Shown here: positions 1 through 64,000 of the stretch, piece after piece
How positions within the stretch are numbered: position 1 is the first letter of the stretch
Layout of the letters: each line of letters opens with the position of its first letter
From: Schmidtea polychroa
Taxonomy: Eukaryota
Length of the DNA: 64,000 nucleotides
Direction: 5' to 3'
NCBI GenBank assembly: GCA_044892525.1
Contig: CM097885.1
Coordinates: 6,698,001-6,762,000, forward strand
Translations under genes and position numbers: made by a program
The notes under the pieces: generated by a model
What the model saw: only the letters and a program-made list of their open reading frames with translations
Told to the model about the DNA's origin: nothing
Database searches by the model: none

Positions 1-180
1 GAAGATAATTATGATAAATCTGAAAATTATGTCAAATATGAATATGTTCCTGAAAATTATGTTGAAATTAATAAGTTGTTATGAAAATAATTATTGAATA
101 GAAATAATACTTTGAAAATATTAATTGTCAAACATAGTTTGCATTGAGCACGCAACTACTCTCTTTGATAATAATAATAC

Positions 181-258
<78 letters not shown>

Positions 259-441
259 TGATAATAATATTTATGATATCTCCCATATTTTATACCTCTG
301 ATAATAATAATATTACAATAAATTATATATGTATTCCGATTATTATGCCGTTTTATAATTATTATGCGATAAAAATGGCTTAAGAATTGTTTATAAAGAC
401 ATTAAATATAAATGCAATATTTTATTAATATTTAAATCTAT

Positions 442-2136
442 TTGATATATATTTATAATTCATCAGGTAAATTATACCCACGCTACTGCATGTCATCAAA
501 TGATCATACAAATATATGCCATAAAAATATGAAAAAATACTACGGCCATAGATTCTATGGCATCAACTACTTTATATGTCCAATATGCGAGACTTCCCAA
601 AGCATTAAATATATAGAGTTTTATAATATTCACAAATCACATTTAAATCGGTTCTCTTTAAATAAAAAGAAATTGTTTATTAAAATACAACAATCAACAC
701 ATAATACTACAAAACACCTAAATACAAAACCTATAAATTATAATACAAAACATGTAAATAATAATGTAAATAATACTAATCTAAATACTAAAATAAATAA
801 TATTCTAAATAATAAAGAGCCTGCTGTTAGTTTTAGGTATTGTGTTCCCTCTACAATTACTAAAATATATCAAATAAGTGATTTGAATAATATTCAAATA
901 GGTGGTTCAGTAAATAATTAGATAGGCGGTTCGATCGACATTGACGACGAACCTGAAATTGAGATAGATTTTAAGGGTGCACGAAAAAATTTACGATTTA
1001 ATGTCGATAAAGATAACTTGGTACAAGTTTTCATTACAAATAAGATGACAAATAAATTAATTTCCGAAATAAACGGTATGGGCACAGTTAAAATTCAGTT
1101 CACCGTTTTAATCCAGTTTGAGAAAGATGGGGAAATTAGAGATAATTTTTTCTCTAATAATGCAGAGGTTTTTTCAGATAATTTTTTAATGAATGGAATC
1201 ACCAGATTAAATAATAAAATTGAAAAATTCACATATTTGGGTAGCGGATGGCGGGTGGTTAAAATCAAAGAGATAGATTTTATCTTAACTAAATATACAC
1301 ATATGAATAGGCAAGCTGGACATAGTTATATACCCACCCCATCAGCTTTAAATTCTAAAAAAGCAATAGTAAACGTCAAAAACACCGACGATATGTGCTT
1401 TATATATAGTATTTTAGCACTTTTAAAACGTAATGTTGTACATATAAATAGAAATAGAGTTAGTTCCCATGAAAATTATCTTGACGAGTTAAATTTTGAC
1501 CCTATAAGTGATTGTCCCATGAAATTGTGCGACATCCCTAAATTTGAAAGGAAAAATAAGGATTTAAATCTATCAATAAATGTTTTAATTTATAAAAAGA
1601 CCCCAGCTAAGCCTTATGAAAATGTAATTGACGATAATTATATTCCACATCATCCTCAATTAGATATTATTCACCGATCTAAGGTTATAGGTGGTGAACC
1701 CATATACTTACTTTTATTAGAAGACGGTGATAATTTCCATTATACCGCAGTTTTTAACTTACAAAAATTAATGAACTCACACCCTAACAGTGAATGCAGT
1801 GTTAAAATTAGAGTGAACTGGTGTCCCCATTGTCTCAATGGTTTTCGACATGAAAAAGCATTTAACGTACATGTTGCACTATGCAAAAAGAACCAGATAG
1901 GTACTATTTTATATACCATACCTAAAGAGAAAAATTTAATTTTTCAAAATTATGCGAAGACCATAATTCCACCATTCGTGGTATATGCCGATTTTGAGGC
2001 AATCTTGCCTGAAGACATCACCCATCACCAAAAACATATGCCAATAACAGCAGGCATGTTATTAATTAATAATTATAATAATACTAGATTTTATTATGAG
2101 TTTGTTGGTGATGATTGTGCGTTGTCTTTCTTGCGT
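442..2136 (+). pseudogene. 5' part of a divergent Polinton pPolB (Zn-finger N-terminus, terminal-protein/vOTU-like region, start of exonuclease), truncated
   Basis: ORFs 442-921 and 1018-2223 are one frame interrupted by TAG at 919-921 (inside a QIGGS repeat). Motifs NVKNTDDMCFIYSILA, FHYTAV, WCPHCLNGF and PPFVVYADFEA parallel pPolB at 11958-15047. Sequence switches to a TRAF fragment at ~2137. Confidence 0.85.
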
Positions 2137-2851
2137 AACCATTTCCTCATTCAATTCTTCTATTTCTGCTCTGTTCTCCGCCTCTTTCCTTTCAATATTG
2201 CACAATTTCACCTACAATCATAAATATCAATTAAATTAATTACAAATAAAATTTACATTGATATTATCAACTTGTTGTTTGAATTGCGTCATTTCTCCTT
2301 TCAATTCGATAATTTCGTTACGCAATTTCATATTCTCATCTCATTGCTTGCATCTCATTGCATAAATTACTGATCTGATCAATCAATAATTTGCTGTGGC
2401 CTTCATTGTTCTCATTGAGATGGGCTTTCATTTCGTCTTTTACCACCTCATTCATTTCACATCCAATTCTATTGAATGGGCATCTGATTGGCTACTTGTT
2501 GCATGTTCTTATATGGCTCTCCATCATGCACAACTCGGTTTTGAATTCACAATTTTGCATTGGACATTTTACAATGACTTCAGATATTTTTAAATTCACT
2601 GAATGATCCACAGAAAATTCTTTAGTGAAAAGAATCGTTAGAACTTCACAATATTTTGCTGCTCCTGGACAGAATTTATCTTTTCCTTCCAAATAATGCT
2701 CAATGCAATCAGAACAAAAGTGACACCCGCAAGGAGCTTGGCAAGCTTTTATCATTAAACATTTGCAAATTCTGCACATCAATTCATTGCTGATTTCATT
2801 ATCAAATTCAAATTTATTTCTCTTCATCATTTCCCATATGCTTGAAAACAT
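2137..2851 (-). pseudogene. TRAF-like (RING + TRAF Zn finger + coiled coil) pseudogene, 3'-truncated
   Basis: CRICKC..QAPCGCHFCSDC RING and CPMQNCEF. Near-copy of the gene at 47227-48692 but with CAG>TAG at 2492-2494, a small deletion near 2340 and no MATH domain. Confidence 0.85.
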
Positions 2852-4843
2852 TTTATCTAAAATTAACAAAATTTTCAACATTTAACAATTTTCACAAATC
2901 ATACTTATTATATTAATTATTTCCTCTGACGTTTACAATTTCAATATTTATAATTTGTATTTTAATGTAGATAAACAAACAATTTATAAGTATTTCAGCT
3001 TCGAGCGTAATTTGAAATTTTATTAATGTTAATTTTCATTGTTTTTTTGTTTGTTTGAAATCTTACAAAATTATTTAAATTAAAATTTGATAACAAAAAG
3101 TAAAATTTTGATGGAAATTTAAATAACAGAAAATCAAAATTAAAAATAGGTCAAAATATAAAAATTAATATTTTTCATAAAAAATTAAAATTAAAAAATA
3201 TTAATTTAAAGAATTTTATCTAAATTTAGAATTTATTTGAACAGATTAGAAAGAAATTCAAAATCATCAGAGCAAAAATAGAAATTTAACAAAAAATCAA
3301 TATTGTTAATTCAAATACTTTTTAACAAAATAAAAAAAAATTTCATTCAATTTTTAAAGAAAAAGATTTGAATAAAATTTTACTCTGTAACGCTAAGCAG
3401 GTTAATAATGTATTCAGGAATTATGGGGTTTTAGCCTTTGATCTAATGATCTCGTTATGGTTATAAATATTGGGAATGATCCACAATTGGATAAGGATAT
3501 TTCAATGATCCAAATATTAGAATAGAGTAAAATAAATAAATCAATAAACCTAATATGTGAAAATGTTAAAAATCGAAATATTTTGTCAGACTCGAATGTT
3601 TCAAATCAATAATTGTGAAAATAAATAAATTATTAAAACATTCATAAATCATAATTATAAATAATAATTATTTCCTCTTAATTTTGAAATTTCTATATTT
3701 AAAATGTTTTTATAGATAAACAAATATTTTATAAATATTGGTTTTTTAATGTTAATTTTTCAGTGTTTTTCGAATTTATTTGTAACTTAATTTCCAAAAT
3801 TTTTGTAAAAAAATAAAATTAATATTTTTTAAAATCTAAGAAAATTATTTAAATCAATATTGTTATTGAAATTTAAATGTTATTGAAAATATTTTTTAAT
3901 ATGAAAATGCAAATTTTTAAAAAGATTTTGACTACAAAATGGCTACGTCTAGGAGCGGAAGGAGATGAAATGTGCCCAAATGTCATTTATAAGTTAAGCA
4001 AACAATCCAACAAACCATAATTAATAACCACCAGAATCTGTGGGATCAATTGAAGAAAAATACGAGATTTATTCATGTGCATCCAACAGTAAGGTTATAC
4101 TGTTATTTATGGATTTTATATTTATGCAAATTTCTTTAATTTTTACATTTTACTTCCTTGAATTCATAAAATTAATAATTTTCACTAGAGCAGGTCACAG
4201 GCATTGAGAGAAGTGAAACATTTAGGTTACGAAACGAACTCATATCATGACCAGAAATTCCGAATTTTTTTATTAATGATATAAAAATGTAACTAAAATT
4301 TAGTTTTGAATTTCAGAGTGAGTTGAGTTAGAATCGTATGACAATATGAAACCCAGGAATTGTTCACTGAGACGCAGAAAATATATGCCAAGAAAGAGTT
4401 TAGACTAGAAGAGAGTGAGTTAGATATTGATGGCAGCGGCGTTAACATCAATCAGGAATGAGTGGCGCAACTACTGTGATAGCTGATATAGCCGTGCTGT
4501 GGGGCCCGACCGACCATAAAATCCAAAAATTATGACGAGTTTAGCACGGGCAGTCAGTCAGAAGGACGTGATGAGATGCAATAAATTTCTAGTTACGAAA
4601 TTAACATTATTGACATTACAAACGAAATTCGATTGTTGTTTAGCTGTTCTTCATAATATATTATGAATATGTTCTTACTGTACATCCTGTTTTGTGCGTA
4701 ACATGAAGTCAATTGTTTATTTGGTAAATGCCTGTTATACGATGTTTTAAATTAATTAAAAACTCATTAAAATGTTTAAAAGTGCACGCTTCAAATTGAT
4801 TTTATAAATGTTCAAGGATTAGTAAACTGTAATAAAACAAAAG

Positions 4844-5317
4844 CGCTGCAACCTGTTACTTTTTTCAACGTTGTATTTCCAAATGTATTTCTCTTTAGAT
4901 TTCTCCTTTTTTCCTAATAAAATACTTCGAAAGTGACCTCATTTAATGTTTTACAGGATGAACATCCTAATAGAGAGCATTGATAAATATAAATCTGATC
5001 AAGAAAACAAAAGATATAATTGAATTTGTTTATCTTCTGGTTGTGCTCACAAAAATTTTTCAAAGTGTGAATATTATATCAAAAATTGCTCTAGGCTGAT
5101 AAAATTGACTTAATGAGTGTTTGAACTCTGCTTAAAATTATGTTTGAACTCATGTCAGCATTCAGGAACAATTCAAATGAATACTATATTGCCAAGGAAA
5201 TGGCAGTCTCTCTTGCCCACCAATGGTGTGTAGAGACATATTTTGGCTTACCGGTTTAGAGGAATGCGGGTTGTGGTAAATAAATTTGGCATACGGCCAT
5301 CACAGATGATGATCTAT
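4844..5317 (+). mobile_element. Degenerate hAT (ZMYM1-like) remnant, paralogous to 27127-28047
   Basis: Direct nucleotide similarity to 27127-27224 and 27700-28047, where hAT motifs are readable. Confidence 0.55.
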
Positions 5318-5561
5318 AGTAGGTAGATAGTGGCCCACTGCCGCAACCCTCCCTCCCCCTTGCGGCATGTATTTTTTTGCGGCAACTTTTTTATTACGCA
5401 ATTTTTCAGACTATAGTGAGGGGGTCTCGATGGTCCTGGGATTTTCAATACAAAAGGCGGTTTTCAATAAAAAAGCGTGGTAATTTAAGGTCTCAGGATA
5501 TTTTCAATACAAAAAGCTGGTCTACACTAAAAAAGCATGGATTTTTCTAGGTCAATTCAGG
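5318..5561. mobile_element. Orphan Polinton terminus (AGTAGGTAGATAGT type)
   Basis: Starts AGTAGGTAGATAGTGGCCC and continues with subterminal sequence matching 9031-9130. The paralogous site at ~28047 (..ATCTAT) is empty. Confidence 0.75.
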
Positions 5562-6584
5562 AGTAGGTAGTTAGGAGCCCGCTGCAGCAATAGGGGGGGG
5601 GGTAAAATATTTTGCAAAATTTTGATTGCATAATTTTTGCCGTAGACATTTTTTGATTACATAATTGCTGCCATACGCTCCAATGTTTTTTTTCTGGGAT
5701 ATTAAATACAAAAATTTTTTTTTTCAATAAACAAGCCAAGGATAAATATTATTTGGGTGGGTCTCCTTGGTTCTGAGAATTTCAATAGAAAAACGTAGTC
5801 TTCAATAAAAAAGCATGGATTTTTCAGACTATAGTGAGGGGTCTTCTTGGTCCTGAGAATTTCAATAGAAAAGGTGGTTTACCTTAAAAACGCATAGTAA
5901 ATTTTTAAAATAAAGCCAATTATGGGTCTAAAAATTAAATTACAGTAAATTATAGGTTAAGATTTTTAAATTAAAGTAAATCAAGGTTCAGATTTTTTTT
6001 TGAATTAAAATAAATTATGGGCTCAAATTTTTGAACTACAGTAAATTATGGGCTAAGATTTTTGAATTAAAGTAATGAATGGGCTCAAATAACTAAATTA
6101 AGGTTCAAATTTTTAAATTAAAGTAAATAATGGTTCAAAATTTAAAATTAAAGTTAATTAAGGGCTCAACTAAGTAAATTAAGGTTCAAATTTTTAAATT
6201 AAAGTAAATAATGGTTCTAAAAAATTAAAATAAAGTAAATTAAGGTCCTAAGAAATTAAATTAAAGTAATGAATGGGCACAAATAACTAAATTAAGGTTC
6301 TAAAAAATTAAATTAATTAAGTTAATTAAGGTCCAAATTTTAAAATAAAGTAATCAATGGTAAAAAATTAAAGTTAAATAAGTAAATTAAAGTAAGATTT
6401 TTAAATTTATTAACAAAATAATAGTAGGTGTTTGAGAGTTGAAATTTTTTAATGAAAATTTTTATGAAATAATTTTTTAAGTAATTTTTAATAGAAATTT
6501 TAATGAAATATTTTCAATGGTAATTTTTAATGGAAATTTTTATAGAATAATTTTTAAGATAAGTTTTAATGAAAATTTTTATGA

Positions 6585-6652
<68 letters not shown>

Positions 6653-8087
6653 TAATAATAATAATATATCAACCAAATACTATACAACACATAAAAAATT
6701 AACTAAACACATAAAAATAACTAGACACATAACAAACATAAAAATTTACCAAACAAATAACAAATGTAAAGATATAAACTTTTATTTAAATAAAAATTAG
6801 TCCTCATCAGACAAAATAACGTCATCGATATCGATATCATCTTCTCCAAAATCTTCTCCAACTTCTGCTTCATTAAATTCTTCCTCATCTTCTCCATCAA
6901 ATTCTTCTCCAACATCTTCTCCAACATTTACTCCAACATTTTCTCCAACAATTTCTCCAATATTTAATCCACTTAATCTTACATGCCATATGCAAGACTA
7001 GTATTTTTCCCCACCCAAACCCTTTTGTCATCTTTGTTAGTAAGTGCTATTTTTGTGTTTTTAATTGTAAAAATTTGATGATTTTTGCTTGTTATTTTAG
7101 TCTGAGGAACCGAAAAAATCTGATTAGTGTTATAACAATCCAGGTATGACTGATGTTTTATGTCACTACCTTTCAATGTTACACCTTTAGCCTTTTTTGT
7201 TTCCTCATCACCCAACAAGCTATAACATTTAGGTCTAAGAAAAACCCATTCCTTATATTTAAGACCTTTATTCTCGTCTTTGAACTTTCCAATGACAGAA
7301 TCAAGGTTCTTACTATATAAGGAATGACAACTATTGTAATTGGAAGTATCTAATAAATTATCTCGAATCATTGCAGTTAAAAGAACCTCAAGTTTACAAT
7401 TAATGACTTCGAGGAAAAAAGAATCTGTATCACCTGCGACGATATTAATTTTACAATTAAACTCATTGCGAAATGATTCCAGATCCTTATATTGCAATTC
7501 ATACATTCTAAGTTTAGATAAATCAAGTACAGATTGACCAATGTAACTTGGTCTATCTAAACATATAGAATCTGAATTCAATAATGCAGCGATTAAATTA
7601 TCATCTATTTTAATTGATTTTTTAAAAGTAGGCTTTGACGAATATTTAACTAATTTACCGGCAGCTGTACAAAGACGAAGATTCATTCTTCTCTTTAAAT
7701 TTTCAACTGTTTTACCGTATAAACTATTATTTAGCAATTTATAATAATTTTTATCCAAGTTATTTATACTTTTTGATCTTAAATCAGTATTTGTATCAAT
7801 GTATTTTTTAAAAATTGGAGATTGCTTAAATCTTACACCCTATTTACACGTGTTACTTTAACACCAAGTTCCAAATATAATTTTAATAATCTCCAATGAA
7901 TCACATAATTAGATTTTGGAAGATGAGTTATTAATAATTTTTCAACCTTAGACCCAGCAGGTTTCATTTTTTCAGCAGCTACAGGGAAATCATCCAACTT
8001 ATCATGAAGCTCAGAAGGAATTACAAGATCAACTTCAAGAGTGTATCCATAAGACAAAGATTCAAGATTTAAATTCCTACATTCATC
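5562..8087 (-). mobile_element. Truncated Polinton (TIR + 3' end of pPolB)
   Basis: Terminus AGTAGGTAGTTAG at 5562, AAAGTAAATTA-type subterminal repeats, pPolB C-terminus. Cut at 8087 by the next Polinton. Paralogous to 29785-32330. Confidence 0.85.
6797..8087 (-). pseudogene. pPolB C-terminal fragment
   Basis: KLLNNSLYGK (motif B), AGDTDSFF (motif C), LRPKCYS, KAKGV. Frameshifts at ~7840 and ~6985. Acidic tail ends SDED*. Confidence 0.9.
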
Positions 8088-8623
8088 AGTAGAGGGATAG
8101 CGGCCCACTAAACCAGCGGCCCTCTAGGACAAAGACATACCCCCTCCCCTCCCCCGCCATTTTATTTTTTTTTCAAGGTCAAATTTTAAACAAAGACATA
8201 TGACTCATCAAGGTCACTGAAACAAAGACCATGACTCACCCGATGACTCATTCAAGGTCATATGACTCATCCGATGCCTCATTCAAGGTCATATGACTCA
8301 CCCAATGACTCATTCAAGGTCATATGACTCATCCGACGACTCATTCAAGGTCATATGACTCATCCGATGACTCATTCAAGGTCATATGACTCATCCGATG
8401 AGTCATGCTAAATTTTTTAAAATTTAAATTCTCAGAGTTCCCGCCAATGGTTTTTTATTATTTAATAGCTCATTCGAAAGATATTTGAATGGTGAGTATT
8501 TGAGACCATCGAAGGTCTATGGAGGTTCAATAACCTTCAAAGAGTTCAATGGTATTGGTTACACTCAACAGCTCACAAGGGTATTATTATTACTATTATT
8601 ATAATTATTATTATAATTATTAA

Positions 8624-8714
<91 letters not shown>

Positions 8715-8754
8715 ATTATTAATATTATTTTTATTGTTATTATTATTATTATTA

Positions 8755-8851
<97 letters not shown>

Positions 8852-8859
8852 TTTATTAC

Positions 8860-8939
<80 letters not shown>

Positions 8940-10795
8940 TTTATTTAAAAAATGTTTAAACTTGAAAACTATCACATGTTTTCAAAATAATAATAAAAAT
9001 ACAAATATTAAAATTATTATTACGATTATACTGCTGCCGTAATTTTTTTGCTGCAACTTTTGATTACGCAATTTTTCAGACTATAGTGAAGGGGTCTCGA
9101 TGGTCCTGGAATTTTCAATACAAAAAAATTTTTTCAATACAAAAACGATGGTCCTGGAATTTTCAATACAAAAAAATTTTTTCTATACAAAAACGATGGT
9201 CCTGGGATTTTCAATACAAAAAAATTTTTTCTATACAAAAACGATGGTCCTGGGATTTTCAATACAAATAAAATTTTTTCAATACAAAAAGGTGGTCTCA
9301 CTAAAAAAGCATGGATTTTTCAGACTATAGTGAGGTGAGTCTCTTGGTCCTGGGATTTTCAATACAAAAAAAAATTTTTCTATACAAAAACGATGGTCCT
9401 GGGATTTTCAATACAAAAAAAAATTTTTCTATACAAAAATCCGACTACCAATAAAAAAGCATGGATTATTCACGCTATAGTGAAGGGGTCTCGATGGTCC
9501 TGGGATTTTCAATACAAATAAATTTTTTTCAATAGAAAAAGGTGGTCTAATCTAAAAAAGCCAAGGATTTTTCAGACTATAGTGAGGCGGTCTCGATGGT
9601 CCTGAGATTTTCAATACAAATAAAATTTTTTCAATACAAAAACGATGGTCCTGGGATTTTCAATACAAATAAAATTTTTTCAATAGAAAAAGGTGGTCTA
9701 CACTAAAAAAGCCAAGGATTTTTCAGACTATAGTGAGGGGGTCTCGATGGTCCTGAGAAATAGGTGGTCTACACTAAAAAAGCCAAGGATTTTTCAGACT
9801 ATAGTGAGGCGGTCTCGATGGTCCTGAGATTTTCAATACAAATAAAATTTTTTCAATACAAAAACGATGGTCCTGGAATTTTCAATACAAATAAAATTTT
9901 TTCAATACAAAAACGATGGTCCTGGGATTTTCAATACAAATAAAATTTTTTCAATAGAAAAAGGTGGTCTACACTAAAAAGCCAAGGATTTTTCAGACTA
10001 TAGTGAGGTGAGTCTCCTTGGTCCTGAGAAATAGGTGGTCTACACTAAAAAACGTGTTAAATTTTTCAATTAAAGTAAATAATGGTTCTAAAAAATTAAA
10101 TTAAAGTAAATAATGGTCCTAAAAAATTAAATTATAGTAAATAATGGTCCAAATTTTAAAATTAAAGTAAATTATGGTCCTAAAAAATTAAATTAAATAA
10201 TGGTCCTAAAAAATTAAATCAAAGTAAATTATGGTCCTAAAAATTTAATTAAGGTCCTAAAAATTAAATTAAAGTAAATTAAGGTTCTAAAAATTAAATT
10301 AAAGTAAATAATGGTCCAAATTTTTCAATTAAAGTAAATAATGGTCCTAAAAATTAAATTAAAGTAAATTAAGGTTCTAAATTTTAAATTAAAGTAAATT
10401 AAGGTTCTAAAAAATTAAATTAAAGTTAATTAAGGTCTAAATTTTTAAATTAAGTAATCAATGGTAAAAAATTTTAAATAAGTAAATTAAAGTAATAATT
10501 TTTAAATTAAGTAATCAATGGTAAAAAAAAAAATTTAAATAAGTAAATTAAAGTAAGATTTTAAAATTTATTAACAAAAAATAGAAGGTGTTTGAGAATT
10601 GAAATTTTTTAATGAAAATTTTTATGGAATAATTTTTTTAAGTAATTTTTTAATGGAAATTTTTATGGAATAATTTTTTTTTAAGTAATTTTTAATGGAA
10701 ATTTTTATGAAATATTTTTCAACGATAAATTTAGATGGAAAAATTTAAGATAATTTCAATGAAATATTTTTCAAAGTCAAATGAAAATTTAAATG

Positions 10796-10839
<44 letters not shown>

Positions 10840-10914
10840 TATCAACCAAATACATAAAAATGAACTAGACACATAAAAATCTACCAAATAACAAATGTAA
10901 AGATATAAAATTTA
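8088..10914. repeat. Left terminal inverted repeat (~2.8 kb, with internal tandem arrays)
   Basis: Block-by-block reverse-complement match to 24275-27126: 31-bp array, (TTA)n, GGTCCTGGGATTTTCAATACAAA array, AAAGTAAATTA array, CAACCAAATACATAAAAATGAACTAGACAC. Confidence 0.9.
8198..8407. repeat. 31-bp tandem array CATATGACTCATCCGATGACTCATTCAAGGT (about 5 units)
   Basis: Directly visible. The mirror array of about 7 units is at 26743-26982. Confidence 0.9.
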
Positions 10915-13900
10915 GTCAATAAAATTAGTCCTCATCGGACAAAATAACGTCATCGATATCGATGTCATCTTCTTCATTAAATTCTTCCTCATCTTCTCCA
11001 TCATTTGTCCATCATTTTCTGAAACATCTTCTCCAACATTTTCTGAAACATTTTCTGCAACAATTTCTCCAACATTTTCTCCAATATTTAATTCACTTAA
11101 TCTTACATGCCCATATGCAAGACTAGCATTTTTCCCCACCCAAACCCTTTTGTCATCTTTGTTAGTTAGTGCTATTTTTGTGTTTTTAATTGTAAAAATT
11201 TGATGATTTTTGCTTGTTATTTTAGTCTGAGGAACCGAAAAAATCTGGTTAGTGTTATAACAATCCAGGTATGACTGATGTTTTATGTCACTACCTTTCA
11301 ATGTTACACCTTTAGCCTTTTTTGTTTCCTCATCACCCAACAAGCTATAACATTTAGGTCTAAGAAAAACCCACTCCTTATATTTAAGACCTTTATTCTC
11401 GTCTTTGAACTTTCCAATGACAGAATCAAGGTTCTTACTATATAAGGAATGACAACTATTGTAATTGGAAGTATCCAATAAATTATCTCGAACCATTGCA
11501 GGTAAAAGAACCTCAAGTTTGCAGTTAATGACTTCGAGGAAAAAAGAATCTGTATCACCTGCAACGATATTAATTTTACAATTAAACTCATTGCGAAATG
11601 ATTCCAGATCCTTATATTGCAATTCATACATTCTAAGTTTAGATAGATCAAGTACAGATTGACCAATGTAACTCGGTCTATCTAAACATATAGAATCTGA
11701 ATTCAATAGTGCTGCAATTAAATTATCTGCTATTTTAATAGATTTTTTAAAAGTCGGTTTTGACGAATATTTAACTAATTTACCGGCAGTTGTACAAAGA
11801 CGAAGATTCATTCTTCTCTTTAAATTTTCAACTGTTTTGCCGTATAAACTATTATTTTGCAATTTATAATAATTTTTATCTAAGTTATTTACGCTTTTTG
11901 ATCTTAATTCGGTATTTGTATCTATATATTTTTTAAAAATTGGTGATTGCTTAAATCTTACACCCTATTTACACGTGTTACTTTAACACCAAGTTCTAAA
12001 TATAATTTTAATAATCTCCAATGAATAACATAATTAGATTTTGGAAGATGAGTTAATAATAATTTTTCAACCTTAGACCCAGCAGGTTTCATTTTTTCAG
12101 CAGCTACAGGGAAATCATCCAACTTATCATGAAGCTCAGAAGGAATTACAAGATCAACTTCAAGTGTGTATCCATAAGACAAAGATTCAAGATTTAAATT
12201 CCTACATTCATCCATTATTTTATCAAATCCATCAAGAACCCAACAAAATTCGCCACAAGGTAATGATTGACTTAAAGCCCACCCATAAAGATTATTAATA
12301 TCTATATAAAGTAACTCGGTGTTCTCGTCGGTTTTTACGTAATGCTTATTCACAAAAGTAAGACCGCCTCTTATTCCACCCTCATAAAAGCTAAACATTT
12401 CGTTTTCAGTTATGAGTTCAATTGGTTCATTTAAAGACATTAATGCAGAAGACCAAGACATGCCTGGAATTCCGAAATAATTCAAAGGTTCTAATCTATT
12501 GTGAGCAATTGATTTCAACCTAAACTGATGAAAGAAATCAGCCAAAAGAAAACAATCAAGTTTTAGGTAGATCATCATATAATCTAATAAAGTTCTGCAA
12601 TTAGATTCTACCCAAATCTCCTGAGCTTTTTCATACTCAAGCTCAGTGACACCCTCCCAGATTGGTGGTAATTCATACGTAGTTTGTAGAACATCTAAAG
12701 AAGTGGCGAAATTATAAGGGAAGATTCCTTTTTCACTTACTATGGTGCCAGAAAAAGCAGAATTAGTAAAAGGCAAAGAATTCAAAGTTTTGACTGCTTT
12801 AGCCAAAGAATCATTGACAAATTGATATGAATCAATGAATCTTAGGCTAATTTTGCCTATATGAGCAATCAAAGATATAAATTTTTCCGTAGTTATTGGG
12901 ATGCACCCTAAATTCCAATTTTTAAATTTATTTAATCCATATTTAAGTATATGATGCATATCGTATCCCTTCAAGTTGTGAAATACGATAGGCAAAATTT
13001 TATTTATTTTTCTATTTACGTTACATGTGCTACAAGCTGCACCCAAGTATTTGCCCGTAAAATGATCGTGATCTCTAACAGGATCCACGATAGATTTCAA
13101 ACAAAGATAACAAACCGTTGAATTAATGAATTGTTGTTGCTCATTTTTAGTTAATTTAATCATTGGTTTCCTACCCATTTTATAATAAAAAGGAAGAACC
13201 TTATTTAATGCTATATCCTCTATAGCACTTAAAAAACTCTCGACGCAATCTAAACCTATGAACTGCTGATAAGATTTAGATCCGTCAAAGTTATTTACTA
13301 GTAAAAGACCGGCAGATATTGGCATGTGTCGCTGAAAATGATCATTATCACAAGGTAAAATAGCCTCAAAATCGGCATAAACTACGAAAGGAGGAGTTAC
13401 TGTTTTCGACCAGTCAGTAAACTGTAAGAATTTATTTTGAGGGAAAGTATAAAGAGTAGTTCCTAATTGATTGCGTTTGCATAATATTTCATGTTTTTCT
13501 AGTGCGTTTCTATTTTTAAAACCATTTAAACATCGATGACACCATATTGATTGTATGCGTGTAGGACAACTAGTGTTTATGCGGCAATTCAGTAACCTAT
13601 TTAAATTGCTTATAGCAATGTAATGGAAATTGTTCCCTTTATTTAATAAAAGTAAATTAATTACTGTTCCATTTAAAACTTTGGAACGATGTATAATGTC
13701 TAAATGGGGGTGTTTTAAAACGTAATTATCTATTAATTGTTTGTTATTGTCATAAGAAAAAACATTAATTATTAAACCAGGATTTTTGGCCTCGAATTTT
13801 CTAATATCTTTTAATTTCATTGGTAAGTCTAATGGATTATATATTAACTCAGATAAATTATAACTAGATGTCCTATTTCTAGCATAACTACTAACCTCAT

Positions 13901-15047
13901 CATATTTTAAAATAGCTAAAATGCTATATAAAAAACATGAATCGTCGGTGTTTTTTACATTAATTAAGCAATTTTTATTTTTTAGACAAGTAGGTAGTTC
14001 AATGAAACTCTTACCACTTAATCTACTTAGCCTACTTATCTTTGTTATGGTGAAGTGAATTTCAGTTATTTTTTTTATGATCCAGCTACTTCCTAACTCT
14101 GTGATATTACTTATTTTCTCGTTTAGTTCCCTAATGCCTTCGTCAAAAAATGAGGCAGTTAAAGGTTTTGCGTAATTGGAAATATTATTAACCTTTATTT
14201 CCCCGTCTTTTTCAAATTCGATTGTTATTCCGAATTGAATTTTGACGGAGCCTAATTCGTTAATAATATCTCGTAATTTTATAATTAATTGTTCTGGAAA
14301 TATTATTTCCTTTATATTCAAGTTACTTGTATTTAGACTTAAAATTTGATGTGTACCCCTTAAATCTTTTTGTACTATGGGTACATTACCTCCTATTTGT
14401 ACATTAGTAGTCGAAGAGTCGAGTGAAAGATTATCAAATTCATTATTGGGTTCACCTACATCCCAAGAGTCGAGTGAAAGATTATCAAATTCATTATTGG
14501 GTTCACCTACATCCCAAGAGTCGAGTGAAAGATTATCAAATTCATTATTGGGTTCACCTACATCCCAAGAGTCGAGTGAAAGATTATCAAATTCATTATA
14601 GGATTCATCAACTAATCCGACCTGGGATTCAACAAAAGGCAATCCATCATTGGATTCAGCAAAAGACAATCCATCATTGGATTCAACAAAAGACAATCCA
14701 TCATTGGATTCAGCAAAAGACAATCCATCATTGGATTCATCAACTAATCCGACCTGGGATTCAACAAATGTATTTAATTTAATTTTTTTATTAGTAGTAT
14801 TTATTTCAATAGTTGAAGGACGTTTAAAAATAACATCTTTTTTAGAATTGAACCTATCTAAATGTTGTTTATGCTTATTATAAAAGACGCTATATGTTAA
14901 GGGCTCGCTAATCTTACATATGGGGCATATAAAAAAAGTTTTATTATAGTATTTTTTAGAATAATAATTCTCCATTATAGAATGGCAATTATTATGTTCT
15001 TTCGACGAACAATAATTTGGGTAAAGTATACCTAAAAATATATACAT
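10912..15047 (-). CDS. Protein-primed family B DNA polymerase (pPolB) polyprotein, split by a -1 frameshift at ~11963
   Basis: ORF 11958-15047: CFLYSILA/FHY vOTU-like region, VYADFE ExoI, endonuclease-VII-like CYLC..DHDH.TG..CSTCN, FHNLKGYD ExoII, YIDINNLYG motif A. The -1 frame continues GVRFKQSPIFKKYIDTNTELR..KLQNNSLYGK, GDTDS, KAKGV. A second frameshift near 11005 garbles the acidic tail. Confidence 0.93.
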
Positions 15048-15178
15048 TTAAAAATTTGGCTAAAACATTTGATAAAAATAATACTATTAAAATTTTCTTA
15101 TAATTTTGCATGTATGCATCCAATCAAAATTAATTATTTGCTATAAATGATAATTTAATGAAATAAATTTAACAAAAA

Positions 15179-15613
15179 ATGTCTACTATAAATAGTATCC
15201 TATTAGAAGAAAATAGTACATCAGTTATAGGTATGGTATGTAAACCTCCTATTCAATTCCTTCAATATAATATGTACTATTTGAAATATCCTATTACTTA
15301 TTCGTTCAAGGTAATTTTTTTTATTTAATTATTTAATATTAATTTGTTATAGGAACCAGTTAATTTAAAAACATGTCAATTCAATATTCAAATTGGAGAT
15401 ATTGGGGAAGAAGATAGAAAAAATCTTGGAGAAATTCTTAAATTAATTAATAAAGAAATGATTTTTAATGAAAAATTTACATTTATCAATTGTGAAAAAG
15501 GGTGTAAATTAGACGAAGATAAAAAATCAAAAGTTCGAATACTTATTCAAGGAGTCAAGATAAATGGAGTTATAATTAAACCAATTTGGAAAATTACAAA
15601 TGTTTTTGAATAA
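15179..15613 (+). CDS. Two-exon 130-aa protein (exons 15179-15310, 15353-15613), candidate OB-fold ssDNA-binding protein
   Basis: ATG at 15179 and a 42-nt AAG|GTAATT...TTATAG|GAA intron give a clean ORF MSTINSILLEEN...KVRILIQGVKINGVIIKPIWKITNVFE*. The function is inference. Confidence 0.7.
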
Positions 15614-15690
15614 ATATTTAAGTGTTATTTTAAATGTTGTTGAAAAAATTTTAAAGTTAATAAGTATTTAATAAGGGTCAGATTATTATT

Positions 15691-16310
15691 AAAGAGTACT
15701 GCATGCTCACTGCAGACTATTATGTAGCTACGTGCTCACTGTAGACTACATTATTATATTAAAGACTACTGCATGCTCACTGCAGACTATTATGTAGCTA
15801 CGTGCTCACTGTAGACTACATTATTATTATCATTATAAAAAAAAATTTGCGAGGGATTTCCCCTTATTTCAAAATAAATATCATTAAAAAATATCATTAA
15901 TAATAATTTCATTATAAAATATTATTTAAAAATGTTAATAATTTCATCATTATATAAAAAATTTTACGAGGGATTTTCCCTTATTTCAAAATAAATATCA
16001 TTAAAAAATATCATTAATAATAATTTCATTATAAAATATTATTTAAAAATGTTAATAATTTCATCATTATATAAAAAATTTTACGAGGGATTTCCCCTTA
16101 TTTCAAAATAAATATCATTAAAAAAATATCATTAATAATAATTTCATTATAAAATATTATTTAAAAATGTTAATAATTTCATCATTATATAAAAAAAATT
16201 TTTTACGAGGGATTTACCCTTATTTTTACTCTTAAGATAAAATTTTATTAAAAATATTAATAATCATTTTTAAAAATATTAATAATTTCATTATAAAATA
16301 TTATTTAAAA
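15691..16310. repeat. Internal tandem repeats: ~70-bp x2, then ~117-bp x ~4 with a GAGGGATTTYCCC core
   Basis: Directly visible repeats ACTGCATGCTCACTGCAGACTATTATGTAGC and CGAGGGATTTCCCCTTATTTCAAAATAAATATC. Confidence 0.85.
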
Positions 16311-16905
16311 ATTGATAAAAATACTTACATTTGTCATTTTTCATTGTTTCATTATTAGCTTTTTTCATTGTTTCATTTTTATCATTTTTCATTGTTGCAT
16401 TATTAGCTTTTTTCATTGTTGCATTTTTAACATTTTTCATTGTTTCATTTTTAACATTTTTCATTGTTGCATTTTTAACATTTTTCATTGTTGCATTATT
16501 ATTCATTTTTGATTTTTATCTAAAAATAATTAAATTTTAATAATTAAAAAATAAAATTCTTACAATCCTTGGTACTAGCAAATTATGACCAAATTTTAAA
16601 AACAAATCATTTATATACTTCTTCTTCTACTTAATACATTACGTAATAATTAAAGGATTAAATTGATACCATGCGTAATAATTAAAGGATTAAATAACTT
16701 ACATAATAATTAAAGGATTAAATAACTTACATAATAATTAAAGGATTTAATACCTTACATAATAATTAACTTAATTAAAGATTTAGTTTAATAATCAACT
16801 AAAATTTAAATTTTAATAATCAATTATATTGAATTAATAATCAACTAAAAATTTATTGAAATAATCAGCTAAAATTTATTGAAAACAACTTTTTATTATA
16901 AAAAT

Positions 16906-17284
16906 TTATTTCATTGACTTTAACCAAGCCAAACAATGTTGTCCACATGTTTTTGTTATAGGATTTTGGTAACGTATTCGATTGTATTCAATTGGCATTG
17001 ACATTGATTGTAGTTTATTGATTAATATAGGTGGATAATAGAATCCCATTGGATCAAATGCATATATTTTGTCTGGTTTCACGTATACTGCAAGCCAATG
17101 TTCACCATTCAGATTAGCAGATTGAGTATTTACAATTATTGCTTTGTTGACATCTAAATAAGGTATTTTGTCTAATGGGAAAACACCTAGAAATTCTTTT
17201 CCTAGTAATTTTCTTCCGATAACATGTATCTGAATAGAACTAAATTAATAATAATTAAATAATTTAAATTAATTCTTACTTCAT
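16906..17284 (-). CDS. Adenain-like (C5) cysteine maturation protease, two exons (17284-17280, 17239-16906)
   Basis: ATGAA|GTAAGA...TTTAG|T, a 40-nt intron. Product MNSIQI..FLGVFPLDKIP..IIVNTQ..GEHWLAV..FDPMG..YQ..TCGQHCL has the His-Asp-Gln-Cys catalytic set. Missed by the ORF track. Confidence 0.9.
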
Positions 17285-17318
17285 ATTTGATTAATTGATT
17301 TTCGATATTTGGTTTATA

Positions 17319-18542
17319 TTATACCAAAACAGTACGAGTAGATGTAATTTGAATTTCTTTTTCAAAAACTCCATATACGATTACAGAAACAGCTTCAGTA
17401 AGTGAAGATGCGAATTTAATATCTAATCGCAAATTTCCACTTTGTGGTAACTGACTTTGATGAAGATCAAAATCTGGTGCCAATACGAATGTAAAGAATG
17501 GATACTTGCTCTTAAAATCAGACATGGTGATACCACAATTCATATTTTTATTTAGATAACCCATATTTCTAATAATCGATTGCATATAACTTGTACTATA
17601 ATCATCTTTCTCAAAATCTTGACTATATTTTTCGCGATAATCACTTCCTTTACTTAAAGTTATGGACTTGACATTAAAGTGATCAAATAAAGAAAATGAT
17701 TCTGAAAACGATCCACTAAATCTTTTACTAGATTGAAATGCAACAAGTATAAAATTAGGTAGTCGTCTATCTCCAAATATTTGTTCTTTATAAAAAGAGG
17801 AAGAACCAATAGGTAATGAGAAATCAACAACTTCTTTGCTTCTTAAAGGATAAATTGCATTTTTGGTAGACAGACCAATTTGATGTCCTGCCAAAACCGA
17901 TGGTTCAACACGAACTCTTCTAACCATTAATTTTGCGTCTAATAATAAAATTTTCGGTTCAATTTTCGCACAAGTTAAACTAAGTGTTGGATTTGATCTT
18001 GTTAATTTAATTTGAACACTAACACCTGGTAGTAAATATTTAGGTTGATCAAAGAAATCAAATTGAAGTGGGGAACATAAAGAAAAGGATTTTGATTTTT
18101 CAATCCATGTTTTTCTCGTAAGATCTTTGTTAGTATACCCCATTCCACCTAAAGATGTTCGTTTAGTATCTCCGTCATAATTTATAAGTGTTTCAATTAA
18201 TGCTTTGTGGGCAAATCTATCATTTGATCCTTCAACTTTGATTGAATTAAAAATTAATTCAACATCTTTAAAAAGAGTTTGGAAGAAGAAATTATTTGGA
18301 ATTACTTCTGATTCGCCTAAATTCTCACCTAAATTATTAACAACTTTCAATTGAATATATAACAAAGTATCATTCAAATCTAAATATTCAGTCTGCGATC
18401 CATTTATGTAAAATTGAATCGAAGAAGAACCAGCATCTGTAATTGAATTTCTTGGGTATACATCTTCAAATGCTCCATGTTCAATCACTGCTTGGGGAGA
18501 AGGTCTATCAAAAAGACATAATTCTGATTTAGCACTAATCAT
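17319..18542 (-). CDS. Major capsid protein (Polinton PY, double jelly-roll)
   Basis: KSELCLF..PQ..IE, IQFYI..EYLDLNDTLLY, QPKYLLPGV..IKLTR and GNLRLDIKF motifs typical of Polinton PY. 407 aa, intact. Confidence 0.88.
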   Translation of the reverse strand: MISAKSELCLFDRPSPQAVIEHGAFEDVYPRNSITDAGSSSIQFYINGSQTEYLDLNDTLLYIQLKVVNNLGENLGESEVIPNNFFFQTLFKDVELIFNSIKVEGSNDRFAHKALIETLINYDGDTKRTSLGGMGYTNKDLTRKTWIEKSKSFSLCSPLQFDFFDQPKYLLPGVSVQIKLTRSNPTLSLTCAKIEPKILLLDAKLMVRRVRVEPSVLAGHQIGLSTKNAIYPLRSKEVVDFSLPIGSSSFYKEQIFGDRRLPNFILVAFQSSKRFSGSFSESFSLFDHFNVKSITLSKGSDYREKYSQDFEKDDYSTSYMQSIIRNMGYLNKNMNCGITMSDFKSKYPFFTFVLAPDFDLHQSQLPQSGNLRLDIKFASSLTEAVSVIVYGVFEKEIQITSTRTVLV

Positions 18543-18937
18543 TTTTCAAAGATGGTACCATATCCTTTCATTCTTTTGTTTATATGTTTCTTCATAATTT
18601 TTCGGCGTTTAAGTATTCCGCCTTTTTGTTCTTTATCATTTTTAAATACATCGGATACTTTATTAATTACTTCAGGTAAATGTTGCATCACAGCTGGTAA
18701 TGATTCTTTAATTTCAGAAATTGCATTTGATTTTAAAGCAGGCAAGATATTTGCATTGTTATTTATTACATCATTAGCTGTTTTCATACCAAAATTTCCT
18801 ATTCGTTTAAGAATTGGAAGTGCAAATCTACCTATTGTCTTCAACCAACCGGTTCCATATTGTTTACCAACAAAATATGGTAAATCACCACCCGATTGGT
18901 TACTACTATAAAAATGTATTATGTCAGGATTACTCAT
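18539..18937 (-). CDS. Conserved small Polinton virion/core protein with QxGG protease sites and an amphipathic helix
   Basis: NQSGG..YFVG.QYGTGWLKTIGRFALPILKRIG, then QKGG. Lies between penton and MCP. Confidence 0.7.
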   Translation of the reverse strand: MSNPDIIHFYSSNQSGGDLPYFVGKQYGTGWLKTIGRFALPILKRIGNFGMKTANDVINNNANILPALKSNAISEIKESLPAVMQHLPEVINKVSDVFKNDKEQKGGILKRRKIMKKHINKRMKGYGTIFEK

Positions 18938-19946
18938 TTATTTTACGAAAATGTAATGTCAAGTATGTTTTATCTTCTTTTCCAAATATATATTTTCCAC
19001 TATCATCTCGTATATTGATTTCTATATTGTTTATATATGAAGACGATACAGGTAAGTACATTGGATTCTTTTCAATTATTTGTACTAAATCATCTTTTTT
19101 ATGTTTTTCCACCCAAATACATTTCAAAAGAGGGACCAATGTATCACCAACAATAATTGGTTCGATAATATTTGTATAGATCATCAATTGTTGATTGCGT
19201 TGTAATACTTCAGGTTCTTTAAAACCAATAATAAGTTTGTCAGTATATGCTTCTTCTAATAAACCTAAACTATTAGCTAAAAATTTACTAAATTGAACTT
19301 TACTGACATCATCATCCATTACAATTTTAACGATTTTTCCTTTTTGAATATCAATAGATTTAAATGGACGAGGATAAAAGAGTGATAGTTGATCATTTAT
19401 TTGTGAAAGATCTGTAATGATATTTTCTTCGAATGTATCTGTATACTCGACATCGTAATAATATTGTATAGTTAATCGAATTGTATCAAACTTTATTTTT
19501 CGATTATTTGGAGGAATAGTGATTTGGTTCAAGGTTTTTTTAAAAGTTATTTCTTTTTCTGAAAATCCCAATTTTTGCGCTTCTTTAATACTATCGAATT
19601 CTACTTTAAAAGGAAAATATTTACAATTAATGTTCAATGTATTTCCATCAATATATATTAAATAAAATGGAGAGTCGTGACTGATTGTATATTCATTTTT
19701 TTCTTGGTTAAAGTAAAAGTATTCATAACTTGTATGTAATACACTTTTACTATATTTGACATTTGAATTACTGTAAAAAGGAAAATAATTATACACAAAG
19801 GTAAAGTCCATGAGAGCTACTTCCCATTCACCATCCAAGTAAATAGGATTTTGAAATTCAACATTAAATTTACCAGCTTCATTATTTGGATGAGTCTGAG
19901 GACAACTATTAGAAGGTAAATTCACATAAAAATCTTTTTTAATCAT
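18930..19946 (-). CDS. Minor capsid protein (penton) paralogue 2
   Basis: DFYVNLPSNS..PNN..F.V...PIYLDGEWEVAL N-terminus, IYTNIIEP..VGD..PLL and IEINIRDDSG..LTLHFRK C-terminus. Confidence 0.85.
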   Translation of the reverse strand: MIKKDFYVNLPSNSCPQTHPNNEAGKFNVEFQNPIYLDGEWEVALMDFTFVYNYFPFYSNSNVKYSKSVLHTSYEYFYFNQEKNEYTISHDSPFYLIYIDGNTLNINCKYFPFKVEFDSIKEAQKLGFSEKEITFKKTLNQITIPPNNRKIKFDTIRLTIQYYYDVEYTDTFEENIITDLSQINDQLSLFYPRPFKSIDIQKGKIVKIVMDDDVSKVQFSKFLANSLGLLEEAYTDKLIIGFKEPEVLQRNQQLMIYTNIIEPIIVGDTLVPLLKCIWVEKHKKDDLVQIIEKNPMYLPVSSSYINNIEINIRDDSGKYIFGKEDKTYLTLHFRKINE

Positions 19947-20964
19947 TTATTTTACGAAAATGTAATGTCAAGTGTGTTTTTGTATCTCTACTAAATTTTA
20001 TTAATTTTCCACTATCATCTCGTATATTGATTTCAATGTTGTTTATAGAAGAATTAGAAATTGGTAGATACATTGGATTCTTCATTTCTAGTTGGACAAT
20101 TTCTCCTTGTTCATATTTTTTTATCCAAATGGATTTCAATAACGGAACTCTTACGTCTCCAACAGTCAATGGTTCGATAATATTCGAGTAAATAAACATT
20201 TGTTGATGATGATTAAATAATTTTGGAATTTTTGTTCCAATAATTTCTTTCTCTGTAAATGTTTGTTTCTTTAATCCCAATGTTTTTGTTAAATTTTTAT
20301 CAAAGATTATTGATGAAATGTTATCAGCAAGACTTATTTTAACCAATTCATTATTTTGTATTTTTAAATCTTTAAAGGGAGACGGATTAATTGTCATTAA
20401 CTGACCATGTATTTCAGATAAAGTATTGATGTATAGTTCATCTTCGAAATAATGTTCAAATTTTGTTTTTTCAACAACACTTATAATTATACCAAATTGA
20501 TCAATTGTTTTATCTTCTGTAAATTTTGGTAATTTAATTCGCAAATGATCACTATCACTAATAACCGATACTGATTTTAATCCAAATTTAATAGCATGTT
20601 CAAAATCTGGAAACGTTATTTTAAATGGAACATGTGGACAAACAACAACCAAATTCTCATATCTTTCAATGAACATGTCAACTTCAGGAGTATTTTTAGG
20701 ATTTATTACTTCAAAGGTTCGATTTGAATTATTTATTCTAAAATATTTAATTTCTTCATCCATCTTTACTTTTTCATATTGTATCAATGAATTACTGTAA
20801 TAAGGAAAAGTATTATACACAAAGGTAAAGTCCATGAGAGCTACTTCCCATTCACCATCCAAGTAAATAGGATTTGGAAATTCGACATTAAATTTACTAG
20901 CTTCATTATCGGGGAAAATAAGAGGACAACTATTAGAAGGTAAAATAATATAAAAATCTTTCAT
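19939..20964 (-). CDS. Minor capsid protein (penton) paralogue 1
   Basis: Same terminal motifs as paralogue 2 with a divergent middle. Confidence 0.85.
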   Translation of the reverse strand: MKDFYIILPSNSCPLIFPDNEASKFNVEFPNPIYLDGEWEVALMDFTFVYNTFPYYSNSLIQYEKVKMDEEIKYFRINNSNRTFEVINPKNTPEVDMFIERYENLVVVCPHVPFKITFPDFEHAIKFGLKSVSVISDSDHLRIKLPKFTEDKTIDQFGIIISVVEKTKFEHYFEDELYINTLSEIHGQLMTINPSPFKDLKIQNNELVKISLADNISSIIFDKNLTKTLGLKKQTFTEKEIIGTKIPKLFNHHQQMFIYSNIIEPLTVGDVRVPLLKSIWIKKYEQGEIVQLEMKNPMYLPISNSSINNIEINIRDDSGKLIKFSRDTKTHLTLHFRKIND

Positions 20965-20969
20965 AATAT

Positions 20970-22118
20970 TTATTTAATCAATTGATTTTCGGATATCCAA
21001 GATGGAGTTTCATATCCATGCCATTTAACATAGTATTGTTTATATTTACCATCTTTTTTGGTTTTTAAAATCTTTTGAATTCTAAATATTGTAGGAGCTG
21101 GAATTACTTGGAGTTCTTGTTCATAGAATTTACCAGTGATTGGTTTGTTTTCATGATCAACTATCACATACATGACAGGATTCTGTTTTGTATCGATTTT
21201 AAAAATTTGATATACTTCATCACTCCAATTATTATCAAAGTTTTTGATGAATGGTGAAGAATTGATTTTACTAATTCTTACATGATCACCAACCTTGTAT
21301 TTCGGTTTATTGATTTTTTCTGACTTTGTTTGATTTTTAGTAAAATCAGCAGGTGTTTGTCCTTTTAATCCTCTGTGTGGTGAATGATTGTAACTGAAAA
21401 TAATTTTTGGCAAAACATTTATCCAAGTTTTATTACCTTGATATACAAAATATTTTTTCAAGCGTTTTCTTAAAGTTCGATTAAATCGTTCTACGTGAGC
21501 AGCTTTGAACTGAGAAAATACCGAGTAATGGTTTATTCCTTTGATAACCTCTTTAACTTTGCTGTTATAAAATTCTTTACCTAAATCATATATTTAAAAA
21601 TTAATTAATTAAATTTAATTACCTAAATCCGTTTGTAAATTAATAGGTTTACCATCTGCAAACATTTCTTTTATCGCATCAGCCATTTCATTTGCAGATT
21701 TAGTTTTTGTAGGAACAGCACGAGCATATCTATTAAAAACATCTATACAAGTCAGAATATATTTGTACCCCTTGTTAATTTTTGAATAAGGTATCATTTC
21801 CATCAAATCCATTTGCCATACATCATTGTTTCCAATTGTTTTGTATGGTCTTGTTGGAAAACGTTTCAACATTGGTTTATTTAAACTATATGCTAATTGA
21901 TTAGATAACCATTTCTGAGTTTCTTTCTTTGAATTATTCACTCGTTTTGTTAATTTTTCTACGCCACCAAAACCATCTGGATCTTTTGGGTTTGTCCATA
22001 TGGTTTTTAACTTTTTCTCTATTGTTTTCACTTTTTTCACTTTTGTTTTCACATTTGTTTTCACTTTTGTTTTCATTTTTTCCACTTTTGTGTTGGTTTT
22101 GTGATACGTTTCCTTCAT
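20970..22118 (-). CDS. Retroviral-type (RVE) integrase with C-terminal chromodomain, two exons (22118-21623, 21580-20970)
   Basis: WQMDLMEM, CIDVF, LQTDLG|KEFYN, HVERFNRTL (DDE), YNHSPHRGL, YYVKWHGY..SWI. A 42-nt GT-AG intron at 21581-21622 joins the two ORF-track pieces in frame. Confidence 0.93.
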
Positions 22119-22187
22119 TATTACAACAAGTTGTCAAAATATTAAAATCTACAATATTTTTATTTGGTAATGAACTCTTGATACCCA

Positions 22188-22514
22188 TTAAGAACTTAAT
22201 GATGAGATTGCACTAATTGCAGATAAGACTATAGGAATTAATGCACCCAAGAACCCTCCTTTTTGTTTATATATTATCTTTCTCATTAGACGACGATTTT
22301 TTGTATCAACTAGAGATAAAAGTGATCTTTTATGTCTTTGCAATACTAATCTTTTAGCTTTAGTTATATTTACATTACCGCGGACAACATTTATAATAAC
22401 TTAAAGTAAATCATCAATAACAAATGATGGAAAAGACTGTAAAATTGATATTCGTTTCGAATTTGGTGCCTTTATTAAAGCATTAAAATATGGTAAACTC
22501 CGTTCAAATTTCAT
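22188..22514 (-). pseudogene. Conserved small Polinton protein ending QKGGFLGALIPIV, with one premature stop
   Basis: MKFERSLPYF..DDLL*VIINVVRGNV..LQRHKRSL..KQKGGFLGALIPIVLSAISAISSLSS*. In-frame TAA at 22401-22403. Confidence 0.7.
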
Positions 22515-22543
22515 TATTATTATTAATTTACGCGACGGATTGT

Positions 22544-22696
22544 TTATAATTTGATCCACTTCTTGATTTGTTTCTTAGTTTTTGTACTTTTTGTACTTTT
22601 TGATCCACTTTTTGTTTTCTTTGTACGTTTTGTTTTCTTGGTAATTTTCTTCGAAACACTTGGAAGATTTTTAACAACTACTTTTTTAAATGACAT
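22544..22696 (-). CDS. 50-aa Lys/Thr/Ser-rich basic peptide (candidate DNA-condensing core protein)
   Basis: MSFKKVVVKNLPSVSKKITKKTKRTKKTKSGSKSTKSTKTKKQIKKWIKL*. Fills the gap between the ATPase and the next gene. Confidence 0.6.
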   Translation of the reverse strand: MSFKKVVVKNLPSVSKKITKKTKRTKKTKSGSKSTKSTKTKKQIKKWIKL

Positions 22697-22715
22697 GATT
22701 AATTTTATTTAGTTT

Positions 22716-23339
22716 TTAGTTTTGTTTATAAATCGTAACACCGTTTATATTAAAAATATCAGTTCTAATACGCATATCATCTGGACATTGTTGTGTAAAA
22801 TCAAAAAATAAATATCCATGAGGAATTTTTGTTGCATCTTGGAATGAATCAATCAAAAATTTTCTATTATTTGGATAAGCTTGTCTTGCAAGAAAATCTA
22901 TTATTGTTTGATCTCTAGGATTTTTGAAAATAATTAAATATTGGACATTTAAATTACGTGTTCTATGACTTCCACCTTGATGAAAAAGATTTTGTGTAAT
23001 GAAAATAACTGTAACTCCACAATGTCTACTGATTTTTGTAAATAAATTATTAAAATCTTTTTCTTTATTTGCTTCCTGGTACAGATCATCGATAATAATA
23101 ACATCACCTTGGCGTAATCTAGATGACCAATTTTTATCAAATCCTTTAATTATTGTCATTTTTAATTTACAGAAACTGTTTTGAGTCAATCCATGTTCTT
23201 CATCTGCACCTCGATGCCAATATATTTTATTAAATTTAGATTTAAACATGTTTGATTGTAATAAATTACATACAAATAAAGTTTTCCCGCTTCCACTAGG
23301 TCCTACTATTTGATATACTGCGTCATTTCTTAATTCCAT
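22716..23339 (-). CDS. A32/FtsK-like genome packaging ATPase
   Basis: Walker A GPSGSGKT, Walker B IIIDD, SRH..VTVIFITQNLF, N.QYLIIFKNPRD. Confidence 0.95.
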   Translation of the reverse strand: MELRNDAVYQIVGPSGSGKTLFVCNLLQSNMFKSKFNKIYWHRGADEEHGLTQNSFCKLKMTIIKGFDKNWSSRLRQGDVIIIDDLYQEANKEKDFNNLFTKISRHCGVTVIFITQNLFHQGGSHRTRNLNVQYLIIFKNPRDQTIIDFLARQAYPNNRKFLIDSFQDATKIPHGYLFFDFTQQCPDDMRIRTDIFNINGVTIYKQN

Positions 23340-23389
23340 TTTTTAATTAAATTATTTTATTTAATTTGTTTATAATTACAATAATTAGA

Positions 23390-23866
23390 ATGATCAGCAA
23401 CATTAATTATAGAGGAAGATGTGTAGTTAATGGAATGAAGTTTCCATCAGGAAAACCTCAACATGTCGTGGACAGAAGTGGAAAATATCCAATTTTATTC
23501 TTCAAGAGCGGGAAATGTAGGATAATGGGATGTAAGAAACCATTACAGGAAGGCGATCTCAAATATCACATTCAAGATTTACAAATCCAATCAATTACAT
23601 TAACGCTAGATATGGGTACATGCATTGATTTAAATGCATTGTCAAGGAAAACCGATAGTTACTACGAGCCTGAAATATTTCCAGCTTTACGTATTCTCAA
23701 GTATAACCCCCTATGTGTAAATGTTTTTTCAAGTGGGAAAGTTGTTATATTAGGGATTAAAACATTTGATTATTTTAATCAAATTCAAGAAATTCAGAAA
23801 TTCATTAAATCATTAACTATAAATATCACAACAAATGAAGAAATATTGGAATATTTATTAAGTTAA
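23390..23866 (+). CDS. TATA-box-binding protein (TBP)-like protein, 158 aa
   Basis: Two TBP repeats: ISNI..ILFFKSGKCRIMG and IQSI..IDLNAL..YEPEIFPAL..VNVFSSGKVVILG. Compare TBP YEPELFPGL and LIFVSGKVVLTG. Confidence 0.88.
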   Translation: MISNINYRGRCVVNGMKFPSGKPQHVVDRSGKYPILFFKSGKCRIMGCKKPLQEGDLKYHIQDLQIQSITLTLDMGTCIDLNALSRKTDSYYEPEIFPALRILKYNPLCVNVFSSGKVVILGIKTFDYFNQIQEIQKFIKSLTINITTNEEILEYLLS

Positions 23867-23929
23867 TTAAATTAATTTAATTAATTGTGTTTAAATTAAC
23901 TGAATATCTACAATAACAAAAATTCAAAA

Positions 23930-24277
23930 ATGGATGACGATAAGCAAGCTTACATATTCCAGACTATATTAACGAAGATGGAAGAATTGTTCCCGAATAT
24001 AAAGAACAGACTTTCATATTGTGCTCCGGAATTATTAGCTTATAGAATCAAGCAATTAACAGGGATCAATATAGAAGAACTTATACGAAGACATTTCGAA
24101 TCTGTACAAGAATCAATATTTAAATGCATAGACGATTGTGAAGTATGTATGGATCCGATGAAATTACCTTGTCCGTTTAGATGTAGATGCTGCCAAGAAT
24201 ATAAGATGAAAGAAGTTGTTCATATTTTACTAGCAGAATTAAGAAGAGCTTATTACAAGCAAATATTGGATGAATAA
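23930..24277 (+). CDS. 115-aa hypothetical protein with Cys cluster (C-x3-C-x2-C-x7-C-x3-C-x-CC)
   Basis: Clean ORF with AAAAATGG start context. Its stop abuts the right TIR. Confidence 0.7.
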   Translation: MDDDKQAYIFQTILTKMEELFPNIKNRLSYCAPELLAYRIKQLTGINIEELIRRHFESVQESIFKCIDDCEVCMDPMKLPCPFRCRCCQEYKMKEVVHILLAELRRAYYKQILDE

Positions 24278-26233
24278 ATTTTATATCTTTACATTTGTTT
24301 GTGTTTTATGTGTCTAGTTCATTTTTATGTATTTGGTTGATATATTATTACTATTTTTATTATTCCATTAAAATTTTCATTTGACTTTGAAAAATATTTC
24401 ATTGAAATTATCTTAAAATTTTCCATCTAAAATTATCATTGAAAAATATTCCATAAATATTTCCATTAAAAATTACTTAAAAAAAATTATTCCATAAAAA
24501 TTTCCATTAAAAATTACTTAAAAAATTATTCCATAAAAATTTTCACTAAAAAATTTCAATTCTCAAACACCTTCAACTTTTTGTTAATAAATTTTAAAAT
24601 CTTACTTTAATTTACTTATTACATTACATTAATTTACTTATTTAAAAATTATTACTTTAATTTACTTATTTAAAAATTATTACTTATTTAAAATTTTTTA
24701 CCATTGATTACTTAATTTTAAATTTAGACCTTAATTAACTTTAATTTAATTTTTTAGAACCTTAATTTACTTTAATTTAATTTTTTAGAACCTTAATTTA
24801 CTTTAATTTAAAATTTAGAACCTTAATTTACTTTAATTTAATTTTTAGGACCATAATTTACTGTATTTGAAAAATTTAGAACCATAATTTACTTTTAATT
24901 TAATTTTTAGAACCATAATTTACTTTAATTCAAAAATTTGGACCATAATTTACTGTATTTGAAAAATTTAGAACCATAATTTACTTTAATTTAATTTTTA
25001 GAACCATAATTTACTGTAATTTAATTTTTTAGAACCATAATTTACTTTAATTGAAAAAATTTGGACCATAATTTACTTTAATTCAATTTTTAGAACCATT
25101 ATTTACTTTAAATTTAATTTTTGGACCATTATTTACTGTAATTTAATTTTTTAGAACCATTATTTACTTTAATTGAAAAATTTGGACCATAATTTACTGT
25201 ATTTGAAAATTTGGACCATAATTTACTTTAATTTAATTTTTAGAACCATTATTTACAGTAATTGAAAAATTTGGACCATAATTACTTTAATTTAATTTTT
25301 AGACCCATAATTTACTGTAATTTAATTTTTAGGACCATTATTTACTGTAATTTAATTTTTTAGAACCATTATTTACTTTAATTTAATTTTTAGGACCATA
25401 ATTACCTTATTTGAAAAATGTTGACCATAATTTACTTTAATTGAAAAATTTGGACCATTATTTACTTTAATTGAAAAATTTACCACGTTTTTTAGTGTAG
25501 ACCACCTATTTCTCAGGACCAAGGAGACCACCTCACTATAGTCTGAAAAATCCTTGGCTTTTTTAGTGTAGACCGCCTTTTTGTATTGAAAAAATTTTAT
25601 TTGTATTGAAAATCCCAGGACCATCGTTTTTGTATAGAAAAAATTTTATTTGTATTGAAAATCCCAGGACCATCGTTTTTGTATTGAAAAAATTTTATTT
25701 GTATTGAAAATCTCAGGACCATCGAGACCGCCTCACTATAGTCTGAAAAATCCTTGGCTTTTTTAGTGTAGACCACCTTTTTCTATTGAAAAAAATTTAT
25801 TTGTATTGAAAATCCCAGGACCATCGAGACCCCTTCACTATAGCGTGAATAATCCATGCTTTTTTATTGGTAGTCGGATTTTTGTATAGAAAATTTTTTT
25901 TTGTATTGAAAATCCCAGGACCATCGTTTTTGTATTGAAAAAATTTTATTTGTATTGAAAATCTCAGGACCATCGAGACCGCCTCACTATAGTCTGAAAA
26001 ATCCTTGGCTTTTTTAGTGTAGACCACCTTTTTCTATTGAAAAAAATTTATTTGTATTGAAAATCCCAGGACCATCGTTTTTGTATTGAAAAAATTTTTT
26101 TGTATTGAAAATCCCAGGACCATCGAGACCCCTTCACTATAGTCTGAAAAATTGCGTAATCAAAAGTTGCAGCAAAAAATTACGGCAGCAGGGGAGCTAC
26201 TATCTACCTACTAATAATGATGATAATAATGAT

Positions 26234-26280
<47 letters not shown>

Positions 26281-26286
26281 TAATAA

Positions 26287-26337
<51 letters not shown>

Positions 26338-26447
26338 GTAATAAAGGTAATAATAATAATAATAATAAGTAATAAAGGTAATAATAATAATAATAATAAT
26401 AATATAATAATAATAATAATAATAACAATAAAAATAATAATAATAAT

Positions 26448-26526
<79 letters not shown>

Positions 26527-27126
26527 TTAATATTAATAATAATAATTATAATAATAGTAATAATAATACCCTTGTGAGCTGTTGAGTGTAACCAATACCA
26601 TTGAACTCTTTGAAGGTTATTGAACCTCCATAGACCTTCGATGTTCTCAAATACTCACCATTCAAATATCTTTCGAATGAGCTATTAAATAATAAAAAAC
26701 CATTGGCGGGAACTCTGAGAATTTAAATTTTAAAAAATTTAGCATGACTCATCGGAGGAGTCATATGACCTTGAATGAGTCATCGGATGAGTCATATGAC
26801 CTTGAATGAGTCATCGGATGAGTCATATGACCTTGAATGAGTCGTCGGATGAGTCACATGACCTTGAATCAGTCATCGGATGAGTCATATGACCGTGAAT
26901 GAGTCATCGGGTGAGTCATATGACCTTGAATGAGTCATCGGATGAGTCATATGACCTTGAATGCGTCATCGGGTGAGTCATGGTCTTTGTTTCAGTGACC
27001 TTGATGAGTCATATGTCTTTGTTTAAAATTTGACCTTGAAAAAAAAATAAAATGGCGGGGGAGGGGGGAGGGGGTATGTCTTTGTCCCAGAAGGCCGCTG
27101 GTTTAGTGGGCCGCTATCCCTCTACT
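24275..27126. repeat. Right terminal inverted repeat (~2.85 kb), with an internal second terminus ending at 26212
   Basis: Reverse complement of 8088-10914. ..GCTACTATCTACCTACT at 26196-26212. Confidence 0.9.
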
Positions 27127-27229
27127 CGCTGCAACCTGTTACTTTTTTCAACGTTGTATTTCCAAATGTATTTCTCTTTAGATTCCTCCTTTTTTCCTAA
27201 TAAAATACTTCGAAAGTGACCTCATCCCT

Positions 27230-27960
27230 CGATATTTGTTTTGTGCACTTTCATATTGTACTGTGAACCTTACTATTACTTTAACGACAAGCGGACTCGC
27301 TTTCAGTGATCAGAGAGAAAAGTTGGGAAATGTGGTTTCTGTGAATTGTGGAAATTTTGTATCAGTCATAGATCATTTGGCGGCATATGACCCAGTGTTG
27401 AAAGAACTTATTGAACAACCTGGTAGGGCCAACCAAATATTTAAGCCCAACAGTGCAGAATGAAGTAATAGAGATAATTTTTATTGATTTTGGTTCTGAA
27501 TGATGCAGTTTCTCAAGTACACGAACTATCACAATTCATTGATGTTATTCAGCGGATTTATACGTTATACGGATTTATTGGTTCCAGTTTCAAACGTTAG
27601 AACATTCTGTCATTGGTTACAACTAAATTGAATATCAAACTCAAGGCACTGTGCCTAACAAGATGGTCATCCCAGGAAGAGTGCATAGCAGATATATTGA
27701 GAGCATTGATAAATATAAATCTGATCGAGAAAAGAAAAGATATAATTGAATTTGTTTATCTTCTGGTTGTGCTCACAAAAAGTTTTCAAAGTGTGAATAT
27801 TATATCAAAAATTGCTCCAGGCTGATAAAATTGACTTAATGAGTGTTTCAACTCTGCTTAAAATTATGTTTGAACTCATGTCAGCATTCAGGAACAAATC
27901 GAATGAATACTATATTGCCAAGGAAATGGCAGTCTCTCTTGCCCACCAACCAATGGTGTG
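27230..27960 (+). pseudogene. Degenerate hAT (ZMYM1/DUF4371-like) transposase remnant
   Basis: GLAF..N.GNF..LAAYDPVLKE..YLSP.VQNE and LKALCLTRWSS motifs, with many stops. Confidence 0.7.
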
Positions 27961-29626
27961 TAGAGACAAATTTTGGCTTATCGGTTTAGAGGAATGCGGG
28001 TTGTGGTAAATAAATTTGGCATACTGCCATCACAGATGATCATCTATTCACAAAGGCGAAAAGGTTACAACAGTATAAAGGTTAGATCATATTACTGTAC
28101 CTCAGAAGGAATTCATTCCGGCAACTACAGCGGCTATAGTGGAACAGAAAATATTATAGAAACCAAGATTACCCGAACATCCAACAACATCAGAGCAACC
28201 ACAGGCAAAGAGAAAATGGAAGTCACCAGAAGATCTACCACCACCTCCAACAATATCGATAGGTGAAGAAGATGAATACAAAACATGCGTGAGTGAAGCA
28301 GAAACAGCGAAATCAACCAAACAACCTAACAGCGCTGCCTACCAGCCGACGGAAGGGAAAAAAGTTGCGACAGTCAAAGAAAACTAAGAACTAAAAAGAT
28401 ATTAAAGAAAATGTTACCGGCAAAAAGAGATAAATTCAAATTTAAATCTGAAGAGCCATTGAAAGCACCATCCAAAAAGGAGGAAGAAATTAAGATTAGA
28501 CCAAAGGAAATATTTAACGAGCCAGACGACGAGATCATGGAAGTTGCATTCTAACCTCCGGTCAAGGAACTGCAAGAAGTAATTCAGGTGAAGTCGGAAC
28601 CCGTAGTCCGCAAAAAATGTTAAAAATCTCCAAGGAAAATATAATAAAGAAACCTGTGTCAGTTGACGTGGATGGATTCGAACCAATGAGGTAGACGATA
28701 GAGGTAGACTTTGGAAACCCAGAGCCAAAGAGTACGACTGCCTACGTGTCACTACGATGGCTATAAATGGCTATCTAACGTCATATTAACAAGTGCCTTA
28801 GACAATGATAAATCTTAAGCAGTGAGTTTATAGCCAGAAGTTCTAAAGAAGCGGGAAAATAAACTAAAGCGACAATAGGAAATGGTTACAGCACAATGGA
28901 ATTACGCCTATGCAAGGTTCTAGAACCAGATTCCGACTATCTGGATGTCTAATAAATGGAAGTTGCCCATCAAAATTGCCATCGGAACAAATATATAACT
29001 TTATAAAATTGATCGTTCTCGTTACGCCGTTGTTATATAGTATGATTTAAATATATTTAACGAATTTATGGCATTTTAGTGGTGTAATTGCTATAATTTT
29101 TGTTTATAGTAATTTATTTATCCTAGAATTATATGTAAATATTTGTAATATTATTAAAATCTTGTAAACATGATTTGGATTTTAGTATTTCTCGATATGT
29201 ATAGGTTATATAGTATCATTTAATGAATTTCTGAACCTTAGTAGTATAATTGATATATTTTAGTTTTATATGGAATTTTTATCTAGGAGTAGGCAGGTGG
29301 AAGGGCAACGAGTGGAGCGTAAAATCTTATTCATTGTTTTGGTTACAATTTTATATGTTTTCATCAAAAGTCGTAGATATTAATAATCAGCACATCAGCA
29401 ATCATGAATAAGGTGTATCATGGAGTTATAGAATAGGCAAGGCCCTAGTAGAAGCCGAGAATGATATTTAATTGCCAGATCGTCAAATCTTAATAACTAC
29501 TGCAGACATCTAAATACAATAGATAGGATGATCTTCCAAACTGTTCCTTTTCATTAAGCTTCAAAACAATAAGAAACAACAAGCATAGGACAAGCCCAAT
29601 ACTAATAACGGTAGCTATGACAACAG

Positions 29627-29692
<66 letters not shown>

Positions 29693-29784
29693 TAATAATA
29701 ATTAGAAATTTAAAAATAATGAAAATAATAATTATGCAAGATAATTAACCACTATGAGGATAGTAATAAGTTAGTAAGGATCTT

Positions 29785-30786
29785 AGTAGGTAGTTAGTGG
29801 CATACGGGAACAATAGGGGGGGGGGCGGGGTAAAAAATGTTGCAAACTTTTGATTGCATAACTTTTTCCGTAGACATTTTTTGATTACATAATTGTTGCC
29901 GTAATGCCCAATGTTTTCTGGGATTTTAAATACAAAATTTTTTTTTCAATAAACAAGCCAAGGATAAATATTATTTGGGTGGGTCTCCTTGGTCCTGAGA
30001 ATTTCAATAGAAAAGGTGGTTTACATTAAAAACGCATAGTAAATTTTTAAAATAAAGCAAATTATGGGTCTAAAATTTAAAAATAAAGTAAATGATGGGT
30101 CTAAAAAATTTAAGTAAATCAAGGTTCAGATTTTGTTTTGAAATAAAGTAAATTATGGTCTAAATAAGTAAATTATGGGCTAAGATTTTTCAATTAAAGT
30201 AAATTATGGTTCAAATTTTAAAATTAAAGTACATTTAGGTTCTAAAATATTAAATTAAAGTAAATAATGGTCCAAATTTTTAAATTAAAGTAAATTTAGG
30301 TTCTAAAATATTAAATTAAAGTAAATAATTGTTCAAAATTTAAAATTAAAGTTAATTAAGGGCTCAACTAAGTAAATTAAGGTTCGCTTTTTTAAATTAA
30401 GTAAATAATGGCTCTAAAAAAAAATAAAATAAAGTAAATTAAGGTCCTAAAAAATTAAATTAAAGTAATGAATGGGCACAAATAACTAAATTAAGGTTCT
30501 AAAAAATTAAATTAAAGTTAATTAAGGTCCAAATTTTAAAATTAAGTAATCAATGGTATAAAATTTTAAATAAGTAAATTAAAGTAATAATTTTTAAATA
30601 AGTAAATTAAAGTAATGTAATAAGTAAATTAAAGTAAGATTTTTAAATTTATTAACAAAAAATAGAAGGTGTTTGAGAATTGAAATTTTTTAATGAAAAT
30701 TTTTATGGAATAATTTTTTAAGTTAATTTTTAATAGAAATTTTAATGAAATATTTTTAAGATAATTTTTAATGAAAATTTTTATGA

Positions 30787-30838
<52 letters not shown>

Positions 30839-33800
30839 TTAATAATATATCAACCAAATACTATACAACACATAAAAATTAACTAAACACATAAAAATAA
30901 CTAGACACATAACAAAACATATAAACATTAACTAAACACATAAAAATGAACTAAACACATAACAAACATAAAAATTTACCAAACAAATAACAAATGCGTA
31001 GGTATAAACTTTTATTTATTGAAATTAGTCCTCATCGGACAAAATAACGTCATCGATATCGATGTCATCTTCTCCAAAATCTTCATTTAATTCTTCCTCA
31101 TCTTCTCCAAAATCTTCATTTAATTCTTCCTCATCTTCTCCATCATTTTCTCCAACATTTTCTGAAACATTTTCTGCAACAATTTCTCCAACATTTTTTC
31201 CAATATTTAATTCACTTAATCTTACATGCCCATATGCAAGACTAGCATTTTTCCCCACCCAAACCCTTTTGTCATCTTTGTTAGTTAGTGCTATTTTTGT
31301 GTTTTTAATTGTAAAAATTTGATGATTTTTGCTTGTTATTTTAGTCTGAGGAACCGAAAAAATCTGGTTAGTGTTATAACAATCCAGGTATGACTGATGT
31401 TTTATGTCACTACCTTTCAATGTTACACCTTTAGCCTTTTTTGTTTCCTCATCACCAAACAAGCTATAACATTTAGGTCTAAGAAAAACCCATTCCTTAT
31501 ATTTAAGACCTTTATTCTCGTCTTTGAACTTTCCAATGACTGAATCAAGGTTCTTACTATATAAGGAATGACAACTATTGTAATTGGAAGTATCTAATAA
31601 ATTATCTCGAATCATTGCAGGTAAAGAACCTCGAGTTTACAGTTAATGACTTCGAGGAAAAAAGAATCTGTATCACCTGCAACGATATTAATTTTACAAT
31701 TAAACTCATTGCGAAATGATTCCAGATCCTTATATTGCAATTCATACATTCTAAGTTTAGATAGATCAAGTACAGATTGACCAATGTAACTTGGTCTATC
31801 TAAACATATAGAATCTGAATTCAATAATGCCGCGATTAAATTATCGTCTATTTTAATAGATTTTTTAAAAGTTGGCTTTGAAGAATATTTAACTAGTTTA
31901 CCGGCAGTTGTACAAAGACGAAGATTCATTCTTCTCTTTAAATTTTCAACTGTTTTGCCGTATAAACTGTTATTTAGCAATTTATAGTAATTTTTATCTA
32001 AGTTATTTATACTTTTTGACCTTAATTCTGTATTTGTATCTATATATTTTTTTAAAATTGGAGATTACTTAAATCTTACACCCTATTTACACGTGTTACT
32101 TTAACACCAAGTTCCAAATATAATTTTAATAATCTCCAATGAATCACATAATTAGATTTTGGAAGATGAGTTAATAATAATTTTTCAACCTTAGACCCAG
32201 CAGGTTTCATTTTTTCAGCAGCTACAGGGAAATCATCCAACTTATCATGAAGCTCAGAAGGAATTACAAGATCAACTTCAAGAGTGTATCCATAAGACAA
32301 AGATTCAAGATTTAAATTCCTACATTCATCCATTATTAAATCAAATCCATCAAGAACCCAACTAAATTCGCCACAAGGTAATGATTGACTTAAAGCCCAA
32401 CCATAAAGATTATTAATATCTATATATAGTAACTCGGTGTTCTCATCGGTTTTTACGTAATGCTTATTCACAAAAGTAAGACCGCCTCTTATTCCACCCT
32501 CATAAAAGCTAAACATTTCGTTTTCTGTTATGAGCTCAATTGGTTCATTTAAAGACATTAATGCAGAAGACCAAGACATACCAGGAATTCCGAAATAATT
32601 CAATGGTTCCAATCTATTGTGAGCAATATATTTCAACCGAAACTGATGAAAGAAATCAGCCAAAAGAAAACAATCAAGTTTTAGGTAGATCATCATATAA
32701 TCTAATAAAGTTACGCAATTAGTTTCTACCCAAATCTCCTGAGCTTTTTCATACTCAAGCTCAGTGACACCTTCCCAAATTGGTGGTAATTCATAAGTAG
32801 TTTGGAGAATATCTAAAGAAGTGGCGAAATTATAAGGGAAGATTCCTTTTTCAGAAACTATAGTGCCAGAAAAAGCAGAATTAGTAAAAGGCAAAGAATT
32901 CAAAGTTTTGACTGCTTTAGCTAAAGAATCATTGACAAATTGATAAGAATCAATGAATCTTAAGCTAATTTTGCCTAAATGAGCAATCAAAGAAATAAAT
33001 TCTTCAGTCGTTATTGGGATGCAACCTAAAGTCCAATTTTTAAATTTATTTAATCCGTATTTAAGTATATGATGCATATCGTATCCCTTCAAGTTATGAA
33101 ATACGATAGGCAAAATTTTATTTATTTTCCTATTTATGTTACATGTGCTACAAGCTGCACCCAAGTATTTCCCCGTAAAATGATCGTGATCTCTAACAGG
33201 ATCGACGATAGATTTCAAACAAAGATAACAAACAGAAGCACTAACAAATTGACGTTGTTCAATTTTCGTTAATTTAATCATAGGTTTCCTACCCATTTTA
33301 TAATAAAAAGGAAGAACCTTATTTAATGCTATATCCTCTATAGCACTTAAAAAACTCTCGACGCAATCTAAACCTATGAACTGTTGATAAGATTTAGATC
33401 CGTCAAAGTTATTTACAAGTAAAAGACCGGCAGATATTGGCATGTGTCGTTGGAAATGAAGATTATCAGAAGGTAAAATAGCCTCAAAATCGGCATAAAC
33501 TACAAAAGGAGGAGTTACTGTTTTCGACCAGTCACTAAACTGCAATAATTTATTTTGAGGGAAAGTGTAAAGAGTTGTTCCTAATAGATTACGTTTACAT
33601 AATATTTCATGTTTTTCCAGTGCGTTTCTATTATTAAACCCATTCAAACACCGATGACACCATAATGAACGTATGCGTGTAGGACAACTAGTGTTTATGT
33701 GGCAATTCAATAACCTATTTAAATTACTTATAGCAACGTAATGGAAATTGTTTCCTTTATTTAATAGTAGTAAATTAATTACAGTTCCATTTAAAACTTT

Positions 33801-35276
33801 GGAACGATGTATAATGTCTAAATGTGGATGTTTTAAAACGTAATTATCTGTTAATTGTTTGCTATTGTCATAAGAAAAAACATTAATTATTAAGCCGGGA
33901 TTTTTGGCCTCAAATTTTCTAATGTCTTTTAATTTCATGGGTAAATCTAATGGATTATATATTAAGTCTGATAAATTATAACTGGATGTCCTATTTCTAT
34001 ATTGTCTAACAACCTCATCATATTTTAAAATAGCTAAAATGCTATATAAAAAACATGAATCATCGGTGTTTTTTATATTAATTAAACAATATTTATTTTT
34101 TAGACAAGTAAGTTGTTCAATGAAACTCCTACCACTTAATCTACTTAACCTACTTATCTTTGTTATAGTGAAGTGGATTTCTGTAATTTTTTTATAATCC
34201 AACTACTTCCTAACTCTGTAATATTAGTTATTTTCTCATTTAGTTCCCTAATACCTTCATCAAAAAATGATGCAGTTAAAGGTTTTGCGTAATTGGAGAT
34301 ATTATTAACCTTTATTTCCCCGTCTTTTTCAAATTCGATAGTTATTCCGAATTGAATTTTGACGGAGCCTAATTCGTTAATAATATCTCTCAATTTTATA
34401 ATTAATTGTTCTGGAAATATTATTTCCTTTATATTTAAGTCGCTAGTATTTAAACTTAATATTTGATGGGTACCCCTTAGATCTTTTTGTATTATGGGAA
34501 CATTACCCCCTATTTGTATTATATTTATTCCATCCCAAGAATCAAAGGAAGTGAATAATCCATCATTGGATTCAACAACCAATCCGACCTGGGATTCAAC
34601 AAAAGGCAATCCGTCCTGGGATTCAACAAAAGACAATCCGACCTGGGATTCAACAAAAGGCAATCCGACCTGGGATTCAACAAAAGGCAATCCGACCTGG
34701 GATTCAACAAAAGACAATCCGTCCTGGGATTCAACAACCAATCCATCATTGGATTCAACCTCTAATCCAGCCTGGGATTCAACAACTAATCCGACCTGGG
34801 ATTCAAAAGAAGAAGTATCTAATTTAATTTTTTTATTTGTATTATTTTTTTCTATAGTTGAGGGTCTTTTAAAAACACTATCTTTTTTAAAATTAAACCT
34901 ATCTAAATGATTTTTATGTTTATTATAAAAAACGCTATATGATACAGGGTCACTAGTCTTACATACGGGACATATAAAATGTTTTATTATAATATTTTTT
35001 CGTCTAATAATTCTCCATTATAGAATGGCAATTATTATCATGTTCTTTCGATGAACAATAATTTGGATAAAGTATACCTATAAAATAAAAATTTAATAAA
35101 AAAAAATATATATATATAATTTAAATGAAATATTTTAATAAATGTTTACGCAAAAATTTACAAATTTTAATTACTAAAAAATAAAAATTTACTAAATTAA
35201 AAATATTAACATTTAATTAAATAAAAAATTATATTAAATTTCCTTTAAATTATATAAAAAAGTAATCAATACTTAC
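29785..35276 (-). mobile_element. Truncated Polinton (one TIR + full-length but broken pPolB)
   Basis: Terminus AGTAGGTAGTTAGTGG at 29785. TIR similar to 5562-6790. No capsid or integrase genes found beyond the Gypsy insertion. Confidence 0.88.
31025..35075 (-). pseudogene. pPolB pseudogene
   Basis: ORF pieces 34163-34741, 32076-34202, 31612-31980 and 31025-31615 are colinear with 10912-15047. Private frameshifts at ~34190 and ~31623, and CAA>TAA at ~32066. Confidence 0.92.
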
Positions 35277-35394
35277 AGTTATGATGTCTTCAACTTCTGA
35301 ATTCATAAAATCAATAAATCAATAATAATTAAAAATATATTTTCCAAAAACACGCTAAAACGAATATTATTTAAACAAACAACTTTACATAACT
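35277..35394 (-). repeat. 3' LTR
   Basis: Identical to 39731-39848, preceded on the minus strand by the PPT. Confidence 0.95.
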
Positions 35395-35537
35395 CTCCCC
35401 TTCTTTAAGGAACTGCCCATCTCTTAAGCCATTCAATTCGTCTGAGTTTCTTTGTCGTCCCATCACTCAATTCCACCTGGTGTTCTGACAAAAACTTTGA
35501 TATGACAAACGGACCTTCATACTGTAGTCCATCTTTG

Positions 35538-38486
35538 TCACCGATTTTGTGGTTCTTTCCGAACTAATACTTTCTCCCCCACCGTGAAACATCGATTCGT
35601 TCTCTTCTCTGTTTTTATCTCTTTCATTCGTTTAGCTGCTTTCTCACTGTTCTCTCTTACCAATCTATGTATCTCAACTGTATCCAATGTCGTCTGAGGC
35701 AATGTTGAATGAAGGTTAATCTTCCTCCCAAAAACAATTTCAAATGGAGAAAATCCCGTCGCGCTCTGTTGTGTCACGTTGATACAAAATTCTACTCGAG
35801 GAAGTAACTCCGCCCAATTTCGCTCTCCTAGTCCACCTGCTAATGATGTCGCCAGCAAGTCTCTGACTGTCCGTATTGTTCTCTCAACTAAACCGTTAGA
35901 TTGATGCTGATATGGTGAACTGAACTGTTGCGTAATACCCAGTCTTCCTAGATTTGTTTTCATAAAACCACTATCGAAGTTCTTCCCTCTGTCTGACAGA
36001 CAATTTCGCGGTTTTCCGAAACGGTATATCCACTTCTCCAATATGGCTTTGAAAATCGATCTCTCGTCTTGTCTCTCCAGTGCGGTCAGACTGACCATTT
36101 TGCTAAAACGATCAATGATAACTAGCATATACTTGTACACTCCACCATTCTTCATGTGTGCTATATCAATGACCAACTGTTCTAAAAATTCTGAACTTAT
36201 AATCGGCAACAATCGTTCCTTTGTCTTCTCCTGCACTATTTTCCTTCTGCAGCATATCTCACATACTCTCAAACAGTTTTGTATAGTTTCTTGCATGTTT
36301 GGCCAAAAAAATATGTTGCTCATATAGCTAATTAATTTCTTTACTCCAATGTGACACATTTCAGTATGTATTCCTTTAACTAACGTATTTGAGTAGTCTA
36401 TCGGCACCAGGATGACATCTTTACCATTCTTCTCTAATAATAAAAACCCATCTTCTAATTTTATGTTGTTATGCAAATTGAAAGGAAATTTCTTTTTATT
36501 CAAGTCATCTTTTTTCTCTTCTCCCTGTAACACTCTTGTCATGTGAATGAAATCCACATCATCTTGTTGCTTTTCTAAGAGTTTTGTCATCGACTCAGTC
36601 TTCTGTAATGAGCTGATATGTCTTACTCTGGCTTTTTCTTCTTTTGCGTCTTCATGTCTAGTCTGGCATTGTGCACATAACATCCCTTTAATCCTTGATA
36701 TTCCGTCCGCATTTCCATGTTCCTCTCCTTTCCTATATTGAAGATCGAAATCATATCCTGAAAGGTTGGCTAGCCAGGTTTGAAATTGCGGGCTTATCGG
36801 TTTTTTTGTGTATCTCATGAAAACCAACGCCTTGTGATCCGTTCGTACTACAAATGACTTTCCGTATAGATATTGTTTAAAATACATTACATATTCGTGT
36901 ATAGCAAGTAACTCCTTCCTAGTCACACAATAACCTTTTTCATGGGCGGTCAAGTGTCTCGACCCATATGCAATTACCACTTCAGTACCATCTTCTTTAG
37001 CTTGACATAAAACTGCTCCGATGGCCCCAAAACTAGCGTCTGTATCCAGAATAAAGTTTCTATCCATTCTTGGGAAATCTAGAATTGGAGCTTCACACAA
37101 CTTTGTTTTAAGTAATTCAAAACTATTGTTGCAATCTTCTGACCAATTAATCTTTTTCTCACAGCCGGACGTAGCTGCATGTAGAGGTTCCGCAATTTTC
37201 GCATAGTCTTTTATAAACTTCCTATAGTAATTGGTCATACCTAAAAAGGATCTTAATTGTTTGGCGCATACTGGTATTTCTGCATCTTGGATCTCTTTAA
37301 TCTTCTTGTCGTTCGTTTTTATCCCACTTGCACTTACAGTGTGCCCTAGGAATGTCAATTCCTCTTTATACAGATTACATTTTTCTGGGTTAATTCTCAA
37401 CCCCGCTAGTTGAATTCTTCTGAATACTTCCTCTAATCGGTTATTGTGTTCCTCTATGTCTTTTCCATAGACAAGAATGTCGTCCAGGTAGACAACAACA
37501 CCCTTAAATAATATTCCATCCAACATTGAGTGCATCATTCTTTGAAACGTTGCAGGGGCGGTTGCTAGTCCAAAAGGAAGTCGGTTAAAACAAAACTGTC
37601 CTTGCCTTGTACTGAAAGCCGTGACCTCTTGAATTTCCTTCGCCATTCCAACTTGATAATATGCTTGACCTAGATCGATGGATGTGAAATATTTTGAATC
37701 TGCCAGACAATCCAGTAGAAATCGTGTATCTGGCATTGGAAAAGATATCTTTTCAGTGATTGCATTCAACCCTCTATAGTCGACACACATCCTTATTGAT
37801 CCATCTTTCTTAGCCACAATCACTAGTGGCGCGTTCCATGCACTTTTGCATTTTCTAATAACTCTCGCTTCTAATAAGTTTGTGACAAGTTCGTCAAGCT
37901 TTTGTTCTAAATGCATTGGTTGTCTTCTTGGCTGTAACATTACAGGCCCACCTACTATATTCATTTCATGTTGAACAACTTTCGTAAACCCGAGATCAAA
38001 AGTTGAAGCCATAAAAATACCTTTGAACTTCCGTAGCAATATGTCTAACTGTTCATTCTTCCTGCCTCCAAGCATTAATAATGCTTTCTCTTCTCGTTGT
38101 GAGTCCACATATGTCCTCCCTACTTGTGACGCTTCAATATTGTCTACCTCTACCAGTTGAATACCAAATCTCTCCATTGTATCTACACCCCCAATGAAAT
38201 CTGGACGTATATCTTTGACAACTATAACATTAATAATTCTTTTTTTCCCATTCCAATCAGCTTCTATCGTCATTGCTCCTAACGGTCTTTCCATTCCCGT
38301 CGAAAATACTCCACAAAGAGAAATTGTGCTCTGCTTCAACCTCGGTTTCCCGATCTTTGTCCAACTTTTTTCACTCATAACTGATACTGACGCTCCAGAG
38401 TCCCAAAGCATGTCAATCGCCGTCATGTTTATTACAATCTTACTCCACTTTCTTTTGTCTTTCGTCTCATACATCTTCTGCATCAT
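35538..38486 (-). CDS. Gypsy Pol (protease, RT, RNase H, integrase)
   Basis: LWDSGAS, RMCVDYRGLN, LPFGL..AP, YLDD, LDTDAS, SDRG..F, GLVER. The C-terminal YEGPF tail (to ~35405) is out of frame by one base. Confidence 0.95.
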   Translation of the reverse strand: MMQKMYETKDKRKWSKIVINMTAIDMLWDSGASVSVMSEKSWTKIGKPRLKQSTISLCGVFSTGMERPLGAMTIEADWNGKKRIINVIVVKDIRPDFIGGVDTMERFGIQLVEVDNIEASQVGRTYVDSQREEKALLMLGGRKNEQLDILLRKFKGIFMASTFDLGFTKVVQHEMNIVGGPVMLQPRRQPMHLEQKLDELVTNLLEARVIRKCKSAWNAPLVIVAKKDGSIRMCVDYRGLNAITEKISFPMPDTRFLLDCLADSKYFTSIDLGQAYYQVGMAKEIQEVTAFSTRQGQFCFNRLPFGLATAPATFQRMMHSMLDGILFKGVVVYLDDILVYGKDIEEHNNRLEEVFRRIQLAGLRINPEKCNLYKEELTFLGHTVSASGIKTNDKKIKEIQDAEIPVCAKQLRSFLGMTNYYRKFIKDYAKIAEPLHAATSGCEKKINWSEDCNNSFELLKTKLCEAPILDFPRMDRNFILDTDASFGAIGAVLCQAKEDGTEVVIAYGSRHLTAHEKGYCVTRKELLAIHEYVMYFKQYLYGKSFVVRTDHKALVFMRYTKKPISPQFQTWLANLSGYDFDLQYRKGEEHGNADGISRIKGMLCAQCQTRHEDAKEEKARVRHISSLQKTESMTKLLEKQQDDVDFIHMTRVLQGEEKKDDLNKKKFPFNLHNNIKLEDGFLLLEKNGKDVILVPIDYSNTLVKGIHTEMCHIGVKKLISYMSNIFFWPNMQETIQNCLRVCEICCRRKIVQEKTKERLLPIISSEFLEQLVIDIAHMKNGGVYKYMLVIIDRFSKMVSLTALERQDERSIFKAILEKWIYRFGKPRNCLSDRGKNFDSGFMKTNLGRLGITQQFSSPYQHQSNGLVERTIRTVRDLLATSLAGGLGERNWAELLPRVEFCINVTQQSATGFSPFEIVFGRKINLHSTLPQTTLDTVEIHRLVRENSEKAAKRMKEIKTEKRTNRCFTVGEKVLVRKEPQNR

Positions 38487-38512
38487 GTCTTCATTTCGCT
38501 TCTTTTTACTGA

Positions 38513-39760
38513 TTATTGTGTCGACCCCACTGACGAAATGAAAGCAATGGGATCGTCCTTGTTTTTTGGTTTATCCATTGATTTTTTTATCGTTTCTTCG
38601 TAATTACTGTATAAATCTTCTGTTAAATCATCATTATTTCTTTCGTGATCTTCTTCGTAAATACATGCCACTCTCTTCTGATATCCATTTCTATTTTTAA
38701 GCAAAAAACAATCTCTGAATCCATGACCTTCTTTTCCACAGATTAGACATTTGTCTTTCATAGGACATTCAAAACGCCGGTGTCCTTTTTCTCCACAACA
38801 AAAACACTGACCTGGTGTCAGTTTCACTGGATGAGGCGAATCTCTTCCTTTGCTGTCATTAAATAACCTTCTTGCAATATCTTTAAGCGATACTGTAGGT
38901 ATTCTTCTCTCTGGTTCTCCTGTCTGATATCGTCCTCTATACCGCTCATTTTCATTCTTGTCTTCATTTACAATTGGTACAAACCGACCATTACCAGGTC
39001 TATTCCTCTCATGATTAATCTCTCGGTGTTCGTCACGTTGATGTGCAGTTGTCTTCACAATTGTTCTTTGGTCTAGTCTACCCTCGAATTTACCATTTTT
39101 CATCACTGATGCGTAAGAGTCTCTTCTTATGGCATCAATATTGAATTTATTGTCATTCGTCATCTCGATCTTCTCCTGAATTTTTGCCATATCCCTGGCA
39201 TCTTCAAAACTTGTCACTTTCCCTGATAAGAATATTTCTTTTACTCTATCGTCTTTTGCTCTATTTGAGATAATGTCTCGAACAATCTGTTCATCAGACA
39301 TTCCAGAGCTAAATACACTTTTAACTAAACTTCTTACTCGTATTTCGAAGACTTGGAATCTTTCATCTCTCTCTTGCTGAATTTGAGCTAGTTCCACAAT
39401 CTTATTAGTAATGGTTTTCCTTACTGTAAAAGTTTCTATAAACCACTCTTTTGCCATTTCATCGGTCATCTTCGCTATTTTCGCCGCTTCCCATAACATC
39501 GATGCCGCATCTGTCAACAAAAGATCCAATGCGTCTACTAGACTTTGATCTTCTATTCTCAGCCATTCCATAATATCCTTTAGCCAAAGTTCGGCTTCAG
39601 ATCCAACTTTTCCGTCAAACTTTCTTACATTAAAATTTAGCATCTCACGTGCTTGTTTTGACAAGGAATCTAACATATTCTTAGTTCCTTTCTTTTTTCC
39701 TATCGCATTGATTTCCTTGGCGTGGTCGCCAGTTATGATGTCTTCAACTTCTGAATTCAT
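38513..39760 (-). CDS. Gypsy Gag with two CCHC zinc knuckles
   Basis: KFDG..W, CFCCGEKGHRRFEC, CLICGKEGHGFRDC. Confidence 0.93.
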   Translation of the reverse strand: MNSEVEDIITGDHAKEINAIGKKKGTKNMLDSLSKQAREMLNFNVRKFDGKVGSEAELWLKDIMEWLRIEDQSLVDALDLLLTDAASMLWEAAKIAKMTDEMAKEWFIETFTVRKTITNKIVELAQIQQERDERFQVFEIRVRSLVKSVFSSGMSDEQIVRDIISNRAKDDRVKEIFLSGKVTSFEDARDMAKIQEKIEMTNDNKFNIDAIRRDSYASVMKNGKFEGRLDQRTIVKTTAHQRDEHREINHERNRPGNGRFVPIVNEDKNENERYRGRYQTGEPERRIPTVSLKDIARRLFNDSKGRDSPHPVKLTPGQCFCCGEKGHRRFECPMKDKCLICGKEGHGFRDCFLLKNRNGYQKRVACIYEEDHERNNDDLTEDLYSNYEETIKKSMDKPKNKDDPIAFISSVGSTQ

Positions 39761-39848
39761 AAAATCAATAAATCAATAATAATTAAAAATATATTTTCCA
39801 AAAACACGCTAAAACGAATATTATTTAAACAAACAACTTTACATAACT
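39731..39848 (-). repeat. 5' LTR
   Basis: Identical to 35277-35394, followed by the PBS. Confidence 0.95.
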
Positions 39849-40022
39849 CTTACATTGTAAATTTTCATTTCGATTTATTGACACATTGACATAATTTTTC
39901 TCTTTATTCGTATTACCTAAATTATTAATTAATTAAATCAATAAATTAAAAATTATGTTTACTTTTTCTTTTCAAATTTCCTTTAATCTTCGATTTTAAA
40001 TTGTCTTCATTAATATTATTTC

Positions 40023-40028
<6 letters not shown>

Positions 40029-40092
<64 letters not shown>
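40029..40092. repeat. (TA)n microsatellite
   Basis: Directly visible. Confidence 0.95.
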
Positions 40093-40093
<1 letters not shown>

Positions 40094-40515
40094 TAATATC
40101 ATAATATATATATCATAATATCATGTGTCTATTGCACTTTAGAAGATAAACTTTGAAATGGTAAAGGTACTCGTTATAAAAGAGGAATTATAAGTCATTA
40201 TTAACTCGGATTTCGAATAGTTTATATAAATCACTGATTTCTTTTCAATTGCCATTGGAATTAGTAAAAAGCTTGACTATAAATCGATATATCGATGTTT
40301 TTTGATATATTCTACCGGTCCATAGTCAAGCTTTTTAATATATATATATATATAGCGCGTCGGACTCACGTATTTTCGGCAGTCTTTTTCATATATAGTT
40401 TAAAAGAATTAAGGAAATGTCCTAAACAAATTGCTGTAAGTTATTTTGTCATTTTATTGTTTATTATTATTATTAATTTCTGTCTCCTTATTTTTTATTA
40501 TTTTTTATCGTTTAG

Positions 40516-43150
40516 CTCAAGCAAAAGAAAAATGATAAAATAAAAAAGCAAAACGAAATCAACCAAATTGAACTAGAAATTAAAGAAAAGGAAGAAGAAA
40601 ACGAGACATTACAGACAATAATAGAGAGATTTAATGTAAATTTCTATGAAAATTAAATAAAAAAAATCAAATAAATGATTTTTTAACAACTAGATCGAGA
40701 TCCAAAACATTCAAGAGGAATTAGAACGTAGATTAGAAAAGAAGTATACTGATGAAATCCGAAATCACAAAATAAAATTGACAAAACTAGAAAATGACCT
40801 AGATTAAGCAAATTCAGAAAATTCAGACATACAAATTGCTGTAAGTTATTTTGTCATTTTATTGTTTTTGCTTATATTTTATTTTTATTCAATTTTTTTT
40901 TAGCTAGTAAAGTCGAAAAAAATGAAGAATATTATCGATTGGGACTGACTACAAAAATTTCTGAAATGGAGGAATTGAAATCAAAGATTCAAAATGAAAA
41001 TGACCATTTAAAAAACCAGTTAACAACACAAACCAATCGCAGAACGAAGTGAGTGAAATTTAGTTAAATTTAGTTAAAATTTAGTTAATAGGTTAAAAAA
41101 TTAGATAAATAAGAGGTAGATAAAAAATAAAAAGATAAGAGATAGGTAGATAAATAAAAAGTTTAAATAAATATCAAAAATAAATAAAATAATGAGGCTC
41201 GGTAAGTAGTATTTGCTATTCTAACTTTTTTTTGATAATTCGAATGAAAATGAATTGTAATTACGTAATGATCTTTATTTAAAGCGTTAGCATCTTTGAA
41301 TATTAAGTATGTTTTATAATGCGGGTTTTTTTGTTTTCTCTGTTATAGCTTGCTTCTTGTTGTTGTTATTAACATTTTAATTTACTTTTATTTATGCAGC
41401 TTTTCTGATTCATTCTTTTGATTTCATTATGATTTTCAAATTCTTAATTTTTTCAATTTCTTAAAATATATATATATATATATATATATCGATATTTTTG
41501 GTATTCACGTATTTTCGGATGTCTTTTTCATATATAGTTTAAAAGAATTAAGGAAATGACCTAAACAAATTGCTGTAAGTTATTTTGTCATTTTATTGTT
41601 TATTATTATTATTAATTTTTTTAATTTGTTACCCCTGATCTGGATGGCCCACTACCACCTACTGATATCAATGGTAATTTACTTTTCACCTATTATATTA
41701 TTTTACTATTATATAAAGAGCAATTTCATTTAGCTCATGCCACTTAAAGGATAAAAAAATATTCGAAAAAGAAGTCAATGAGTTACTACCAAAAATAAAA
41801 GATATGGAAGAGGAAGGGGAAACATTTCGCATGGTAAAAGTGACAGTAAATGTAAATTTCTATCATTTCCTGATGGTATTTTAAATGATATTTTAACCAC
41901 CAGGCGGAGATCAAAAACATTAGGAACAGAATGAAAAGAAAATTAGAATTGAAGTATGACAAAGAAATTGAAAAGCTAAAAATCCAAAGTTTACAACTAA
42001 AAACTGAGAAATCCGGACTCGAGAATGAGCTGGACATTTTGGAGCTTCAAAAATTAAACGCAGAAAATGCTGTAAGTTGTTATTATTTTGTCAGTTTCTA
42101 TTATTTTCTGATGGTATTTCAATTGATTTTTTAACCACCAGGCGGAGATTAAAAACATTAGGAACAGTATGAAAAAAAAAATTAGAATTGAAGTATATAA
42201 TTAGAAGAAATGAAGAAACAGCTGGAGCAAGATGTAAAAATAATGGAAGAAGAAAATTATATGAATGAGATTTTAATAGATAGATTTAAGGTAAATTTCT
42301 ATACAAATTAAATTAAATAAATGATTTTTTAATCACTAGGATGAGATCGAAGACATTCAACAAAAATTGCAAAATCAAATAGAAACAAAGTATTTGAAGG
42401 AATTTGAAGAAAAACAAACCAGCAGTCTCTTTCAACGTTAACAATAAAAACCGTTTTGAGTAGCCATTCTTCACCAGTAATTCAACTTATTTATCTACAC
42501 TTTTTACTGAATTTTTAAAAGTGGAAGATAAGCACCATGATCTATAAACCAATCCTTTCACCGTGTTTCTTTTATATTTAAATTCACAAAAACTCTCTGG
42601 GGTAATATAGAGGCCAGCTTTAGCAGAGCGTCAAAATTCAAACATAGAAATTGCTGTAAGTTATTTTGTCATTTTATTATTATTATTAATTTTTTTTAAT
42701 TTGTTACCCATGATCTGGATGGCCCACTACCACCTACTGATATCAATGGTAATTTACTTTTCACCTATTATATTATATTACTATTATATAAAGAGCAATT
42801 TCATTTAGCTCATGCCACTTAAAGGATAAAAAAATATTCGAAAAAGAAGTCAATGAGTTACTACCAAAAATAAAAGATCTGGAAGAGGAAGGGGAAACAT
42901 TTCGCATGGTAAAAGTGACAGTAAATGTAAATTTCTATCATTTCCTGATGGTATTTTAAATGATTTTTTAACCACCAGGCGGACATCAAAAACATTAGGA
43001 ACAGTATGAAAAGAAAATTAGAATTGAAGTATGACAAAGAAATTGAAAAGCTAAAAATGCAATGTTTACAACTAAAAACTGAGAAATCCGGACTCGAGAA
43101 TGAGCTGGACATTTTGGAGCTTCAAAAATTAAACGCAGAAAATGCTGTAA
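40516..43150 (+). pseudogene. Repeated coiled-coil exons with ~50-nt introns (degenerate, internally duplicated gene)
   Basis: E/K/L-rich exons bounded by GTAA..AG. 41567-42090 is duplicated at 42648-43165. Several in-frame stops. Confidence 0.45.
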
Positions 43151-44749
43151 GTTGTTATTATTTTGTCATTTTATTGTTTATTATTATTATTAATTTTTTT
43201 AAATTTAAAATAAATCCAGTTAAATGCACACAGTAATCTGATTTTTCTAAAAAATCCTACTGTCAATTGAGTTAACTAGGAGACCCGTAGCAGATGGTTT
43301 ACACTATGCGTACCGCGCATCAAGCCTAAAGATTAGATTTGCCTAAATTATTACTAATGCAATTAATCAAATTGAGTAAATTCAGTTAGGCTCTACATTT
43401 TGGTGATTTCATTGATTTCTTATTTAGTGTTGCTTTTTGGCCTTCTGTTTATAATGAGAATTGTTTCTTTGAATATGACTTTTTCTTCTGGATGTTACCA
43501 TTGACTATTATTTTAATTGAAATATTTTTTCTTTCGTTTGTTGGTTGGAGATGTCTGTTCATTGAGGATTTCCCACAAGGATCTAGATGTTCTTTAACTC
43601 TTTGGTGCAAGGTCCTGAGTGTACTTCCAATGTATATTTCCTTACATATATTGCACGTGATTGTGTTGTTTGCCAGAGCTTTTCTCAATGTCCAAGATTT
43701 ATGTGCTATCCGAATTGGAAGACCGGTGCGTTTAAGTTCTTTCAGGATCTTGAAGTCGAGTTTGTCACTGATGAATGGGATATTAAGATAGAAATATTTC
43801 TTCTTCTTTTGTGTTAATTCCCTAGATCTTTTTGGGGTAGAATTCATTCTTTCAATGTCTTCATCTTGGTATCCGTTTCTGTGTAAGATTTTATTGAAAT
43901 TTGGTTGCTGTTTGAAGTTCTCGTTTTCTTCAGTGCATCATTGGCTATTCTTTGTTTCTCGTTTTTTATGACATGAACTTTTTGTAAGTATGGAAGCGCT
44001 GATCTTTGGTGCATAAATATTTCTTTGGGGGCTGGTTGTCTGTAGAACCCGTATGTTGGAGATTTTGTTTCTATTTTAATTCTTAAATCCAATAAATTGA
44101 GGGATCCATCTTCTTCCGGATATTCGATTTCATGCATGAAATATTTCCTCTGCTTCTTTTCTGCTTTTTGGTCGTGATGAAGATATCATCAACATATCTT
44201 GCATAGAAACCGATGGGTTGTATGGTCCTCAGTGTCTGTCGTTCGAGGTTATCCATAAAGATCATTGCTAGCAATCCTGATATGAGAGAACCCATTAGCT
44301 TGTTATAGGACCTTTAGCTTGTTTATATATATTTTGCTCAGTATTTTTGTTATTCATTTCCTTTATTAACAAGTTGCTTTCTCTTATTTTTTTTTATTTT
44401 TTTTAAATTTCTTTTCTAAACATTGAATAGCATCTATTGGATCGATAGATGTGTATAGTGATACGACATCAAGACTCAATTTGAATTCTATATGAGAAGT
44501 TATGTTATTTAATCTTGTCATGAGGCAGTCGCCGCTTTGAAAATGATGTGGTATCGTGTCCAATAATGGTTTCAAGATCTTTGCAAGGAGCCAACTTGTT
44601 TTAGATGTTTATCCATTTGTGTTGGACACTTTAAGTCTAATTTTGATAGCAGGACCCTCTTTGTGGATTTTAATTAGGTGGTTGAAGTTGGGAAGATCAG
44701 AATGCTTTGTGACGAAGCTGTTGGTTACTCTGTTGTTGAGCTTCATTTC

Positions 44750-46437
44750 TAGTGGCCTGCCGAACTTTGATTTGAACTTCGATTCGGACCAAAGTTCAAA
44801 CACTTCGGAAACTTCGCACTTCGGCAATAGACCCTGTACGATCCAAATAGTGAAATTTTGCTTGAGCGATAATAAATTATTATTGTTCCGTGATTATTTA
44901 TTATACTTATTATTATTTATACTTATTATAAAATTATATAGAAATAATTGTGTCATTTTTCTGTCATAAAATTGTGTCGCAGGCTTATCAGATTTAGGCT
45001 GCTACATACACACGATTCAGTTAGTGGTGGGTGCAGGATTAAAGAAGACGCAAAAGGCTGTCATTGATGCAGTTGCAACTTCCCGCAACATTGTAACCCA
45101 CTTCCGGCATTCACCATTAGCCAATGATCGACTAGAAGAGATTCAAAAATCTTTTCAGCCGGATGCTGCCGGAAACCCATATCCCGTCACACCGCCTGAT
45201 ACAAGATGTACAGACAAGGTGGAACTCCACGTTTTATATGTTGGAACGTTTGATCGAACAGAGAAAAGCAATAGCTCTTTACATCCAAAAGACAACGAAG
45301 TCACCAATCTGACAAACAATCAGTGGAACTTAATGGAAAGGGTCGTGTCGACATTGCGGCCATTTGAAGAGGAAACGTGGAATGCTAGTTTGTCAACTGC
45401 AACAAGCGGAATGATTATTCCAAGTGTGCGTGTACTTCAGGCAGTTTTGACGAGACCAGCAAAGGAGGGTGACGACCTCTGCATTCAAACAATGCGTGCT
45501 GAAATACTTGCGGATCTCAGCCGCAGGTATGCTAACGTTGAAAATGATAAGTTGTGCGTGTTATCTACTGCTTTGGATCCAGTGTACAAGCTTCGTCTCT
45601 TTAACGCGGAAACTGCTGCCACTGCAAAACAATGGCTTCTGGATGCAATGAATGCTGTAACGTCGACGGACAACTCGCGTGATGAAGTGCCAGCAGGCCC
45701 AACACCTTCCACATCATCTTCATCAGCCACATCTGCTTTGGATAGCTACTACGACGACATGCTTGGAGCTACACAATCCAACTCTACAGATTCCGGTAAT
45801 CTCCAACAACAGCTCGATGCATATTTAACGGAAGCGTGCAACCAACGACACTCGCCTCCAAAAGATCCAATAGAATATTGGAAATCAAGGCAATACACCT
45901 ATCCTCAACTTGCACTGGTCGCCAAACAATTCTGTGCTTCTCCTCCTTCCAGCGTGGATAGTGAAAGAACCTTCAGTTTGGCTGGTCTTATATGCGATGA
46001 CCGTCGATCAAACTTAACACCAGCCAAAACTGAGATGCTTCTATTTTTAATGAAAAATCTCGATGTGGTCCGTTTTGACTACTAATAAACTAATGAAGAT
46101 GTATATATTTATATAAACACATGTATTTTTTTATTTTTTCGTTTCACGTTACTTTGCTTGTTGCGAACAGATCTATGTTATATAATTTACATCCATGTTT
46201 CAAAAGACAACAAAATGAACACTTCTCAATATCTTGTATTATCACCCATTGTATAATTTTTTCAGTTTTATTGATATGATTCATTTTAATAAATCGCCGT
46301 AGGTCATTGCAGTAGGTACAGGTCCCTAAATTATTTTCACGCACCAGACATTTGATTCAACTTCGGCTTCGGCCAAATAGTAATTTAAAAATTTGAACTT
46401 CGGACTTCGGCAAAAAAGTCACTTCGGCAGGCCCTTA
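44750..46437 (+). mobile_element. Internally deleted hAT DNA transposon
   Basis: TIRs TAGTGGCCTGCCGAA / TTCGGCAGGCCCTTA. 8-bp TSD TTCATTTC (44742-44749, 46438-46445). Confidence 0.92.
45024..46085 (+). pseudogene. hAT (ZBED4-like) transposase C-terminal part with hATC dimerisation domain
   Basis: HFRHS, LRPFEE, TALDP.YK, YWK..YPQLA..PPSSVDSERTFS.AG..RRSNL. N-terminus missing, TRWNS region frameshifted. Confidence 0.88.
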
Positions 46438-47226
46438 TTCATTTCCAAAGCAATGGCTTTCCATACTTTGTTGATCGTCATTTCGATGGTGTTTGGTGAC
46501 ATGCGGCTGACTCTCTTGTATGTTTCGATGTTGCCGAAGTGTTCCTAACCAGCTTCACAGTATCAATATTTCTCTATAATGCAAAATTCTCTCCTTGTCA
46601 CTTGTTAAGTAAACGTATGGTTTCTTTTTAAGGGGTTTTAATAGTGCTCGTTCATCTTTCGTTATGTTTGAGAGTGTTGAAACCTTTGAAAGTGTTGAAT
46701 CTAATTCTGCATCAGGATTTAGTTGATAGAGTTTATCTGTGTTTATGTATACTGGGAGTTTTTCTTTGTTAATTTCATGAGGTATTGTATTGTTCCATTT
46801 GATCTGATACGCAATGCGACAAAGAGCGGTTTTGAAATTGAGGATAGCTGCTTCATCTATTTCACTGTTTATACTGAACTTTAGTCCTAGTGAAAGTATT
46901 CCTTTCTCACATTCGGAAAGACAATTTGCGAGGTCGGTTACCAAATCTTTGTTTACTCTATTCACTGTAATGCTTGTGTTTCCATCCAGGGCTTCATGGT
47001 TCGTACTAAAGCCTGCTTTGAGCTCCTTTTTTCTCAAAAGGTATTTGATTCTTTTGTCAAATCGCAAAGAATAATGTGCTTCTGCTTTCATGAAAGCTTG
47101 TCTTTGTACCTCGTAGATCAATTCTTTTGGCTGGTTATTCAAATACGTTTTCAAAATGCTTTCTTGATTCTATTGTTCCCGATGAGTTAATAAATCAATT
47201 TTTTATTGAAATGTTTTTCTAATTTT

Positions 47227-48692
47227 TCATAATTTTTCAATTCTGCACCTGAGTAGCAATTTATCACTTTTGGCTGCTAATTCATTGATTGAGCTATCAA
47301 AACTATAAATGTAAATTGGAATATTTCTGTCATTTGACGGTTTCCTCCATCCGGCATAATTAGGCATATGTATATATTTCATTGACTTGCTCATATAAAT
47401 GCTGCCATTTGCTGGATCGATCACATCGATTGTCACCGATTGTTTGAACGGCCAATCCAATTGCTCATCATTTACCCCACGCATCAAACAGAAACCAGCT
47501 GAAATACACAAATTACCCCAAATCCACACCGTCAAGCACATTTTGTAACCGATTGGCCCGGAATAAAATGCCTCGCTGTAAATATATTCACCTCTCTTTT
47601 GTTGTGAAAATTTATCGATTTGCCATTCAAAAAATCCATAATTTATATATTTTTTATTTGGTAATTTTCTTTTAATAGGTCGAATTTCATTGGCGCATTT
47701 CGCCATTTCAAGCTGCAACTGAATCTCAAATTCAAACATTTCAGTAAATCAATAAATCACCTTTTCATTCTTCTGTTGCAGCTGCTGGTCGCATTTCTCT
47801 TTCATTTCATCAATTTGCTGTTGATATCTTGATTCAATTACCTCAATTTGCTGTCTGATCTGCTTTGCATCATTAACAAATCAATAACAAATCAAATCAA
47901 TAATCAAACTTTATTGATTGATCCAATATTTGTCTCCATCTCCATTCTCAATGAGCGATTCTCATTCTTCACTGTCACCATTTCCTCATTCAATTCTCCT
48001 ATTTCCCTTCTGTTGTCCGCCTCTTTCCTTTCAATATTGCACAATTTCACCTACAATCACAAATATCAATTAAATTAATTACAAATAAAATTTACATTGA
48101 TATTATCAAATTGTTGTTTGAATTGCGTCATTTCTCTTTTCAATTCGATAATTTCGTTACGCAATTTCATATTCTCATCTCTCATTGATTGCATCTCATT
48201 GCATAAATTACTGATCTGATCAATCAATAATTTGCTGTGGCCTTCATTGTTCTCATTGAGATGGACTTTCATTTCGTCCTTCTCCACCCCAATCATTTCG
48301 CACCCAATTCTATTGAATGGACATCTAATTGGCTGCTTGTTGCATATTCTCATATGGCTCTCCATCATGCACAACTCGGTTTTGAATTCACAATTTTGCA
48401 TTGGACATTTTACAATGACTTCAGATATTCTTAAGTTAATCGCCTGATCTTGAAAAACATTTTCATTGAAATTAAATATTTGAACTTGACAATATTTTGC
48501 TACTCCTGGACAGAATTTATCTTTGTCATCCAAAAAATGCTCAATGCAATCAGAGCAAAAGCGACAACCACAAGGAGCTTGGCAAGCTTTTATCATTAAA
48601 CATTTGCAAATTCTGCATATCAATTCATTGCTAATTTCATTATCAAATTCAAATTTATTTCTCTTCATCATTTCCCATACGCTTGCAAACAT
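47227..48692 (-). CDS. TRAF-family protein (RING, TRAF Zn fingers, coiled coil, MATH), 4 coding exons
   Basis: RING CRIC..CGCRFCSDC, CPMQNC and CPFNRIGC fingers. Three ~42-50 nt GT-AG introns (~48052-48095, ~47860-47910, ~47719-47760) join coiled-coil exons in frame to MATH (YSEAFYSGPIGYKMCL..LMRG.ND..L.WPF). Confidence 0.88.
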
Positions 48693-50174
48693 TTTATCTA
48701 AAATTATCAAAATATTACAACATTTTTAACCTTCAATAAATCTTACTTATTATATTAATTATTTCCTCTGACGTTTACAATTTCAATATTTATAATTTGT
48801 ATTTTAATGTAGATAAACAAACAATTTATAAATATTATATTTTAGCTTTGAGTGCAATTCGAAATTTTATTAATGTTAATTTTCAGAGTTTTTCTCATTT
48901 ATTTTAAATATTACAAAATTATTTAAATTAAAATTTGATAACAAAAAGTAAAATTTTTATGGAAATTTAAATAACTTTTTAACGGAAAATCCAAATTAAA
49001 AATAGATCAAAATATAAAAATAAATATTTTTCATAAAATATTAAAATTAAAAAATATTAATTTAAAGAATTTTATTTGAAATTAGAATTTATTTAAACAG
49101 ATTAGAAAAGAATTCAAAATCATCAGAGCAAAAATATAAATTTTAAAAAATCAATATTGTTAATTCAAATACTTTTTAACAAAATAATAATATGGCAATC
49201 AAGGGGAGAAAATGGCTAAGATTAATTAAAAACAATTTATGCTAATAGTTTCAACTGAACAATTTCCAAAAATCATTAGCAAGGGATATTTTATATATGT
49301 ATTTTTATTTTCGATTGTTCCTTTTGATTTGGTTACATTAGAGACACCTTATTAATACCATCCACAAGATCAGGTCGAGAGGTCAGGCTTCCTTGACTAC
49401 GTCCAGCAGACAGTAAGAGATGAAATGTGCCCAAATGTCATTTATAAGTTAAGATACCCCTCGAAGCAAACAATCCAACAAACCATAATTTATAAGCTCC
49501 GGAATCGGTCCACACGCGTTTGCCATGCGAATCAATTAATCAAATTTAAGCAGTTGAGAGAATATATTTATGAAAACTAATTTTCGACAAATATCTTTAA
49601 TTGTTCAATAGTACTGAAGATCAGATTGCAGCAACTCCTAGGGAGAAAGTAAAGGTGATCTGTTATCATGTGAGCTTTGGTGGCAAAACTACTCTCTCTC
49701 TGTCAGCCATCTGAAATTATGGACGGCCGATAAAGAGGGTCCTAAGACTGTTCTGGGTAAAAGTTGGAAGAAAAAACCATTTGTTTATTCAAAACAATGA
49801 AACAGCGAGTAAAGAAAAATAGCAAAGAAATGCAAGAAATAAATAAAATGGAAGAGAATGAAAATATAGATAAAACGGAAAAAACAGAGAATATAATAAT
49901 TATTAAATTAAAAACTTAAGAAATATGAAAATTAAAAGATATCGATTAAAACAAAAAATTATTAAAAAGAATAAATGAGTAAATTTAGAAAATAAGAAGT
50001 GATTTACGTCAAAGGAATCAAACGAAACCAAGGTTACAAATTATATTTCCTTATAATAACTAATGTCTAAAGTAGTATGATTGGTCACCGCTAGACCAGG
50101 TCACCGCTGGACCACATATATAATAAAGTTTAATGGGTTGTGTGTGTGTTTTTATGTTTTTGACTAATATTTGC

Positions 50175-50225
<51 letters not shown>

Positions 50226-50336
50226 GTTTAATGGGTCGTGTAAAAAATAATTTAGGTTTTTCACTAATATTTGCGTTAATAATAATAAAGTTTAATGGGT
50301 TGTGTATCTATGTGTAAAAAATATTTTAGGTTTTTC

Positions 50337-50382
<46 letters not shown>

Positions 50383-50747
50383 TGAAATTGTATTTGAAAA
50401 TAATTTGCGACATGTTGATTGTGAGCAGTACCTTTGTGACCATTACCCTTAGGGTGACAGAATATCTTGTCGGATAGACTAGGAGTATATATAATAATAA
50501 TCATAATAATAATATTAATAATAATAATAATATTGATTAAAACTTTGAAAATAATTCTTTGAAAATAATACTTTGAACAATATTTGATGTAAAAGTTCCT
50601 GAAATAATCATGAAAATGTTGAAAATCGTGAAAATATTGAAAATGTAGAAAATTATGAAAATATTGATAAATATTTAAAATAGCAAATGATGAAAATGTT
50701 GAAAATCATGAAATTGATGTAGAAATTAAGTTTTATGAATAATTGCA

Positions 50748-50849
<102 letters not shown>

Positions 50850-53800
50850 TTTGAAAATAACATCTTCCACACGGGCGTTAATATTTTAAAAGAAAATATT
50901 GAAAATTAAAAAATAATAATATGTAATCAACGATTTAAACAAAATTATATTATTACGTATTCAGTAATTAAAACAAAAATTATTAGTTCTAAAAATATTA
51001 GGCATCGATTACGTAATAGTTCTAAAAATATTAGGCATCGTTCTTAAAATATTAGGCATCGTTCTAAAAATTAAATTCATTGGTAGTTTTTAGAGTTAGC
51101 GGGATTTTACTAACATTATTACTAACCTTTTTGTGAATAATTGAAAGAATATTTTGAAATTTAACGTTTTAGTGTTAATTCTAAGACAAATTTAATTAAT
51201 TTCTTGATAATTTGCTATATTTTATTGACTTGTTTTTAAATTTACTTTTAAATAAAAATTATTTTTAATGACAGTTAGGTTAATAATTAGAGTTTTTACA
51301 ATAATCAAGTGATTATTATTTAATTTTTGTAAAAATTATTGTAAAATATACTGAAATTTGTGATTTTAAAAGATATATCACGTTATAATTGCTATATAAT
51401 TAGCTGAATCGATGAAGAATTATGATCAATCAATATATTTCATCTCTAGTTAGGTATTTGATGGTAAATGTGGTGAAATATTTGTAGAAAATATTGATTT
51501 TAGTAAATTTTGATTTTTTAATGGGCTCTTACTACATGAATTTAGATACTAAATTATTTCAATGGAAGGATGTCTGTAACAATTAAATAAAATTCATATT
51601 TTGAAGAATTTTCTATGGATTTTAAGAGAATTGATATATTAAAGGTATGATATTTTAAAGTCGGTTGGTTTAGATGGTAATATATGATTTTTAAGGGGGT
51701 GTTTAAAATGATAGAAATATTTGGTGAGGGATCGGTTAAGGTGGAAATGATTGAAATCTCTATTTAAATCGACAATGTTCTTATTGGTAAAATTTTAAAG
51801 GGAAATAGTTAGTATTTAGCTATGAATTAATAATAGTTCCTGTGAAATTATATCGTTTTAGAGGTTTATTAGGTTGTGATGAATTTTATTGCACAGTAAT
51901 TTAGATTTATGTTTTAGAACCAGTTTTTTATTAATTATCCACTGTTTTATTAAGTCGTTTAGGGTTAATGATCAATTTACTTGGTTTTCACAATGAAATA
52001 TTTGAAATCTTTAGAATTAATTGGGATTGATATCAAAGGTTATTGCTTTAAATTATTTACTTAAGAAGTTATTTTATTCATTGTGGGGACATCAGTGACA
52101 AAACTTGAGAAATATTGACTTAAAAGTTGGAAATCGACAACGGCTAAAGAAAATTGATCTTTATTGAAGGAATTTTATGATTTTAATTAGATTTCTAGAA
52201 ATTAAATCGGTTGAATATTAAAGGTGAAATCTATTGAAGGAATATTATTATCGGATGGATAAATGATATTTTGCTAAATTACCTTTGCTAAATATTATTT
52301 TAAATAACTAAAAATGAGAAAATTAAGCACTATCCATAAATTGATGGCACAAAATATCCATGTTTTGGTTACTCAAACATCTTAAATTTCTCGCAAAGAT
52401 ATATTACGTCTAATGATCATCTAATTAAATTAGAAAATAATTGTTACTTTATAATATATATTTCTAACTAATAAGCCCCTTAATTGGATAAATGATAACC
52501 ATATTTCTATTATGACTCCTTTAATTATTTTTGCCTCAAACAAATTTACTCTAAATGATAAAGAATTTAAAATTATCAATGAATAATGACCATGTTTTTC
52601 TCATATTATTAACTATTGTAACGAACATTAGATGAATAAATTACCTTTTGCTTTAAATGTCTAAAAAGTTAACCAATAAATTAGTCGCTCGACATAAGTG
52701 TAAAGTTACATTTAAAATATTCACAAATTTCTGATTATCTTACCTAAGAATTTCTAACTGATTAATATACCCTTGCGACTTGTTGAGTGTGACCAGTACC
52801 CTTGCTAGCAATATCCATAGGGGGACAGAATATTTTGTCGGATAAACTAGGAGTATATGGTCTTTATTGATATATCAAAATACTGTTATTTATAAATCAA
52901 CTAAAAATACTCAAAAATACTATATTATTTTACTGAATGATACCGTAAATGTTTTTAATATACATATTTCTAAATAAATCAACAGTTCAAACCAACAACA
53001 TGTATGCAAGACCACCCATTGTTAATTTATTCCCAGTGTCACGTCCCTCAAAAATACCGTGAGTGTTTTAACAAAACTGAGCTCAAAGAAACTTTCCAGA
53101 TAACAACTCACCTGAATGTTTTGAACAAAAATGAGCGAAATTGAGAACAAACGATTAGATGGCGATTAAATTCTGGCCACAACCCTAACAACATGAAAAT
53201 TAAGATTTTAATTATTGAATTCGTTGTTTTCTGCCTGGAAATACTAACAGAATATTTTTTAATTCAAAGAATCTTCATTATAAATTTTTGAATTTAAAAA
53301 ATTAAATGAAGGATATATAAGTGTACATAAAATTATATAAAATTATACTATATTTATTAATAAATTTAGAATACATAAAATTATACTATATAATAATGTT
53401 AATGTTTAAATATGCTTAAATAACTAAAGTGTTTAAATATGTTTAAATAACTAAATTTAAATTATTTAAATATACTTTTGATATAACTTTATTTCTTTCG
53501 TTTTAGTATTCATAAAGTAAGTAAATAAAGAATTTACTACAATATTTTAATTATTTTACTTAGTAATGAAGAAAATGAATTATATAATTATGAAGAAGAT
53601 GAACCAGATAAAATGGTGAAACACTAAATGACTTATGTTCTGGATTTAGATATTTCTTATTAAAACATGAATTATAGAAGAAAATGAACCAGACAAAATG
53701 GTGAAACATTGCTATGTTCTGGATTTCTTAAATGAATTAGCTGATTGTGGGTGTCCTTCAACATGAATTATCAGACTTAAATTATGTAAACTTTCAACGA

Positions 53801-55015
53801 ATGTCAAGAAAAATGGGAAAAACCGATGTTTTAGCAATTAGATATTGTAAAGTACTACCTGAAGAATATTATTATTAATGTAAGACATGAATTAATTCTT
53901 TAAAATATATATATATATTATATTTAGGTATCTGTGTTTTATGGTGGGAAATGACATTGAAAAAGTATACCACAAATAACAGTTGCCTAATTTATCAAGC
54001 CTGTGACGATAAAATGCTAGATAATGTAAGTTAATTGCTTTTAAATCAATATAAATTTTAGCAATGATAGTTGACGCCGCATCAGAAACTAAGAAATACG
54101 TCCAATTTGCAAGATGTATTCCAAATGACCCGATGGAGATGATAATTTTGAGATAGATTACCAGCAGAAGAGCGAGAAAAATTTGTAAATTAAATATAAT
54201 AGGGTTGGGTGGGTCCTCTTTATCCCTTAATTAATATATATTTACAAGCTGATCGTCGTGGTGGGCGGTTGTAATCCAACTAGTGGGAGGCCTCTGTAAA
54301 TATATATTTGTGTTAGTGAAAACATTAATTAATTTGGTTATAGTGCCAATGACGCATGTATTTTGAAATTATACGTTTCGAATGTGCTGGTAGTTGACTA
54401 CCCATGCTAGGCGTAATGTTCCGTACGGAAAACTATAATACCCAGGTTCTTCTGACCCCACTTGGGGGAGGCACAGACGACCCTTAAGGACGCGAACAAA
54501 TATCCACCGTGTCTTTCAGGCACAGATATTTGGTCACTGCTCATTAGGCCTGGCAATACTAAATGCATAAACTTTGCCTTGTCATCTCTTGTCTTGATTT
54601 TTTTTCGTTTAAATATTAAAGTATGTGTGATAGGTTTTATTTACTAACCTTAATTAATATACCCTTGCGATATGTTGAATGTGAGTAGTACCTTTGTGAG
54701 CAATACCCATAGGGGGACAGAATATTTTGTCGGATAGACTAGGAGTATATACACCCATGTTAAACAAGGTATGTGTATATAGAATGTGTGTATAAAATTA
54801 TCGCTCCTTATTGACAACTTCCTGTAAAGGCAAACACAGAATACTGCAAACATAATAATACTCTACCCCATAACTTAGTATGTAAAAATTATTTAAGGTT
54901 TTTTCACTAATAATAATAATAATTATAATAATAATAATAATTGTTAATGGGTTGTGTATGTGTGTAAACCATATTTTAGGTTTTTCACTAATATTGATAA
55001 TAATAATAAAAAAAA

Positions 55016-55100
<85 letters not shown>

Positions 55101-55374
55101 TGTTAATGGGTTGTGTGTGTGTAAATAATATTTTAGGTTTTTCACTAATATTTAGAATAATAATTGTTAATGGGTTGTGCATGTGTGTGTGTAAAAAATA
55201 TTTTAGGTTTTTTCAATAATAAGAATAACTCCCGCGCGTGTTACTTTGAAATAATAAGGTATGTGTATATAGAATGTGTGTGTGGGGACAGAATATCTTG
55301 TCGGATAAACTCGGATTATATAATAATAATCATAATAATAATAACATCTTTCGCGCAGGTGTTAATATCTTCAC

Positions 55375-55549
<175 letters not shown>

Positions 55550-55660
55550 GTCTAATGGGTCGTGTAAAAAATAATTTAGGTTTTTCACTAATATTTGCGT
55601 TAATAATAATAAAGTTTAATGGGTTGTGTATCTATGTGTAAAAAATATTTTAGGTTTTTC

Positions 55661-55742
<82 letters not shown>

Positions 55743-56107
55743 TGAAATTGTATTTGAAAATAATTTGCGACATGTTGATTGTGAGCAGTACCTTTGTGAC
55801 CATTACCCTTAGGGTGACAGAATATCTTGTCGGATAGACTAGGAGTATATATAATAATAATCATAATAATAATATTAATAATAATAATAATATTGATTAA
55901 AACTTTGAAAATAATTCTTTGAAAATAATACTTTGAACAATATTTGATGTAAAAGTTCCTGAAATAATCATGAAAATGTTGAAAATCGTGAAAATATTGA
56001 AAATGTAGAAAATTATGAAAATATTGATAAATATTTAAAATAGCAAATGATGAAAATGTTGAAAATCATGAAATTGATGTAGAAATTAAGTTTTATGAAT
56101 AATTGCA

Positions 56108-56164
<57 letters not shown>

Positions 56165-56299
56165 TTTGAAAATAACATCTTCCACACGGGCGTTAATATT
56201 TTAAAAGAAAATATTGAAAATTAAAAAATAATAATATGTAATCAACGATTTAAACAAAATTATATTATTACGTATTCAATAATTAAAACAAAAATTATT

Positions 56300-56948
56300 A
56301 GTTCTAAAAATATTAGGCATCGATTACGTAATAGTTCTAAAAATATTAGGCATCGTTCTTAAAATATTAGGCATCGTTCTAAAAATATTAGGCATTGATT
56401 ACGTAATCATTCTAAAAATAAGAGGCACCATTCTAAAAATATTTGGCATCGTTCTAAAAATATTAGACATCGATTACGTAATAGTTCTAAAAATATTTGG
56501 CATCGTTCTTAAAATATTAGGCATCGTTCTAAAAGTATGACGTAATCGTTCTAAAAATATTAGGCACCATTCTAAAAATATTTGGCATCGTTCTAAAAAT
56601 ATGTGGCATCGATTACGTAATAGTTCTAAAAATATAAGGCATCGTTCTAAAAATATTAGGCATCGTTGGGTGAGTCATTGGGTGAGTCATTCTCTTTGTT
56701 AATATTAATGATGATGATACCTTCAATAGCTCATTCGAAAGGTCTTGGACCGAGCTTTAAGATGAGGTATCGTTCAATAAATTCAGATGATAGAAACATT
56801 ACTTTTGGGAAGAAAAAAAGTAGGTCACCGCTGGACCAATTAATTTAAAAAAAATTACGTAATAGTTCTAAAAATATTAGACATCGTTCTAAAAATATTA
56901 GGCATTGATTACGTAATAGTTCTAAAAATATTAGGCATCGTTCTAAAA
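56300..56948. repeat. Subterminal ~22-bp array TTCTAAAAATATTAGGCATCG with GATTACGTAAT variants
   Basis: Directly visible. A short copy is at 50985-51070. Confidence 0.9.
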
Positions 56949-59199
56949 AAAATTTTCCGGGGGGGAGGGGGAGTATATGTGGTCCAGCGGTGACCAATCA
57001 TACTACTGTCTAAATATATTATTAGACTTTGTAATATAGAAGTGTTGCTGCTGATTCAATAAGCATTTACACTAGTGGAATCTAATAAGTAATCGGTTAG
57101 CGATATATGTTAGCTTCTGATCTGGTGGATAGATTCTCCCTAACACAGATTATATCTGACTCCAAATATATATAAAAATATGTGCGTGTAAATATATAAA
57201 TAATATGATTTAACCAAGACGTAACTACTGAAAGATTTATTAATTATGCACAAACTATACAAAATTGATTAACCCAAAAATTTCCCTAATACTATAAAGG
57301 AAAGAATATCGGTTGTACAAACCATCCTCAGATATAAGAAACAAATGCTTGATCTAATTGCTCTCAGTACTCTATTTGAAGTTAGGGACAAGATGGAGGA
57401 TTTCCCAAATTTTACTCGATCGTCTAAATCGACATTGATCTAGCGTTTCCTTATATTTTTACCCTCTTAATAGTTTAAATCCAACGATTAGGTCAGGCAG
57501 AATTGCTGCTTTTCGCGGTTGGTTTGTGCAATTTAATATAAGAAATTTGTAATAACCTTATGGTTAAGTTCTTTTGTTTTCTTTTCTTTTGACTAAGCTG
57601 AAATTGCTTGAACAAAATTGTTATGAATTTACAAATTTCTGTCTCTGTTTATATATATTTTTCTGAGACGATATACGTTTTTCTATATACATTTTTTTAT
57701 ATACATTTTGCTTATTTAATTCCCTCATAATAGCACTTAATTCTAGGAACAGCTTGTTCAGTGAAGCGCTTTAAAATCAATAATAATTAAGCGATAAACT
57801 TATTGTCTCTGGTAATGGCTTTTAAAATCGATACTGATTTAAGCCCAGTACAAAATTATTTTTCTGCCTTAACAAAAATATTTACAGACCTAAGCACAAG
57901 GAACAGGAAACTCTAAAACAACAACTCAAAATCTCAAATCTAAAATGGAGAAAACCACACGTGGCAAGATATATTTACGTACGGAAAAGAAATATTTATC
58001 CAGACACAAGATAGAAAGAAATATTCAAACGCATATTAATAAAACCAAACAAACTAAGCTCAACAGAACCGGAAAGTAATGAATTAAAATTCAATCAAAA
58101 TCTTAACTCAAGGACAAACTCAATTTGAAGTGGGAAATCAAGAAAATCTCATAGAAAAGACAAAATCTCGCTGACAAAGGACAAAATTTGAGGGAACAAT
58201 TGAAGAAAAATATGAAATTCATTCATGCGCATCCAACAGTAAGGTTACACTGTTATTTGTGGATTTTATATTTATGTTTGGTAAATCGATATGCAAATTT
58301 TTTTAATTTTTACATTTTACTTCCTTGAGTTCATAAAATAAATAATTTACACTTAAGCAAGTCACAGGCATTCAGAGAAGTGAAACATTTAGGTTACGAA
58401 ACGAACTCACATCATGACCAAGATTTCCGAATTTTCTCTTTTAATGGTGTATAAATGTAACTAAAGTTTAGTTTTCAGTTTCAGAGCGAGTGGAGATAGA
58501 ATAGTATGACAATATGAAACCCAGGAATTGTTCACTGAGACGCAGAAAAACTATAAAGAAATATATGTCAAGAAAGAGTTTAGACTAGGAGAGAGTGAGT
58601 TAGATATTGATTGTGAATATAGACTAATTATATTTTGAGGCGGCGGCGTTAACATCAATCAGGAATCAGTGGCACAACTTCTGTGGTAGCAGCTACAGCA
58701 GTGCTGTGAAGCTTGACCCGATGATTATAAGTAATTAGTTTGAATAAAATATCAACTAACTAAAATACTCTCAAAATTACCGGTAAATTACCGGTTTACC
58801 GGTTTTTTCCACATAAATTACCGAATTACCGGTAATTGAAAAAGTCGGTAAATTTGCAAGCCCTAACCCGATCATAACAAAACCAAAATTATGAGCAATT
58901 TAGCACGGGCAGTCAGTCAGGAGGACGTGATGTGATGCGATAAATTTTTAGTTACGAAATCAACGCTATGGACATTGCAAACGAATAGATGTCGCCAAAA
59001 ATTCGATTGTTCTTTAGCTGTACTTCATAATATATTATGAATATGTTCTTATTGTACATCCTGTTTTGTGCGTAACATGACGCCAATTGTTTATTTGGTA
59101 AATGCCTGTTTGGTGCTGAATGAAACCATGCAGTTTCTCAATTACACGAACTATCAAAATTCTTTGATTTTAGGCAGCGAATTTACATGTTCTTCGGTT

Positions 59200-59262
59200 T
59201 TATGAATATTTAAGTAAATAATAATAAAACATCGAAAATAATAATACTCTTGCGACTTGTTG

Positions 59263-59349
<87 letters not shown>

Positions 59350-59873
59350 TCATTGTGAACAGTACCCTTGTGACCATTACCCGTTGGGGGACAAAATATT
59401 TTGTCGGATAAACTCGGACTATATATAATAATAATAATTATTATAATTATATTCATTAAAAATTTGAAAATAACAACTTCCGCGCGGGCGTTAATATCTT
59501 TCCCAATAATAATGATAATAATAATATGTATATATCAGTAAATAGGTCTTGCACTGGGCCTTTAAATAACCTATCGATTAATTATTTCGGATGATGGAAA
59601 CACTAAGTTGTTGCATGACCAAAACCAGGTCACCGCTAGATCACTAATAATATTTTGAATAATAATAATAATTTCTTGATGAGTCATAGGATGAGTCATT
59701 GTCTTTGTTCTTAAAAAGTGATGAGTCATCAGATGAGTCATGGTCTTTGTTCTATAAAAATGATGAGTCATCGGATGAGTCATTGTTTTTGTTCTAAAAA
59801 ATTTGTCGCTCAGGGGGTAGGGGGATATGTGATCTAGCGGTGACCTGATTTTGCGGTGCCCAATCCATCTACT
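59200..59873. mobile_element. Orphan Polinton terminus related to the 50071-57007 family
   Basis: Ends ..CCCAATCCATCTACT (AGTAGATGG on the minus strand). Shares GGTCACCGCTAGA, GGGGACA.AATATTTTGTCGGATA and GATGAGTCAT repeats. Left boundary approximate. Confidence 0.7.
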
Positions 59874-61371
59874 CAGGAGACGCTCACGAAAAAGATAACA
59901 ACCGTGCCTTTCACTGAAGAAGATAATATTTTCCCGTTGATTAATTGGTCTCAAGAAACAAACTAATCGATCAGAAAATCCTGCAAAAGCTTCGTAGACA
60001 CTCTTTTGTTGCCTACAACTACAGAGGTCTCTATTACCGGTGTCAGTCAGGCGGTGACAAAAACCTATCGTATCATCGGTTAAATTCACTCAATCAGTGC
60101 AGCCATCCAAGTCTAAGCGACGAAAACCGACTCGGGCAGAATGTAAAAAGAAACGCAAAGTCCTGCAAGCTGAACGGGAAGCGAAACTAATCGCTGAGAA
60201 CGTACAAGACTCTCTTCAGGCACAGACGGTAAATCCAACTCCCACTAATAAGCAATTCCGAGTTATACCACCATCGAGCACTCCTTGGGAGGAAGATGCC
60301 ACTGATTTTTTGACATTGAGACGTTATTTGACGAAACGACGAATTTGTAAATCTTAGGATTGAATTCTGAGTGAGTGAGATGTTTGTCTGAATAATCGTT
60401 TTCTGTTGTAAATATCTGATTCTGTACACGGTGATTTAACAGTAATCTGTCATGTATGTACAATATTATTAATGATTTTCTTTTGGTAACTTTGTTTTTA
60501 ATTCGTCAAATAATGAAGTCTTTAAGGGCAAGAAAAGTAGAGGTTTTCAGACTAAGAGACAATTGTTCTTTATCAATCCTAAGGTAAGTGATATTGAGAC
60601 ATAAGAACTTTTATCGGCCTTCAGAAAGGGATAAGTCGGAATGTAGTGGAGTAGTCCTAAGGCAGGGGCTCGCCTGCTTTACTATGTTTCGCCGCCATGA
60701 CACATTACTACCTCGACAAAAAAAGCACAATAAATTCTCAATACTGAATTGGATGTGAAAGCCTAACAGCAAAGCAGCCGACAATGTAAATTTTGTTTTT
60801 ACAAGAATTTTGTGTAAAGAAAACAATTTGCTGGTCAGTCATGGCTTTCTAGGAGATCCTGGCCATTATATAAGTCAAGCATATAATTGTATATTTATAC
60901 ATGTCAAATGATGCATAATTTTCCGAATTATAATTCTAGCTAAAACGTCTGATTGAAATTTCTATTATAAACTTAAAATTTTGAGATCATTCAAACAAAT
61001 AATTATTTCTACAGTTGTAGAGTTTGACCATGAAATTTATTCGCAGTTGGCATACACTTCTCATTACAGGTTTCAATCGTTATTTTGGTGCTTTTTCATG
61101 AACGTTTGAAGACCTTGTTTTGGAACGGGGTAGTCTTGTTTCTAAAAATATTTCATAAAAATGAAAAATATAATTATTCCATAAAACTAAAATATAAATC
61201 GACTGAAGCATTTTCAGTAAAATATTTTAGTTTTTCTGGCGCCGAAATTTTGAAATAGCAACATTTTGGCTGGCCCTCCCAAACTTACTTTTGCCAATCT
61301 AAAACCATTCCAACCAAATACTTTTAAATTTTGATTATTTATCTCTTGTTCTGAGAATCATTGTTTCATTG

Positions 61372-62030
61372 TTGTTATGATTGGCATGCGTCAACCAGAT
61401 AACTATGTTGGTAATGAGGCTCAATCTAGCACAAAGAGTATCCAGCTCTTTTTATCGAATTTAAAATCTAAAAGGGAGAAATGACTCAAATCAACATTCA
61501 ATACGCCTGCTTAGTATTTTGTTATCCAAGCTGTTTTGTAGCTTTATGCTTTAGGAAGAACTACTGGTATTGTTTTATATTCCAGTGATGATGTAACACA
61601 CACAGTTCCTATTTACGAAAGATATAGAATTGATTTAGCTGGAAGAGGCTTAACTGATTATCTAATAAAAGTTATTACAGACAGAAGATGCAGTTTTAGA
61701 ACTACTAATGAAAAGAGAAATTATTCAAGATATTAAAGAAAAACTGATTTTGTGCAAGAAACGCAAACTGCTGCTTTTCATCGTTACTTGAAAAGAATTA
61801 TCAAGTTATTACCACTAAATTTGAAAAGATTAAGATGAAAAGATTAAGTTTTGTTCCAGTCGGTATTCTTGGAAATAGAAACTACTGGTATTCATGAGGT
61901 GACTTATAATGACAACAACATGAAATGCGATGTGGATATTCGTAAAGATTTATATAGCAAAACAGTTTTATCAGGTGGTTCCACAATGTATCCCAGTATT
62001 ACTGATCGTATGCAAAAAGACATTTCATTA
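61372..62030 (+). pseudogene. Actin pseudogene (fragmented)
   Basis: [76 protein letters not shown], with stops and deletions. Confidence 0.9.
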
Positions 62031-62701
62031 TTTATCTCCTTCGTCTTTGATCTTTGTCAACTAATTTTTCTTCATCTTTTTGTACACTAACGATCAGTAT
62101 TGGATAATGATTAAATTTAATTTTTATTAAAGATCATCCTAAAAAATTCTAGTTTCTTGGTATCAGCATAAATGACTATTAAACAACTAAAGAAGCCTTT
62201 TACTGCCAAATATGTATTAATTGAAAAAAACATTTTATTAATAATAAAAAACATTAATTTAATTATAATAATAATAATAAAATTAATAATAATAATAATT
62301 GAATTGAAACGATAGTTTGAAGACTATAAATCAGTAATATATCGATGTTTGTTGATACTCACAAATTTTCGGCACTGCCTTTTTCAAGTGAATTTGATCA
62401 TCATTACAACAAATATTCATTGTTGGGGGATAATAAATTTATTTCGTATTTTATAATAAATTTATTGGTTTAATTATATACTATTTATATTTTATTTTAA
62501 TTACCCAAAAAATATATTTCCTATTTTTTAAATTCTGTAATTTAATTATATTTTTATTTTTTTAATAAAATAAGACGTTTTTTATATTTTAAATATTTTT
62601 TTAATTTTAAATTTTAAATCTAATTAAATATTAATTTAAGTATTAATTTAGTTGAATGTTGATGGAAGGTTTAAGTCTTTTGATATAAAGTGTATTATCG
62701 G

Positions 62702-63960
62702 CTAATCTTTGCAATGAGTTTCTGAACGCATCCTGTAACATTTTGCATTTTGTTTCGTGTAAGAGTGGTGCTGATTTGTGCACTTTTTCCAGTGTTCATG
62801 ATAGTTGCTGGTTTTGCTGTTGACGTGTTTGTTGAGTCTTGTTCTAAGTGTTTCGCCTATGTACGATGCGTTACATTTTGTGCAAGTAATTTGGTAAACG
62901 ATGTTCTTTGAGAAGCAGAAACATTTGGTGGAGGATTGGCATATACCAACGGTGGGCAAATGCGGCTCTTCGTTGAGTAAACTGCGGCTCATTGATAATT
63001 GAATTTTTGATAATTGAATTTGAAAATTGAATTCGATTTTTTTATTTTGAAATTTTTTCAACTGAATTTTTAAAAAAAAATTTTTTGTTGCAATTGTATT
63101 TTCATAAATGTTAAAAATTAACGAAACATTGTACAGCATTCAGTTTAGCTCTCGACGAGTCTACTGACATTCAGGATGTTCCACAATTAGCCGTTTTTGT
63201 CCGCTTTGTATCTTCTGACGTTTAAGTCTTTTTTAATCAAATTAATGAAATAAAAAAAAATATGTAGTTCACTATGGTGGCCATATACAATCTCGATGAA
63301 ATAGGTCTGATGATAGAGATTTTTGAGACTTACGAAGCTGTGATTTCAAAGGTGCATCAGTTATAAAAATTGGGCGAATATGAACTGGCAACACCATATT
63401 GCGAATGTTAGATCTGATTGTGTTACATGTCCTATTGTTTAAAAAAGGGAAGTGTAGGTATATTACTCGCTTATTGACATGTTCATTTTTTGTATTATGC
63501 CTATTAGAGTTATATTTACTCAAGAAGTATTTTTCTACGAACTCCTTTGGGTATCCATTTTGTAAAAACCGTGTTTTAAAGTTTTCTAGGGTTTCTTGTG
63601 TTTTCGTTTTGTCCGAACAGTTCCGTATTGCTCTTTTTCTTTCTTCTAATAATAGAGCGATTTTTCGTTGGAGTGGAACGTTACTTTCCCAAGGAAGAAT
63701 GTGCCCACTGTGTAGACTTTTAGTGAATAAATCTGTCTTGAATGTGAGCGTGTTTGGACCTTCAGAAGGACTTATCATGGTATCTAAGAAAGCAATCTTG
63801 CCTTCTGGGTCAGGTAGCTTCAGAGTGAATTGTACATTAGTGTTAGTGAAGTTTGCATGTGTCAAGATTATAATGAGAGGTACCGTGGAGACTATGAAAA
63901 TATCATCAATGTATCTTGCCACGTTAGGATTTTATCTCCAAAAAATGATCTAATATTTGT
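62702..63960 (-). mobile_element. Penelope-like retroelement fragment (RT thumb + GIY-YIG)
   Basis: RYIDDIF, IAFLD, FLQNGYP, and NIVYQITCTKCNASYIGET.R..RL..H. Interrupted at ~62993-63270. Confidence 0.88.
63139..63222 (+). mobile_element. Charlie-type hAT transposase fragment inside the Penelope
   Basis: FSLALDESTDIQDVPQLAVFVRFV. Confidence 0.75.
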
Positions 63961-64000
63961 TTTTATATGATGCATGTAGAAATGGCTAAAATCGGCGAAA

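Follow-up and report, generated by a model that had tools for sequence, protein, structure and literature searches.

Adenoviruses, virophages and giant viruses are regarded as descendants or close kin of Polintons/Mavericks, and to our knowledge very little is known about how the genes of the latter are transcribed. Proteins resembling the TATA-binding protein (TBP) occur in herpesviruses, in which BcRF1 of EBV, UL87 of HCMV and ORF24 of KSHV direct host RNA polymerase II to non-canonical TATA-type late promoters with a TATT-type motif, working as part of a viral pre-initiation complex of several proteins. The TBP-like proteins of Nucleocytoviricota (Heterosigma akashiwo virus, mimivirids, homologues of ASFV B263R) are presumed promoter factors for the genes of viruses that bring their own RNA polymerase. 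Virophages and polinton-like viruses have a short conserved promoter motif before each gene, borrowed from giant viruses, and rely on co-infecting giant-virus machinery. In the cell, TBP recognizes the canonical TATA-type box TATAAAAG, the yeast protein using two pairs of DNA-intercalating phenylalanines (F99, F116, F190 and F207), and the cellular regulators of TBP use its convex surface. A gene labelled "TBP" appears in the Figure 5 legend of a report on MELD viruses with an adintovirus-like PolB (Starrett 2021, PMC8502044); section 3.4 of that report neither discusses the labelled gene nor names the virus that carries it, and the text of one of its supplements does not mention TBP. Compared by label alone, it is likewise a TBP homologue in the map of a Polinton-like mid-size dsDNA virus, and it is probably of the same family as the gene described here or of a related one. 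Beyond this legend no TBP of a Polinton, Maverick or adintovirus was found in the literature, and no literature match was found for the word TATAAACA together with polinton, subscription journals and figures lying outside the coverage of both searches. PMC12220804 was rejected as irrelevant by term search. What is new here is the motif TATAAACAA, which precedes the genes of the ATPase, the major capsid protein (MCP) and other virion-module proteins at a nearly constant distance.

The TBP-like gene was found at 23390..23866 on the plus strand of a 64,000-nt stretch of DNA, which was analysed as a whole and is called the window. It is carried by a 19-kb integrating element which has no RNA polymerase gene and whose terminal inverted repeats (TIRs) end at 8088 and 27126. 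The left TIR region (8088..9993), which contains internal tandem sub-repeats, and the right one (25488..27126) have the identical terminus AGTAGAGGGATAGCGG, and their arms reach up to 550 nt at 95% complementarity; the gene thus lies inside the TIRs, as had been proposed from the sequence. Several hallmarks of a Polinton/Maverick are present, namely a family-B polymerase, an rve integrase, an A32/FtsK ATPase, a double jelly-roll MCP and long TIRs. The protein-primed family-B DNA polymerase (10912..15047, minus strand; PF03175, 75.1 bits, E 6.7e-21) is encoded in two open pieces, 11958..15047 and 10912..11811, and the gap of about 147 bp between them is probably an intron, since the same gap exists in the relatives L041 and L050. 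The double jelly-roll MCP, p407 (17319..18542, minus strand), was recognized from structure matches of its AF2 model (pLDDT 73.5), which in VIA gave Z scores of 24.4 with the PBCV-1 MCP (rmsd 3.3, 339 aligned), 20.9 with Sputnik and 20.4 with the mavirus MCP, and which matched capsid proteins in BFVD. A search of IMG/VR with the MCP alignment returned no MCP relatives. Also on the minus strand are p132 (18539..18937), a small virion-module protein kept beside the MCP in relatives, and p338 and p341 (18930..20964), a paralogous pair which is 46% identical and conserved in relatives. They are followed by the retroviral-type integrase (20970..22133, minus strand; PF00665, 35.5 bits against a cut-off of 32.6), with weak chromodomain and rve_3 signals in its C part, the 50-aa lysine-rich ORF p50K (22544..22696, minus strand) and the A32/FtsK-type genome-packaging ATPase (22716..23339, minus strand; PF04665, 29.2 bits against a cut-off of 22.8). 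Downstream of the TBP-like gene lies the Cys-rich ORF p115 (23930..24277, plus strand), which is kept in this place in 8 of the 9 subfamily loci sampled and for which a Pfam search up to E 1 gave no family and an Atlas search no usable match. As a possible sign of an adenain-type cysteine protease, only a 47-aa ORF with a CGQHC-type word was seen, at 16906..17049 on the minus strand.

This copy of the element is rearranged or nested, since a PolB fragment belonging to another copy adjoins it on the left. The integrase is split over two reading frames near 21600, and a 6-bp target-site duplication was not found at the two flanks (ttcatc on the left, cgctgc on the right); this particular copy may therefore be inactive itself. 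Elsewhere in the window, a divergent PolB at 466-2133 is a fragment only. The 20 kb of sequence upstream contain another truncated copy of the same lineage.

The ORF runs from ATG to TAA, is intact over its 158 aa and encodes both peptides on which the original prediction was based, FFKSGKCRIMG and YEPEIFPAL...VFSSGKVVILG. Of the interval first given for the gene, 23340..23866, the end was correct, whereas at 23340 the spacer in front of it begins and the ORF starts at 23390. The protein matched PF00352 in two stretches (59.3 bits, E 3.4e-16; Pfam cut-off 22.9), and phmmer against PDB retrieved TBPs from E 2.4e-13. Its AF2 model (pLDDT 94.3, pTM 0.83) was compared with PDB by Foldseek, where ranks 1-44 were all TBP chains (best E 6.9e-9, probability 1.00, TMq 0.68) and the first match after them reached only E 0.046; identity to the solved TBPs among these matches was 20-26%. 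The ORF is a true TBP-fold protein, and the homology that had been read from the two peptides was thus recovered by both profile and structure.

The fold is reduced at its N-terminus. In the AF2 model, residues 62-157 form a full strand-helix-strands-helix repeat, while the N-terminal half (residues 2-48) consists of strands only (2-10, 25-28, 35-38 and 42-48) and both helices of repeat 1 are absent. Two complete direct repeats, each of strand-helix-four strands-helix, were not found in the protein, only repeat 2 being complete. Similarly, repeat HMMs built from canonical TBPs aligned to the entire C half (60.9 and 69.3 bits) and, in the N half, only to residues 29-50, which correspond to the last hairpin (13.5 bits). 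A shortened repeat 1 without N-terminal extension had been expected from the sequence, and these results bear it out.

Compared with cellular TBP (PF00352) and TRF/TBPL, the protein has the same fold and clear sequence homology, and its complete C-terminal repeat has the YEPE[IL]FP and F..SGK..[IL].G.K strand pair of cellular TBP. It differs from cellular TBP in being only 158 aa long, without the N-terminal tail and with a helix-less repeat 1, in standing on a long-branch clade of its own, and in being encoded by a mobile element and not by a cellular locus. Among viral structures in BFVD, the best matches were the TBP-like proteins of giant viruses (E 2.8e-8), with which it shares a virus-type TBP fold; however, these are longer (186-500+ aa in the match list), their identity to it is 9-21%, and unlike their carriers the element has to do without an RNA polymerase of its own. 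The herpesvirus proteins were weak matches (U58 at rank 39, E 0.015; BcRF1 at rank 48, E 0.034; TMq 0.33-0.47), they are several times larger, and no sequence relationship to them was detectable, so that the likeness would be one of functional analogy only. The view that TBP-like factors are a feature of Nucleocytoviricota therefore agrees with the best BFVD matches, but not as an exclusive one, as herpesvirus proteins were also touched and a MELD virus map bears a "TBP" label (PMC8502044).

In an alignment of 72 sequences of the TBP-like family, ten residues were invariant (Y7, F38, C43, M46, G47, E95, F97, C109, N111 and F113), and E93, P94 and F18 were at least 90% conserved. Three of the four intercalating-phenylalanine positions of TBP have aligned counterparts in F38, F97 and F113; F18 has no alignment to the first phenylalanine of repeat 1, though it is at least 90% conserved. 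The stirrup motif YEPE[IL]F is conserved in the family at the same level of at least 90%. We consider it probable that the gene encodes a functional, element-borne minimal TBP, long-standing in one Polinton/Maverick lineage, which directs host RNA polymerase II to the promoters of the element. Such a protein would bind and bend AT-rich promoter DNA through its conserved concave face and would recruit host TFIIB and RNA polymerase II through the C-terminal stirrup motif, and because both helices of the first repeat are lost, the convex surface used by cellular TBP regulators would no longer be offered. If this is true, a naturally minimised TBP, with one full repeat and a strand-only half, would be added to the structural repertoire. 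The same features could also be read as those of a decoy with dominant-negative action: a crippled TBP would occupy TATA boxes or titrate TFIIB, and would thereby silence the host, rival elements or its own element. With a strands-only first repeat the surfaces for cellular TBP partners are missing, and the DNA-face and stirrup residues are kept, as a competitive inhibitor would need. However, an element without its own RNA polymerase needs host Pol II, so that a general inhibitor would hit its own genes too, and the virion genes have a promoter class of their own, described below, which better fits an activator. A decoy is judged unlikely.

A first look at this genome gave 4186 candidate copies of the TBP-like gene, and all of the 150 that were scored for identity were 98-100% identical. 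Among the weak matches sampled in the same genome, 9 of 10 were diverged copies in which the ATPase and the TBP-like gene are again arranged divergently, and the ORF was open in 9 of 9 sampled diverged subfamily copies, two of which have a shorter C-terminus. Between these subfamilies pN was 0.18-0.31 against a pS of 0.57-0.76, and omega was about 0.10-0.35 for the TBP-like gene and 0.05-0.16 for the ATPase, values which are rough because dS is saturated. The TBP-like gene is conserved under purifying selection, and the copies, the linkage to the ATPase and the dN/dS below 1 that the original prediction called for were all found. Relatives were also found at 56 metagenome loci and in about 100 clusters at 50% identity. 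Homologues of other element genes (ATPase, INT, p338/p341, p132, MCP or PolB) are co-encoded at 23 of the 56 loci; all six contigs above 5.5 kb have linked Polinton genes, and the 33 contigs without them are 1.0-5.3 kb long. The gene order relative to the ATPase takes three layouts among these loci, the two genes being adjacent in most layouts.

In a tree which also included 31 two-repeat TBPs, 7 host paralogues and 1 IMG/VR protein, the 54 short TBP-like proteins formed one clade (SH-aLRT 100, branch 1.88); a grouping of them with cellular TBPs was not found, and the 7 host paralogues fall among the two-repeat TBPs. In its best-aligned part, the C-terminal repeat, the window protein reaches an identity of only 27-37% with three host TBP loci, and at E 1e-3 none of the remaining host TBP loci matched the protein. 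The gene is a member of an old, monophyletic family travelling with one Polinton/Maverick lineage. The scan of IMG/VR with the TBP-like alignment had returned a single distant match, L031 (29% identity), a two-repeat protein of 182 aa on a 44.7-kb contig, which was rejected as a member of the family because it groups with the two-repeat TBPs. An Atlas search with the protein gave only TBP-domain clusters, with unreliable taxa.

A recently captured copy of a host TBP, or a decaying passenger gene without function, would be expected to show post-insertion decay, and omega among near-identical copies is indeed near or above 1 (1.69 for L100/L105 and 0.93 for L101/L102). Against this stand the low identity to host TBPs, a clade apart from all 7 host paralogues, the reading frames kept open in diverged copies, a pN well below pS between subfamilies and the breadth of the metagenome family, which together make such an origin extremely improbable. 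Since the family is monophyletic, moves with a Polinton lineage in many metagenome contigs and has several diverged subfamilies, the wording of the original prediction that the element has captured the gene was not upheld so far as it suggests a recent event. None of the outcomes named beforehand as speaking against the prediction was seen: the gene has a TBP fold, extends beyond this copy, evolves non-neutrally and is not nearly identical to a host TBP. It branches in a separate clade from the host TBPs.

The ATPase and the TBP-like gene are arranged head-to-head, and the spacer between their start codons (23340..23389) is 50 bp long with 47 of 50 positions A or T (94% AT), in line with the near-pure AT first described. 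The only conserved block among the spacers of diverged subfamilies is the TATAAACAA site of the ATPase (23366..23374, minus strand), which lies 35 nt upstream of the ATPase ATG. Seven further sites occur on the minus strand within 18576..22730, with 5' ends at 22730, 22548, 22271, 21044, 20047, 19035 and 18584, and each precedes the nearest following ORF start by 34-153 nt; the ORFs behind them are p50K, a 37-aa ORF, orf84/INT, p341, p338, p132 and the MCP. In the whole window the 9-nt motif has 11 sites, all on the minus strand, against 4.4 expected on both strands, and 8 of the 11 lie in the virion-module block, each in front of the start of an ORF. Those before p338 and p132 are within paralogous coding sequence and are not independent.

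In relatives, where distinct 100-nt upstream regions were counted, TATAAAC[AG] was present upstream of the ATPase in 17/20 and of the MCP in 11/12 regions, and upstream of the TBP-like gene in 0/49, the background being 2.7%; the strict motif was weaker upstream of p341 (3/12) and p338 (1/10). Across 20 loci, 115 motifs were co-oriented with the gene block and 10 were opposite. The ATAAAC core precedes the ATPase ATG by 32-37 nt in 11/16 sites and the MCP ATG by 41 nt in 6/14 sites. Upstream of the TBP-like gene, 23/49 regions instead contain a canonical TATA box (background 9%), which in 21 occurrences stands 40-49 nt before the ATG, and 24/49 contain an initiator-like word (background 7.7%). 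CCAAT boxes upstream of this gene looked suggestive by eye and were rejected, as they are not enriched (14/49, background 19.7%). A conserved TATA-like motif before the virion-module genes lends indirect support to the suggestion that the TBP-like protein steers transcription of the capsid unit, the pairing of protein and motif being known only from co-occurrence in one lineage. No related lineage lacking the TBP-like gene was found in IMG/VR or around the divergent PolB. The motif differs from the herpesvirus late motif. It resembles the promoter motifs of virophages and polinton-like viruses in preceding each gene of a small dsDNA element, but this lineage resides in an animal-type genome and has a candidate promoter factor of its own.

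The first six bases of TATAAACAA are a plain TATA box, and the motif is also compatible with RYAAAYA, the forkhead consensus. It could thus be read by host factors, either TBP/TFIID, which TATAAA fits, or a forkhead protein, which the core ATAAACA fits, while the TBP-like protein bends DNA elsewhere, such as at the terminal repeats in protein-primed replication, in condensation or in packaging; in favour of this reading, the gene adjoins the packaging ATPase in most layouts. However, the near-fixed distance from motif to ATG is the geometry of a core promoter and not of an enhancer, the conserved stirrup, expected to contact TFIIB as in TBP-TFIIB structures, would be needless in a purely architectural protein, and the gene order relative to the ATPase is variable. 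Reading by host factors is therefore considered unlikely, and the preferred explanation remains an element-borne TBP acting at the promoters of the element.

The most likely programme under this preferred explanation, though in its full form we consider it somewhat less probable than not, is a self-contained two-tier one run on host Pol II. A host-type TATA and initiator promoter would drive transcription of the TBP-like gene, and its product, a stripped TBP of one and a half repeats which helix loss would free from cellular TBP regulators, would then recognize TATAAACAA as a core-promoter word specific to the lineage, placed at a fixed distance before the ATPase, the MCP and every other virion-module gene, and would activate these promoters. 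The outcome would be an early/late scheme comparable to those of the viral TBP-like proteins of herpesviruses and giant viruses. If a TBP and a promoter word before the capsid, packaging and integrase genes do work together, a promoter-recognition system of its own would be within reach of even an integrating virus of 19 kb, and one small protein with one 9-nt motif would give a testable handle on the switch from silent insertion to virion production. With both tiers, the element would be the smallest known of virus type to have its own basal promoter-recognition factor and a cognate promoter class.

Among the sequencing runs listed for this DNA, none is recorded as RNA. Contigs from the runs X1 and X2, which are RNA only by guess, cover parts of the TBP-like ORF (23429-23973 and 23450-23614, respectively). 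No spliced joints were found in the contigs of X1-X3, and as the X1 cover is also even across all 30 bins, the X1 contigs may be DNA. The run X3, likewise guessed to be RNA, gave no cover of the TBP-like ORF and showed short poly-T loose ends at 19589-19696 and 22032.

An intact ORF encoding 158 aa, as claimed in the original prediction, is present at 23390..23866 on the plus strand and includes the peptides quoted there; its product carries the TBP domain PF00352 (59.3 bits, cut-off 22.9; E 3.4e-16). When PDB sequences were searched with phmmer, TBPs were returned from E 2.4e-13, and both repeats of each PDB TBP aligned onto residues 60-145 of the TBP-like protein. An AF2 model based on a 72-sequence family alignment reached a pLDDT of 94.3 and a pTM of 0.83. 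In the Foldseek comparison with PDB, a check proposed with the prediction, TBP chains filled ranks 1-44 (best E 6.9e-9, TMq 0.68, identity 20-26%), and the next match followed at E 0.046. A complete TBP repeat is formed in the model by residues 62-157, and residues 2-48 are strands only. Repeat HMMs built from 31 canonical TBPs aligned end to end with the C half (60.9 and 69.3 bits) and covered only residues 29-50, the last hairpin, of the N half (13.5 bits), which agrees with the shortened first repeat noticed originally. The predicted head-to-head placement was also recovered: the gene starts opposite an A32-type packaging ATPase (22716..23339, minus strand, 207 aa; PF04665 29.2 bits, cut-off 22.8), and the facing ATGs are separated by a 50-bp spacer (23340-23389) with A/T at 47 bases. 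Both genes are enclosed, as described, by long inverted terminal repeats (about 8088-9993 and 25488-27126), and AGTAGAGGGATAGCGG is found at both outer ends of the element.

The element holding this gene is a Polinton/Maverick. Its protein-primed PolB (PF03175, 75.1 bits) is open in two pieces, and the gap of about 147 bp between them is probably an intron, since the same gap recurs in the related loci L041 and L050. The rve integrase (20970..22133, minus strand; PF00665 35.5 bits) is broken into two frames near 21600 in the window copy, and its C-terminal part gave weak matches to a chromodomain (20.9 bits) and rve_3 (20.4 bits), both below cut-off. The ORF p407 (17319..18542, minus strand) was modelled as a double jelly-roll major capsid protein (MCP) with a pLDDT of 73.5; its VIA Z scores were 24.4 for the PBCV-1 MCP, 20.9 for Sputnik and 20.4 for the mavirus MCP, and capsid proteins were returned by the BFVD search.

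In the own genome (1012 contigs, 781 Mb), 4186 first-look candidates for the TBP-like ORF were obtained. All 150 that were scored were 98-100% identical without stops, including 39 at 100%. Four identical copies at G000:C1:213934011-213946540 are spaced by about 4.02 kb, a distance that points to tandem amplification of a 4-kb element fragment, not to whole insertions. With a canonical TBP core as query, the host's own animal-type TBP was found (74-78% identical to the query, short intron), together with several divergent host paralogues and many weak matches with open frames of 156-190 aa. Ten of these weak matches were sampled: nine are diverged subfamilies of the window Polinton lineage, and the tenth (L104) is not element-borne. 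Compared with the window copy, the nine loci are 78-90% identical in the ATPase, 58-67% in the MCP and 48-64% in the TBP-like protein; all nine keep the divergent ATPase/TBP-like layout, and eight keep a homologue of p115, the Cys-rich ORF 3' of the TBP-like gene. Between subfamilies the gene shows pN of 0.18-0.31 against pS of 0.57-0.76, and omega of about 0.10-0.35 (with dS saturated) compared with 0.05-0.16 for the ATPase. Between near-identical copies omega was about 0.9-1.7, in line with decay once an element has inserted. The gene is thus neither confined to one copy nor evolving neutrally between subfamilies, two doubts raised along with the prediction.

The host also has a TFIIB paralogue in at least 13 copies, an intronless ORF of 301-310 aa, complete with zinc ribbon and cyclin repeats. 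The copies are clustered on two chromosomes, L112 (C1:23851502-23861501) and L113 being among the loci. At L112 it is the sole ORF of at least 120 aa within 10 kb, and is therefore not obviously element-borne. Together with six or more TBP paralogues, these TFIIB copies suggest that the basal transcription factor set of the host is expanded.

In an index of 5.8 billion proteins, 123 of 140 candidates were relatives (34-68% identical, mostly 144-160 aa), all except P0099 having PF00352. An exhaustive representative search gave 1016 matches at E up to 1e-3, about 100 of which were short proteins matched in one stretch and ranked before the canonical two-stretch TBPs. Among the 58 members listed for nine close clusters, neither an NCBI nor a UniRef entry occurred, and none had an informative name. 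Homologues of ATPase, integrase, p338/p341, p132, MCP or PolB are also encoded at 23 of 56 metagenome loci with a relative; such linkage was seen in all six contigs longer than 5.5 kb, and the 33 contigs without it are 1.0-5.3 kb long. Three gene orders occur: in one the TBP-like gene lies 5' of the ATPase and in its orientation, in the second the two genes are divergent, and in the third the TBP-like gene lies 3' of the MCP. A quick IQ-TREE (93 rows, 179 columns) was built from six own-genome element copies, 48 short members of 130-200 aa hand-picked to span the hit lists, 31 two-repeat TBPs from the exhaustive search, seven host paralogues and a single IMG/VR match. A branch of length 1.88 (SH-aLRT 100) set all 54 short proteins apart, and all seven host paralogues lay outside this group, among eukaryotic two-repeat TBPs, which speaks against near identity to a host TBP. 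Because of this split, the capture from a cellular TBP is placed by the tree as old, and the gene has moved since then with the window Polinton lineage. The predicted capture by a Polinton therefore holds for the presence of the gene, but not as a recent event. A conserved, selected TBP-fold gene belongs to the gene set of one Polinton lineage, and a passenger gene or recent capture is contradicted by the diverged subfamilies, pN < pS and the separate clade. The IMG/VR match, on the viral contig L031 (44.7 kb, GC 0.47), is a 182-aa two-repeat TBP, which groups with the two-repeat TBPs outside the Polinton family.

F38, F97 and F113 are invariant in the family and align with the intercalating-Phe positions of TBP, as defined in yeast TBP; F18 is conserved at 90% or more, and no placement on the TBP Phe positions was obtained for it. 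The stirrup word YEPE[IL]F, which contacts TFIIB in cellular TBP, is likewise conserved at 90% or more. Since these residues are retained, the TBP-like protein would bind AT-rich promoter DNA and recruit host TFIIB and Pol II, as judged from TBP structures. Cellular TBP regulators use a surface formed by the repeat 1 helices, and loss of these helices would remove it. We lean towards the protein being a transcription initiation factor that the element encodes for its own promoters; a main rival is that it is a decoy.

Across subfamilies with saturated synonymous sites, the ATPase/TBP-like spacer keeps a single conserved block, TTGTTTATA; on the strand of the ATPase the block is TATAAACAA. There are 11 TATAAACAA sites in the window, all on the minus strand, against 4.4 expected on both strands of the whole window; 11 sites were reached in 2 of 100 shuffles. 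Eight lie within a 5-kb virion-module block, each at 34-153 nt before the ORF start that follows it (ATPase 35, p50K 34, a 37-aa ORF 34, orf84/INT 83/153, p341 80, p338 101, p132 98, MCP 42). Start and stop codons overlap at p341/p338, p338/p132 and p132/MCP, so that the downstream gene's motif sits within upstream coding sequence; the sites before p338 and p132 are in paralogous coding sequence and non-independent. In 20 related loci (not dereplicated), 115 occurrences of TATAAAC[AG] were co-oriented with the gene block and 10 opposite. Among distinct 100-nt upstream regions (strict-motif background 2.7%, from random 100-nt windows of these loci), it preceded the ATPase in 17/20 (19/20 with a looser first base), MCP in 11/12, p132 in 6/12 (11/12 within 160 nt), p341 in 3/12 (10/12 loose) and p338 in 1/10 (8/10 loose), compared with 0/49 regions for the TBP-like gene. 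In a matrix of 56 distinct sites anchored on ATAAAC, T precedes the core in 43 and A follows it in 51 and 41; the flanks are uninformative. Counted from the core, the ATPase ATG comes 32-37 nt further downstream in 11 of 16 sites, and the MCP ATG 41 nt further downstream in 6 of 14. The 49 regions of the TBP-like gene instead contain TATA[AT]A[AT][AG] (23/49, background 9%; 21 occurrences at 40-49 nt before the ATG) and an initiator-like word, TCA[TC]TAT or TCATAAT (24/49, background 7.7%), mostly 1-20 nt upstream; CCAAT boxes were not enriched there. As judged from sequence, the lineage has two distinct upstream classes.

If the protein is such an initiation factor, its target may be the TATAAACAA class, a pairing that we propose tentatively from their co-occurrence, the TATA-box-like geometry and the lack of the motif in the gene's own promoter. 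The other main rival of the initiation-factor reading is that host TBP or a forkhead factor recognises TATAAACAA, ATAAACA fitting the forkhead consensus RYAAAYA, and that the TBP-like protein bends DNA for another purpose.

Giant viruses are known to encode TBP-likes, and these were the best matches of the Polinton protein among predicted viral structures (E 2.8e-8). Functional analogues act in herpesvirus late transcription, with a weak structural echo (BcRF1 and U58, E 0.015-0.034). What is new here is that a minimised TBP belongs to a whole Polinton lineage, together with a candidate class of cognate promoters. A 'TBP' gene is labelled in MELD viruses with adinto-like PolB in a figure legend (Starrett 2021, PMC8502044), and one supplement text of that paper does not mention it. 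Per-gene promoter words have been described for virophages and for polinton-like viruses relying on giant viruses, and are not known for elements with their own candidate factor.

As to the rest of the element, p338 and p341 (18930..20964, minus strand) are tandem paralogues, 46% identical, kept across relatives as one copy or two. The 50-aa, very lysine-rich p50K (22544..22696, minus strand), between ATPase and integrase, could be a DNA-condensing core protein. An adenain-type protease is an expected Polinton gene, and a 47-aa ORF with a CGQHC word (16906..17049, minus strand), between MCP and PolB, may represent one of its exons; tandem repeats and no long ORF were seen at 15.0-17.3 kb. The PolB N-terminus (13800..15047, minus strand) has tandem peptide repeats (a 16-aa unit four times and an 8-aa unit several times), a weak Endonuclease VII-type match below cut-off (21.4 bits) and the OTU-like Cys word DDSCFLYSIL. 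No 6-bp target-site duplication was found at the window copy (flanks ttcatc and cgctgc), whose left end is adjoined by a PolB fragment of another copy. Both the window and the 20 kb before it are a mosaic of truncated Polinton copies, with PolB fragments at 466-2133 (plus strand, only 46% identical), 6793-8087 and 31021-35090 (both minus strand), and, upstream of the window, a copy ending after its integrase.
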